Origin: Bugula neritina
Lineage: Eukaryota; Animalia; Bryozoa
Reading direction: 5' to 3'
Assembly (NCBI GenBank): GCA_964035545.1
Contig: OZ037768.1
Coordinates: forward strand, 15,731,875-15,795,874
Length of the DNA: 64,000 nt
In this document: positions 1 through 64,000 of the stretch, piece by piece
Numbering within the stretch: the first letter of the stretch is position 1
Layout of the letters: every line of letters begins with the position of its first letter
Notes under the pieces: generated by a model
What the model was told of the DNA's origin: nothing
The model's database searches: none
Seen by the model: the letters and a program-made list of their open reading frames with translations, nothing else
Translations under genes and position numbers: made by a program

Positions 1-121
1 ATAACCTGCTAAATGTGAACACAGTCTGCAATGCTGTGACCACAAACATCAGTAAGGTGTGCACAGCTGCCACATTGAAATGAGCAGTGAATCACCATGC
101 CAAGAATATCTTTGAACATAC

Positions 122-3100
122 CCCAATAATGGCACTGATGGCTGGTTCTCGCAGGCTAGGCTGATGTCTCATCAGCTCATCCATTGCTGTGCCCAGATTA
201 CCGGCTGTATCACCAAATGCATCAGAACTCTTTCTTTTCTTCATGGCAGGGAGATACTCTGGAGACAGGAGCACCTGAACAGAAACACACATATAACATG
301 TAAAATTAGTGTTCTTGGAATCACAGCAGAACATATCTACTCTTATAGTGATAGAGATGATATCATACAGCCATACAGGTACATACTGCTAATAGTATTT
401 TTCAGGTACTATAATGTAGCAATAGTGTGTATATGTTGTCTGTTTGGTGAACAGTGCTGCCTGTGCATGCTTTACATGTTAAACAAAAGTGTACAAATTA
501 TATTGCATTTCAAATTGACAAGCATTAATCACAGCCTAATAAGGCATTCAATGCTAAAAACTATAAGATATGAAAAATTTTGAACCTGCAGAACTGGCGG
601 CTTAGTATCTTGACAATGAATAAACAGAAAATAATCTACTCCATAATTTCATAACCTATATTTATGAACACCAAACCTTGAAAAGTTTGTCAAATGGCTT
701 GTAGCTAACAAAAGCATCTAGCCCTCTTTGGTTCAAACACAGAGCGCTAAATACATTGGGGAGGGCAGCTAATACTTCCCGCGTAGTAGGAACCTACAAT
801 GAGTTGATACAAAGAGTAAAATAAAAGCACTCAAAAATACAGAAACCTCCTAATCCAGCATCTAAGTGATATAATAAAAAGAATATACTGCAACAAGACA
901 CTAGAACTAATAATTTTTTTTAAAAAGGATCCGAGAAATTATACTTGCTTCAAAAATAGCACCAGAGCAAGCGCTCCTTACACAAATTCTATGAACAGCA
1001 ATTTTAGGAACCAGAATTAAGTAATTATAATCCCAACTGAAAGCAAGGCATGCCTTGTTTTTAATAGAAGAAGTACAAAAATTTCATGAATATTTTGAGA
1101 TACAATTTTAGCAAATGGTAGGGTGCTCATGCCAAAAATGTGAGCCAATAAAAAGGTAGTATAGTGGCGAGCGAATTGGAACTTACATCTTTAACTAGTA
1201 GAGATTCAAGGACAACTTCTGTAAGACCCCTGTCTTGCAGAGAAGAAAGCAAAGATGGCTCTTGAAATACAAATACTGTCACGACATCAAGAGCTACAAC
1301 AATATAGCAATACTGTGTTAGAATTAGTTAGCTGTAGCTCCCTAATTCCTATGCTTATGTAAAATAATGACCATATGTGATAGTGAACTGCAAACCACAA
1401 TATAAAACCTATTCTTAGCCTTGTTGCTACATTAGAACTAACATTTAGTCGTTTAATGCTGGAAAAGAAAATATGATAGTAGAAAGAAGTAACCTGAACT
1501 CAATGACAAAACATTTGTGAGATTACAAGTAGAAGAACTGAGTTACCTAAGAGAAACAGAGAAGCACCATAATATTCAGCATTACTAATAATGTGCTGAA
1601 GAGCTTTGGGCATAGAGCCCTCCATAATATGTCGAATACTATCAGCAAAACTCAACGTTGGCTCTGGAATGACCTTTTTGAAGAAGTTAAGGATTGACTT
1701 GAGAAGTGCTGACCTTTGTGGAAGACATTGCACACCTGCAAGACAGGAGCACAGCACTAGAACACTAAATAATACTCCTATGAAACCCAAAGCTTGTTCT
1801 TAATCATAACCTAATGTTGGCCACCCTCAGCCATGCCACCGACATGGTTTGGAAGCTTTAATGTGGCAAAATTCTTTCCCAGCACCATCCACACATGGGC
1901 TGCTCTCTATAACTACAACTTTTAATGTAAAAAAATATATTGACGAAAAAATGTGAAATGATAAAGAAATTAGAAATTTGCAGGTAAGTGAACTAGACAA
2001 TGATACACCCACATACCTTTTTTAGGCACTGGAATAACTACAACTTTAGCAGCTAAAGACGGCTGTGAGTCCATGGATTCCAGACCATCAGCTGATGGTT
2101 TTGAAGGACCAGCAACAGGACTAGATTCTGGAAATGGCTGAGTCCCAGCCAGGTCCACCTGCTGAGAATGAATGTTTCCTACACTCTCAGATGCTGAGGC
2201 TGTACTGAGTGATGATTCACTCACATCCATAGTAGCGGCGTCTATACTCACTAAAGAGGATAACTTTGACGGCCGGATAATATTTGGCTGTTCTTTTCTA
2301 CATATTGTGACCTCATACTAAAATAACACACTAAATTATCGTCTGATAGAAAATTTAATGCAAACAACCCATTTATAGCAAAAGTTAGTTTTATTGGTAG
2401 CAGTCAGGTACTCTTCATCAGACAGCAATGCGGCGCATTTCTTACAGAGGAGTTACTAAAACTACAAATTATACTAAAATAATTGTTGAAGGTAAAATAA
2501 TGAGTATGAATTTCGAGTGCAGATACATAATTTATATTTCAGGATATGATCATCTTCATGCATTGTTTCACATTTTATTTTTCCAATTTTTTAGTTATAT
2601 TAGCTGCAACACAAACATCATTGTTTTAACCAAATCAATAATAAAAGTATATCAATTAGAATAAAAGTAGGAGTTTTAAACATTTAAAGCTACAACTTGA
2701 TATATATTCAAATTGCTTGCTATTTTAACAGTTGAAAATCACAAACTATACTTTGTTGTTCTGCGCTATGCAACAGAACTGCTATTTGCAAGGCAGATGA
2801 ATAATAATGATGGACATTCAATCTGAACCACCAGCTGACTACCAATAAATACAGGGGAATACATCTTAAAAAGACAAAAACTTACATCTAATCTCTCGAT
2901 AAAGACTTTCAGACCATTGTGTGTGTCAAAAGAGACAGTATCCATGTTTGTTATCAAGTCTATAATCCTCACAGCTCTGGTGACAAACTATAGAAGTAAA
3001 TATCTTTAAGATCACATGCAAGTCATTATGTAATACATGCATATTGACATACATATAGCAATATGTTTTACATGCACATCAATGTGTAAAGCATGTGAAT

Positions 3101-6100
3101 ATACAAATAACACATGCTGGGCTAAACAGTAGAATGAGCTAATTGTATTAAATACACATGTTGTTTTGTTAAATATATGGTACTGCAGCTGAAATTAGGA
3201 TGTTGGTATCACCTTACGTTAGAAGGTAAATTACCAAGACAGGTGAAATGGAGGCAACAGTGATGAAAAGTGGAAAGCAGAAAACTTTAACCACTGCTTA
3301 AACACCCAACCAATTATATGAGCACACATGTTCGATGCTGACTGGGTGACAAATTCTAAACTAGACTTGTGATTCAGGAAGAGCTAGACTCGGTTGTTGC
3401 CAGTGTGCTTCAACATTTAGACTAATTTGAATACATCAACCATAAGTGAATATTTTAGAGAAACTTACAGTTATGTGTTCTTGTTCATCGCTATACCAGG
3501 AGGCCAGCTGTAGAAGAGATGGCATGATGCCACAAGCCAGCAGAGCCTCACCCCCACTCTCATAGCTAGCTAGATGGTAGAGAAAGGAAAAGAGAGCTGT
3601 GGAGAAGGAATGAGGAAAAGCTGGCTTGTCAGGCTCTACCATATGCACTATACATTTCCTGACCAGGCTGGGCAAGAATCCATGGTAGATATTAGCACCA
3701 GTTACATCTATGATAGCATCCAGCCTAGTAAACAAAAATCATGTCTATATGCCATGTTTACGGTTGGTATTGAACATATAATTTAAATTCAACAAACTGG
3801 GCACCACACACACAATATAGGCCCTAGGAGACAGCCCCTTGATTATCAGATACAAGGAATACTTAACCAATAACAATGGAAAGCATGTATCTTCTAACCT
3901 AATCAACTAGAAAAATGTGTCTTTGTAGTATGGACTATATAGCTGTTAAGAAATAGCTGCCAAACAGCACCATGTATCATTTAATGATCACATGATGCTG
4001 TATTGTCACATAAACTGTAGCAATATTGTAGAGATTCAAACTAAACATTACATACTTTGGATTTCTCTCCAAATGAATAATGGCCGTGAGAGTTCTCATG
4101 ACAGCAGCCTTCATATCCTAAAATTAATCTTAACAAATAGATACCAAATCAGTGTACATGACTTATAGATACCAAATCAGTGTACATGACTTACAGATAC
4201 CAAATCAGTGCACATGGTTTATAGATACCAAATCAGTGCACACAGTATATACACAACACAACCAGTATACACAACCAGTATACACAACCAGTATAAACAG
4301 AGTACAACCAGTATATACACAGTCTACACACAGAGTAAATGCTATCAGGAGGCATATTATATTGTAAGTTTGCAATTTCCAAATCTAATAATGAGAATCC
4401 ATGTAAACAAATTAGTTCAAGAATATCAGTCAATTGCAAAAAGAAAGTGATTATTAATAATTTATCTTGGTAACAAATGACTTTGCTGATTACTGAGCTT
4501 TAGATGATCTAAAATATCCATATACACCATTGCTTTCTTTCTCACTATTATATACTCGTAGCATACTAGCTGCAATAGCCAGTTCTCATTTAAAAAAAAG
4601 AACCTGCTATTCTATTTTTAGTCAACAACCAACCATCTTGATTACATCAGTTGTTTTTCATTGATAACTACAACATGCTTCACTATGTTATATTTGACAG
4701 TGGTGAAAAATAACCATATTGAGAGGGTCTATTTTCTTTCGCTAGTTTCAATATCTACATGTAAGTAATGGCTCAAAGTAATCCCAAATAAAATCAGGCG
4801 AATACTATTAACTAGCACACACATGCAGGGCAATAGTATATATATAACAGTACAATCTAGATACTACATAACAGAATATTTCGCCAGAACTTTATACTTA
4901 ACAAAAGAGAGATAAGAGTTTTAATACACTTACTATGAGATGTTCTGAGGGTAGTTCCAGAACGTTGACTAGCTCATTAATAAAACCAGTATATATAATT
5001 TGATGGGCCACATCATTATCTCCAGCATGAGAGTACACTGCAATATTTAGTGGATAAAAACAATAAAATTTCAAGATTATTTGCACGAAAATATCCTCCA
5101 TAAAAGTCATGAATATACAAGTGCATATCAACATGAACACACATATATAATGACAATTCGGTGTATTGATGAAATAGGAAGACAACTCTGAAATACATAT
5201 TTTATTAGCTCAATTGCAAAAATCTAGGTTATATAAAATAAACTGTTACACTGAAAGGATTAAATTTGCAAGTTAAAACAAGAATGATATTACCGAGTAC
5301 AGATATGGCCTGGAGCCGGGCTAAGATGCAGTTAGTTCTTTGCTTGAAATGGGAAAAGGAATGAGCGAGTCTAATGTGTGTGAAGAGAAGCATCTGCTTG
5401 CTCTCTGGTACCTCATAGTCTTTTAAGACCATGGTCATGACTTCAGCAGGTGAATTACACAGCTTGTCAACATTCTCCAGGTGTATTGTACATAAATTAC
5501 TCGGCTGGGTCTGCAATATTAATCACCACAATGTAGTATGTACTGCAAACTACACTTAAAGCTAGAATGGATGTTACAGACTTAGTGACAGAGTAGAAGG
5601 TTTCATGTCAACACTTATAAAAGAGGCAGATAGAAGTACAATACTACTCCATTAAACTCTGTACTTCCTAATAAATATTTAAAATATACTCAAGTTCTTG
5701 ACTTCTACCTGACTTGACTTATTGATGTAGAATTCAAAGTGAACAGTGGTTGCACTGGACGGGTAGGTGTCGGCAGCAAGATCCTGACAGCACTCAGCTA
5801 GACCAAACCCATTCTCTTTGCCTCCCCAGCTCTGTTAATGACATTGACATCTATTAGTTATTAAACATTAATTATAACTACTGCTGTGTTCAGTTGATCA
5901 AGCTGTAGCATTAAATTCTGAAATTGCCATTTGTAACTATTAAATATAAAATACGCAATCAGTAAATGATTCATGTGCTGCCCTTATTGCATTTGGTTTA
6001 ACAAAAACTAACTATGATTTGAGAGGATTTTAAAATAATGTCTCATAGATATATTGTAGGATACACAATAGCAATACGTGAGACCAAGTAATGCAGGTGT

Positions 6101-7800
6101 GTTTATAGTACATTACCTCAGCAAGATAGAGCAGACGAATCACGATCTCACGTTTTTTGGCAGGTGAAAGTCTGCCCATGAAATTAGATCTTTTACTGAA
6201 GACGTAGAGGACGGTTAGAACCTCGTGCACAACATCCATGTCACTGTGAAACGCAGATCCATACATTAGATATTTTGTATAATCAGTCAATAACCATGCA
6301 ATGTACTATGTGATTATCCATCCATTAAACATGTAATGCGGGGCTTGCTTGATCCCCTATAGTTTATCCATATTTTTACTATGGAAGCAAGATGATTAAA
6401 CCCTGCTGAGCTTTGCCTTGCATTAGGCAAGGACATGTATGTAATGGAGGTGTGAATTGGACCAGCATTCACCTTGCAGGAAAAAAAACGAAATTTTCTG
6501 ACCAAGAGAACCAATCTGGTAAAGCGTGTAGAAAGAAAACTGTTTTCACACCTGAGATCAAACACACGACATGCAATAGTATCTCCGCATGTGCTAAACT
6601 GACACATCTAACATCTCACAGTGCATGCTATAACATCTCGGAGTGCATGCTATAACATCACAGAGTGCAAGCTATAACATCTCGGAGTGCATGCTATAAC
6701 ATCACAGAGTGCAAGCTATAACATCTCAGAGTGCATGCTACAACATCTCAGAGTGCATGCTATGATGAACTTGACTGTGGTATTTCAGGAGTACATACTA
6801 CATAGATGAGCAAATCACATGGTTATTGGTTTGTAGCATACCTTGAGGAGAGAAGGGAAATAAGATAGTCCATAGACTCATATGAGTGTCTCTGGAAACT
6901 ATACTCTATCAACATAGAGGTGAACTTCATCACTTGCAACATCAGCAGTTTCAACTACAATTACACACGCAGAGGTAGCAAATAATGGTTAAACATGCTG
7001 TTACTCATAACCAAAGAAAAATTTATCAAGTCAAAATATCTGTGTCTTTGAAGACAACCGAACACTTGTCATGTGAAACTTTGGCATTGTTTTATCTTTG
7101 CACTGCTTCATGCCTCCACAAGAAAAAAGTTGTATGACAAACTGCTAGATGACACACACCTTTGATACTAGGAAAGTACAAAAAATACGAAGAATTGTAC
7201 TGAAAATTGCCAGCCATAACAATGACAAAAATACTTACTTTAGCATTTTCTGGCTGATCACAAGCTAACATCCACTTGTTACCATCCACAATAGCACAAC
7301 ACCTCTCCATAATGCTATCAAACTTGTCCAAAACATCAACCCAGTGAAATAGCTCAGACTACAAAAAGGGAAACAGTGTAAGAATTGGTATATTTGTATT
7401 GTATTGGTATCACAGTAGTAGTATATTGGTATCATAGTAGTAGTATATTGGTATCATAGTAGTAGTATATTGGTATCACAGTAGTATTATATTGGCATTA
7501 GCTAACTATAAGTTACAGCACCACATTACCTTGCCAAACTCCCATGACTTGACCTTCTTAAGTATTTCATACATAGAATGGTCATCTTTAGCAGCCACTA
7601 AACTGTCTCTGAGTGGACGGCATGCCTCGGGCTTTAAATGAGAGTGATGACAAAAATAATTAGCATACAACTGCATTGCTTTTAAGCAGCAACTCACATA
7701 TACTAGTATATATTAGTATAGAGCAATACAGATATCACATGAATAACCAACTTACCAGCTCCGAGTTAGACTTTTTCAATTTAGATCTTTCAATTTTCAT
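122..7800 (-). CDS. HUWE1: HUWE1 HECT E3 ubiquitin ligase, 5' portion (N-terminal armadillo-like region); gene continues beyond the left edge
   Basis: 16 GT-AG exons in consistent phase: 7800-7756 ([15 protein letters not shown]), 7631-7530, 7358-7239 ([13 protein letters not shown]), 6954-6842, 6243-6117, 5831-5709 ([15 protein letters not shown]), 5510-5294 (ARLQAISVL), 5037-4934, 4117-4056, 3724-3469 ([12 protein letters not shown]...[12 protein letters not shown]), 2987-2886, 2317-2017, 1735-1547 (IISNAEYYG), 1293-1187 ([12 protein letters not shown]), 793-677, 274-122 ([10 protein letters not shown]). These motifs match the HUWE1/Tom1 N-terminus as I recall it. Confidence 0.95.
4138..4330. 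repeat. 28-bp minisatellite (~3.7 copies) followed by ACAACCAGTATAC-type short repeats
   Basis: AGATACCAAATCAGTGTACATGACTTAT unit repeated from ~4138; short repeats ~4255-4330; intronic in HUWE1. Confidence 0.85.
6609..6762. repeat. 22-bp minisatellite, ~7 copies
   Basis: TAACATCTCGGAGTGCATGCTA unit with minor variants. Confidence 0.9.
7403..7495. repeat. 22-bp minisatellite, ~4 copies
   Basis: ATTGGTATCATAGTAGTAGTAT unit. Confidence 0.85.
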
Positions 7801-8645
7801 GATGCACTTTTGCTTCACATTATATGATATATCTGCAAGACACAAGTTTACTCGTATTAAAAGGCTCTAACAAGCAAGCACTTTTTGATATGCTTTCCAG
7901 CGTAGTTTTAATTGGTAAAAGGCTATTAAAAAATGAAGCTTAAAATGTGAGTAGCTAAGACAGATAACATTACATTATTGTGAGCATGCGTAAACTGCAA
8001 TGTTTCAATGAAAGAAGGAATATTAGTTGAAATGCAGTGTGGAAACACACCATTCCAAACTGTAGTAGGCTGCGGATAGACAATAATAAGAAAAAGTTCT
8101 ACCGCGCAAGTAAATGCAAAAAACAAAGGCGTAATAGTCTATAATTATAATTATTGTAGCTAATTTTATTATAGAAAAGAATTTGAAAGCAGATATTTGA
8201 AAAAATCTAAAGGTCTATCCGCACCATTCACTGCTTTCAGCCCAATTCATTCTTTTAAAAAGATGCATAATTGAGATATATATTTAATTAAAAACAATTT
8301 ATTAAAGTTTACCACTATGCTACCATTAATATTTGTCTTTGGTAGAAAGAAGACAACTCTTAAACTCTTACACTAACAAATCTATTGAATTTTTAGAATG
8401 CATAGTTTCATCAGTTTGCTTCAGCAAATATATAAGATTCGAAACGGAAGTCAAATAATCAATTATAAACCAATTTTATTTTATTGGCAATAATCTTGGC
8501 TATAAATCATTAACTTTTGTGTAATAATTTGTCATTAAAACTAAATGACTAAATTAAAGTATTGTGCTACTAATCTCAAATTAGACTAATGATATCTAGA
8601 GTTGATAATTTAGGCAAATGAATTCTGTTTGATCACAAAGAGTAA

Positions 8646-8751
8646 GCCTAGGGCCACACTGTACGTATTTTCGCATTCGAAAATTAAAATTAAAATCACG
8701 AGTAGCAAAGGTGTCCACTGTATGCACTGTACGCACAGTGTGGCCCTAGGC
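8646..8751. mobile_element. 106-bp PIF/Harbinger-like MITE
   Basis: Terminal inverted repeats GCCTAGGGCCACACTGT... / ...ACAGTGTGGCCCTAGGC; TAA on both sides (8643-45, 8752-54). Confidence 0.75.
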
Positions 8752-11700
8752 TAAAAGAGCTTTAACTTTACAAGCAATAACATAACTAATAATATTTGAG
8801 TAACTATAGTAGCATGAAAATACAAAAAAAAAACCATAATTAAAGTTTTCACGTGAAACTATAACCATCACTTGGTAAGTAATTCAGAAGTTCTTACATT
8901 TAGTTCCAAGATCACTATAAATAAAGCAGTCTTTAAATGATTTAAACATTGATCTATTTGATACTAATATCATGACCAGTATTATGATTATTTGCAATCT
9001 TATGTAAGCAGATTCATGAACAGGCAGAAATATAATGAGACTTAACAACACTAGCACCTATGAAATCTACTTTTTCATTATCAAGCCTAATAATACTAAG
9101 TATGACAACCTAATTATGCCAAGCAAACTTCACTGTTAGTGTTATAAAATACTAAATCATTGACAGCAACAATTTATGGACTAAGTACTAATGCATTAAC
9201 ATTCTGCTCAAACCTCGACAAATTCATATGGATATCACGCAAGGCCCTTCCACCACCTAGTCAAAGTCACTATGATAGCAGTCTAGTGTATGCATAACTT
9301 ATAAGTTTAAACTATAAATCATAATGGCAAGGAAATTTTACAACAGCTTTCTGTTTCATAATATGAGAGATCTGGAAATACCTCAGTCAGCTCACAACAC
9401 ACTGATATAAATTGGTTATAGTCTGCACTGTATACTATAAAATTAGCGCAGAAATATAATTATATAAATATGAATCATATACATTAGTTAGTTTTACTGA
9501 TATTTTTGGCATCACAAATCAAAAAATAACATGAAAGCTAAGCCTAAAACTTTTAACTTTTTCAACTAACTTTTATGTTGTTTTCTCTAAATTTAGAGTA
9601 ACACTAAAAATATAAGACCATCAAGAAGTTAAAGTTTGCTAGATGTAAAAGTATAAGTACAACTGTAAATATGATAATAGTAATAACTATAACTAAATAA
9701 ATTTATTAGCCCCAATGGTTATTAGATAGATGTGGTGAGATTTTCATATAATTAATATTATAATTATATCATGCTCATAGCCAAAGCCACAGCCACATTC
9801 ACATTGATATTGGATACTGACAGTTATTCTTAATCACAGCACTCAGGACTTGCTAACCTTACTGTTACTGTTAGATTAACTTTAAGATTTATTGTCATTA
9901 TCAATGATACTGAATCTTAATCTAAGCGTATTATTGTACAATTATTTATTGTATTTATCGATAGTTACCTTATTAATGCTAATACTATTAGTATAAGACT
10001 ATCACTATGACTTATGATTAAGCCTAACTATATGAAAAACTATAAGTATTGCCATCAAACTCGGTACTGTTATAATTAGTATAAATACTATTACTACTAG
10101 TATCATCACTATCATATAATCATTATGACTATGTTAGTATCAATATGTATATTTAAATTATATTTAACTTAAGAACATCACTAGCACTAGCATATGATGA
10201 AAGCACAAGATATTGCCAAAATATGTTAATAACCACTAGTCATTAGGTCTGCTGCTAGCGATGAGTTAACATTTGTATATGCAAACTCACTAATAATAAG
10301 TAGTACTATATCATAATTAGAAACATATTTTACCAATCTCTTGTGATCTAATCATATACTATCACGAGTGATGTTTTTAAATTTAATATAAATTAAATAT
10401 ACACATTACATACTGAGACTAGCATAGTGATAATCACGAGATAATTTCCTACCAAGAATCGGCACAGAAGGGGCCTTTTAAAAATAAACACAATATCCGG
10501 TAATCCACATATAAACCAATTCAAATGAGCCACCTCAATAACCTAAACCCTTGTGCTATCAACTTTAAAGTTGCATAATATGTAATATTTGGGCTTGTTT
10601 GAGTTTAGTGCAAAACTCTTGGCAATAGTTTTGTTATTTATTACTTAGTTACAAGAGCTTTTGGCCATGATTACATTATTTAATAAAAAATTTTTCAGTA
10701 TTTTCTATTAAAAAAGCATTTTAAAGTGACAGGGGACTGAAATTCCAGTTAGAGTCAGTCATTTTATATAGGCCTTTCATATCAATTACTATAAACTGAA
10801 AAACCAAAATGAAAACATAAAACAAAGAAAAATATTGCCAGTTGAACATTTTTTGTCAATTGTGTTGTGCTTATGATAAAACTGACAAAAATAAACTGGT
10901 GGTTCTTAATTTAATAAAAGTTTATTGGATTTGAAATGTACTTGAAAATTTACTGCTAATTTTTGAATAATTTAGAAAAAAACATGGGAAACCAAGCAAA
11001 ATTAAAAATAACCTTGATGTATTTATTGATATTTTACTAGTTTTGAGCAACAACCCAAGTTTATTTGCAGCTAAATTGTAAAAAATAGCTAAAATTTGGA
11101 GATTTCTAGTGTGTTCTAAATTAAGTAAAATGACCCACATAAACCGTGTTGTTTTAGGTTATAGATGTAAATATTTATTGTCGCAGACTGAAAGAAAAGG
11201 TTATATCATGGGTTATAAGTTGCAAGTACAAGTGTGAGATACAAGTGTGAGATACAAGTGTGGATAAGTGAAAACTGCTGGGTTTTTACAGTAGTAAAAA
11301 AGTTAGCTTTTGTGTATTAGCTATAATGAAAGTGAAAAAGCATAATATAGCTGAGATGATATGTGAAAGGCTATCGTTCATTAAGGAAAGCTTATGTAAA
11401 GTCCCAACAAACCGAATGTAATCATACAAAATGTTATGCAGTTAACCACAATTGTTTGTAATTATGATCCTGTAGAGCTAGTTATCACGTGGCTATTAAC
11501 ACATGGACGCCTAGTTTTTTTATAGGTTTCAAACCCAATTCTAGCTGCACATTTTCTTCTGTAACTGCAAAACTCCTGCAGCTATGAAATCACTTAAACC
11601 ATAGTTGCAATCAGAAAGAATGGGCCTATCACTTAAATGAATTTTTAGTAAACGCCGCTGAAAGTTAAAATAGCATTTTACCTATCAAGTGTAAGGGTTA

Positions 11701-12559
11701 AGTGTTTTGCAAAGGTTATATCATTATTATTACTTGATAAATTATATTAATAGTTATAGTAACACTTATCACTATGACTACGGCTATAAGATTACGTATA
11801 ACTTAAAGTTAAACTAGACTATAAGACGAGGTAGGTATTTGAATTCAATTTAGTGAACTAAATTCAAATGCAATTGTTGAATTACATGCCTTATCTTATA
11901 CTAGGCACTAATGACTAGCACTTATAGTTTATTTACTCGAAAGTGAAATTCCTTTTCAAATTCAATATGGTAACTTGAGTTGTTTTCTTAAACGCTTGAT
12001 GTCTAACTTTACGTTAGACTAAAATAATCAACTTTTATTATTATTTAGTCTTATTCTAAACTGAAGCTCAGAGTAAAGTAAAAGACTAAGAGTTAGAGTC
12101 AGAGTGAAACTGAACGACAAAGTGAAGGTAATTCTTAGATAAACTAAAACTAAAAGTACATTATCATTATGATCATGATTATAATTAAGAGGGTAATCAT
12201 TGAGTTTAAAATTAATGATGACTGTTGGCGTTAGGACTGACTTTGAGAGTAAATGAAATTCAAATTGAAATTGTTATTTTAAGACTAAAAGTAAATCGAA
12301 ATCAAAATGTAACAAATTTATTTAGCTTAAGCCTTAAACTTAAAGTTAATTATAATATTTAAATAATACTAAAATAGCAGATTATTCGTAACAAAATTAA
12401 TTAATAACTGGTGCCAAAAATGAACACATAAAACTCAATAGCTAAACGCAGTATCCGTTGATACATTATGCGATTAGCTTTTATCAACAGTAAAACGGAT
12501 TCAATATGAAACTGTCATTACTGATTACTCATTGTAGTCATTGAGTTTACCCACAGGGA

Positions 12560-12860
12560 GAGTGATTTATTTTTAACAAATACCCGGATGATTAGGAAAA
12601 AGACAAAGTTGAAGCGGTGGTCTGCCTTCGCTACTCACGTTGTTCTCGCAAAATAGTTGTACTTTTCAATATCAGACGCCCGTACTAACTCTCTTATTGC
12701 TGTTGACAACATAATTTTGTTACTAAAATATTTTTTCAGGAATTATGGCTACTAGTAATTTCGATCACCAAAACAACATATTAACAAGCCACAAGACAAG
12801 GGCTAGTGGCAAGACAGATCACATAACTGGAAAACCTGCTCTCAATGCGAATTTGTACTA
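12560..12860. promoter_or_regulatory. Candidate divergent promoter / first-exon region shared by HUWE1 (-) and the kinesin (+)
   Basis: Local CpG/GC enrichment in a very AT-rich spacer; minus-strand GTGAGT donor at 12638-12633; the HUWE1 ATG exon has an acceptor at 7833 and so needs an upstream UTR exon. Inference only. Confidence 0.4.
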
Positions 12861-15800
12861 CTTTTTGTATTTAGTTTTAATGAACGTTCATCAAACTGAA
12901 AATTAGAACAATGGTAAATATCATAAAAATGAGCTTATTTTTATTTTCACATTTTGAATATTGTTATGTTTTTACCATCACACCCACTCCCAGTCTGAGT
13001 CTCATATTCACAGGTACCCTAACCCGTACACCGGTACAGCCGTACTGGCCACTGGGTCTGTTATTGTTAATGTCACTTACTCTTAGTGGCCTGACCATTC
13101 AATTTTATTTCTAAGAGTAAGACCAAGTTCAAGTTAATATAAATAAAATAGAACTAGATTCATAATTTATATTTTACGAAATTAAATATATTGAATTTTA
13201 TAAAAAAAATGTATTATTATTAATATTATTATTATTGATAATATGAATTTTAAGTAATATTATAAATGAGGAAATAAAAATTACTTTATAATTTCAATTG
13301 ATAACAGCTGAATATCGAATTCAATTTAAAGAATATAAATAGCTAACTCTAAATCCACATATTAGTTATTAGTAATACTAATAGTAATAAGTCAATAAGT
13401 AAATAAGTATAAAATTACAGTAAAAATGTAAAGCTAGAAGTGTAACTAAAGCTAAAAGCATTTATTTTTTTCACTATTTATATTATTGTTACTATAACTA
13501 TAAGTGTAAAACTAAATATAAATTTAACACAGCAATAGGTCTATAATATTAATTGTAAGTGAATAACTATTATTATAAGTGTCACTCATTATCAATAGTT
13601 ATAATGTAGCAATTTGGTTCTGTTAAAAGCCCACAATCAATTATAGAGGTGACTTTCAGTTTCAGTAAAAGTTTTACTGGTGCTGTTACAAGTCTATTTG
13701 TAGTTTGTTATACTTATTTGTTTATTATATTCAACAAATAATACATTAGCTGGTAAACCAATATCATAAAGTCGAGTTTTTTATGTCAACTTTGTACATT
13801 ATCAGAACTAAAGTTATGAAAGCATGTGTATGATACTCACATTATATATATGCATACTCATTGACATTGGACTGCCAGAGTTTAGATTTATCGTTTATAA
13901 ATGATGAGGGGGTGTAAAATATGTTGTTATTATAGCAATCAGACTAGCGATCAAATGCAGTTTTGTGTAAATTGACAAGTTTAGATCAAATGACCAGAGG
14001 TCATTGTATGCTTTTTATGTGTATGGGGGCAAAATGGCCAAATTTAACATGATTTGAATCTGGTATTCTACTATGTCACAAATTGAGGTACCTTAGTGAT
14101 ATACAGAAAAAGCACTGTGTTGTATTTGGCACTTCATCCTTAGCAATTTTTTTTAAAACTACAGGGCTAGTTAATTTAAACTGTGCTCCAATGTATTTGA
14201 TTTTGCACACTGTATCTATATTGTCACTTTCCTCATTGTTTGCAACTAGTCTTTGGCAGGTTGTCTTCAGAAAGGGCTTTATATCAGTCATTTTCATTTG
14301 TGCTGCACAATGGAATCTGCAAATACTTTTAATTGATAAATTCTATTTTTTCCCAGGGGTTGAGCTTGAGTATTTTGCTGATAACAAAAAGAAAATTTAT
14401 TCTCCTGCTGATTTACAAGTTGAATATGCAGGTTCTCAGAATGTAAATTCAGTTATGAGTAGGTGATTCATAATATTTCTTTGGTGAATGAAGAGTTGCT
14501 GATTTCAATTTCTTCCAGCTTTCTACTCGAGTGCTAATGGGTCTTGAAGTGCCATTTTTAATTGAATCTGTGATATCATGTTATCTATCCTTACTTTCCT
14601 TACAATATTCAATAGCTTTTTTTGTTTATTTTTGTCATAATGGTTCCATGTGTTCATTGATGTTGACATAATGCATGTAGAATTCCTGTACTTGCAGTTT
14701 TTAATTGATGGTTGAATTTGTGTTGAAACTGTGCATTTCTTGAGGTAAAGTGTTGTCTTCTCATTCACGTTTGATGAATAGAATTGATTGGTTTGTCAAC
14801 TGTTAATTTAGTCACTTTTCCTGCATCTTTTGTTTTGAATGGTGTGGTCCTATTCTAATAAACACATGGCAAGCTATCATGATGTTTCAACACTCTACCT
14901 ATACCATTTAAGTGTTTTCTTTCAGTGTTAGGCTGCTAAACGTGATGTGATATATACTAGTTGTAAGATTTTTGGACATGTTTCCGTAAAGCAAAATGAC
15001 TTCTGAGACAATAGTAAAACATTAATGATAAAAATGTGTAATGAAGCTAAGTTTATCATATTTTACTGGCTGTTTATTTTTAATAAGAAAACTGGTTAGA
15101 CTGATTGAGTTTTTATCCAAAAATAATTAATTGCGACATGGCTAATTATTTTATAGTTTGCCGTCTGACTGTAACGTTCTTTAGGTATTTTTGTGTTTTG
15201 CTATTACTTTACCATTTGTTCACAACAAATTTATTTTTATATAGTTACAGCTCTTTTTATAAAAAATTATAACAAATGATTACAGAGTTGATCATTTGGC
15301 TTAGTATGGACCTTTGGATATAAATATTATCATTGTTTCCAATTATGCTGTAGCTAACTAGTGTAAATGCTCAAAAGCAAAATTAGTTGATTCAATTTCT
15401 AAAGTACTTAGCTAAAAGGGCTGCTTGCTGGAGAGCCACACAGACCATTAATATATATATTTCATGTTTTGTTACTGCTAAGTAAGTGTAGTTAGAAAAT
15501 TTTGTTATAGAGTTTTGAGTTTGTTATATTTTATATCATGGTAAAAAAATTTCAACGCATGGTCTAAAAAATTACAATACTATTGCTCATTGCTAGTCTT
15601 TCTGGAATTGACACATAAAAGGGCAACTAATTTTTTATTTCTTTTTTTCAAAAAAGATGATTATTAGATAGTTTAGCCAAAAAGTAAATTTTACTTATAT
15701 TGTTGTTTGAATTGGGTTAGTTATATTTTAAAGTGCTTTAATTAAACATGATGATTACCTGGTAAGCACATGGTAAGTTTGGTGTTCAATTATATTTTAT

Positions 15801-15872
15801 AATAGCTTTATTCATATAGAATTATCAACCTACATAATAATTTTTTGTAGAAATTTGAATAGTTTTAACAGA

Positions 15873-18800
15873 ATGGAGCTAGAGAAAGCCAAAATAAAGA
15901 AAGGCAAAAAGAAGAGTAAGAAATCACCATCAGTCGTTAAACAAGATCCTGAAACCGGTAGTGGTGTTACACAGAAAGTTAAACCACAGCAAGTTTTGCC
16001 AAATCCTGGTGCGTCTTTTTAATGTTAGATTGATATATTACCATATACTTCAGCATAAATACATTCTAAAATTAGGCAACAATTCAGTGTTTAGTAATTT
16101 TTTTCGAATTTGATAGCAATCCCTGCAACTGAATAGAACTAATAAATGCATAACTAAACCATAAGCTAACAACTATCTTCCTGTAACTTTCATCCAGTAT
16201 TTACTTTCTAGATGAGGTCATTGAGCTTAAAGGATCCTCCACATCTCTGCAGTCTAAACCTGAATTGTTTGTTGCTGATGGGGAGCCTTCTCAATTGCCA
16301 ACAGCTAGTGTTAATGTAAATAGTATTTATATGCAGCCTTTCTTCTTTTAAATAGAATGTTTTGTCATTCGATTTAATTTGAGTTTTTTCAGTAATGTAT
16401 AATATAGAATGAGGTCAAGAATAATGCCACATTATGTCTTATCCATATGCTGTTATATCAATTTCTATTTTATATACACTTTTTCTACTTTTATAAAATC
16501 ATTTCGGTGGTTTTTCCAATTTCTAGCAATTTGTTATTAAGGATGAGAAGCAGTCTAGAGAAAAAGAGAAACCTGACTCTCGAACAGCATCACCAGCTTT
16601 GTTTTCTTTCAAAACCTCACAAGTTACTCCAATCAATGCCAGTGAAACATCACTAAGATCTCGAGGTTTGATTTAAAAGGAGCCCTGTCAGTTATTTTAA
16701 TAATTCTACTAATTTGTAGCTTTCTTGTGAACAGAAATAGTATAAATTATATTATATTTAAAGCCAAAAATAGATGTTGTTTGGCTATGTTTGTGGGTTC
16801 TTTTGTATTCTGAGTTTATGTGGGTAGAAATTGGTGCTGAAACTTCCAGCATATTTTTGCTAGCACCTCCTTACCTATACACTTTCCAATATACTCAAAA
16901 GGTAGGCCTACTTGCTACTTTAAAGTGTGGCTGTAATTCAGTGCTAAAATCAGATTAGAACTGTCTATTAAAATATTAGTCATCGTAAGTTTATTTCTCA
17001 TGATTAGTAACCAAAGTCAAACTTCACTGACTTCACAAAATTTCTTTGCCAATGCACCTGTCTCTGGGTAAAAATGTTCAGCACCTCACGTTGGCTAAGC
17101 AAAGGGATATTTTAAAAATTACTGAAAATTAACGACATTGTATTGGTATTTTATATGTTAGTTGAGATAAGACTTAGAGTAATCATTGTATAACACAGGT
17201 ATTACATTATTCATTTTAACTAAAGGTATATTTTCTTTTCTACTAATTAACTCTGTGTGTGAGAATTACTCTCCTAATATGTCAATTAAATTGTTTGAAA
17301 AATATTTTCGCAAAACAGATAATTGAATTAATATTAAGTAAATCATGAGCTTGCATTAGAGACTGCAGCAACTTATCATTATTGTCTTATGTGTCTTTAC
17401 TTGCTGTGTACTTTTAGCCTCTACTATATTGGACTAATGCGTACAATGATATTACAGAGGCTTGGAGTGGTGTGGATCCTAAAGAGGAAACTAAACATGG
17501 CGTGGGGTCTGTACAGCTCATTACTGAACCAGTCATAGCCGGGCAAACTTCTGCTACCAATGACAGTGTTGCTAATACGAACAATGAAGCTCAGCTAAAC
17601 TCACCAGGCAGGTCACTTAAACTGCAGTGTTTCTAAAACTTGTACGAAGGTGCCATTATACCTATATTTGCATAATGCGTATTATTATTATTATTCAAGT
17701 ATCGTACATTATTACACAGTTTTTTCAGCAAGAAATCCATGTTTTGTATGTTTATTTTATAATTCAATGTTGAAAGGCAAATTCCTGGTCAAATTAGATC
17801 TTTCTATGAGGCATGAGTAACACTTATATTCTCAATTAATATATTAGGTATACATTTTTGAGGAGTTCCTAGTGTCATCTTCAAAAGTTGTGTGATGTGT
17901 GCTAAATACCTGCAATCATACCCCACGTGTTATGTAACGCCTGGTTCATTTTGCTTTCAGATAACAAAAGTTTGGTGAGCAGTGGTTTGCTGTCTCCACC
18001 TAAAATGAAGGGAGAAGAGCAGGCATATGTTCCATACCTGTTTGCTAGAGACACCATCGTCAGGATAGTCAACGACATGCATAAAATGAAGGAAAGTCAT
18101 ATCGGAGTTATCAGCCAAATAGAGTTGAACTACAAAATGATAGAAGATGAAACACAGGTTAACATGTCTTCTTAATCAGATGGTCATTGAGTTATTCAAA
18201 AGTGTTATAATTGGTACAAAATGATTTTTTGCGCTGTGCTTTGTTACCAAAACTGTTTTTCTAAGATAAAATTAACCCCTGATCCCTATTTTGAATTTGT
18301 CTGTTTGTTTGTTGTTCATTGCTGGTGTTAATATTTTAGAGACAGTTTAATTCTTTTGTTCTTAATTTGAGGAAAGTGTACAGAGACAAGCTGTCTACCT
18401 TCCAACATGTCATCTCAATACACAGAGCTGATACAGACAAGAAGAAGGTGAGTAACTGGCACAAACCCTGAGATATTTCACTGGTTATCTAATTACTCTG
18501 TCAAGTGTTGTTACAATATCTTCTTATACGGTTCTATAGTATTTCATATTTAATGTTAGTTTTAAAATGTATTATTTAGTATAGTATAAGCAGAGTTGTA
18601 TGAACATATTTTTCTGTTCCCTATTTACAAATATAACTAAAACATTTGTGTAATCTAATAGTATTACTGAGCTGTTTTGAATGTTTTGTGAATAATGAAG
18701 TATTTATGTCCTGTTTTAAATAATTATGTATTAAAGCCATTGAGTTGGTAAAAAAATGGTTTAAGTCATTATTAATAGCTATTTATTTCTTCTTGTATCA

Positions 18801-21800
18801 ACTTTACCTAGTAAATTTTAATTTTTGGGCAAATTAAATTGTAGAATTGGTTTCAATTATTGTGTAACATCCTCTCATCTGTTGTATTTCTAGGAATATT
18901 GGGACAGTAATCTATCAAGCTTAAGCAAACAGAATAAGAAATTACTTGGTGACAAAAAAGCTCTGCTCATTCAAAACAAGTTGTTAATAAACAGGATTGC
19001 AGAGGTTCGAGAAGAAGTTTCTAAAGAGTTCATTGTAAAACTAGATGATCTTAATCAGCAGTACTCAGCAGGTAAATGTTTTTTTCTACTTGCGTTATAG
19101 CATGTGCTTTCATTTTCACTCATAAGTAGCTTTTAGTAAAATTTCTGTCACTAGTTTCTTGTTATTTACTGCAATTCAACTAAATTTTGGGTCGTGTATT
19201 TCCACTAACAAATTGCAATAACTTGATTATCTCCAACATCTTGTATGGGAGCACCTGATCAGTTTTGGTAACTGGTGTCGGTTGTTTATATATAGACTAT
19301 TGATAGTCTACTCTATGTAAAACAAAGATTAAAGGCTATGAGTCAGTCAGTTGTACAGTTTTCAGGTGACTTAAATTGGTTTGTTAATTTCATTTTAGAA
19401 GCTGAAAGTCATTCTGAAGATAGGGTGAAGTTTGATGCAGAAAAATCTGAGCTTTTAAAAGAAATAAAGGACCTAAAAGAGCAAGCAGTTCCAACTGTCA
19501 CTTCGGTTGTAGCTCCTGCTCCCCATGTCACACCCACTGTTGACTTTGAGACTCAGTCTAAACAACCGGAGTCTGTGCCAGAGGTTGAGTCACAAACTAT
19601 CACAAAGGAGGTTATCATTGGTCAGTTACTACATCATTATTGCAGTCTATGCTAACACAGCATATTTTAATCTCACCTAATTTCGTTTTAAAATACTCTA
19701 TTTTTTTGGGTTTTGTCTTAATTTTTTCCTCAACTGGGATGAGAAACTCAATGGTGGTTGCAATACTTGTATGTTGCTGACCGCTACATTTATGTTGAAA
19801 TCATGTTCTAGTAAACTGTGTGTTTGCATGCATACTCCTTGCTTGCCAGTCCATACAAAGCTCTTTGGGAAACCTTTTAACTCTACCAGCTAATTGTTTT
19901 CGATGAAGCTTTGAAATGATGAGACTGTTGTGTACGCATACTATTGTGGAATGTGTAGAGTAGGTAGAAATGAGTTTTATCACATTTAATAGAAATTAAT
20001 AAAATAGTGCTGTGTTTCTGACGTTGTGTCGTCTGTGTGGTAGACATGTCAGAGAAAGAGCGTGCAGAGTTGGAGGCCGAGAGACAGCGAGTAGCTGCTG
20101 ACTTGGCTAGTATGGCCGCACACAGAGCATCTCTGGAACAGGAAAGAGCCGAGATAGCAGAAAGTAGGAAACAGCTCAACACTGAAAATGCGGAGTTACA
20201 GGATAAAGTTAATCATTCTGAGAAGGTGCAGTTGTTGGCGGAGTTGTAGTCTTTCTTTTGAGAGTTTAATTATCATCAAATGTTTACATTGATGGGCCTT
20301 TAGCTGATTTTTTAAATACATCCTGTCTGGTTGGCGACCTTGTAACTGTCAATACATTTATGAAACTTTCTTTAATGTATTGCTATTGATGCCCAGATAA
20401 ATATCTGCTACAGTGTAGATGTAAGACATCAAACTATTCAAAGGTCATTAATAGACACATGGTAGTACTTAGTACTAATACATTTTTTACTTTCATTATG
20501 AGTATTAGTACTAGCACTAGTCAGTGAATAGTTGGGCTGGCCAAATCTGATCTTCATTGTGTGGCTGTAATCTCATGTCTCTAAACAGCTTTTTGTTAAA
20601 AATTAATTCATTTTTTTTAAATTAATGATAATCTGTTAGTAGCTGCTTGGAATACTCAGCACATGCTTTCTAACATGTTGATTGCAAAGAGTGGCTTCTA
20701 GCCAGTTCAGGCTTGCTCACATGCAAAAGTGTTGCCTTTGTTTTTAAAGTCACTGATACTGATGAAATAATATATATTTAAAATTCAAGGGTTAATAACT
20801 TAAATGCAAAGCTCTTTTGAAATGATTATTTTTGAAATAATGAAATTGAAATCGTAAAAGTTTGTTTTTATTCATACAATAAAACTTTAAGCAGTCAGGT
20901 CCATCTAAAATGTTATTATAAATTTTATATGCATAGACTTAAATTGTAAATACTTTACTTTGAGTATTGACAACAATAATGTTTGCTAAATTTCACGAAA
21001 TAGCAAAGTTTCTTTTGCTTTTGTAGGCCATAGCTGAATGGAAAGGGAAGTATGAAATTACTAGAGGACAGCTGTCCCAGTTTGGTACTCTGCAATCTGA
21101 CTATGACACTCTTTTAGCTGCTTACAACTCTCTGGCATTGGTGGCTTGCGACATTAATCAGGCTGATGTGAGTCACCAAGTATATAATCAAATACTAAAA
21201 ATTCAGTCATTGGTGTTGCATAAAATAATATCCTAACTAAATTAGAATAAATAAAACTTGTTACGTTTATGCCATTAATAAAACTGTAGTATTTTGCTGC
21301 AAAATGTAAGCAAACAAGATAACGTCTGCAGCCCTGTATAATTAGCAATGTTTTTCACTTGTAACCAGGTGATCCGTTTACCAGAATTGTCAAGTTAAAC
21401 TTTTATGTTAAATTGTTTTCCGCAACAGTGCTTTAATGGCAATTATATTTTATCTTTCATAGAAATATGCAGGCCTTATATCAGCTTTTCTTATGAGTTT
21501 AATAATGTTGGTTCTTCTGCTAAAAATTTAATGTCGGTTAATAAGAAATAATTTATGGAATAATTGCTCTGGATACAACACATTTTCTAAACAACGCTCG
21601 CCATCAACCTTGTCATTAGTTTCTAATATAGGCTGTACACAGAATTTAAGTATTGCAACTTAAGTTAGAGTTATCTACGTAATGCTATAGGCTTGGACCT
21701 TCTTTACAAAGCATATTGTATTTATACTATTTCTTTTCAAAAACTCCTTCCATTATAAAACAAACTTATAGTATGTTTCAAATCCATGTAGTTGTCACAT

Positions 21801-24800
21801 AAAAAGTGTTTATAGCACAAGAGATTGCTAAAATTATATGAATCCTATAAACCCTGGAATGGGGAAGTTTCTTTCAATATATGGCAAATGACTCATTAAG
21901 ATTTTTAGGTATCAAGATTATGCATACTATTTAGGGGTTTTTCTGACTTCTTAAACTTAAGATGTTCATATATTACTGAATGTGCATTCACCAATCCAAT
22001 GCGCTAAGGTAGAAAGTTACCAAATTCTAGCATCACTTGAGTTATACTATGCCATACTATACTGAGTTTATTAGTTTCATGTGAAGTAGGGGTTTGGGGA
22101 AAGTGCAATCATTACTCAAATATTAAAGGCATGTTCCTTTATACTTACCTGGTACTTTAGGAAAAAATAGCTAAATGTAAAGCTGACAAAGCTGCCTTAG
22201 AAGAGGATCGAAGTGAAATGATGAGAGATATAACTAAGTGGGAAGACAATTTCAAAACCAAAGCTGGGAAAGAGCCAACTGAAGATGACAGGTAATTAAA
22301 GCATTGTTGCTAAATGACCAGCTTCAGTCATTTAGATGTTTATAGCACCTCAGCTACTCAACCAACTGTTTTAAAGCATTGCAATGTTTGATTATGAGGA
22401 AAGTCTATTAATATCACCAGTTTCATGTTTTGTTGCTGCACTACAATTTACTTTACTTAACAGAAATTTAATTATAATGTGGCAATACTTCCAGAGCCTG
22501 AGACAGACAATGATTATTTTACAAACACTACAATATAACTCAGCTGAAATCCAGATAATCACAAAATGAAAAGTTAACATATTTATAAAGACACTTTATT
22601 TTATTATTATTTTATTTTATGATCAGACCAGACAGCATTAAGGAATTCTACCTGATACTTAAAGAAACCAATTTTGCCATTCAACGTTTGGATATAGAAA
22701 TAGAGATAATGGAGAAGCTGAAAAAGGGCGAAGTTCCTATTCCCCCTGAGAAATCCACTGACTCTGAAAACATTTGTATTCCTGCTGAACCAGTTATTGA
22801 GACTGTAGAGGTTAATGAGTAGTGGCTTGATATATTATATTAAACTGCTTTGGTGTTTCAGTATAGAAATGTTTTTATTGGTTGCACTTGACTCAATACA
22901 CAATGATGCATTATAGCAATAATAATTGTTATGGTATGTGAAAGTTCACTGCCATGATAAATTAATATGTGATCTTTATGCACCAATCTGATTCTTATTG
23001 GATTTACATATATCTTTATGCACTAATAATGTATTTGTTACTAAAGTTTTTATTCTGCTTACAGGTGAAAGTGCCAGATCCTAACACACAGGTACGACTT
23101 GAAGCTGCAGAAGAAAGAAATGACAATTTACAAAAGGAAAATGCAAGTCTACAGACACACATGGATGGGTTGATGAGAGATTTCTCTGGACTGAAGAGTC
23201 AGCTCAGCTCTTTGGAGGCAAAGGTAATAATGCTTACCTACAACATTTTATGAAAATTAAACATCTCCTCTGTGCCTGTCACTCCGTCCTGAAAAAATCA
23301 TCTCCAAAGTTGGCATGGATATTCGTGGCATTTAGTTCAGTTTGTGTTGTTTAATTATTTTATTGATTCTGGCTGGTCGCAGGTTTGTGTAAGCTAAGCA
23401 TTGTCGGTGCAAGCAGCTAAAGTTAATTAATTATTTAATTTTATTAGTAATACTTTCTTGTGTTGCTATTTCGAAATTGTGTAAAACTTCTTGCTTCTTG
23501 CTATGTCAGAGCCATTTAGTGTAAATTCTGTTTTCATGGACACTTAATGAATGCTGGTCACTCAATGTATAAGCTCACTTTCTTGTCATGAGAGAAGATT
23601 TGTTACAAGGCTTATATGTACACAGTTTATTCTTGGCAAATCTGAAGTTGCTCACTTGTTTCACTTCCTCCTATGGTGACATTGTCTCTGCTCTGTTCAG
23701 CCACTTTTGCTTAGCAATGGCTATAAATCATTCTAAGGCAGTTAAATTGTAGAGTATTTTTACCTAGGGATTTCACTAACAAATTGAGTTATAGAAGTCA
23801 ATAAAAGTGTTTTACAATGTAATCGGGTTGTATTCTTAATAATTATTTTGCTAATATTATTATAAGTTTTTCTGTTTGTAATTTTTAACTTGCAAGCTTT
23901 GGTGTCTGTACAAAGCATTTTATTCGTAAATATAATTATTTCAGTTACACCAACTATTGAAGGTTGATAATAATGCTTGTCTCACACCTGAATAATTGCT
24001 AAGTGGTAGTGCAAATATTTAGTAGTAGTTTCAGTAAATGAATGGCATTTTTCTACAGTATAAGTGATGGTTTTTTAAATCTACATTTTTTCAATCAGAC
24101 AGAAAGAAAGAAAACCCCTCAAGGTGATATTTTAGTACTATTTTTTATATTAACCAATCATTGACCAGTGTAATTTTTTAGTTCTCTTTTCAATTAGCAT
24201 CAGATTTGAAAGCAAACTTGCAAGCCCACATATAACATGCGGTTCTGTAGCTTTGAGTTTATTGGTCTCTATGATTTCGGTGCAAATTCTTTTAGTTGAA
24301 AAAGTCTGAAGCAGAAAATTCAAGTAATATGAAAACTATAGTGAAGCTGACTAATAAATTGAAGAAAGCAAGTGAAACATTGGAGCCTGAAAAAGCTGAC
24401 ATGGCTGTAGCTGTCACACAGGTTAGCTGGTTTAATGTCTTGTTTTCTAAATGTTACGTTGAAAGGCAGTTTAATTTATGACTGATACGTACTATATTCT
24501 GTTTTTATTTCCTGGTGTGTTTCTCATAGTAGAAAGGTATATATTTAGGTGTATATTAAAGTACATAGATATAGCACGGTTCTATTGAAAGGTATATATT
24601 TAGGTGTATATTTAAATACATAGATATAGCACGGTTGTATTGAAAGGTATATATTTAGATGTATATTTAAGTACATAGATATAGCACGGTTCTATTGAAA
24701 GGTATATATTTAGGTGTATATTTAAGTACATAGATATAGCACGGTTCTATTGAAAGGTATATATTTAGGTGTATATTTAAATACATAGATATAGCACGGT

Positions 24801-27800
24801 TGTATTGAAAGGTATATATTTAGATGTATATTTAAGTACATAGATATAGCACGGTTGTATTGAATTCAACAGGATGCTGATCAAACCAATACTGGGAAAT
24901 CAGAGTCTGACGTGCCGACAGCACTAGCCGACCACTCTGATTGTGACAAGAAGATTGAGGATCTGGAAGCACAGATTGAAAACTTGCAGAAAGCGCTTGG
25001 GTTGGCAACTACAGTTCTCCCAGATGTGAGGCTTGTGTGCAGATATACACTACATTGCATTAACATTAGTGTAGCAATGTCTACAAATTCCTAGGGGGTG
25101 AAAGTTTATAGGAATTTTCTTCTAGAAAATTCTGTAGCAACTCTTATTGCTTTGAGTTGTCTTTTCAGTACACAAAGAAGGAGTGTAGAGATATAATGAA
25201 CACATTAAGAAGATAAAATATAGAACAATACCATAGGAAATCTGCATAAATGCTCCCCCTTCCCCCTCTGACAATCTGTGTAAATTGTGAACCCCTAGCA
25301 ATCTATAGAAATTGCTATAATTTGTTTTGTGTACACTACATTGCATAAATGCTAGCTGTGTGTGCGCTATACTGCATAGGTACTAGTTGTGTGTGCACTA
25401 CATTGCATGTGCATTAGTATCATGAAAAATAGTCCAATTTATATAATAAATTTGTTGCAGGAAGGCAGTGCTGATAAAATTGCTGATCTAGAATCTCAAA
25501 TCGATGAAATTGAGGAAGAGCTTCGCAAGGAGAAATCTCAACATGAGAACTCAAAAGAAAAGGTTGAAGAACTCAGCAGTCAGGTAACTTGTGCAAGATT
25601 TGTATGACTATTCAATTCTGGTCTCTTTTAGGGGTTATATTTTGCTATCAATGAGCAAGTGGAATGTTAGTTTCATTCATGCACTTTTTTATACGTAAAC
25701 TTTATTATTTTTGAAGCATATATATCAGAAGTATGTTTTCTGATATAAAAATGTTCTAAATTCATTGTGTAATATCTATATTATGTTGTGACATGGTGTT
25801 ATGTATTAATTGTTTCTAATTAGCAAAATCTCATGTATATTATACATATATAATATACATAAGTTATTATATACATTGAGTCGTCTATGTGTAGTTGGAA
25901 AAGTTGGCAGCAGAACTAGAAACTAGGAAACAGTCGCAAGAAGAAGCTGTCAGTGCTGCCAGTATTGCACTTTCTACTCAGCTAGCCAAAAAGGAAAAGG
26001 TGGGAATGTTTGCTAGCATTTCTTCAAGTTTTGATATAACACTTTATTTGTTTTATTGGTGACATCTGTAGTTACTTGGCACATATTTCACTTGAATTTA
26101 CAGGATTTGAAAGATTCAGAGAAGAGAGTGGCAGATTTAGAAGCCAAGCTAATTGAAAACGTTCCTGTTGACGTTGGAGCCGAAATGAAGAAACTTCTGA
26201 AAAAAATTGTATGGCTTCAAAGCTTAAGTATATGCCATATAATATAAAATAGTTTAGTGAAATATTTTTATGATATTTTTAAACTTTTTTCCATGCATTC
26301 TGTATTTTAGGCCTCCATAACAAAAGACAACGATGCTCAGGTTAAGAAAGCTGCAGAAACACTTGGCAAACTACAAACTGTTGAAGCAGAAAATAAAACT
26401 TTGCAGAAATCTCTAGAGACAGAGAAGACAGCGAATGCTTCACTTCAGGTGTGCCAGAATGTATTTCTTGTTTATATTTACTTTGGAAGAAACCTTTTTT
26501 TACTAAAATAATTATTTTTTTTTATATATTTATGAAATTTATTTGTCACTGTTTAAGGTGGGGTACAACTTTATAGGCTCAATACTAGTGTGGAACAGCT
26601 CTTGATGTAACTGGGAATACTGAGATTAGGCAATAGGTAGATTGTTGCTATTTTAGAACTTAGTTCTCCACTTTGCTATTTATAAACTCATTACATACTA
26701 CACGACAATAATACCAAATCTCAGCCACCGTAATGGTGGTTATAATAGTGATAATAAAAGCAATAGTAAAATATTGGCAATAATACTTAAAATCACTAGC
26801 AATAATAATTATTTGCATTATGGTTTCCAACTAAACTTACAGATTTTCATAAAAAGCATGTTTATAGAAAATTCTTTTCAATTTGATAAAGCAAAATATC
26901 TCTGCACAAGCTTTGGATACTTATATGCAAAACTATTTGCAGTTAAACAATTAATAAAGCTGTTACCCAAAGGAGACTTTAATGGCATCTAACCACCCTG
27001 TGATCATTTGCAATTTGAAAAATAGTTATTGTTACAATAGGCTAGTATACTGAACTGTAAGTCAGCTGAAGCTCAATCTTATCTCACTAGTAGCATAGCT
27101 GTAGTCCAACTGTAACTCCTCCTCACCTACTTAAACATATTGCTATTGCGTATGGACTGGTCGCTAATCACCAGAAACATGGCCACAATAGTTGCTGGAG
27201 ATCACTCTAATAACCTAAGACTTTATATGTCAGTTTTTGTAGTAGAAAGATACAATTTATAATGTTGTAATCAAATCAGGAAACTGGCAGTTTTAGTTAC
27301 AACAAAACTCAGGCTTATTATGTCATGTGGCTATTTGTGGTATCTAATATATCAAACAACACAGTGTTTGTATAAATAAATATTCATATATTAAAGAATC
27401 TTGTCCAACTATAAATGAATATGTTATTTTAGACATCATTACAGGTAAAGACATTTATTATGTTTCATTTGCTGGATTTGTGTTGATGTTAAGCACACTA
27501 ATGCTTCTTATCACATGCTAATGTGTACAGTTTTTGCCACACATTTGCGTTGTTTACTAAATTATTTACACATTATTTGATCTCAACTAGCCATTTTGTC
27601 TGTGGTGCCTTTGTTTTAAGTTTTTCTGTTTTGCAGGATTTTATCAACTTATAACTAATGCTTAAATGTTGTACAGGGTCTGACAATTTCACTGGTAGAT
27701 TACATAGTTTTATTTCCCTACCTCTTCAAAACATTCAACAGTCATTTCATTCTCATGTAGACGAAATTAAAGGCTGCCAAAGCAGAAAAAGAGTCGGAAC

Positions 27801-30784
27801 TGAACAAATTGGCTGCCCAGTGGGAGAAAAAGGAAAAATCAAGAGCAGCTGAATCCAAGGTCAAAGTTGACTCGCTTCATAAAAAGGTTTAATTATTTTC
27901 TAGTTTTTTTAATTGAAAATATGTTATAAAATTTGCAGTCAAACATTTATAAAACGTTTTGGATTTTTGCAAACATCATTTTTATGTTGGAGTGTTATCA
28001 AACTCGAACATTTTCCTGGCATAATTTTTAAAATATGTTGAAGTCACAAGCATTTTTTGGATCTTTTTTCTTCTAAACTCAGAAAAGAGGTTCACTGTGT
28101 GCCTATTTTAGTTTCTTTGCATTACTGTGTTGTTGTTTTGCTCGAGATACTTTGTGAACTACAGTAACGGCAGTACTTGATACTCAGCATGCACCTCTCA
28201 TATAAGCACTCATTCATTACCTGTCCACAGGTAAGAGAGTTAGAGGCTCGCCCTGCTGCCGCTGCTGTCGTCCCTGTCAGAGGCAAAGCTGATGTTGGTG
28301 ATGCCAAAACACAAAAGCAAGTGACTGCACTCACAGAACAACTTCAAGACCAAAAGAGGGAAAATAAAGAGCTGCAAGGGAGGATAACTCAGCTACAGGA
28401 TGACATAAAGAAGGCCAAGTCTGAGGGAGGAGTTGATGTGAGTTTAACGTCGATCTTCTGATCTCCTTCACCCCTATACATTGAGAGTGTGATGTACCCT
28501 TATACACATAAAGTGTGGTGTACCCCTATACACTGAGAGTATGGTGTACCCTTATACGCTGAGAGTATGATGTACTCTTATACACTAACAGTGTGATGTA
28601 TGCATTTACATTGTCTCATTTAGCTGATTTATTTTTGTAAACAAAAAAGCCTGAACTTAGCTGTTAAGGAGAAATATTACCAAGTGCTGTGCATAATAAG
28701 GCATCTGAGTGCTCATTTGCATTGCTGCTTTACAAGAGCATTTTATATAAGGTGAATTTTGCTATAAAAAGGGTTTTATCAAATGTAGAAGCTTACTTTT
28801 TTTCTTTATTTTTTAACATAATTTCCATTTAATTTCACATGCTTTTGCCACCTTCATAGTAATTTTTTTAGACTGACTTTATTTTTAAAAAGTTGCTTGC
28901 AACAACTTCTACCTTGTTATCACTAGTAGATTATACTCTTCTCAGAACCTCCTTTATAGGACCAAACAGGTAAACATCTCTAGTGGTGTAGGGGGATGGA
29001 ATTTGTGAAGGTCTCTATTGTTTTGGCTGTTGTGCAGAGCCTTGCATTGGCTCGGCTGTTTGGAAACCCAGCGGCATAAATAATTTTGCAGGCTGTACCA
29101 ACTGAAACACTCAATGTGCAATCCTGTCACCTGTCTGTCAGACTGAACAAGTTCATTCACTCTTCTAACCTGTTTAGGGGCTCTATAGGTCTACCTGGCC
29201 TCTCTTTATCATCAAAACCTGCCCAGCCTTCTTCAAACATGTTTGCCCACATATAGACATTTCTTCTGGCTCAAACTGGCTTCTGCATAGTCATTTGCGT
29301 TTCTGCTATACTCCTTTACATCCTTCAACAACTAAGAACTTGATAACGGATCTCTGTGCAGCTTTTGAAAATTTTTCTTGATTGGCCACTTTGGGTAGGC
29401 TCAAGAAGCTGATTACATGACCACATATTCTCAAAAAACGTTCATGAGTTGCCAGTACAAACTTCTTAAAACTTTAAAAGAATACTTAAGCTCCTATGTT
29501 TAATCAAACTTATGTTATAGCAAAATTCACTTTATATATTGAATGACCTTTGTACATTTTGACTTCAATTTATATCTATTCAATCTTCAATTTGCTAGTT
29601 ATTCTTTCATTTGTTGGATGTGCATTACTATTTGTTGTATTTGGGCTCTATTTGAAATTAGGAAATAGCCTGCAATATATCAAATATCTTACGGGCTGAA
29701 GATATTATAAGCTACTTTATTTTCAACAGGTGAAGGAACAGAAAAAACAAGAAAAGATAATGAAAGAGCTTTCTAAGAAGCTTGATATGGAAACTAAGAA
29801 AGCTGAGCGTGATGGTGCCAAAGTTAAAGAGTTAGAAACGGAACGTGCTGCCTTGGTTAAGGAAAGAGGTGAGACATTATTGATTGCACTCAACTTTGAG
29901 TATATAGTATGTCATTCTTTTGTATTAGAAAAACAATTTCAGCCAAGAATGGACATCTTGTCTTTAAAAAGGTCTGTAGTTATTGTCATTAGTATAAAAG
30001 TTTATAGTGTTTGTAAAATAATGTGTTTCTTTCTTTGAGGTTAATGATAATAATAACTCCCCAATTTGCATCTTTGTTCCTTACCGTTACAGTCATCAGC
30101 AGCTCATTCTTTATGCTTATTATCACTGGAAATTTAATTATAACAGTTTGGGCAGTTCATTTAAATTACTATTTTCCCAACCTATCACTGTGTATATATC
30201 TAATGTTGATATCTACCCTTACTGTTGTAGACTCTAAAGAGTTGGAGGTGAGAAAATTGAAAGCCGATATTGAACAGCTCGGAGTGACTGCTGCTCAAGC
30301 GTTAGAACTTGGTGAGAAGGTACAGACTCTGGAGGCAGAAGTCAAGACTTTGAATAAAGAATCTGTAAAACTCACAGAAGCCTATAATGCTGAAAGGGTA
30401 AGAGATATTCGTGAATTATTATCTAACAATTAAACTTTGGTCAGCATTATTTATTAAACCAATTACTTTATAAAATCTCACGTGATTATAAAATCCATGT
30501 TAGAAACCCCTGATGGAAAGGGTTTTTGTTAAAGCGGGCTAAGGACTTATTTAAATGAGGCACAGAAGCAATTATGACTGGATGCTCTTCCTAACATCAC
30601 CAATAGCCTTTGTCGGGCTTGAACCCATGACTTCTTGCTTACTAGGCAAACGCTCTAACCCCTAGACCACTGCTGCTCCTGAAACTAATTACTTTACATT
30701 AATAGCTTAATCTAAGCTAATGATGTGTTTACTTGGCCTCAGTCTGTTAAATGGTGCTATGCCATGTTTATGTATGGCGCATAC

Positions 30785-30831
<47 letters not shown>

Positions 30832-33800
30832 ACATATATATGTCACATATATATGTCACATATATATGTGACATATATATGTCATACATGTATCTCACTT
30901 TTGTATGCCATTTATGTATGTCACAATTCAATTTGCTTTAGGTTCAGAGAAAGAAGTATTTCAATATGGTGGAAGACATGAAAGGAAAGATCAGAGTGTA
31001 TTGTAGAGCAAGACCCATGAGCTCTAGTGAACTGCAACGAGTTTGTTTCTTGATTAGTTAATATATGTTGTCACTATGTAAGGTGTATGTTGAACTGTTT
31101 ACCTTGAGTTAGGCAATACATGTCATGCAATAATGTTTGTTTATGTAAACTGAAATTCGAATATTTGGTCTAAGTACGATAATTATTAAAGTTCTGTTGC
31201 TCGTAGGGAAACTTCTCCGTTCTCAAGTCACCGGATGAATATTCCCTAAATGTAGATACAACTCGTGGTCTCAAGGAGTTCAACTTCGACCGGGTTTTCA
31301 TGCCCGAAAATACTCAAGAACAGGTTTTTGAAGACACATATGTAAGTCGCTGTTGTCATTTTATACTGTTTTTGACAAGGGTACCATTGCCACCTCTGCA
31401 AGTGGTAGGCGCATAATATTATTGCTACAATACATAGTTATAGAATATACTAGTTATATGACATACTAATTTACCCAAAGTTCACACTGAGTACAACTAG
31501 TGTTGTTGAAATACGTGCAGATGTAAACTTAGTGTGTGCCTCTGTTAGTTACCTTGGCTAGTATGTATGCTGGATACACTTATTGGTATGCTGAGATTTG
31601 CAGCTGGTATTACATAACCTTGCAGCATCTAGTACAGTCAGCAGTTGATGGATATAATGTCTGTATCTTTGCCTATGGCCAAACTGGATCCGGCAAAACA
31701 TTCACCATGATCGGTGACCAAAGTAACAATCACCCTGGCATTGCCCCGAGAGCTTTTAAGAGAATCTTTGAAGTCATTGATGAAAATAAGTGAGTGCATT
31801 TCTTGAGGCTTTTCTATAATGTTTAACTGTTGACTATTTTTGCATGTTTTCTTGGAGGCATTTAATATCAGTTTTTATTTGGGATACTACCAACATTTAT
31901 CTTTGGCTCAGCTTGCTATGTATTGTTATACTCAGCTTGTGAACTGATGGAGTGTGTACATTGAACTTTGCATAAATAGAGATTGCATACAGTTGGCTGT
32001 GTATATCCCTATGAACCACTATTTTGAACACTATGTAATGATCTCAGCTCAACAACTATTCTGCCCCAAATAGTTTATATAAATGTAATATCACTGGAAG
32101 CTTACTATGTTATAAAATACAAGTACATTGTACAAGTTTATAGTTTACTGCTGCTGCTGTAGGTCATTATCAGTATTATCATTGATAATGTACAGTCACA
32201 GTTCAAAATAAATGTTTATGTTAGATCACTTTATAGTACAGCACTTCTAGTAAATTAATCTACAATATAACATGGCGACATGTTACATTGTAGGGAAAAG
32301 TTTGATTTTAAAGTCACTTCGTACATGGTGGAGCTTTACAATGACAAGCTGCTAGATTTGTATGCCGGAAAGGACAGTGTTGCTGATGTGAGTCTGTATT
32401 AAAATTTAAGTCAAGTAAACAGATTATATAAAATATATTGAAATGGAGAATTATAAATTTTGTATACATATATTGAATATATTTTCTGTCTTCTCTATTT
32501 TCAATTATCTGGCATGTGTATTTCTTGTTTCAAGTCTTGAGTGTAAATAATTCAAGTTATATTGTTCATTCTTTATTTCCTTTTTGTTGTGCATTTTAAT
32601 TAACAATTTATATTCTAATATTTAGCCTTCAACAAAATCTGTGGGTATATTACAGTATTTCTATGTCTACTGTAAAAGTAGTATTTGTTTAGTATAAATT
32701 GTTGACTTTAGACCAAAAATTATTTATTAAAATTCACTGGATTATTCAATATAATCTAGAAAATGTGGATCACCTGAAAGATGTAGGTTAAAGTGTATAG
32801 ACTTTATAGAGAAAAGCAGCTATAAATTTATAGATTGGAAAGTTGAGATTCTGAACTTTAGTGTATAGATTAGAGTTATTGGAATAGCTATAGAGTAGCA
32901 GGTTGTAGAACATGGAAAATATAACAAACCAAAACTTAGGTACTTATAAACTTTATGTTGATGACTATGAGACAAAGACTACTGCAGTAAGCACTTGGCA
33001 GAGTATAGACTTTGAAACTTAGATCATCGAGTATAGAATGGGAAATATAGACTGCAAGTAGACTTCATCTATAATGAAGTATTAGACAAATAAATATAAG
33101 CATGTGTTTCAACTTTCAGAATAAGTGTAGTGTACTATAAATTATAGATCATATTAGAAATAATCTGGCGTGAGCTATATGTATGACTTTCACTCTACTA
33201 GTAGCAGGCACTCAGTCTCAAACTATTTTGATATATCTATATTATTGACTTATGTGATAATTTTAATAACTGTATGAAAAGTTACTGAAAAATGTTCTGG
33301 TTTCTGACTCATTTTTTAAAATTCTAGATGTTTTATTGCTTAACACTTTAGCTGCTGCTAAGTTCTTTTTGAGTGTTAATTTGTCAGTTAGAATAAACTT
33401 GCCAAAAGGAAAAAAGGTTATTAATGCATCGCTTCAAATTGTAAATGAGTAAAATATGTTTGTATTGAAAAACTACTAGTTAGCATGTTACATATATTAC
33501 ACATTCTGCGTGCTAGTATGTTGATTACATGTGTGTGAGTGTAGGATTAGTGTTGATCACTGTAGTGTAATATAGTTTGTTCCATCTCTATGTCCAGCAT
33601 TGCGTACTAACTCTACAGATTGTGGTGTGATTATAAAATGAGTGTCACCTATTCTTGTCACACCCTGGGTGTCATTATAAATTATACTTTTTGGGTTTTT
33701 GCACAATACCAACTGAAAGGAATTATTTCTAATGTACTTATTTTAAAACATTGCCATTTCATTCCAGTACATTAAAATCTTCAACAGCAAGTCTGGGTAT

Positions 33801-36800
33801 AAACCAGCTGGTATAACATTTGTGAATACAAAACAATTTGTTTAGGAAAAGATGGAGATTAAGAAAGACAAGAATGGGCTGGTGTTTGTCAGAGGATCTC
33901 AAGTAAAAGAGGCTTCATCGGAAGAAGCGCTGTTCAAATTATTTGAAGTGGGCTCTTCCAACCGTCACACTGCCTCTACCAGTATGCAATATATTATACT
34001 ACTGCTGCCATGACACATAAAACTATTGTATAAAAATTATTCTAAGTTTTATTTAAAATTTGGAAATTTAAAACACAGCGGCTTGACTTACTAGGCGCAA
34101 ATTTTCTTTGCAATATTTTTTTAGAACTGGAAGTTAGAAAAACACTGTTTTTTACTTATACACATTTATGCACCAGGTGCATACAAATATATTGATAATT
34201 CGTTTGCGCTATAATTATCTGCAGTGTTCGGTTTTGCCAACTTAGTTCCTGCATATTCACTTGTAACTGCTGCCTATACTCATACTGACCTGAGTTGCTC
34301 ATAACTCATTATTTTATTATTTAGAGATGAATGCTGAAAGTTCAAGATCTCACCTCGTCTTGAGTGTCATTATAGAAGCTACAAACAGGACCAATGGCCA
34401 AGTCAACAGAGGAAAAGTAAATCTATAGTAGTTCATGTTATTCTATGATGATTATGTAATTCTATGAAATTTCTAAATCACTCGCTAAATTGTTGCAAGG
34501 GCCAAGTGGACTACTTTGTTCAGCTACTAGTTCAGCTCTGTTCTGAAATGAACTGTTCAACTCTGCAGGCTGGACTGCTTTGAGACTAAATATAAGTTTC
34601 CTTCACTAATCTTATCTCTAAATGTATGATGCTACTGTCAGTGCTGATTTAGAGTTCTAGCAATTGGGGAACATGAATTTTTCTGTCCAATTTATTATAT
34701 CTGCCAGGATTATCTTACTGTTTCCTATATAAAATTATACGGTAAACTAATACCTTATATATAGGGGTAACGGGGGCACAACCGTCATAGGGGTACAAGA
34801 AGCCAGCCAAATTGTGAGAGAACTCATTGACTTTGAGTTGTGATTTTTTTTAATAAAAAGGTATTGACATAATTATTCAGCCATTGTAGTTTCAACACTT
34901 GCGGAACATACGTGTTGAAGAGGCGAGTAAAAAACTGTTTGTACCTACTTTTTGTAAATTTTTCAAGATGTCTTTAAAGCTTTATAACTTTTTACGTTCA
35001 AAAGCAACAAGCCTAGATTTTACTGATATTGTTGCCATTGCTTGTCTCTACATTGCTTAACTAGTATAACAGCAAACTTTAAAATAAACTTTCCTTGAGC
35101 CACATTTATTTTCAATTTGGCCACATGGGGCACAATGGGCCACGCTGACCGGGGCACAATGGGTCAGCTGATTATTGCACCCTGATCACTGTTATTAGTT
35201 TGTTTGGCCAAAAAGTTGGTTGAAATGTTACTAAAATCTATAGATATTTTCTATAGACATTTCAGACCTTTTTGTAAAATATCAAAGACATCATGGTAAG
35301 ACTACAAAACTACAAGGTGAAGCTGCCCTAACATATACATCTGGTGAGGTTATAGCTTTGCCATTTTATACATAATACAAAACACTCTGCTGTTGCTACT
35401 AGTAGATAGTCATGATATTCATTATATATCATATCATTGAGGGGATATACATGTATTTGACTAAAATAAATTGCGATTTGCTCATTTCCCGCCCCCCTCT
35501 CCCTTCCGTACTCCAGCCACAAACCGAAGCCATGCACCTTAGCTACAGTTCATAGAAAAAAGTCCACTTGGAATTGTGTAGTATATATTACTAAATTTTC
35601 TTCTGATAAAAGTTCCTATGAAGGGAAAATAAATGAACATTTTTAGTTCTAAACAGTAATGATAATGCCACTGTAGAACTGAGTGATGTGCGTTTGATTT
35701 TGCATTCCCCTGCTATCCGTGGTGGTGGCACAAACTGTACAGCTAAAACATAAATTTTGCTGTAGATCTGAAAAAATAATTTTATTTATTTGTAATATTA
35801 AATAAATGAAGAACAGATGCATCAAAATCAGCAAAGTTTCAATATATTTGTTGTGTCCCACCCAGTGGCCCATTGTACCGCGGTACCGGGGCACAATGGG
35901 CCAATTTTTTCATCATGAAAATTTCATTTTTCTGAAAGTTGCGAGAGAGATAGAAACAACAAACTGATACCTGTAATAGACAACAGATGCAGCATTAAGA
36001 CTAGAGATTATTGAACTAGTAACTTGAAAAACAGACGAATGAGAGCAAAAAATTCAAAATTCAGTCTGTTGTGCCCCCCCCCCCCTCCCCGTTACCCCTA
36101 ATGGTATAATATACATTTCGGTTTTTATTTTTAATGTAAATAAGCCTATTCTAGTTAATAGATTTACCAATAATTAATGCCATGCTACCAACACAATTTT
36201 AATCACTGTGACTAGAGTAAGGTATAGCTCACAGTGTCTGTTGGTAGATTATATAGAGCCATAGAACTAAAATCAAAATTTATCTAATATTGTATACACT
36301 TATAATATCCAAAGGGTCAAGTTAATGCCACTCTGTATTTACAGTTGAGTCTAGTAGATTTAGCTGGCTCAGAGCGAGTTGGAAAGACCGGCGCTACGGC
36401 TGAGACATTAAAAGAAGCCAACTCTATTAACAAGTCTCTAGCAGCTCTTGGTGATGTCATATCCGCTTTGTCAAGCGAGCAGCAGTTTATTCCATATCGG
36501 TTTGTACCTTCTGTGGATCGTACATGTATATACTGGTATATGTTTGGAAATATATGGACACTTGTCTGGCTGGTTTATATAGGCCTGGTTGTATGAATGG
36601 TTGGGACATAAAAATGAAGACCCTTGCTTAGATCTGCGTTCATCCCCTTGTGTATACAGATTATAGTAAATTATTTTACCTTATTATTTAGTAACTATTT
36701 GACAATGAATTGATGGTTTTCTCTTTTAGAAATAACAAACTAACACTGTTGATGCAGGATTCTCTGGGAGGAAATGCAAAGACCCTCATGTTTGTTAATA

Positions 36801-37361
36801 TTTCCCCTGCAGACTACAACGCTGATGAAACTGTAACATCATTAACGTACGGGTTTTCTACATTATTTTTTAGAAAATATTATTATATGTCAATTTTTTA
36901 ATTAGTAAGATCAGGGAGCAACCGTGGTCTAGGGATTAGAGCATTTGCCTAGTAAGCACGAGGTCATGGGTTCGAGCCCGGACAAAGGCTATTGGTGATG
37001 TTAGGAAGAGCATCCAGTCATAATTGCTTCTGTGCCTTATTTAAATAAGTCCTTAGCCCGCTTTAACAAAAACCTTTTCCATCAGGGGTTTCCCACAGGG
37101 ATAGTGACTATAAGCTTGCGTGAGTTTTTTTTAATTAGTGAGATCCTGAAACAATAATTTAATAGTATATTTAAAACTCCTATTACTAGTCTATACCAAC
37201 GGATTCTCTTCTATCTCACTTTATCTTACAGATACGCTTCCAGAGTGAAACTGATAACCAACGATGCCCAAAAGAACTCAGATAATAAGGAGATTGCCAG
37301 GTTGAAGGCTCTTGTGGCCAAGATGAAGGCAGGGGAAGCAGTTGATGAAGATGCTGATTAA
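15873..37361 (+). CDS. C-terminal-motor kinesin-14, KCBP/kinesin-C-like, with long coiled-coil stalk and C-terminal calmodulin-binding-type helix (~1513 aa, 32 core exons)
   Basis: Phase-consistent exons: 15873-16008, 16212-16315, 16527-16665, 17458-17607, 17961-18157, 18340-18447, 18894-19071, 19399-19620, 20044-20225, 21027-21167, 22161-22291, 22627-22810, 23065-23223, 24296-24421, 24873-25025, 25461-25583, 25895-25999, 26104-26208, 26311-26448, 27761-27886, 28231-28437, 29730-29868, 30231-30397, 30942-31040 (neck [20 protein letters not shown]), 31207-31341, 31626-31789 (P-loop GQTGSGKT), 32294-32387, 33846-33981, 34325-34416 (switch I SSRSH), 36345-36499 (switch II DLAGSE), 36730-36846, 37232-37361. 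Start codon and the first exons are less certain than the motor exons. Confidence 0.92.
24532..24861. repeat. 55-bp minisatellite, 6 copies, with 3+3 higher-order structure
   Basis: Unit GAAAGGTATATATTTAGGTGTATATTTAAGTACATAGATATAGCACGGTTCTATT; variant pattern of units 1-3 recurs in units 4-6. Confidence 0.95.
28470..28605. repeat. Degenerate ~26-bp minisatellite, ~5 copies
   Basis: TACCCCTATACACTGAGAGTATGGTG-like units. Confidence 0.75.
29040..29340 (-). mobile_element. Decayed mariner transposase fragment (HTH region to WVP motif)
   Basis: Frameshifted minus-strand peptides [50 protein letters not shown] and LCRWVSKQ follow the mariner order W..F..G...D.ER.GRP / SDRR.T / .S.G...I / WVP. 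Confidence 0.75.
30471..30681 (-). mobile_element. tRNA-derived SINE, copy 1
   Basis: Reverse complement of 36913-37125 with A/B boxes; flanked by a ~15-bp direct repeat AAAC(C/T)AATTACTTTA (30456-70, 30682-96). Confidence 0.85.
30780..30890. repeat. (TA)n microsatellite with GTCACATATATAT units
   Basis: Directly visible. Confidence 0.9.
34764..36098. mobile_element. Non-autonomous DNA transposon, Tc1/mariner-pogo-type (TA target)
   Basis: TIRs GGGGTAACGGGG.. / ..CCCCGTTACCCC, TA on both sides; internal GGGGCACAATGGG repeats (~35127, 35151, 35888) echo the TIR; no transposase ORF seen. Confidence 0.75.
36913..37125 (+). mobile_element. tRNA-derived SINE, copy 2
   Basis: A box TGGTCTAGGG, B box GGTTCGAGCCC, anticodon-like loop CTAGTAA (AGT), tRNA-unrelated body, T-rich tail; direct repeat TTAATTAGT(A/G)AGATC on both sides. 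Confidence 0.88.
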
Positions 37362-38144
37362 TTCTTGACGTTGGTAACTCTGAGAAGCCATCTTTTGGAA
37401 CTTGATGACCATTTAACAAGCTGTGAGGTTTAATTTCTCAAGACTTATTCAATTGATCTGACATAAAATATGGTGTGCAGTGAAAAGGGGGTCAAGATAT
37501 TATGAGAAGACAAAGCTGGTAATGCCACACTACTAAGATGTAAACGATTCTTCAATTGTAGCACTCTCTCTCTAGGTAAATAAGAGCATTGTAAATCTTC
37601 TTTGATTGTGCCTGTTAACCTAAGTTCAATAAATCTATTTTTTCCAATGAAAGTCAATTTTTAAGTAAATGTGCATTTTGGCAATTTATTTTGAGTATTT
37701 TTCATAATTTTTAAGTGTGCATAACAATCCGTCCAATTCGTATTCTGAAGCATTTTTATAAAAACATGATCCGTTTGTTGATCTTCAAAGTTGATTATTT
37801 TTGTATCATGTTTTAAGTAAATTATATTTCTTCTGTTTGCATAAACATGCAGTTCATATTTTTCCATTTTTTTGTAAATTATATGATAATTATCTTCGTA
37901 TATCTTGAATGTATAATATATGGGTTTTATGATATTTCAACATCTACTAATAATTTTGTTCTTTATTGCATCAAGAGTATTTAGAAAGTATAAATCAGTT
38001 CAAAAATGTATCAAGTCTAAATTTTTTATTTGTCTGTAATTATATATGGTTGAAAATTAATCCTTGATTTTTATTATATTGCAATTGTTGTAGTTTTTGA
38101 AGATATTAAATGGAAGTAGAATATTATATTGAATAATGTCTTTT

Positions 38145-38320
38145 GGGAGCAGCCATTGTCTAGCTTAGTAATTTCAGAGTCAGTAGCTCAAATCTCAGTA
38201 AAGACCATTGGTGATGTTAGGCATTCAGTTAGGCATTCAGTCATAATTGCTCCTTTGCCCGCTTTATAAAAATCCTTTCCATCAGGGATTCTCACTATAA
38301 TGTGAGTTTCTGTGAGTTTC
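38145..38320 (+). mobile_element. Older degenerate copy of the same SINE
   Basis: Retains GGAGCA start, ATTGGTGATGTTAGG, CAGTCATAATTGCT, GCCCGCTTT and TTTCCATCAGGG blocks with deletions. Confidence 0.7.
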
Positions 38321-39279
38321 TACTTTGAACAATTTATGCTTGTGAGTAATTATGTAATGCAATATATTTTACTGTTTATATATATTAAAAGTTAATTTTC
38401 ATGATTTCATAAAACATCGCATTTTGTTACATTGGGAATTGTTGTTCTTATCTGTTTTTATCAACTCACTAATCTTTTTTCCGGCCTAGAGATTGGTGTA
38501 ATAATGTTTTATTTGGCTGTGATGTTAGTTCCAAATTTTATTTTAATCTGAAGGAAAAAAATCTAATTAAGGCGTTAGTCTGGTGATGCTCTAAAGGACT
38601 GACTCCTGAGTTGAGCACTTTCTCCTAATCATGCATTCGCATAAAGCAGCATTTTAAATAATTTTAATTTTAAAGATTTGTTCGAAACTAGTTTTGGCCA
38701 TATGGTAGGTTTCGTATTAGTTCCATTAATTAGCACAATTTATGTCTAGATTCTAGACTATGAATATTCCTACTAGTTCCTTCACTAGATGCATGGGGGT
38801 GTGTTGTTGCTTAGTATATGGATTTAAAATTTTTAATCTAAAGGTCAGTTTGGCACCCGATTGTTTTATTTCCGGTAAATTATGCTACAAACATGCAACT
38901 TATTTGTGGTACCTTGTTTCTGCATGGCTCAGTAAATATCTTCCATGAGTACAAATATTAGTTTTCAATGGTGATACATGTATGTTTAAATCATTAGCTA
39001 TTTACTTTATGCCATTACCATCAATAGCTCAGATATACTTGTACAAATTAAAATGTATTATCATACTCAAGCCTGTACCAGGTTTTTGTTCAACTTTCTT
39101 AATAGTAGGTAGTGCAAAATTCCCTATAGGGCCTAGTATTTTTATAGGACATTTCACCACCAATTTGAAAAGTCCAATCATCTAGATACACTATTGATTA
39201 ATTGACTGGTTGATAAGTGATACTCATGTTTTATAGATCAAACCGTTGGTTACTCAATCAAAAGTTGAGAACTGACCAT

Positions 39280-39780
39280 TATAATTACCTGGGCGCGTGA
39301 TGTCATTGATAATCATAGTTCAATTTAAATGCCGTCACTACTAATATTGGTAGCAGCCTACAACGCTATATCTTGGTTTAAGAGTTGCATTTTCTTGTAT
39401 GTAAGCGTGTACGTCAACTACTCAATTTCTGCGGAGTTCGACTCTCCTGGTTACCCATGACTCTTCCCAAGTTGTTTTCACTTCTATTCTGCGTTATCAA
39501 TGATCGCTCGTGGCACCAAGTGGTGAGAGCCAACAGGTGCGGTACGTGACCTATGAACTTTGCAGGAAGCCTAGCGGCATGTGCGTTACTACCTCTAGCT
39601 TGTTGAAATGGCTCATTGCTCGCAGCCACAGGCAGCACTGAAGTTAAACCTTGCCGTATTGCAAACCCTGCGTTATAAAAAGCAGTGTGCAATTTTGAGC
39701 TTTTCACACACTCTTTCACAATTGATGCACAGAAACCAAGCTCTCAGTTTTTGTCAAGTGTAGGGCCCAGGGGTAAGTCA
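39280..39780 (+). promoter_or_regulatory. Probable promoter and non-coding first exon of the CHSY gene
   Basis: CpG-enriched island with ACGTCA/ACGTGA motifs, ending in a strong donor GG|GTAAGT at 39773; the first coding exon has an acceptor at 42032. Confidence 0.45.
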
Positions 39781-42191
39781 GTAGCCGTAGGTGTACACAG
39801 AATCAGGTGGTTGATGTTGTTTTTAGTTTTTCCTTGCCCTTGTGACTATGTGAGTCTTACTCTTACTCTCATCATTATCACTACGGTTATGTTTTTATTC
39901 TTATGGCTTATTTATTGAGCTTGACGCTGAAACTTGATATAAAGTTTCTGGTAACAGCGTTGCGCTTCAAATTTCTGAGTTCATAGAGCTAGTGAAATTG
40001 AATAGAGTAAGAGTTGTACTTGTAGGTAGCTGTTAAATTTTTATCTGCTACTAGTAGTAGTGTTGCTGTTAAGTCTAAGTGGTAATAGTAATACTTACTA
40101 ATAGCAGTACTAATACAGATTTAATTTTAATTTTCAATTTGATTAAGTCATGATTATCAACAAGTCACATCATTTTTAGTTTGCACAACTTTCATCTTTA
40201 TTAAAGTTTGTTTTTTATTTATTTTCAGCCTAATGCAACTTGAAATTCATCTTTTTGTTGATCACAGAGTCACACTATTACTGTAACTATAAATATAGGT
40301 ATATGGTAATAATTATGTAGTATTTTCATAATGACAACGGTAATGTAATAGTCTTACATGTATTATTTTGATTTACTATCTCCCACATAAGGATTCAGAC
40401 CTCCCTTTAGTGCTATTTAGGCTCTTTGTTCCTAAACATACTTACTGGTCCAGTCTATGCAGTTTATAGTCGTTTCAACTTTGTAGTTCACATAAAATTG
40501 TATCATGTCAAAACCTGTGAATGTAGTTATGTTGATCATAATAATGAAAAGTAACTAGTGAGACCCCTCTGTGGAAGTAATCGTCATATTTATATTGTTT
40601 CCATATATCATATAACCACGTTTAAGCAATTGTCTGCTTTTTATGACTCATGCATACTTGACATCAGCTGCTTTCATCATAACCCTGCATCTGCTTCAAC
40701 ATGTATGTTCATTCAGTTTTGCTTGTCACAGTTAAAGTTGTAGCTAGTTCCCAACTAGATAGTTATTTCTAAACCGTCTAAAATGTTTTAGTTTCATAAA
40801 GTGAGCAATAAAACTGACTTCTAGAAGCTCAAATACCAGATTAATGCTGGCCTCACATGCTGAGTAATTCATTCATATTCTAAAAGAATGATTTGGTTGT
40901 ATCCCAATGCATGTGTCAGCTAATTGAGAGGCTGTAGCTTACTTGGTGCATATCACCTTTGACTTGCATGCAACTCAGTGCTTCTAATTAATTAAACTAA
41001 AATTAAAACAGACAAGGGCTAATTGTAGTGGTCTAAACATTTTTTGAAAAGAGGCAAAAATAAGCTAGCAATCTTGTGATATGTTGGCTATAGTTTTTAG
41101 ATTGTCCTAAATTTCTAATGATGATCATATGAATCAATTGATAGTATTTTTTTCAGTAATACTTGTACATGTTAAATGTATCTTGTCTGGATGATGTAAA
41201 TAGTTACTACAGATCTATCTATATTATCAAGTATTACTAATTGGACTGATTTGGGTAAATATCTGGTGTAAAGCTTCAAAACAGCCACTAACCTAATTGA
41301 TGGCAACTCCCTTGCTGAAACTCCTTTGGAGTGTGATTGATGTTTACTTGTGATTAGATTACAACAGTCGCACTAAAAGTAACACATTTCCATTGCATTA
41401 TACATTATAGTTTCTGTACATTCTTGTAAGATAAACTCAACATATAAGAAAATGCTGTCCCATTTCTCCTCTGTTGAAATTATTTGTTCAACAACATTTT
41501 TTAATGGTGACTTTTGTCTCAAGTCCCATCGTGGTTATCATGATAGCATGCACCATTGCTATTTACTATAACTCAACACTCATTTCTCTAAATAGCATTT
41601 TCTTGTACTAAGTGGCCACTTGCTGCAAAAATGTTAACTTCCATGCAACTTGAGTATCTAATTGATGGTTAGAAGCAACTGTTATTCTTAAGGAAGGTTA
41701 GCTTCCAATTATTTTCTAGAACCCAGGTTTAGCCACAACTTAACTGTTTTACTATAGATTCATGTTTGAGTAGTTCTACTGATAACCTGTCTGTCTTCAG
41801 TTGATTACCTATACTTTCTGCACTTAGCAATGCCCGACCCTGATTGGCTAAACAGTTTAGTGACTAGTATCACTCTCCAGTGAGCCCTTTGCAATACTTC
41901 ATGTAACTAGTACCTGGCAAAAGTACACCTTTATTTGATGGGAAAGCTTTTCAAAAAACAAAACATTGTGTCTAATAATGCTATCATTTGGCTGTTTACC
42001 ATCACATCAGGCAGTATCTCTACTGTTTGTAGGCATTCCATGTGTCAAGAAACTAGTCACCAATATTGTTCGGGTTAGCACATTGCCCTGCATCATATAG
42101 TATGACTCACTCAGAGGAGCATTGGATTTATCCTTCCTCAATTGAACAACTTTCTGCTGAAGTTCAAAGAAGACGGCCTGAAAGACATGTA

Positions 42192-45100
42192 ATGGAGCGA
42201 AATAAATCCTACGCCCTCACTGGCCTTGCTGGTGGTATTCTGTGTGGGTTTATTCTATGCTTGTGGATAAAACCATTCTTTTTGTGTACAGAAGAGGACT
42301 GCTGTCTTACTCAACGACTTAGAGCTGAAATGAAAAATGAAATCAGTTGGCACAACAAGTTACACTCTCAGTCAATAAATGCAGTGAACAAGAAGCAGGT
42401 AAGTGTGCATCTGTTTTGTTTGCAAAAGTAGCAGTTGCCATGAAGTTGCCCTGACTAGGTATGATGGATCTGTACTAGAGTGCATATCCATCACAGTGCA
42501 TGTCATCACATATCCAAGTAATATAGGGTTACTTGATTGTGTCACTTCATAGCTGTGTGTAACAAGACATGGGGTGCAGCATATCATGATGACTCATCAC
42601 CTCAACCACGAAGCTGTGGTGACAGCAAGCTACTGTTTACTTTCAAGATAGTAAAGTTTTACTTTGTGTAAACAGGGAAAGCTGTTACTAAGTGCAAAGC
42701 TCTCGCCATGCTGCTACTACTAGGCTCAGCTTTGTTCTATTTAGTGGAAAAGTGCATCATTATATTATAGTACTTGTTCCATAACTATTGACTGAATTTA
42801 GAATACATAGCCAAAAAAATTAATGTAATATTTGAATAAAAAAAATTTACAACAGCGTCAAATTTGTCAGAAGTGACTTGGCTTGTTGAATGGTGATAAA
42901 TTTTTAAACAAGGTAAAGAATGTTTGCTTCCAGTTTAGTTTCGTAGCCAACTCATCTCAAGTTGGGTTCACTCATTTAGTAAATTGAATATTTGCATAAT
43001 TTGTATTGGGATTGAGGCCCAGGTGTACAGGAGTAACCCTTAGGCTTGTAAGATAGTTTAATACACCTTGCGATTAAAATGCACACTATTATATGGTTTG
43101 AGCTTACATTTTGTTTAGATGTTTTAAACTATAAAGTATGCTGACCATAGAATCATCACCGAGGAGCAGTAGTAGATAAATTGAGATAGCCTAAGTTTTT
43201 TCAATTTTGTTATTTAATTTGATTTGGGTCGTGAGTTGAAATTCTCTCGTGAACATATGGGCTGATATTGCCAACTCAAGTCTGGTTTGGAGATTGTGTA
43301 TTGGCTGCTAACACTTCCGGACTGCTGCAGGTGTTGTGGCAGATTGCTCTGCTCTTTGGTAGTCTGTATGGTTAGAAACCTCAGTTTATATCTCATTGAC
43401 TAGAGTCTTGAGCCTGCATATGCAGTCGTATTTATATACGAATAAACTACTTGGCACTATTTTCATTAAATTTCTATGATAATAAACATATTCATTGTGA
43501 ATCTGTTTCTACTTCCCCATTTCAGTTCTGCAAATAAACATCTAATATCTGGTTGAAATTTCCATCCTGTCTGTTGAGATGTCATCTTTGCTCCTATTAA
43601 TGGTTTTGACAGGTGTTGATAGGTGTTATGACTGCAGCCAAGTTTATAGACAATCGTGCTTTGGCAGTTTGGCAGACGTGGGCCAAGAATATCAACGGTG
43701 ACGTAATATTTTTCTCTGGTGAAGGTTCTGCATCAAGGTTGGTTGGTTTAATTCAAACCTCGTTAAATATAGCATACAGGTTAGAACACTTACCTTAGGT
43801 GACTTTCTATGTGTCTAGTCTTCTTTCTTATCAAACCCGCAGCCCTTTTGTCAAAACTATCTGTTATTTTACCCCCTGTTCACACATTGTCATACTGTAC
43901 ATAACATCACCAACAAAAGTAACAGCACCAACAAAATGGGGCAGCTGTTACGTTTTGTCAACAGGTGAAATCTAACTCTACTAATTGCTATTTGATGCCC
44001 TTTGAAAACGTAGTGAATTAGTAAAGTATGACCCGTAAAAGCATAATTGAGAAGGCGTAGGCGATTTAATTATCAACATGTAAGTACGTCATCTAATCGC
44101 CAAAGTCACAACTAAATAACGATGTTTACAGAGTTATTACTTCTTTTGAGTATTATTCTGAAATCATCGGATTAAGTTATCACAATACAATAATTTTTAC
44201 TAGTGGCTTTTACAACTCTAATTTCTGACTGAAAATCGTAAAGGTATAAATGCAACTTAAAAAAATTTATTTATACACAAATAGATATAAAATTGGAATT
44301 AATGTATGTTAGTTATATTTTAAGTCAAGATTAAGACAAATAAGATTCCCTTCTAAAAATATCCATAAAAATTCTTTGTCTGGCAGTCTATTTCACTTGA
44401 CAGAGTTGAAGTCATTTTTTCAGAAAGTCTAGAAAATTGAGAGATACTCGTGCTAGTAGTTAGTACCATATCTATCAACCACCCTGCCAAAGCTAATTGT
44501 TTTATTATCAAATACCAGGACTAGGTATAGGTGTGAAAGGTGTGAAAGTTGTGTTTGTTTAGCAACTGAAAATAGTATCAATGGTTCTAAAGCTGTATGA
44601 CATTTCTGCCTAGCAAAAATGTAACTATATCATCAAACATTCAAACAACCACAGTCAGTGTTGAGAAAATATATATTCTCTTAATATTGCTGAAAGCATG
44701 TTAAGTAACTTGAAAGTTCTATTTTCATAATCAGCAGCCATTGATTAAACAGAAGAAATAAAGACACATCGTAGTTGGATGATATAATTAATTTCATTCT
44801 TGATTTGAACACTGTGGCAAGCATTAGATTCTACTTTTGCTTTGTTGGAAGAAAAATAATTTTCTGAAACTTTGAAACAGAAACAAAAATTATCAGTAGT
44901 TGCCTTAACCCTTACGCGATCAATGGACCATATATGTCCCTGAAATCGACACTATCCACAGATCAATGGACCATATATGGTCTTTTAGGTAAACAAACAA
45001 TAGCGCTTACTTTAAACTTTCAGTTTTCAACTGAAAAGCCTAAAACTTTTTGTAATTGAGGTTGATAGGACAGCTTAGTAATTTTGAAATAATTAGAGCC

Positions 45101-48100
45101 ATTAAATTTGATTAAATTATTAGCTACCAAGCCAGCTAGTTGCTTTTCAATTTAATCCCTAAATTTCAAAATTGTCGGTAAATTTTAACGCTACTTTCAA
45201 ATGCATAAAACTGCTGTCAAATTATAGAGAGCCAGTTTATTTTATTCAGATTACATTTAGACGAACATCTAAATAAACAGAAATGTTAAATTCACTATAT
45301 TTTGAATCATATTATAAATTAATTTTATCATTTTAAATTTTCAATTTTAAAATGGCAGTTTTGAGAGGCAAATTAAAATGACTGATTTTAGCTAGAATTG
45401 AGGTCTTCCATCACTTTAAGAAGCTTTTTATAAAAGAAATATACTCTTAAAATTATATTATCCAGTTTAAGTAAGGCCAAAATCAAGTGTAACTTTTTAA
45501 TAATGAAATTTAAAGTTATGCAAAATTTGTTAGCAAATTTCGCGATAAACTCAAACGAGGCTTGAAATTACGCAACTTCAAAGTTGATCGCCAAAGGGTT
45601 AAAATTGTCCTAATTTTGTAGCCATGGTATTCCATTGGTGGCTCTGCCTGGAGTCACTGATGTGTATCCTCCACAGAAGAAGTCATTCATGATGATGAAG
45701 TACTTGCATGATTATGGTGAGTCCATCAGTTTTAAGTACTCCCCACCCCCAACCAACACTGTGTTGTGTTAATCCAGCTTGTAATTTCTATTGAAAGGTA
45801 TTCTGGTCACTACAACATTCTTTTTGTTTCCTTACTTCATTCCGTGCTTCATTAATAACTGCTGTTGTTATATTATCCTATACTTTCTCACAAGCAGTCT
45901 TCTGGTTGGGTTATTGTGACATTATAGTCTACAGTCCACGACTTCACTTGGGTATAATCTAATGTCTCATCATCTCTTTTGCAACTGTTCTTACACTAAG
46001 TTTCCCTCTCCCCCTCTCTCTCATTTTCTGTTTGTCTTGATATTCCTGCTTCATTGGCTATAACCTTTGTTCACTAATGTCAAACCCCTTATCTCTTGAC
46101 AGATTTCATACATTTTTTACATTCCTCCAAGCTGTAAGTAACAGCCCTGGTGTCTTGTTTTAATACTTTCTGCTTAGTTGTTCCAGTAACAGGTTGATGA
46201 CCCTAGGGCCTAGGCTTTCTGGTCCTCCACATTCTTGCTGCCAATAAATCATGTCTAGTTTTGTTCTTTATACTGTAATTCATAGCAATCTAAACTGTTA
46301 ATTTTTTTCTGATTCAATAGAAATATTGCTAATATCCATACACAACTATTTTAATAATTGGTTTAATAAGTAGATTAGGGGTAAGCAAAATAACTAGTTA
46401 ATATGAAGGTATATTGTAGGCTTTTGGAATATTTAATTTTAAAATTATAAGTTTAGAACAGGCTAATGCTTTTTAGGAAGTAAAATTACCAACACTTTGC
46501 AGCATGAAACCTTTGTGATTGTTTCTAATAAAATAGTTTAGACTTTAGAGTGTAGGTATACCAGAGGGGGAGACCTGGTTCACGCCATGGAAGCTTCTAC
46601 CAAAACCGTATCAATAGGAAAACATGTTTTGAAATAAAAAAGGACGCAACTAATTTGCACTATACATAATATTACAGAGTTGAATATGTGTTGCCAGTGA
46701 AACAATTACATGGTAAATGAGTACTCAGACAGCATTAAGTTTCTGGAATCTTGGGAACTTCTTTGTTAGTTCTTTAACAGTTCTTTTCTTACTGACAAAT
46801 AAGTTTTCTTTTCTAGCTTTGCCAGTCTTAGTTAGGTAGTTACCACAATGTGCATATATAAACTAGTCCTGCATTAACTTTCACTAGCAACATCAAGTAG
46901 TTTCAATGATGACACAGTAGCTTCATTCATAAACTGCCTTGTGGATATTTTCAGACAACAAAGAGCGATTGTCTAACTAAAGTATATTTCTAATTACTTA
47001 TCTACATAATATTCACACAGCACAATTAATTGCATTTGTGTCACCTCTTCAGATATGAGCTCTAGAAATGCAGTGCCTAACTGTACCCCTATATCAGATA
47101 GGTTTCCATGTAGCTACTATATCAGATAGGTTTCCATGTAGCTACTATATCAGAATTTGGCCATGTTGTCCCTAAAAAACACATACATCAGATACAAAAT
47201 GGAAGTCCACGCCCTTCTGGTGACCTATGGAACTGGAACCATAAGATATAGACAGAGCAGTGTATATATAAATTGAAATGTTTATGTCTTGTGCTATTAT
47301 AATAAAATAGAATATTTTAACACATTATATATAAGCCTGCACGAGTGTTATATATATTTAACAGGGATAGACAAATACAGATATTTTATGAGAGTAGATG
47401 ATGATGTCTACGTGAATGGAGATAAACTTGATGCGTTTCTCAACTCCCTGAATTATAGCCAGGCTTTGTATATAGGTAATGGCTTCTCTTACACATGTCA
47501 CCCATCACGTGTGACTACTTGTACACTCCTCATATACCCACATATGGCTTCAAGATGCATAACTGGTCACTCATTACAATTACTTGCCAAAAAGTAAAAT
47601 AATTGTTAAATTCTAATGATTATTACTTCCAGAACACTGGACCAAATGTGTATAACCCTCCAATTTATGCACAGCTGCCCAATTAATCTCATGGACTCAC
47701 TTTGTTTTCACTCACTACTCTTTTGTCTACGCTGCCAATGATTATGCTATTCACCGTTTGAATGCTGACAAAACTTTTTCAAGGTTTTACTAATAGACTA
47801 CAATATTTTGGTATGCTGTGAAATAGTGTCTAATCAATCAGCAAGGTTAGAGTAAAGTACTGCATAGCTCAAGTTCCAATAGCTGGATGGTGTTGAAGTA
47901 GAGGTGCACAGTCTAGAGAGTGTAAGCACAAAATGCTTCTAACCTCAACACAATAGCATGTGTGTGACTTGCCTATTTTTCTCAACTCAATCATGTCACT
48001 AACACCAGTTACTGTAATTCAATAACAATTGTATAGTTATCCCCCTGCTTCAAACCAACATAGGGGCAGATAAATCCACAAGTAAAATAAACACCATGTT

Positions 48101-51100
48101 GATTTCTACTGTAAAGGTGATTTTCTTCTATGGTAGTAATATCAAGCACTGTATCACAAAATTGTAGAAGTATAGTAATCTAGTAAAGGCAAAAGTTGGC
48201 ATCCATTTTCCCATACTATCTCATAAATGTGATTATTATAAGATATTGAATTACTATTCAATAATTTCATGTATGAGTTAATCAAATTTCCCCTTCAGTT
48301 TGGTGTGAATGTGGCTGGTAGGTAATAAACTTAAATATTTTGGTTTATAATCTTCATAATTTTTTCTACGTTTCTAATGCAGACAAAAAACTTGATTCAA
48401 TTACAATGTCAATTATGAATATGTTATAGCTTATACTTTCTTATCTCTATCTACAGTGAGTTAGACACACAATATATCAGACATATGATATACCCTAAAC
48501 TAATTTATTGGGCCAGGGTAGAAGAGGATCACTTTCAATCGTGGAATTCAAAGAATGCTGATCAGAGTGGCAGAAAATGTTATTTATCTTACCAACTGAT
48601 TAAACTCTTGTTTAAGGGTGATCAGTGCTGCACACAGCACCTCACTTATATGTATCAAACTGGTTCTCGCTTTTTCACTGTTGCATGCATTACATTGCTC
48701 CCTGCTTCCTGCAGGTCAAGCTGGGACAGGCAAGAAAGAAGAAGTGGCTGAGCTGTCCCTCAACCCAGATGAGAACTTCTGTATGGGTGGTCCTGGTGTG
48801 GTGGTGACTGGGGAGACATTGAGGAGGGTAATCCCCCACATCAGTTACTGTCTGCAGCATCTCCTCTCCACACACGAGGACATCGAACTTGGCAGATGCA
48901 TCAGAATGTTTGCAGGAATCCCTTGCACTTGGAATTATGAGGTAAACTCTATAACTTACTAGTTTGTGCTTTATGTCCGACTTTATCACATTTTGTTAAA
49001 AATATTTCGGCCTTCACACATGCTATCTTGTGCAATACTGGCTCAGTTCAATTTAGAAATTGTCATCTCATTATTTTGGGTAATTTTCAACTATTTTTTC
49101 TATTATACTGTTTGTGTTTACCAAAACTTACTAGCAGGGGAAGGGTTGGTTTGCAAACAGCTATTGATCAGTTTTATAGCTCAAATTGCTTTCTGCTGCA
49201 TCTATCCAGTTATATGGTTCATCAAGTTTGATGTTTCAAAACCTCTACACCCCATTGTCTTGTGGTGTTTTATAGCCTTAGCTATTTACAGGGCACATTG
49301 TGAATATAATTGTGTAGAATCCTGCAGGTATTTCATTTCCAGCATTCTGTAATTTAATAGTAATTCTGCTGTAATAAAATATAACTTGGGCTGCTAAAAC
49401 TTGACCATATGCAGTGTTCTTTGAGATACCTGTTTTCGAATGTAAATTAAGTTACTAACTATAGAAATATTCAATGTAAATGCTCTTACTTTTCACTATG
49501 AAGAGCTTTTCTTTCACTGGCTATCAAACATAAAATTTCACACACATATCCAAATTGATTCAGTCGCATTTTCATGCTGCTAAATATTTGGTGTGAAATA
49601 ATTGCCACTTCAACTGTGAAATGGTATACAAGGAAGAAGTTACTTAGGATAATAGCCAATGTGATGAAATTTGCCTAAAGGACTGAAATTTATAATTATA
49701 TTGGAAATTATAAAAAATTATGCTACAACGAGTGACTGCTATTCAACATGTAGGCTTTATAAAAATATTAACAATATAAAGCGTGGAATTGAAATATAGG
49801 TTAATATACCAACTCCTATTACTGCTAGAGTTTTTGTTGGTAATATTCATATTTATGTACCCATGTCAAACTGTAAAGAGCTTTTTATGTTTTTATAAAC
49901 AACATTGGTTGAGATATATACTCCTAAATGTTTTACAATGTATTTATATCACGTATAATATTGAGATATTACCTCATCATTTGTACCATTTGTGGAAAAA
50001 AGTAAACAACAATACATACACACAGAGATTATTTCCAACTTGTACAGCAGTTGTATATACACTATATATTGCCCACAATGACTGTACAATATTTTGTAAA
50101 ACAATCAGTTTGTAACAACATTTGTTGTGTTCAGATGCAGGTGCTGTTTTATCACAGTTATACGCATGCTACAAACTCCCATGTCTTTCCACATGATCTC
50201 ACAGGACCTGAATTAGACCGAGCTATAACACTGCATCCCATTAAAGTGCCCTCAGTGATGTACCACGTAAGCCAGTATATCCTATGTCTTTTCTGCTTAT
50301 AGTGCTTTTGGTGAATCACAAATATAGACCCAAGCTAGTGTTGAAATGAACATATTTTTGATAGACATCATAATTTGAAATAATGTGGATATAGAAACAA
50401 CAAAAGCTTGCTATCACTCGACTGTTGAAGTAACGAAGTTAACTTTACTGATGTGTAGCCTGTGAATAGACCAACTAGGCCCCTCCAGTGTAAACAGGCT
50501 AACTAGACCCCCCCCCCCCCTTCTCTTCTTCAAACAGGCTAACCTGACTTGGTAAATGTAAAAATAAATAAATAAGTTTGTGCTATGCTATGTTTAAAAC
50601 AGCAAATATCTTGTTTGCTTTTATAATGTATTATATACAAGTTATTATTAACCTTTAGGTTCACAATGAAATTCTGATAAGAAAAAGAGCCAAGTTAGAG
50701 CTACAGAAGATTGAGTTAAAAAGAGAAATAACAGAACTGGATACTTTCCTTGGTAATCAATGTTTTTATTTACTTGCCCTAACTATAGATGTATTTCAAC
50801 ATTGATTTCATTTTAACTTGTGTGGAAATTGGTTATACACATAACCTGGCTAACATCAACATTGACTTCAACTGTAACCCCCTATTCACACTTACCGTAT
50901 CGTACACCGTAACAGCAAATATCAGCCATTTTTACAAACTCCTATTTGACAGAAAAACTTTTGCGTTAATTCATTGGATATAATTGTCCAATGAAGTGTC
51001 ATAGATCGTACCTAATAGCGGACTTTGAAAACTTCAGCCCGGGCACATTAAAAATGGCTGATATTTGCTGTTACGGCGTACAATACGGTAAGTGTGAATA

Positions 51101-52445
51101 GGGGGTTAAGCATGTTGTATATTCACAGAAAAAAAGAGAAAACTCTATTTGTTTTCAAGTTATAAACAAATTTGTGATTTATGATACCTTTGGTTAATAT
51201 CGGCACATTTCAAAGTTTACTATTCATTTATTGCTTTCTGCTAATCAGTGTTGGTGGAATAATTTCCCGTTAACAGACTCACCAAAAGAAGGCTTAGACA
51301 AAGTGCAAGCATCTGTGGAACCGAGTGACTTTGACTTCTTGCCATGGGTTTTCATCACAAGCAAGAGCCAAATAGCCCACAACATGTTTAGTGTCAAGAG
51401 AAACCATGAAAGATCATGGAAGCAGGTTTTAGACAGAGCTTTAGACTTGGCAGTTAACCAGCTGAATGAAAATGCCATGTCTGATGGAAGACTACTAGAT
51501 CAGCCTGAAATAGTATACGGTTATCGGAGGTTTCATCCACTCAGTGGCATTCAACTCAAGTTAAATGTAAAGTTTCGCTGCTTGAAATTTCATGGAAAAT
51601 CTTCTAAATCGTACATATCAAAATATATAGAGCTGGGAGCCCATCTAAGCTCCCCTGAAATTAGAAAAGTCGCTTTGAAAAGTAATGACATTGTCCACCT
51701 AATCTTACCATTGAGTGGGAAATTAAAAGAGTTTAAAAGATTTCTTTCCCAGTTTGAAGAAGTTTGTAAAAGCAAGGACTCTTGTGTGTTATTACTGGTT
51801 TTATACAAGAGTTCATCGTACCTTGAAACTATCACCAGCGTCAGTCAAAGCTTGTTAAAACACAAGATACGAATTTTGCGAGTTCACGGGACCTTTAACA
51901 GAGCTGTTGCTCTGCATAATGGTGTCATGGCTGTTGATGACACTGAGCTGGTGATGTTTGTTGATGTTGACATACATCTCAATGTTGCCGCTCTTCTCAG
52001 AGTCAAGGCAAATACTAGACTCAGATCTCAGGCTTATTTTCCTATCGTTTTCAATCAATACGACAGCAAGCTTACATGTGGAGCTAACTCCTGTCCTGTA
52101 GATAACCAGACCCCTGAAGATGGTAATTTCAGGTTCTTTGGGTTTGGTATAGCATCTATGTATAAAGCTGATTATGTGTCAAGTGGCGGGTTTGATTTAA
52201 ACATACGGGGCTGGGGCAAGGAAGATGTGGACTTGTACAGTAAAATGTTGAAGACGAATACAACTGTATTCAGAGCTGCTGACCCTGGGATAGTACATAT
52301 CTATCATCCTAAAATATGTGACTCAACTCTCAATGCTGAGCAAACAGTCATGTGTGTAAATAGTAAGGCAGCATCATTTGCATCTCAGCATAAACTAGCT
52401 CAACTTTATTTCAACTCTAGACACAAAAGCAACTTGACGCTATAG
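42192..52445 (+). CDS. CHSY1: Chondroitin sulfate synthase 1-like glycosyltransferase (~719 aa, 8 coding exons)
   Basis: Exons 42192-42398 (type II anchor ALTGLAGGILCGFILCLW; in-frame upstream ATG at 42102), 43613-43737 (IGVMTA..VWQTWAK), 45622-45716 (YPPQKKSFMM), 47365-47475 (FMRVDDDVY), 48715-48941 (FCMGGPG..THEDIELGRC), 50135-50266, 50659-50752, 51277-52445 (FVDVD, YFPIVF, GGFDLNIRGWGKEDVDLY). All phases join. Paralog assignment (CHSY1 vs CHSY3) is nominal for an invertebrate. Confidence 0.93.
44909..45598. mobile_element. piggyBac-type MITE
   Basis: TTAA on both sides (44905-08, 45599-602); TIRs CCCTTACGCGATCAA / TTGATCGCCAAAGGG (13/15); subterminal direct repeat GATCAATGGACCATATATG x2. 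Confidence 0.85.
47089..47153. repeat. 28-bp tandem duplication
   Basis: TATATCAGATAGGTTTCCATGTAGCTAC x2 plus a partial copy. Confidence 0.8.
50876..51107. mobile_element. ~230-bp MITE with ~60-bp TIRs (Harbinger-like termini)
   Basis: CCCCCTATTCACACTTACCGTATCGTACACCGTAACAGCAAATATCAGCCATTTTTA is mirrored with ~2 mismatches at ~51049-51105; TAA/TTA flanks (TSD ambiguous). Confidence 0.85.
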
Positions 52446-52699
52446 CTAGACTAGGTCTTTTTTATTTTACAATTGCAATCTCTGTTCTTATTTACTCAGT
52501 ATTATTTTAATAGGGCTGAAGTTGAAGACAATTTTTTTTGTTATTTTACTTTAATTTGTTTTTAGTCTTGTATTATTTTAACATCTTTTTAATGACAGCT
52601 ATAGCTCTCAGGTACTGCTACTAACCAATTTAATTTCACTGTTTGTGTAAATCTGAAAACTAATGAATGATTGTACCACATGCCAACTGGAACACATTT

Positions 52700-54340
52700 C
52701 GTGATTACATACTTTGCAGTGAATATGATTACTACTTCTCTGCTTCACTGAGAGAAAAGTGCTTGTTCCGTAGAGCTGCTCTGGTTAGCTGGGGAGATTG
52801 TGTTATCTATAATAATGTTCATTACATCTTTTGTTTTTTACATCCAATTGCCTGTGCCCATGCTGTATCTCACTCAGCTGAAAGTGTTGCATCATGCTCT
52901 TTATGAGAGAAGAAAAATGTTTATTCCTTCTTTTTGTTTTCTCACTGGTTCTCTAAGAAATTTTAAATGACTCAAGCTATGAGGATGACAGAACAGCAAC
53001 AGTTAAATGCACTCACTGGTTAACCTCAAAAGGTGATAACTTCCTCCTGGTCTCTGAAAGATACACTGGGTTGGATGGAGACTGCGTAATTTTATTTTTC
53101 ATAAGGGCATCAATTGGGATCAAAATACAATTACTGAGAGAACTTGGTATGAGAGTGTCTTCAATAATTTTAAATAAATTTTTGAGAAGCAATACCCGAT
53201 ACACTCTGCAGTCAGTAAATAAAAAATGTCCTTGGTGTTTTGACTAAAACTTCAACACTTTAGTCAGAAGTACTATTTATAAATGACACATCACACGTAG
53301 AAGACAGTCCTAAATTCAATTTTGCATTTGACAAATATCTGATTAAATTTCAGTGCTATCAGTCTATAGAGAAACCTTTTTCATTTAGTCTCAATAAAAT
53401 GAGGAAATGTGTATATTCTACAAAAAGCCTACTTACCGTATTATTTAGAAGATAGAATATTTTACTGTAATTGCTTTTTCAGAATGAAAACATTTCTTGC
53501 TGTTTCATGATTAATTTGTTGGTACAGGCTCTGTTCACCTGGATTTATTTCTCTAAGCCATCTCAGCGTAATTCCTGCCAAATTAATGGTGCTTGTTCCC
53601 GTAGCTCTATAATCTTTATGGGTTGCATGCCCTTGTTTGATTTCTTATATATACAATAAATACAATATTCAATGACTATAATATATTCAAAAAATTACAA
53701 TGGTCTGGAAAATTCATATCTCAGTTTACTAGCACTACTTCAGTACTTCTGGCTGTAATTAGCAACATTAAAAAATATTTGATTATTCATTTGTGATAAA
53801 AGCTAGTACTGTAGGTATCAAACTATTATAATTTATAGACTGTGAAAAATTGTCAGTTTGTTGTAGGCTATATCGTAAAAATGTATTTCAAATGGTGGCT
53901 CTCTAAAGCAACTCTGAGAACAGCTTTACATGGGAAACATCGAGCACTGCTTTTACTCAGCAACTCGAGGCATGAAATATTTATAAAATTTATTTGCTTT
54001 TGTTTTTTAGGCATTACACTATTTTTCTTAGCAATTTTAAGTCTAAAAGTTTCAGTTTTAAGAACTAGTTAAATTGCTACTGAGTGTAATGTCAAGTCAT
54101 TTACATTTACAAGAACTGCTCGAGCCAGGCCAGGGTCAAATCGGGGTATAGCTCATAGCTCTGCCATCACGATAGATGTGATAGTAAAGGGCATCATTGA
54201 AGGCACACCATAGAGTTTGTAAACCTCTGCATGAAAGCAAAACCAGAAATATGTGTTGGACAGAAATCAAGAGACGGAGTATCTACTACCAGTAGGAAAG
54301 GGTAAAGTCATATTCATAAGGACGTGCAACTATTCTATAG
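52700..54340 (-). pseudogene. Possible decayed multi-exon gene remnant of unknown identity
   Basis: Minus-strand blocks bounded by AG/GT, e.g. 53205-53017 (open) and ~54226-54111 (EVYKLYGVPSMMPFTITSIVMAEL*AIPRFDPGLARAVL, internal TGA); no family recognised. Confidence 0.3.
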
Positions 54341-54655
54341 AAAAGAAAGCTCTACTTAGAATTACACAGTTCAAACCCATTCATTAAGAACAGTGATGTC
54401 ATAAAATGATGAACTGCACACATAAAGTCAAGAATTAATTGGGCAAACACACATATGAGCGGGAAATTTGCTGAATAATTCATTATTCTATTTTATAGTT
54501 TCAATAATGCGGGTTTATTTCATCATGTATTTTTACTGCTCAATGATAGATTCTGCAAATAGTATTTAAATTCTATAGCACTATAAATGAGGAATACAAA
54601 TTCACAAAACTTGAATTGATATAAAATAGTGCTTTAACATTATAGAATTAAATAT

Positions 54656-55066
54656 TGTAGTGAATTTTGCCAGTTCACTATTATTATTTGTGGGTCTACT
54701 TAATCAAAGCCACTGCGACAGGTTGTTTACGATAAGATACTTTTATTATTTACACAAATACAAGAAGGTTATTTACTGCTAGCATGAATAGAAAACGATT
54801 ACATAATTAGTGAGCTTCAATACACAACTGTTCTAAAAGAAGTCCCAAGCTGCTCTGCCGGTTAGCTACTCAGCGCACTGCAACTACGAGTAGCTAGCTC
54901 CACCTGCTATCAATTAGTGTCACTGTCCTGATTGGTGGCTACTAATGGTGCCACTACTGTCCATAGTTACACTCCGACAGTGTCGAACTCACAAGATACA
55001 TAAAACAGTATAGAGTAAACCTTTTCGATTAATCTAATAGGAATTGCACTACTAAAATCTATCACA
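54656..55066 (-). repeat. Putative 3' LTR of element B (~411 bp)
   Basis: On minus strand: TG start after a polypurine tract, CCAAT (~54931), AATAAA (~54742), CA end at 54656, flanked by ATAT. Boundaries cannot be confirmed without the partner LTR. Confidence 0.55.
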
Positions 55067-55190
55067 CTCTCCTCGCCTATCGAAAAGTACTCTCTAGACT
55101 TAATATTTACATGACAGTAACACACGAATAATAATGAGGGTAACATAGTGCTTTACAAAACTGAGGGTACAATTGAACAAGAGAAAATAT

Positions 55191-55497
55191 TGTGGTGGTT
55201 CGTGGAACTACCAGCAGCACAACATGTAGGGTCGCGTAATTGACCCGGAACAATGGATAGCCAATTAGCGTAGTTGATAGTTAGCAGCAATTGTAGTTTC
55301 CCGCTGCTAACTCAGTCGAAGCTAGAGTGTGAAATAGATTAGATGTGTAACTTGTTTGGAAATAATGTATCGTGTTTTTATAATGTATAGTTGTGTATAA
55401 AATATACTCGTTCACTCGACTTATCCTGGTGCAGCTCTATAGTAGATAAATAGACTCTCTGGATAGCACATCAACCCTAAATCTGAAAATCTTAACA
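55191..55497 (+). repeat. 5' LTR of element A
   Basis: TGTGGTGG...CTTAACA; direct repeat of 62392-62698. Confidence 0.97.
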
Positions 55498-55498
55498 G

Positions 55499-55516
55499 TG
55501 GTGGCAGCGGTGGGAT
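55499..55516 (+). other. Primer-binding site, tRNA-Leu
   Basis: TGGTGGCAGCGGTGGGAT, 1 nt after the LTR, complementary to the 3' 18 nt of animal tRNA-Leu(AAG/TAG-type) ...AUCCCACCGCUGCCACCA. Confidence 0.9.
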
Positions 55517-55528
55517 AGTGCATCCAAG

Positions 55529-56482
55529 ATGGAGACTGAAAATGCTGGAACTCAACCACCGGCAATCGAAGGTGAGCGTAGAGACAATGCTGTAGAGACA
55601 ATGCCTGTTAACCATGTAGTAGAAGAGCGAAGGGTTCCGCGAGAACTAGCTGAAGACCGCTACAGGTTAAAGGCGCCCACCTTCACGGGTGAAGAGGAGG
55701 TGGAACAATTTATCCAAGAGTTTAGCGACGTAATGGACGTCGCTCAGTGGCCCCCTAGGGTGGCCCTGCTGAAGCTTAGAATGGCATTGATGGACAAAGC
55801 CAAGCCCTATGGGCTGGGCGCAGACATTGATAATATCTTTGCTTCTCTGCGGGCCCGCTTTGGCCTCTCTGCTACAGATGCCAGGGCCCGATTGCAGAGG
55901 TTGCGGCGTGATCCCCGCACCCCGCTGCGGGAGCATGCCGCCGCGGTCATGAAGCTGGCACAGATCGCGTACAGCGACTTGCCCCCAGTCAACCGCGAGA
56001 GGTACACCCTCGACGCTTTCATAGCATCTGTCGACGATCTGGGTCTCCACCACCAGTTTCTAGCTAGGGGAGTCACCACCGTTGAAGATGCTCTGACTGA
56101 GGGGGAAGCTTACCTCCTAGCTAATCAAATGCATAAAAGTCGCGGAAGCTCCCGCCAAGTGGAGATAGACCGCGCAGACACGGCCGCGGGACAAGGGGAA
56201 GAAACCCCCGCCGCGGCTGCCGTGTCCCAGTTGGCGACGGCATCAAAAGTCACTCAACTGACGGACATGCTAGCCAAGCTGATAGCAACACTGACACCAC
56301 AAAACCCAGTGAGTACCGCCCCTGAGCCCATGCGGCCATCGGCGCCGCCACAGGGAGAAACAGTCAGTTTTTGCTGGGAGTGCGGAAATCAAGGACATTT
56401 CCGCCGATATTGTCCCTTCCTAAATCAGGGGTTAAACTACCGCGGCCCGCAGATGTTCCCACCTTCCGCGGGCCGACGATGA
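55529..56482 (+). CDS. gag: Gag (capsid + CCHC nucleocapsid knuckle), 317 aa
   Basis: ATG just after the PBS; PTFTG..F..F....W capsid-type motif; CWECGNQGHFRRYC zinc knuckle. Confidence 0.93.
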   Translation: METENAGTQPPAIEGERRDNAVETMPVNHVVEERRVPRELAEDRYRLKAPTFTGEEEVEQFIQEFSDVMDVAQWPPRVALLKLRMALMDKAKPYGLGADIDNIFASLRARFGLSATDARARLQRLRRDPRTPLREHAAAVMKLAQIAYSDLPPVNRERYTLDAFIASVDDLGLHHQFLARGVTTVEDALTEGEAYLLANQMHKSRGSSRQVEIDRADTAAGQGEETPAAAAVSQLATASKVTQLTDMLAKLIATLTPQNPVSTAPEPMRPSAPPQGETVSFCWECGNQGHFRRYCPFLNQGLNYRGPQMFPPSAGRR

Positions 56483-59400
56483 AACCTCTAGGGAAGAAGA
56501 AACGCAGGTCACCCAGACGGGTACCGCGTACTGGCAACCAACAGTGGCAACAGCCACGACGGACCAGCAAGGGGCTTCGCCCCGCGGCTGCCTTTTCTAT
56601 GCCCCTTCACAACAGATTCACAGGGCTACAAGTCCAAGAATCTGGATGGGAGCACACAAAGGTAGCTGAGAATCTAGCCTCGGCACCCCCGAGGCCTACC
56701 TATCACCGCCCCAAGAGACCTCCTTCGCGACCCAAAGCGAGGGAGGTACTCCCTGCGAGAGTAAGGCCTGAAGGGAGAGTTCAGGTGCAGCCCCATGAGA
56801 ACAGCTATTTCTTGCCCGGTAAACTGGAAGGCAAAGCTGTTACTTTTCTCATTGATTCGGGCTGTACCACAAACCTCTTAAGCCGCCAACTCTTCGACAC
56901 CCTCAGCGCTAGGGTCAGGGGCGAGATGGAAGCATACGAAGGGGAATACGGCACCCTAGCTGACGGGTCGTGCCTTCCCTTCTATGGTATAATTGAGCTG
57001 ACGGGACGAGTCCGCGATCAAACGATCCAAGAGACATTCATCGTCAGTCAGCTCAAGGAGGATGCTATCCTCGGGATGCCGTTCCTTAAACGGCACGGAT
57101 GTCACATAGATTTTAGCAGATCTGCAATGATGATGTCCGGGCGAGAACTCGCCTGCGTCGACAAGTTCGGCCGCCCTTTAGTGGGAGGTGTGCAAGTGGT
57201 ACGCAACCGTACCATACCAGGCCGCTCCCGGGCTACCATTCACTGCAGGGTGAATAGTAGCCGGATCTCTGGACTCGGGGTGGTTGAAGGCGCGCACGAA
57301 AAGATCCAACTTGCCAGCAGTCTGAATCAGCTGACTGAGCAAGGGGAGATCTTAGTGCAGTGCGTCAACCCCTTTACCGAGCCTATCAAGCTCCCGGCTG
57401 GGTCGATGCTGGGCCGTTTTCACTCTGTTCAGGAGGGAGACGTAGGCCCGTCGCTGGGTGATGCGACAGAGGCACTCCCTCGACACCCTATTCAGGGACG
57501 AGGGGCAGTCCCAACACATCTCCGGGAGTTATATGAAACAGCCAGTGGCGGCTGCGCGAGTAACCGGGAACGCCAAGCTATGGCTAAGTTACTACGCGAC
57601 TACGGTGATGTGTTCAGCAGCGGGGAGCATGACGTGGGACTGACTGGAATTGTCAGACACGAAATACCGCTGACTGCAGGGACAGTCCCTGTCCGGCAGC
57701 CCACCCGCAGGCTGGGGCCGGAGAAAGAGAAGGAGGTTAGCCGACAAGTACGGGATCTTCTGGACCGGGGACTGATAGAGCCCGCCCATAGTGCGTGGAG
57801 CTCGCCAGTCGTACTGGTCCGGAAGAAAGACGGCAGTTGGCGGTTCTGTGTGGACTACCGCAAACTCAATAGCGTAACCATACAGGACGCCTACCCTCTA
57901 CCTCGTATTGACGAGTCATTGGACGCCCTAGCCGGCAGCAAGTACTTCAGTACGTTAGACTTGCTAAGCGGCTATTGGCAAGTTCCTCTGAGTCCCGACG
58001 CCCAGGAGAAAGCGGCGTTTATCACACGGGACGGTTTGTGGAAGTGGAAGGTGCTGCCCTTCGGGTTAACCTCCGCCCCAGCCACCTTCCAGAGGCTGAT
58101 GGAACAAGTCCTTAGCGGACTCCATTGGAAGACACTGCTGGTCTACCTCGATGATGTCATCGTAATCTCTCCAGACTTCGAGACACATGTCAGTCGTCTG
58201 CAGGAGGTTTTCGAGAGACTCCGAGGTGCCGGTCTTAAGCTCAAACCTTCCAAGTGCGCTCTATTGCAGCCGGAGGTCAAGTACCTGGGGCACGTTGTCG
58301 GTCGAAACGGCGTGGCAACGGATCCCGAAAAGGTACGGGCGGTAGAAGACTGGGTCACCCCCCAAGACTTGACCGAACTCCGGGCTTTCTTGGGGCTGGT
58401 AGGGTATTACAGGCAATACATACCAGACTTTGCGGGCATAGCCCAGCCGTTAAACCGGCTCACCGCAAAGGGAGTGACGTGGCAGTGGACTCCAGTCGAA
58501 CAAGAAGCGTTCGACCGCCTCAAGGGCTGCCTACTAACGGCGCCCATCTTGGCCTACCCAGACCCCACTCTGGAGTACATCCTTGACACGGACGCCAGTG
58601 ACCAGAATGTTGGCGCTGTGCTGTCACAAGTGCAGGAAGGCCAAGAGGTAGTAGTAGCCTACTACAGCAAGTCTCTCTCACCCGCTGAACGAAATTACTG
58701 CACTACCCGCAAGGAGCTGCTGGCAGTAATCAAGTCAGTGAAGCACTTCAGACCATACCTATATGGCAGGAAGTTCCGGCTGCGTACGGATCATGCCTCG
58801 CTGATCTGGTTGTGCAGGAGAGCAGAGCCCTCTAGTCAGGTCGCTCGGTGGCTCGAAATCCTAGCTGAATTCTCGTACCGGATCGAACACCGACCGGGCA
58901 AGAGACACAGCAATGCGGATGGGTTGAGTCGCCGACCTGACGGAGGTTGCAAACAGTGTCTCAACATCGAGAGGAGGGATGGAGGTCCCCCACGATGCGA
59001 GTTGGAGACGCTGGCTCATCACGGAGCACCGTTTGATTGGGATCAAGGTCAACTCAGGCAAAGAGTTGATGAGTCCCCGGAGGATGTACAAAACCTCCGC
59101 GCCAACCCTGTACTGGCTGGTAATGTTCGAGAGCTGAAGAAGCTCCAAGAAGAGCTGCCTGGAGTCGTGGCAGACATATACCGGGCCAAAAGGGAAGGGC
59201 GACGACCCAGCGAGGAACGCATACGACAGGGATGCGCCGAGTTCCGGCTATACTGTCAGCGTTGGGACTCGCTGCGGATCGGGCAGGATGGGTTGCTAAC
59301 CATCTCTCTAGCTGCCAGCGGCAGACACCCGGAAAGGAAGAGGGTAGTCTGCCCCACAGCCATCCGCCGTGAGTTGATTTGGGATACTCACAAGCAGGCC

Positions 59401-61002
59401 CACGCAGGGGTCAAGCGAGTGATGTCCAAATTACGACTTCGGTGGTATTGGCCACAAATGGAGCGTGATGTCCGGCTCAGAGTCAAACAGTGTGAGATCT
59501 GCCAGGCCAGTAAGCATAGCCGCCCCCCTGGTGAAGCAGGACGGCGGAGGCTATACGCTGGTAGGCCCTGGCAAGTAGTCGCTGTAGACCTGGTCGGACC
59601 CATGCCCCTGACCCCCAGAGGCAATAATTGGATCCTAGTACTAACCGACCACTTTACTAGGTGGGCGGATGCTCTGGCTATCCCAGACGCATCAGCCCCA
59701 ACAGTGGCCAGGGCACTAGACCAACACGTATTCTGTTATTTTGGGCTCCCCGAACAGATACACTCTGATCAAGGCGCTCAATTCCAGTCTCAACTGATGA
59801 GCGACCTTTGCCGCCTCTGGGGAGTAAATCAGAGCAGGACCACCCCCTACCACCCTCAAGGTAACGGGGTGGTGGAGCGCAACAACCGGATGCTAGGTGA
59901 TGCACTCCGGAGTCTCCTCCTTGGACGAGGTCAAGAGGAATGGGATACGGTGTTGCCGCAAGTCATGCGTGCATACCGTAGCACCCCACACACCAGTACT
60001 GGTGAGACCCCAAACCTCTTGATGCTCGGGAGAGAGACTCGTGTCCCCGACCATCTCACCTATCACGTTCCAGAGCAAGATAACTCAGTCCACGAGTATG
60101 CCAGTGAACTAGTGGAACGGATGAAGGCCGCACACGAGATACTGCGCCAACAGCAGTGGAAGGTGCGGCACGAAGATTCCGATGAACCACCCCTCTATCA
60201 GAGGGGAGATAAGGTGTGGATGGTCAATTACCGTAGGCGCCGCGGACAGGCTGATAAGCTGAAGCCTAAGTTCGTAGGCCCCTACGTGGTTGTCGAGGCT
60301 ATGCCCAATCATACGTACAAGATTGAGCGCTCAGGACAGGTGTCTATCCAGAATGAGTCTCGCTTGAAACCGTATTGGGCTAGCCCCGGCGGAGTGGGAG
60401 AAGCCCCCCCGTTGTTAGAGCTCAGGAGGCAGACAACAACGCGCGGGCGACGGCGGCATGGACCTGAATACGAAGTGGTCATACCGCGGGAGGAAAACTT
60501 GGTGAGAGAGGAGCGGCAGCTTTTGTCAACAGAAGCGTGTCCGCCACCGCCAAGTCTAATTCCATCACTTCCAGAAACCGAGCCGGTTCCGGAAGTGCAA
60601 ACCCCCACGGAGGGAGGGGCTCCATCCGGAGAACAAGAAGAGGTGACTGCTGACGGTGAAGTAGAGACGCCATTAGAGGCCCCTACTAACGAACCGGCAA
60701 GCGTGTCACCCCCCCTAGAAAGGGGACAGCGTACGAGGCAACCCCCCGCATACTTGAAGGACTTCGTATGTGACTGCGTTAAAAGCGGCACGCATGGAAG
60801 TCTAGGGGAAAACCGTACGAGAAAAGAATCGAGCAAATGTGGGAGTTGTCAACACCACGGAAATATCAACTTTTGCATCGGCGGAAATAGAAATAAAATT
60901 CATCCGCCGGGTGCACAAAGTCTTAATCACGCACCCCAACCACGTTGCTCGATCTTTTCATACGCTGATGCAGTCAGGAGTAGACGTGTTTCTAAGCAGT
61001 AG
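56371..61002 (+). CDS. pol: Pol polyprotein (protease, RT, RNase H, integrase), -1 frame relative to gag
   Basis: FLIDSG protease; RFCVDYRKLN, LPFGL, YLDD RT; DTDAS..TDH..ADGLSR RNase H; H..H..CEIC, VAVD..HSDQG..VERNN integrase; KFVGPY GPY/F motif. The ORF-track start is not an ATG. Confidence 0.97.
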   Translation: MLGVRKSRTFPPILSLPKSGVKLPRPADVPTFRGPTMKPLGKKKRRSPRRVPRTGNQQWQQPRRTSKGLRPAAAFSMPLHNRFTGLQVQESGWEHTKVAENLASAPPRPTYHRPKRPPSRPKAREVLPARVRPEGRVQVQPHENSYFLPGKLEGKAVTFLIDSGCTTNLLSRQLFDTLSARVRGEMEAYEGEYGTLADGSCLPFYGIIELTGRVRDQTIQETFIVSQLKEDAILGMPFLKRHGCHIDFSRSAMMMSGRELACVDKFGRPLVGGVQVVRNRTIPGRSRATIHCRVNSSRISGLGVVEGAHEKIQLASSLNQLTEQGEILVQCVNPFTEPIKLPAGSMLGRFHSVQEGDVGPSLGDATEALPRHPIQGRGAVPTHLRELYETASGGCASNRERQAMAKLLRDYGDVFSSGEHDVGLTGIVRHEIPLTAGTVPVRQPTRRLGPEKEKEVSRQVRDLLDRGLIEPAHSAWSSPVVLVRKKDGSWRFCVDYRKLNSVTIQDAYPLPRIDESLDALAGSKYFSTLDLLSGYWQVPLSPDAQEKAAFITRDGLWKWKVLPFGLTSAPATFQRLMEQVLSGLHWKTLLVYLDDVIVISPDFETHVSRLQEVFERLRGAGLKLKPSKCALLQPEVKYLGHVVGRNGVATDPEKVRAVEDWVTPQDLTELRAFLGLVGYYRQYIPDFAGIAQPLNRLTAKGVTWQWTPVEQEAFDRLKGCLLTAPILAYPDPTLEYILDTDASDQNVGAVLSQVQEGQEVVVAYYSKSLSPAERNYCTTRKELLAVIKSVKHFRPYLYGRKFRLRTDHASLIWLCRRAEPSSQVARWLEILAEFSYRIEHRPGKRHSNADGLSRRPDGGCKQCLNIERRDGGPPRCELETLAHHGAPFDWDQGQLRQRVDESPEDVQNLRANPVLAGNVRELKKLQEELPGVVADIYRAKREGRRPSEERIRQGCAEFRLYCQRWDSLRIGQDGLLTISLAASGRHPERKRVVCPTAIRRELIWDTHKQAHAGVKRVMSKLRLRWYWPQMERDVRLRVKQCEICQASKHSRPPGEAGRRRLYAGRPWQVVAVDLVGPMPLTPRGNNWILVLTDHFTRWADALAIPDASAPTVARALDQHVFCYFGLPEQIHSDQGAQFQSQLMSDLCRLWGVNQSRTTPYHPQGNGVVERNNRMLGDALRSLLLGRGQEEWDTVLPQVMRAYRSTPHTSTGETPNLLMLGRETRVPDHLTYHVPEQDNSVHEYASELVERMKAAHEILRQQQWKVRHEDSDEPPLYQRGDKVWMVNYRRRRGQADKLKPKFVGPYVVVEAMPNHTYKIERSGQVSIQNESRLKPYWASPGGVGEAPPLLELRRQTTTRGRRRHGPEYEVVIPREENLVREERQLLSTEACPPPPSLIPSLPETEPVPEVQTPTEGGAPSGEQEEVTADGEVETPLEAPTNEPASVSPPLERGQRTRQPPAYLKDFVCDCVKSGTHGSLGENRTRKESSKCGSCQHHGNINFCIGGNRNKIHPPGAQSLNHAPQPRCSIFSYADAVRSRRVSKQ
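56431..56495 (+). other. Candidate -1 ribosomal frameshift signal
   Basis: G_TTA_AAC in the gag frame, 5-nt spacer, 8-bp all-GC stem 56443-50/56468-75; loop TTCCC can pair with GGGAA at 56491-95. Confidence 0.75.
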
Positions 61003-61026
61003 TTCAAACCATTTCACACATTCAGT

Positions 61027-62104
61027 ATGTCTTACGACAACAGATCGTGGGGTGAGTTAACTATATCTTAATACGAAACTAGATTGCATCGCTCAGCTCT
61101 GACTCACTGAGTCAATCGAGCTGGAGATAGGTTAGTGAAATACCGTAGTAAGAACTCAGTTTGACTTAGAGATTTTTATAATCTCATTGCAATACGTGTT
61201 CTATCTGACTATTCACTACCATAAATCTCTACGAGGTAACTGAATTAGGAGTTGCCAAGCTGTTCAAGCTGACAACACAGCAGTGTACTGTATTAACACT
61301 GTTGAAACTTTTTCAGATTACACTCGACCCGCTACAACCAGGGTACGGGATAGAACACTTCCCGCTCCGTATCCAGAGGAGTATGCTAGTGGTGACCGGC
61401 CTGAGCCACTACGCCGCCGTTGGCGGTGGGTGTCTCCACAAACAGAAGAAGAAATAGAAACAGCCTGGGGGTCCAGAGGATGGACGAGATGCCAGATCTG
61501 TGGTGAAGATTGCGCCTCTCACCGCTCCCTTAAACTACACGTCAATGCTCATCTCCTACTGACATTCTGCCCCTGCGGGTACAATGATGTGTATCCCTAC
61601 CCCATCACCAGACACAGAGCGGCGGGCTGTTTCCCTGGAGAAAACTACGTGGTCGACGCTAAGCTATACCCGGAGTTCCTCGCACTTATACGACCTCTGG
61701 TGAAGAAGGCCATGCTATTAGCCGTTCTGTCCTCGGGGTTCCAACGTGTGTTAGACAACGCCCGCCAACAATCCCCGTTGGTGTCTGACCGTCCTCAAAT
61801 TACATACACCCCCGAGGAAATTACAGATCCAGAAGAAGGAGAGATCTCCCCTACACCGGCGAAGAGACGAACCAGGTCCCCCAGTCCACCCTTGCGCCGC
61901 AGACGGACACCGTCCCCAGACCCAGTACGCCTGGCTACAGTAGAAGAACGCCTCCTACGATTACAAGAAGAGTTCACCCAGCTGGCACCAGATCTACTTA
62001 ACACTACCACAGGACTCTTCCAGCTAAAGGGATCCGTATGCCGTATGAAACGGAAACTGCGTACATGCCAAGCCAAGCACCGGCGTGCCCAACAAGGACT
62101 CTAG
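61027..62104 (+). CDS. Element A ORF3: predicted two-exon (61027-61051 + 61317-62104), 270-aa zinc-finger / Arg-Ser-Pro / coiled-coil protein
   Basis: ATG TCT ... TGG G|GTGAGT donor and TTTTTCAG|AT acceptor join in phase 1 (MSYDNRSW-D-YTRP...); CQIC-x12-H-x3-H then FCPCG..H..C; no signal peptide or TM segment. Confidence 0.8.
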
Positions 62105-62391
62105 TTAGACTACCCGGAGTACTCCAACTCCGCCTCTTGGGAGAAGCCCAGATGTCATGTAAATGTTTGACTGCTTAACAGGTTATCCCCTGTCTAACAC
62201 CACAGCTAGCTAGTATTCCTCGTCTATCTACAGCTGGCCAATTGTATGCAACGGATCGTTATAATGACTCTGTCTATTATTATGTCTCTTCCTGTATATT
62301 ATGTATTATTTTGTCCACTGATGTATGCAATTACTATTGAATGTTTTTTTATATATATATCAGAAAGATGGCTTTCTGCTGGTGGGGGCGG

Positions 62392-62698
62392 TGTGGTGGT
62401 TCGTGGAACTACCAGCAGCACAACATGTAGGGTCGCGTAATTGACCCGGAACAATGGATAGCCAATTAGCGTAGTTGATAGTTAGCAGCAATTGTAGTTT
62501 CCCGCTGCTAACTCAGTCGAAGCTAGAGTGTGAAATAGATTAGATGTGTAACTTGTTTGGAAATAATGTATCGTGTTGTTATAATGTATAGTTGTGTATA
62601 AAATATACTCGTTCACTCGACTTATCCTGGTGCAGTTCTATAGTAGATAAATAGACTCTCTGGATAGCACATCAACCCTAAATCTGAAAATCTTAACA
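62392..62698 (+). repeat. 3' LTR of element A
   Basis: 305/307 identical to the 5' LTR; preceded by GGTGGGGGCGG (imperfect PPT). Confidence 0.97.
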
Positions 62699-62821
62699 AT
62701 ATATATACAGAGTAGATAACATAAGTATAATAAATGAGTCTTCACGCCGTAGTCCATAACACTTATTTACACTGCTTGACTAGCCAGGAGGGGGGGGGTA
62801 CATGTGTAGGTGGCCGCACCT

Positions 62822-63986
62822 CTAGCACTTCTTCGCCAGCCGTTTCTCTAGTCGGGTCTGCAACTTAGCCAGCTCGGTGGTTGCTCGCTTCTGTTCTTTA
62901 CTGAGGCGAGCCATACGCCGTTGCACTTTCCTAATGTCGGCTAGTAGGGATTGGTCAGGGTCGCTGTCATCTCGGGGTGTGTTGGGGTACATAGGAGATT
63001 GTCGTCGTTGGGGGTTGTGAGTCCTTCGTCACAGCGCGTCCAGCACGGGTTACTACGACGCGTAGAGGTTGGGTGGTTACGTCTGGAGGGTAGGTAATCG
63101 TTGTTTCGGAGGGTTGGGGGTCTGCATCAGAGTCACTCTCTACTGTAGGTCGGGTAGCGGGGAAGTGGTCCAGGAGAGTCTGTCGTCGGTCCGGGTCAGT
63201 CACGTGGGGTAGTATTAGGTCCCGGAACTCCGTGTAAGAGTCTGCGTCGACTTCATACAAGTGCCCTACGTAACAGTCTCTAGTTCGTTGGTGTCTCAGT
63301 ATCGTGTCCCTGCAGAAGTGGTGAACTCCGCAGGGACAGAAAGTCACAGTAAAGTGTTGTGGAACGTGTATTCTCAGTCTCCTAGTAGTCGATAGTATTC
63401 TTCTACATTCAGTGCATTGTCTATTGTCGTCCGTCCCTACTATTGCTTCTATCAATGTTCGAGTCCGTCGAGTCGTCCAGTTAGTCCGTCCCAGTAAGGC
63501 TCTTGGTAGTGCTAGAGTAGTGTCCTTGGCTACAGTCAAGTCATCAGTCAAGTCGTTGGTATCAATTTGCATCGCAGTGTGTGTCGGGGAGTCCGTAAAT
63601 GTTGCTAAATGTATGTCGGACAGCATGTCTACCCCTGCTTCTGACATGCTGTCCCAGTTAGTCGTAGGTGTGTCAAGTAATGCCTGTATCTCGTCGGATA
63701 CAGGCTCAGTCTCACCTGCAATAGAGTATTTAAATTTAATTACACTCTATGCGTGGGACTCCCGTTCCAAACAATATTAAATAATCGAGTCTCACTGTCA
63801 CTCACTGATCGTGTAATCAGCTGAGTCGACTGTCCCACTCTAATTATCAATATCATTCGCTGTCAGGAGTTTCAACTTTATCATTATGACAAAGTGAGAC
63901 TGCTGTCGCTACCAGAATAAATTCTAATTAATTATTATAGAATTCCTAGTAGACTTACCCCCCAAAACAGTTGCTGCATTAGACAT
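62822..63986 (-). CDS. Element B ORF3 homologue, predicted two exons (63986-63959 + from 63715); main frame stops at 62967, coiled-coil tail continues in a shifted frame to 62822
   Basis: MSNAATVLG-G|GTAAGT ... TTGCAG|GT joins in phase 1; CTEC-x12-H-x3-H-x4-FCPCG..RH..C..Y.VDA..Y.EF..LI.P.V aligns with element A ORF3. Confidence 0.78.
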
Positions 63987-64000
63987 AATGATGCTGCTGC

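What the first reader, a model, noticed from the sequence alone, without database searches (positions are those of the whole stretch)
61027..62104. Non-envelope zinc-finger/coiled-coil accessory gene in the env position, shared by two diverged LTR retrotransposons
Seen: after the pol stop, element A encodes CQICGEDCASHRSLKLHVNAHLLLTFCPCGYNDVYPYPITRHRAAGCFPGENYVVDAKLYPEFLALIRPLV; element B (63416-63200, minus) encodes CTECRRILSTTRRLRIHVPQHFTVTFCPCGVHHFCRDTILRHQRTRDCYVGHLYEVDADSYTEFRDLILPHV. All putative ligands (C-x2-C-x12-H-x3-H, then CPCG..H..C) and a Y.VDA..Y.EF..LI.P.V tail are conserved while flanks and LTRs show no evident similarity. Both continue with an acidic/Pro linker, an Arg/SP patch and a C-terminal coiled coil. 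Known: third ORFs of Ty3/gypsy errantiviruses are Env glycoproteins with signal peptide and TM; these have neither. Inference: a conserved family of nuclear, nucleic-acid-binding, oligomerising accessory proteins (transactivator, splicing/export regulator, anti-silencing or targeting factor). I do not recognise it as a described family.
Basis: partly seen in the sequence, partly recalled or inferred. Interest (0 to 1): 0.92.

Follow-up and report, generated by a model that had tools for sequence, protein, structure and literature searches.

The report
Zinc-finger third gene in retrotransposons
A young jumping gene of the gypsy type in a marine animal carries, where its relatives often carry an envelope gene, a conserved gene for a two-zinc-finger, coiled-coil protein of a family that we found in no domain library, which likely lets the element switch on its own expression, much as complex retroviruses do.

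Summary
Real, and larger than first seen. Element A (55191-62698) is a complete, young Ty3/gypsy element (LTRs differ at 2 positions). After pol it carries a non-envelope third gene, probably spliced (ATG mini-exon, phase-1 intron, main exon 61317-62104). B's copy has the same exon layout but a broken frame; B's pol lies outside the window, so B is an LTR element by inference only, with A nested in its 3' end. The conserved unit is a ~120-aa domain (AlphaFold pLDDT 95.5): two packed C2H2-type fingers wrapped by helices, below every Pfam cut-off, with no whole-domain fold match. It recurs in 139 protein clusters (E<=1e-10), typically with acidic N-terminus, basic patch and coiled coil. In one distant relative it is fused in frame behind a gypsy integrase; it also occurs in real bryozoan host genes (4 of 30 clusters looked up). 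Best guess: nuclear DNA/chromatin-binding activator of the element (0.4); rivals: CERV/Rev-like RNA export (0.3), integration tethering (0.15). Function untested. Precedents for the kind exist (CERV, foamy-virus Tas); the family was not found in eight literature searches. The scan had not noted it on other DNA.

The parts
55191..55497 (+). Element A 5' LTR (TG..CA)
   Evidence: 2 mismatches to the 3' LTR
55279..55312 (.). Perfect inverted repeat in A's LTR (10-bp arms, 14-nt spacer); candidate site for a dimeric factor, untested
   Evidence: 1 of 300 shuffles
55499..55516 (+). Primer-binding site (complement ends in CCA; tRNA-Leu assignment is recalled, not from a call)
55529..56482 (+). gag with one CCHC knuckle; predicted phase-1 splice donor after codon 14 (GT at 55572), in frame with the third-gene acceptor
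56326..61002 (+). pol: protease, RT, RNase H, integrase with SH3-like tail; ends at a stop
61027..61051 (+). Predicted ATG mini-exon of A's third gene (8 codons + 1 nt), itself preceded by an acceptor-like site ending at 61025
   Evidence: same layout in B; 11 of 1119 acceptor-like sites in the window show this arrangement
61052..61316 (+). Predicted 265-nt phase-1 intron (GTGAGT ... TTTTTCAG)
   Evidence: no contig joins across it in four runs
61317..62104 (+). Main exon of A's third gene, open to its stop
   Evidence: 65 relatives
61412..61780 (+). Double zinc-finger domain: W-helix, C2H2 finger (61490-61552), CxC-H-C/H finger (61568-61630), strand and three helices
   Evidence: (pLDDT 95.5, pTM 0.87)
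61862..61918 (+). Arg/Ser-Pro patch, specific to A and its closest relatives
61940..62095 (+). Predicted C-terminal coiled coil with basic end; most conserved part of the A family
   Evidence: (helix 177-228)
62381..62391 (+). G-rich polypurine tract
62392..62698 (+). Element A 3' LTR, followed by the ATAT target duplication (62699-62702; partner 55187-55190)
63959..63986 (-). Predicted ATG mini-exon of B's third gene (9 codons + 1 nt)
   Evidence: relative P0068 has this peptide joined in frame to the main exon
63716..63958 (-). Predicted 243-nt phase-1 intron of B (GTAAGT ... TATTGCAG), strongly folded
   Evidence: z -6.4, 0 of 200 shuffles
62967..63715 (-). Main exon of B's third gene with the same domain (about 63490-63200); frame broken at its end
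   Evidence: (44 relatives)
62822..62966 (-). Out-of-frame remainder of B's gene with the coiled coil
54700..55077 (-). Candidate purine tract (55077-55067) and 3' LTR of B starting TG at 55066; far end not fixed; holds a 9-bp inverted repeat at 54863-54896
   Evidence: repeat-like depth and a contig that joins B's 3' region without A

Best explanation
Element A is an intact gypsy retrotransposon whose third gene, likely made from a spliced RNA, encodes a predicted two-zinc-finger domain plus coiled coil that most likely acts in the nucleus as a DNA- or chromatin-binding activator of the element's own expression. Shown: the gene, its place between pol and the 3' LTR, region-wise conservation, family size, in-frame fusion behind integrase in a distant relative, presence in host genes. 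Predicted: splicing from an ATG mini-exon or from the gag leader into one conserved acceptor; the fold; the coiled coil. Inferred: the small spliced mRNA is made first, the protein enters the nucleus by its basic cluster, self-associates through the coiled coil, binds the LTR or internal DNA through the finger pair, and recruits co-activators through the acidic-hydrophobic N-terminal region (or, in the A subfamily that lacks it, through the highly conserved coiled coil), giving positive feedback or relief from silencing in the manner of foamy-virus Tas or plant VANC. In the integrase-fused branch the same module would also travel with Pol.
For: Transcription-factor-like anatomy across the family: activation-domain-like acidic/hydrophobic tiles N-terminal to the domain in 20 of 51 non-redundant members vs 2.2 expected from whole-protein shuffles and 10.2 from shuffling only that region; 3 of 39 C-terminal regions; none in Pol (the tile rule is recalled from the literature, not from a call). 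Basic clusters 37 of 55 vs 15.7 and heptads 38 of 55 vs 2.4. The only recurring structural matches are DNA-binding tandem C2H2 pairs, e.g. Kaiso Z 3.9, rmsd 2.9 over 57 residues, SALL4 Z 3.7, rmsd 3.0 over 51; the family profile matches C2H2 fingers of transcription factors over finger 1. Finger-1 helix keeps K/R at +2, +3, +5 in 86, 59 and 80% of 98 rows. Leucine-rich export-signal patterns are not enriched (14 of 55 vs 19.3 expected). Each LTR has a perfect inverted repeat spanning 34 nt (1 and 11 of 300 shuffles). The domain is used in bryozoan host genes and is tandemly doubled in three separate proteins. Precedent: Tas is a DNA-binding activator encoded 3' of pol (PMC8670036, passages).
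Against: No binding, location or expression data. Structural Z-scores are in the range of unrelated hits. A's own subfamily nearly lacks acidic tiles (2 of 66 proteins; B family 8 of 45). Helix residues stay conserved although A's and B's LTRs are unrelated, and position +6 is hydrophobic in 81% of rows, which fits backbone or protein binding as well as base reading. The two LTR inverted repeats share no clear motif. The gag-pol RNA is pervasively folded while the third-gene exon is not, which points to RNA-level control. No contig shows A's splice; one low-depth variant lacks the donor G (table 7).
Confidence: 0.4

Rival explanations
1. Rev/CERV-like switch: the protein, made from the spliced RNA, binds the folded unspliced genomic RNA, multimerises on it and promotes its export or blocks its splicing.
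For: Strong donors and acceptors inside the genome create a retention problem. All 23 windows from 55691 to 61440 are over-folded (mean z -3.15 vs dinucleotide shuffles; 22 of 22 gag/pol windows z<=-1.6 vs synonymous-codon shuffles) while LTRs and the main exon are near zero, so the folded part matches the predicted large intron. B's intron z -6.4. Same-superfamily precedent CERV: spliced, Cys finger, leucine zipper, basic signal, one exon in frame with the polyprotein (PMC10309623, abstract, passages, section 15). A has an Arg/Ser-Pro patch.
Against: No export-signal enrichment; Arg/Ser-Pro patch not conserved (11 of 55 vs 5.0 expected); A's short intron (z -2.85) is no more folded than the rest of gag-pol; no Rfam match; acidic N-termini and host-gene use fit a transcription factor better.
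Confidence: 0.3
2. Integration-site tether: the finger pair binds chromatin or a DNA motif and steers the integrase, covalently in the fused branch and through the coiled coil in the split branch, as chromodomains or PHD fingers do behind other integrases.
For: P0260 (1460 aa) is RNase H-integrase, 51% identical to A's Pol over 723 columns, with the domain in frame behind the integrase tail; P0212 and P0244/P0257/P0258 carry the integrase tail motif in frame upstream; the three fall on one side of a 98/82 branch. A is inserted inside another element with the same gene. PHD/OTU/Ulp1 domains follow gypsy-like integrases in Ginger1 (PMC2836005, passages).
Against: In A pol ends at a stop and the gene has its own start and intron. 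In P0260 about 350 low-complexity residues separate tail and domain, and a sister protein (P0243) starts at a Met inside that stretch, so the shared frame may hide a separately expressed gene. One nested insertion is no evidence of targeting.
Confidence: 0.15
3. Captured host zinc-finger gene with another or minor role (decoy against host repressors, RNA chaperone, benefit to the host), not a regulator of the element.
For: Genuine host genes with the domain exist in Bugula neritina and Watersipora subatra and share an extra N-terminal motif; host rows need at least 2 origins on the tree; genomic context is unknown for most of the family.
Against: Retention with region-wise conservation over many element subfamilies and on both sides of the tree's main split implies selection at element level; a pure passenger would decay.
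Confidence: 0.15

Closest known systems
CERV of Cer1 (C. elegans Ty3/gypsy element; PMC10309623)
   Same: Non-envelope accessory protein of an LTR retrotransposon from a spliced RNA; Cys finger, zipper, basic signal; part of it in frame with the polyprotein.
   Different: CERV is 517 aa, shares gag exons, has a candidate C4 loop and a G-protein-like domain, and per the paper has no obvious homologue outside nematodes; this protein has two C2H2-type fingers in a ~120-aa domain and lies wholly 3' of pol. Sequences were not compared directly.
Foamy-virus Tas/Bel-1 (PMC8670036)
   Same: Accessory gene 3' of pol, DNA-binding activator of the element's promoters (the role proposed here).
   Different: Vertebrate retrovirus with env; driven by an internal promoter (not tested here); no sequence link tested.
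Non-env ORF3s of bdelloid LTR elements (GDSL esterase, DEDDy exonuclease, TM, coiled-coil; PMC5408684)
   Same: Third ORF in the env position, typically from spliced messages, captured host-like modules.
   Different: No zinc-finger type appears in the passages read (0 occurrences of 'zinc' in the main text).
VANC anti-silencing proteins of VANDAL DNA transposons (PMC5735166, abstract)
   Same: Transposon-encoded accessory protein acting on its own family's DNA.
   Different: Plant DNA transposons; targets form tandem repeats, which A lacks at 40 nt or more.
Integrase C-terminal add-ons (chromodomain; PHD/OTU/Ulp1 in Ginger1; PMC6338049, PMC2836005)
   Same: Extra domain in frame behind a gypsy-type integrase (P0260 branch).
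   Different: Different domain; in A and B it is a separate intron-containing gene.
Classical tandem C2H2 transcription factors (Kaiso, SALL4, HIC2)
   Same: Finger 1 has canonical spacing; the two fingers superimpose loosely on DNA-binding pairs.
   Different: Five-residue linker, CxC knuckle and H..C/H end in finger 2, conserved hydrophobic +6, and a helical wrap with no match in solved structures.

Membership tests
Ty3/gypsy LTR retrotransposon (element A) | Two TG..CA LTRs, PBS, PPT, target duplication | tested here: met
Ty3/gypsy LTR retrotransposon (element A) | pol order protease-RT-RNase H-integrase | tested here: met
Ty3/gypsy LTR retrotransposon (element A) | Placement in a named clade on an RT tree | not tested
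   no reference RT set available; viral-contig scan with the RT region found no relative
Ty3/gypsy LTR retrotransposon (element B) | pol and paired LTRs | tested here: inconclusive
   pol and 5' LTR lie outside the window; candidate PPT and 3' LTR, contig joint without A; no whole genome held
Errantivirus Env | Signal peptide, ectodomain, transmembrane anchor | tested here: not met
   hydropathy maxima 1.64 and 0.74; soluble zinc-finger fold; no env family in Pfam scans
Classical C2H2 finger (PF00096) | C-x2-C-x12-H-x3-H spacing with hydrophobic core | tested here: met
Classical C2H2 finger (PF00096) | Pfam curated score | tested here: not met
   13.1 bits vs 25.2 for A, none for B; only the two-domain P0128 (PF13894, 27.7 vs 27) and the unrelated poly-finger P0238 pass a cut-off, of 52
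Classical C2H2 finger (PF00096) | Sequence-specific DNA binding | not testable with these tools
   needs binding assays
CERV / Rev-like export factor | Made from a spliced RNA of the element | tested here: inconclusive
   in-frame splice sites, intron-less relatives P0068 and P0019; no joint for A
CERV / Rev-like export factor | Leucine-rich export signal | tested here: inconclusive
   pattern not enriched, 14 of 55 vs 19.3; a regex is a weak test
CERV family proper | H, M (C4 loop) and G domains, exons shared with gag | tested here: not met
   different ligand pattern and size, no G-like fold among matches against the paper's description; no direct sequence comparison
Tas-like transactivator | Internal promoter and activation of LTR through bound DNA elements | not testable with these tools
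   only anatomy and candidate inverted repeats
Integrase-fused targeting domain | In frame behind integrase | tested here: inconclusive
   met in P0260, P0212, P0244; not met in A (stop at 61002)
Any solved fold for the whole domain | Significant whole-domain structural match | tested here: inconclusive
   best Z 3.9; no Foldseek hit at E<=0.001

The most novel reading that the evidence does not exclude
A large, old lineage of envelope-less gypsy elements in bryozoans independently became 'complex' retroelements: they encode their own zinc-finger regulator of a new domain family, which toggles between a separately spliced gene and an integrase-fused module, works with a genome whose unspliced-only part is folded end to end, and has been exchanged with host genes more than once.
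Probability: 0.4. Interest if true: 0.85.

Novelty: new variant of a known kind. Interest (0 to 1): 0.66.

Why it matters
Simple LTR retrotransposons are thought to rely on host factors for their control; among the papers read, only CERV shows a self-encoded regulator in an animal Ty3/gypsy element. A second, unrelated, multi-subfamily case with a confidently predicted, undescribed double-finger domain would show that regulatory complexity arose repeatedly outside retroviruses. It gives direct tests (LTR reporter, intron-containing reporter, ChIP vs CLIP), a new zinc-finger scaffold, and a case of domain traffic between elements and host genes in a little-studied phylum.

Tried and rejected
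No whole genome held, so copy context and dN/dS could not be computed; listed contig variants are too few (3 of 4 synonymous in the domain, 1 of 6 in the N-terminal linker; lists truncated by the tool). Context scans gave almost nothing: viral contigs none or one chance match (49); metagenome contigs 23 pattern matches, 1 true member on a 1.6-kb contig without pol; prokaryote genomes none (54) and 14 matches with no convincing member (57, 68). The search for longer fused forms found none among 7984 candidates, yet P0260 exists, so that blank is uninformative. ESM Atlas: generic C2H2 clusters under 0.9; a second query did not complete. PDB sequence search for A alone: nothing at E<0.001. First, shallow model pLDDT 67 and its fold search uninformative. 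Whole-domain fold searches: no significant match; this does not prove a new fold. Homodimer prediction: no answer. An RRE-like element specific to A's short intron was rejected because all of gag-pol folds as strongly. Shared motifs between the two introns or LTRs: not above chance. Rfam: none. RNA run X4 covers part of the exon with contigs only, which cannot show transcription. The chance test returned False for B only because B lies under 350 nt from the window end. Earlier scan notes: nothing relevant.

Full report
Observation. The quoted peptides are present and homologous (39% over 84 aa, E 8e-15); the ligand pattern occurs at exactly these two sites in the window and in 0 of 100 shuffles. 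Element A is complete and young: LTRs 55191-55497 and 62392-62698 with 2 mismatches, ATAT duplication, PBS, PPT, gag, and a pol with protease, RT, RNase H and integrase ending at 61002. No env is present. For B only the 3' part is in the window: a purine tract and TG start at 55066 on the minus strand mark a candidate 3' LTR, and a contig of run X1 joins 55185 to 62698, skipping A, so A is nested in B's 3' region in opposite orientation. B's pol was not seen, and no genome is held. B's frame stops at 62967, ahead of the coiled coil that intact relatives carry.

Gene structure. Both copies show an ATG mini-exon (A 61027-61051, B 63986-63959), a consensus donor, a 265- or 243-nt intron and an acceptor, all phase 1 and in frame. 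Only 11 of 1119 acceptor-like sites in the window show such an arrangement. Relative P0068 has B's mini-exon peptide joined directly to the main exon, and P0019 has a 14-residue leader joined exactly at A's acceptor position; A's gag has a phase-1 donor after 14 codons, so a gag-leader splice is a second possible route. Against: no contig of four runs joins across A's intron, and one low-depth variant lacks the donor G. Splicing is therefore likely, not shown for A.

Family. 65 relatives of A's protein among 3125 candidates and 44 of B's among 947, none named or with a Pfam domain. A 17-row profile found 338 clusters at E<=0.001, 139 at 1e-10 and 39 at 1e-30; only the best 150 were seen, and at least one (P0238) is an unrelated poly-finger protein, so the tail is impure. 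Of 263 proteins held, 218 match a core profile, 157 over its full length, 97 non-redundant at 80%. Conservation is region-wise: A family domain 64%, linker 33%, coiled coil 81% (30 rows; 8 of 38 rows left out as near-identical, fragmentary or from the other family); B family domain 82%, flanks 58-61% (19 of 26 rows). That indicates purifying selection; dN/dS itself could not be run.

Domain. With 98 rows AlphaFold gives one compact 123-residue domain (pLDDT 95.5, pTM 0.87): a W-[VI]-[ST]-x-x-T helix, a canonical C2H2 finger, a five-residue link, a second finger with a CxC knuckle ending H..C/H, a strand and three helices. All ligands but the last are 96-100% conserved; the last Cys is 78%. Pfam gives sub-threshold C2H2 hits to finger 1 only (29 of 98 members at E<=0.1). 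Structure searches give only loose overlaps with DNA-binding finger pairs (best Z 3.9, rmsd 2.9, 57 residues; none at E<=0.001). Typical members add an acidic N-terminal region (activation-domain-like tiles in 20 of 51 vs 2.2 or 10.2 expected by two shuffles; rule recalled), a basic cluster (37 of 55 vs 15.7) and a heptad repeat (38 of 55 vs 2.4); export-signal patterns are not enriched. A's subfamily nearly lacks the acidic tiles (2 of 66).

Context beyond the window. P0260 (1460 aa) is RNase H-integrase, 51% identical to A's Pol, with the domain in frame behind the integrase tail; P0212 and the P0244 cluster carry the tail motif in frame. On a 100-row tree (98 columns, many forks unresolved) A and B lie on one side of a 99/91 branch and the integrase-linked rows on the other, with host rows between, so the link to gypsy pol spans the family. 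Of 30 clusters looked up, 4 carry organism names, all bryozoan: Watersipora subatra (two) and Bugula neritina (two, adjacent locus tags); three of these share an extra N-terminal motif and look like true host genes. The window's own host was not determined. Direction of transfer is unresolved.

RNA. All 23 windows from 55691 to 61440 fold better than shuffles (mean z -3.15), the 7 other windows of A do not (-1.0 to +1.3), and 20 host windows scatter from -3.3 to +1.5; synonymous-codon shuffles agree (pol mean -3.7; third-gene exon -1.3, +0.1, +0.9). The folded part coincides with what a gag-leader splice would remove.

Mechanism. I commit to a nuclear DNA/chromatin-binding activator of the element (0.4) on anatomy, fold neighbours, lack of export signals, host-gene use and LTR inverted repeats. 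A CERV/Rev-like export role (0.3) is favoured by the splice sites, the folded genome and the precedent; integration tethering (0.15) by the fusions; another role for a captured host gene (0.15). All functional steps are inferred.

Literature. Eight searches listed no paper describing this family. Read: PMC10309623 (abstract, passages, section 15), PMC5408684, PMC13524379, PMC13326412, PMC2836005, PMC8670036 (passages), PMC6338049 (first of four parts), PMC5735166 (abstract). No supplements were read; Repbase, Dfam, GyDB and subscription journals were not searchable and may hold an annotation. Recalled, not from calls: the tRNA-Leu assignment, the activation-tile rule, and a likeness of the second finger to the CxC finger of plant IDD and animal ASCIZ proteins.

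Verdict. A real, selected, apparently undescribed accessory-domain family of gypsy elements: a new variant of a known kind. Interest 0.66.

Noticed in passing
window 55691-61440 (+): The whole gag-pol RNA of element A is over-folded against dinucleotide and synonymous-codon shuffles, while its LTRs and third-gene exon are not; a genome-scale ordered structure whose limits match the predicted large intron.
   Followed up: partly
window 55279-55312 and 54863-54896: Each LTR holds one perfect inverted repeat spanning exactly 34 nt (1 and 11 of 300 shuffles); arms differ between the two.
   Followed up: partly
window 63716-63958 (-) and 61052-61316 (+): In both predicted introns a hairpin lies at the 3' splice site; A's intron has two opposed TGACTCA sites at 61100 and 61108.
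   Followed up: partly
P0248/P0110, P0259, P0128: Three separate proteins carry two tandem copies of the domain, the copies pairing within each protein on the tree.
   Followed up: partly
P0254, P0259 (Bugula), P0174 (Watersipora): Host genes with the domain share an unannotated N-terminal motif of about 40 residues.
   Followed up: partly
P0019, P0068: Unnamed contigs (5.3 and 1.5 kb) encode intron-less forms; they may be transcripts or retrocopies of the spliced RNA.
   Followed up: no
window 51198-52445 (+): Exon of a host chondroitin N-acetylgalactosaminyltransferase gene (PF05679, E 8e-91), 2.3 kb from the nested elements.
   Followed up: no
window 50875-51108; 30493-30694 with 36900-37102; 10699-10968 with 45163-45441: Inverted-repeat pairs, probably MITE or DNA-transposon ends.
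   Followed up: no
window 24477-24916, 6587-6785, 4111-4242, 28470-28599: Minisatellites with periods 55, 22, 28 and 26 nt.
   Followed up: no
L020:133-1414: A distant member on a 1.6-kb metagenome contig: acidic repeat-rich ORF followed by the domain in another frame; no pol within the contig.
   Followed up: partly

What the first reader, a model, noticed from the sequence alone, without database searches (positions are those of the whole stretch)
63716..63986. Same mini-exon plus ~250-nt phase-1 intron in both elements: a sense intron kept inside a retrotransposon
Seen: A has ATGTCT...TGGG|GTGAGT (25 nt, 61027-61051), a 265-nt intron and TTTTTCAG| at 61316; B has ATGTCT...GGGG|GTAAGT (28 nt, 63986-63959), a 243-nt intron and TTGCAG| at 63716. 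Both start Met-Ser, both are phase 1, both joins open the ORF3 frame; A's exon 2 has no ATG upstream of its zinc fingers. Both introns are AT-rich against GC-rich exons. Known: an efficiently spliced sense intron is lost when genomic RNA is reverse transcribed. Inference: persistence in two lineages means full-length RNA retains the intron while a separate mRNA splices it, which is the regulatory logic of complex retroviruses.
Basis: partly seen in the sequence, partly recalled or inferred. Interest (0 to 1): 0.88.

Follow-up and report, generated by a model that had tools for sequence, protein, structure and literature searches.

The report
Retrotransposon third gene with retained intron
Two nested retrotransposons, likely from a bryozoan (moss animal), each carry an extra zinc-finger gene whose predicted start sits on a tiny exon ahead of a short intron predicted to fold; one related database protein joins the two exons exactly while the genomic copies seen keep the intron, so these elements likely splice out a separate message for what would be a regulator of their own full-length RNA, as complex retroviruses do.

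Summary
All coordinates check out. Element A (55191-62698, +) is a Ty3/gypsy LTR retrotransposon inserted into the 3' UTR of element B (-). Both carry a homologous post-pol ORF3 (zinc-finger domain, basic patch, coiled coil; not env). Its first Met lies in a 25/28-nt mini-exon before a phase-1 GT-AG intron. Best evidence: JGI protein P0062 (73% identical to B's ORF3) starts with B's mini-exon peptide joined to exon 2 in exactly the predicted register. In a DNA-like run, none of the 5 joints listed from 1,205 contigs removes either intron. Acceptor-side motifs hold across related proteins, and both introns fold and end in a hairpin just before the acceptor. No RNA read covers either junction. 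Intron retention in genomic RNA with a spliced 3' ORF is known (gypsy env, Cer1 CERV, Copia). A dedicated post-pol initiator exon, a short structured intron and this unnamed protein family were not found in my searches. New variant of a known kind; Rev/CERV-like role inferred.

The parts
55191..55497 (+). Element A 5' LTR (307 nt, TG...CA)
   Evidence: Direct repeat, 2 differences from the 3' LTR; ATAT target-site duplication at 55187-55190 and 62699-62702
55498..55516 (+). Primer-binding site of A; tRNA-Leu-like (identity recalled, not tested)
   Evidence: Sequence directly after the LTR
55529..56482 (+). gag of A, with a CCHC knuckle
   Evidence: ORF; zf-CCHC weak, E 0.15
55529..55577 (+). 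Alternative first coding exon of ORF3 (predicted): gag codons 1-14 + 1 nt, donor AAG|GTGAGC at 55571|55572, phase 1
   Evidence: Top-ranked of 433 GT sites in A; 43 nt, phase 1; P0025 has exactly 14 residues before the exon-2 anchor
56326..61002 (+). pol of A: protease, RT, RNase H, integrase, SH3-like
   Evidence: Pfam RVT_1 5e-37, RT_RNaseH_2 4e-36, rve 1e-15, in Ty3/gypsy order
61003..61026 (+). 24-nt spacer after the pol stop, ending in a candidate acceptor (CAG at 61025) just before the mini-exon ATG
   Evidence: Rank 13 of 589 AG sites on a crude score; use untested
61027..61051 (+). A mini-exon: 8 codons + 1 nt, with the only in-frame ATG between the pol stop and the zinc fingers
   Evidence: donor ranks 2 of 433; a 157-nt contig at high depth is identical over 61020-61176
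61052..61316 (+). A intron (265 nt, GT-AG, phase 1); predicted hairpins, a central rod and a 9-bp hairpin just before the acceptor
   Evidence: (z -3.1); acceptor-side read-through motif in relatives
61317..62104 (+). A ORF3 exon 2: C2H2-like finger plus CxC..H domain, Arg/Ser-Pro patch, C-terminal coiled coil
   Evidence: (pLDDT 88-98 over most of residues 51-180 and 231-286)
62376..62391 (+). Polypurine-tract-like segment of A
   Evidence: Sequence before the 3' LTR
62392..62698 (+). Element A 3' LTR
63959..63986 (-). B mini-exon: 9 codons + 1 nt
   Evidence: 8 of 9 residues identical at the N-terminus of P0062
63716..63958 (-). B intron (243 nt, GT-AG, phase 1); long predicted rod and a hairpin just before the acceptor
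   Evidence: (z -6.35 sense, -3.9 antisense); absent from P0062
62967..63715 (-). B ORF3 exon 2; this copy is broken near 62980 by a short deletion that shifts the frame before the coiled coil
   Evidence: 39% over 84 aa to A, E 8e-15; vs P0060; extra letters in other copies at 62984/62977
62703..62966 (-). B: out-of-frame coiled-coil tail and 3' UTR up to A's insertion site
55067..55186 (-). B 3' UTR continued on the other side of A, ending in a polypurine tract
54657..55066 (-). B 3' LTR (about 410 nt, TG...CA, followed by ATAT); inferred, since its partner LTR is outside the window

Best explanation
Two related Ty3/gypsy-type retrotransposons each carry a zinc-finger/coiled-coil ORF3 after a 243-265-nt GT-AG spacer that is cut out exactly in one B-type database record and is likely a spliceosomal intron in both, removed to make an ORF3 message but likely kept in the full-length RNA that is reverse transcribed. 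Steps. (1) Shown: the layout, the frames, the intron-less B-type junction, and the intron present in the DNA-like copies seen. (2) Inferred: splicing is inefficient on the full-length RNA; both introns are predicted to end in a hairpin that covers the branch/pyrimidine region, and in A the whole stretch from the gag donor to the ORF3 acceptor is predicted to be structured while exon 2, UTR and LTR are not. (3) Inferred: ORF3 can get its start from the post-pol mini-exon (B shown, A likely) or, in A-type elements, from the first 14 codons of gag. The mini-exon is used either as the first exon of an internally started RNA or as the middle exon of a doubly spliced RNA. (4) Most inferred, about 0.4 by itself: the protein is a nuclear, multimerising RNA-binding regulator that binds structured intron-side RNA and lets unspliced genomic RNA leave the nucleus, as Cer1 CERV and HIV Rev do.
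For: P0062 begins with B's mini-exon peptide (8 of 9 residues), then one residue, then the exon-2 peptide: same register as the window's prediction, though only 171 of 234 residues match elsewhere. Its contig is 1,546 nt against 1,571 nt from B's ATG to its LTR end. Run X2: 1,205 contigs laid on 60900-64000, 5 joints listed, 0 remove an intron; joints at depth 49-148 are visible while intron bins have depth 16,666-27,577 (A) and 3,737-5,425 (B). Read-through peptides: residue -1 is S or L in 26 of 27 anchored A-type proteins (79 examined) and V-Y lies exactly 11 codons before the acceptor in 9 of 10 long enough; the one exception each time is P0025. Residue -1 is A in 5 of 6 anchored B-type proteins (52 examined), the exception being P0062. 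Mini-exon donors rank 2 of 433 (A) and 2 of 59 (B part). Folding z -3.1 (A) and -6.35 (B), sense stronger than antisense; 0 of 6 A windows and 0 of 8 B windows wholly 3' of the acceptor reach z -3; host 2 of 30. Protein: C2H2-like finger, confident two-part model with a long C-terminal helix, basic runs. Precedent: CERV, from a spliced mRNA with a Cys finger, zipper and NLS, is required for genomic RNA export (PMC10309623).
Against: P0062 is one protein record; its DNA was not seen, and it could be a transcript or a reverse-transcribed DNA copy. Its C-terminus differs from its relatives as if frameshifted. No record shows A's mini-exon joined to exon 2; the one A-type record that looks joined (P0025) fits the gag donor, and its 14 residues match this gag start only weakly (rank 14 of 1,849 windows). 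22 of 26 scored A-type proteins, and B, have an in-frame Met in exon 2 before the fingers, so they would not strictly need a mini-exon. A's intron is not a folding peak: 15 of 27 gag-pol windows also reach z -3 (20 shuffles each). B has no canonical branch-point pentamer closer than -65. Only 29 of 55 family members have a strongly basic patch, and no clear export signal was found. C2H2 fingers usually bind DNA (established knowledge), which favours a transcription role. X2's kind is not on record, it may be the window's own sample, contigs drop rare variants and depth is not copy number. The related proteins are not independent.
Confidence: 0.6

Rival explanations
1. Same splicing, different job: ORF3 is a DNA-binding transcription regulator (Tas/Tax-like transactivator or anti-silencing factor) made early from an internal promoter near the pol end, and the short intron mainly boosts or gates that message.
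For: The best sequence and fold neighbours are DNA-binding C2H2 factors (all weak). P0062's contig length fits an RNA starting near the mini-exon. B's intron shares more 6-mers with B's own LTR than 298 of 300 shuffles and holds four GACAG; A's intron holds two TGA[C/G]TCA sites. Foamy viruses use an internal promoter for tas/bet (PMC12789967 passage).
Against: The 6-mer result is one of 14 tests and A's intron shows no such sharing with its LTR (135 of 300). There is only one canonical finger. Strand-biased folding of the introns is not needed for this model. No start-site data.
Confidence: 0.25
2. Ordinary env-type splicing: ORF3 is made only from the LTR-started RNA spliced from the gag donor to the ORF3 acceptor; the mini-exon is a minor or unused site, at least in A.
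For: The gag donor is the strongest GT site in A and is in phase. P0025 has 14 residues ending in E before the anchor, as the gag donor predicts. Idefix-subclade env is spliced to a Gag peptide (bioRxiv 2023.08.03.551782 passage); CERV shares gag exons.
Against: It cannot explain P0062, whose N-terminus is the post-pol mini-exon of B, not an open gag (the unspliced frame stops after 20 codons). Both elements keep an ATG-donor unit that shuffles give about 1% of the time each.
Confidence: 0.1
3. The AT-rich spacer is a promoter or leader for an unspliced ORF3 RNA that starts at exon-2 Mets, and the splice signals are incidental or chance.
For: 22 of 26 A-type proteins and B have exon-2 Mets before the fingers; no RNA junction was seen here.
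Against: The window's A subfamily (4 of 26) has no such Met; P0062 shows the exact junction; acceptor-side residues hold across diverged relatives.
Confidence: 0.05

Closest known systems
C. elegans Cer1 CERV (PMC10309623; abstract, Introduction, Background, sections 9 and 15 read)
   Same: [quoted passage not shown]
   Different: CERV is 517 aa from 5 exons, with a C4-type finger and a G-like domain, and is described as nematode-specific. No post-pol initiator mini-exon with a 250-nt intron appears in the parts read. ORF3 here is about 270-330 aa with a C2H2-like finger. Direct homology was not tested.
Drosophila errantivirus env splicing (bioRxiv 10.1101/2023.08.03.551782; passages read)
   Same: Third ORF lacks its own start and gets it from a tiny upstream exon (a short peptide, an AU, or a Gag peptide); A's gag donor is the same design.
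   Different: There the first exon lies at the 5' end and the product is a membrane fusion protein. Here the product has no envelope features and a second start exon sits just after the pol stop.
Complex-retrovirus regulators Tax/Rex, Tat/Rev, Rem and foamy Tas (PMC12789967; passages read)
   Same: Doubly spliced or internally started messages for nuclear regulators; structured response elements on unspliced RNA. The start-codon-bearing middle exon near the pol end in HTLV is recalled, not read.
   Different: Those are Retroviridae with env; there the second intron spans env, here it is about 250 nt with no ORF. No sequence or fold match to those proteins was found.
Ty1/Copia shGAG splicing, Arabidopsis EVD (PMC5580714; abstract read)
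   Same: A conserved sense intron is spliced from a subgenomic RNA and kept in full-length RNA.
   Different: The intron is at gag/protease and yields Gag; no accessory gene.
Plant additional ORFs: Bagy2, Grande gene23 (PMC7264820; passages read)
   Same: Extra 3' ORF, spliced (Bagy2) or nuclear with its own promoter (Grande); a Tat/Rev-like role has been suggested.
   Different: Bagy2's ORF is env-like and Grande's is antisense; the text has 0 occurrences of 'intron' or 'zinc'.

Membership tests
Ty3/gypsy LTR retrotransposon (element A) | Two LTRs (TG...CA), target-site duplication, PBS, PPT | tested here: met
Ty3/gypsy LTR retrotransposon (element A) | pol order protease-RT-RNase H-integrase | tested here: met
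Ty3/gypsy LTR retrotransposon (element A) | RT-based clade placement (Mag, Osvaldo, errantivirus, other) | not tested
Ty3/gypsy LTR retrotransposon (element B) | gag-pol upstream of ORF3 and a second LTR | not testable with these tools
   The window ends 14 nt before B's ATG and no genome is held; sense orientation rests on the PPT and LTR end and on homology to A's ORF3
Spliceosomal (U2) intron | GT...AG with strong donor and frame-restoring phase | tested here: met
Spliceosomal (U2) intron | Exact exon-exon junction observed | tested here: inconclusive
   Seen at protein level for a B-type record (P0062); not seen for A's mini-exon; no RNA contig covers either junction
Spliceosomal (U2) intron | Branch point 18-40 nt before the acceptor | tested here: inconclusive
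   A has a YTRAY pentamer at -24; B's nearest is at -65
Envelope-type ORF3 (errantivirus env-F, env-like aORF) | Signal peptide and transmembrane anchor | tested here: not met
   Best 19-residue hydropathy 1.64 in P0001 (inside the folded domain), 0.74-0.96 in three relatives; N-termini are polar
Rev/Rex/CERV-like export regulator | Encoded by a spliced message | tested here: inconclusive
   One intron-less record per family type (P0062; P0025 by inference); no RNA reads
Rev/Rex/CERV-like export regulator | Basic nuclear/RNA-binding motif and multimerisation surface | tested here: inconclusive
   RRRR and KKKR runs, 29 of 55 members with 6 or more K/R in 12 residues; long helix matching generic coiled coils; self-association not modelled
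Rev/Rex/CERV-like export regulator | Structured response element on unspliced RNA only | tested here: inconclusive
   Introns fold and the exon-2 side does not, but A's gag-pol folds as well, so no single element stands out; no Rfam match; no covariation data
Rev/Rex/CERV-like export regulator | Needed for export of unspliced RNA | not testable with these tools
   Needs cells
Complex retrovirus (Retroviridae) | env gene | tested here: not met

The most novel reading that the evidence does not exclude
A lineage of env-less invertebrate Ty3/gypsy elements has independently reached the full complex-retrovirus design: a dedicated start-codon mini-exon after pol, a 250-nt folded intron that is at once a splicing brake and the response element, alternative first exons, and an unnamed zinc-finger/coiled-coil regulator that switches the element from spliced regulator RNA to unspliced genomic RNA. 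The same domain also occurs in bryozoan gene models, once in duplicate, perhaps as a tamed host control.
Probability: 0.3. Interest if true: 0.8.

Novelty: new variant of a known kind. Interest (0 to 1): 0.58.

Why it matters
How LTR retrotransposons get unspliced genomic RNA out of the nucleus while keeping usable splice sites is largely open; in the papers I read, Cer1 CERV is the only element-encoded export factor shown in a retrotransposon. These elements give a compact, testable second case: a 250-nt intron with a predicted hairpin over its acceptor, kept in two diverged families, next to a protein family with no Pfam or PDB name. If ORF3 acts on that intron, Rev-like control arose again outside retroviruses and nematodes, with a different fold. 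If it is a transactivator instead, it is still a new accessory-gene family, and the mini-exon means it is mis-started by ORF-based annotation.

Tried and rejected
No genome is held for the window, so copies could not be surveyed at DNA level. Scans for related loci found none: viral contigs, 4 scans; metagenome contigs with the mixed ORF3 alignment, 0 of 64 pattern hits; genome contigs, 2 of 35 hits, both short bacterial chance matches. A metagenome scan with the integrase gave 2 loci of 39 hits; neither shows the ORF3 domain (L003 has only 754 nt after the match, L004 ends in it). RNA run X1: 22 short contigs at depth about 2-7 over 55498-64000 and 4 over 60900-64000, none across either junction; it may hold DNA, so it says nothing either way. 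In one search, 82 joints were not shown, so a gag-donor joint in X2 could not be checked. Fold searches gave no match at E 0.001 in PDB or viral libraries; the wide search was filled by generic coiled coils (Z up to 6.6) and barely tested the finger domain. The Atlas gave only generic C2H2 neighbours for a stored homologue. No Rfam match in 54500-64000. Self-association was not modelled. Intron-intron and intron-LTR alignments were at chance level. Earlier-findings look-ups gave nothing on this locus and one unrelated fungal LTR-intron note. Rejected: that B's ORF3 is antisense (the G-run at 62790 on + is not B's PPT; B continues on the minus strand left of A to a PPT and an LTR end); that B's mini-exon is a gag start (frame closes after 20 codons); that ORF3 is an envelope. 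Literature: 10 searches listed no paper on this ORF3 or layout; subscription journals and Repbase reports are outside the library, and no supplements were read.

Full report
Setting. The last 9.3 kb of the window hold two nested LTR elements. Element A runs 55191-62698 on the + strand: 307-nt LTRs with 2 differences, an ATAT target duplication, a primer site, gag (55529-56482), pol in the order protease-RT-RNase H-integrase (56326-61002) and a third ORF ending at 62104. A sits in the 3' UTR of element B, which is on the minus strand: B's ORF3 lies right of A, and B continues left of A to a polypurine tract and an LTR-like end at about 54657. So B's ORF3 is sense to B. B's gag-pol is outside the window and no genome is held. 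The only named relatives of ORF3 are bryozoan proteins (Watersipora subatra; Bugula neritina, 57% over part of the query), so the host is likely a bryozoan (inference).

Observation. Every coordinate in the finding is right. Phase 1 is the only long open frame behind each acceptor. On a donor matrix built from recalled frequencies, the mini-exon donors rank 2 of 433 GT sites in A and 2 of 59 in the B stretch. An ATG-open-frame-donor unit that strong arises in 37 of 3000 (A) and 25 of 3000 (B) shuffles of the spacer. The two ORF3 proteins are homologous (39% over 84 aa, E 8e-15), but the introns do not align beyond chance (69 of 300 shuffles). The shared thing is the layout.

Is the intron spliced? 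The homologue search with B's ORF3 gave 37 proteins. One of them, P0062, starts MSNAATVLESETE: 8 of the 9 mini-exon residues, one junction residue, then the exon-2 peptide, in the register the window predicts. It matches B's ORF3 at 171 of 234 residues, so it is a diverged relative that keeps the mini-exon peptide. Gene callers used on such contigs do not splice (established knowledge), so its contig likely lacks the intron. That contig is 1,546 nt; B's ATG to LTR end is 1,571 nt, which fits a message starting near the mini-exon. I could not see the DNA, so it may be a transcript or a reverse-transcribed copy; either needs a splicing event. Other relatives read through from the intron. Of 52 B-type proteins, 6 reach the acceptor; 5 have A before the anchor, as GCAG|GT gives, and the sixth is P0062 (one of the 5 is the window's own and two share a cluster). 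Of 79 A-type proteins, 27 reach the anchor; 26 have S or L before it, and 9 of the 10 long enough have V-Y exactly 11 codons upstream, 3 of them starting at that V, which implies a GTG codon. That is the 5' arm of the hairpin described below, held in place across diverged relatives.

Is it kept in the DNA? Run X2 (kind not on record; DNA by my inference; possibly the window's own sample) laid 1,205 contigs on 60900-64000. All 5 listed joints are elsewhere or partial; none removes either intron. Joints at depth 49-148 are visible, against intron depths of 16,666-27,577 (A) and 3,737-5,425 (B), similar to exon depths. A 157-nt contig at depth 10,417 is identical over A's mini-exon, donor and intron start. 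Contigs drop rare variants and depth is not copy number, so this shows that intron-keeping copies dominate, not that intron-less ones are absent.

The strongest donor in A is not the mini-exon's. It is AAG|GTGAGC at 55571|55572, 43 nt (14 codons + 1) after the gag ATG, also phase 1 for the ORF3 acceptor. The one A-type protein that departs from the read-through pattern, P0025, has exactly 14 residues ending in E before the anchor. Its match to this gag start is weak (rank 14 of 1,849 windows) and its contig is 5,320 nt, so this is inference. It suggests the familiar gag-leader-to-ORF3 splice also exists. A candidate acceptor lies one base before the mini-exon ATG (rank 13 of 589), so the mini-exon may be a middle exon of a doubly spliced RNA. 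For A, then, the mini-exon junction is likely but not shown; for B it is supported. Against a strict need for it, 22 of 26 scored A-type proteins and B have a Met in exon 2 before the fingers; the window's A subfamily (4 of 26) has none.

RNA structure. Both introns fold better than shuffles (A z -3.1, B z -6.35; antisense -1.7 and -3.9), and both end in a hairpin directly before the acceptor, with AGTGTA at -35 (A) and -31 (B) in its 5' arm. Windows wholly 3' of the acceptor do not fold (0 of 6 in A, 0 of 8 in B reach z -3; host 2 of 30). But 15 of 27 gag-pol windows of A also reach z -3, so the intron is the end of a long structured region, not a lone element. No Rfam family matches and no covariation could be tested.

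The protein. A family profile finds C2H2 fingers (8 of 55 members match zf-C2H2_4; best PDB sequence E 3e-6). The model has a disordered N-terminus, a confident domain at about residues 51-180, a low-confidence Arg/Ser-Pro linker and a 59-residue C-terminal helix (mean pLDDT 78). No fold match passes E 0.001 and the helix matches generic coiled coils. There is no envelope signature. A library-wide search gave 99 representatives at E 0.001 or better; of 10 distant ones looked up, 2 were named as W. subatra proteins.

Mechanism. Shown: layout, frames, an intron-less B-type junction, intron present in the DNA-like copies. Inferred: a hairpin-weakened acceptor lets full-length RNA escape splicing, and only that RNA founds complete copies. 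Most inferred: ORF3 is a nuclear multimeric RNA-binding factor that helps unspliced RNA out, like CERV (about 0.4); the main rival is a DNA-binding transactivator from an internal promoter (about 0.25).

Comparison. Cer1 CERV is a spliced, gag-sharing, post-pol protein needed for genomic RNA export (PMC10309623; abstract, Introduction, Background, sections 9 and 15). Errantivirus env takes its start from a tiny 5' exon or a Gag peptide (bioRxiv 10.1101/2023.08.03.551782, passages). Copia elements splice a conserved intron from a subgenomic RNA (PMC5580714, abstract). Tax, Rex, Rev and Rem come from doubly spliced RNAs and foamy Tas from an internal promoter (PMC12789967, passages). Plant extra ORFs are reviewed in PMC7264820 (passages); PMC8220671 (passages) added nothing on this layout. 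So intron retention itself is ordinary. A dedicated post-pol start exon with a short folded intron and this protein family did not appear in 10 searches; subscription journals, Repbase and supplements were not seen.

Verdict. Observation confirmed; interpretation partly supported. It works like the spliced-regulator design of Cer1 and complex retroviruses; it is a Ty3/gypsy element, not a retrovirus, and ORF3 is not env. New variant of a known kind; interest 0.58.

Noticed in passing
window 55591-61440 (+): Predicted RNA structure is strong along the whole gag-pol region (15 of 27 windows z <= -3) and falls to background in ORF3 exon 2, 3' UTR and LTRs (0 of 6); the boundaries match the gag donor and the ORF3 acceptor.
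   Followed up: partly
window 63716-63710 (-): B's acceptor is directly followed by a strong donor consensus (CAG|GTGAGA, the best GT site in the B stretch), a recursive-splice-like arrangement.
   Followed up: no
window 55187-55190, 62699-62702, 54653-54656: A is nested in B's 3' UTR in the opposite orientation; A has an ATAT duplication and B's LTR end is also followed by ATAT, suggesting a shared target preference.
   Followed up: partly
P0103/P0194 (XP_067940964.1, XP_067940963.1) and P0149 (XP_067944745.1): Watersipora subatra gene models carry the ORF3 finger domain, P0103 in two copies plus a coiled coil: a possible domesticated host gene or a mis-annotated element.
   Followed up: no
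window 55517-56831: One X2 contig joins 55517 to 56831 with GT..AG ends (depth 112, short side 20 nt); a deletion or another spliced form.
   Followed up: no
window 63736-63866: Two X2 contigs skip 58 or 129 nt inside B's intron, starting in the acceptor hairpin region, so some copies have internally deleted introns.
   Followed up: no
window 51198-52445 (+): Large host exon of a chondroitin N-acetylgalactosaminyltransferase/synthase-family gene (Pfam CHGN, E 8e-91), ending about 2.2 kb before the nested elements.
   Followed up: no
window 50875-51108: 60-nt inverted repeat, 97% complementary, 114-nt spacer, just before that exon; MITE-like (z -8.5).
   Followed up: no
window 4111-7499, 24477-24916, 28470-28599, 30795-30937: Several minisatellite arrays (periods 28, 22, 55, 26, 13) in the host DNA.
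   Followed up: no
window 60309-60848 (-): 179-codon antisense ORF over the integrase C-terminus, no Pfam match; probably a shadow frame.
   Followed up: no
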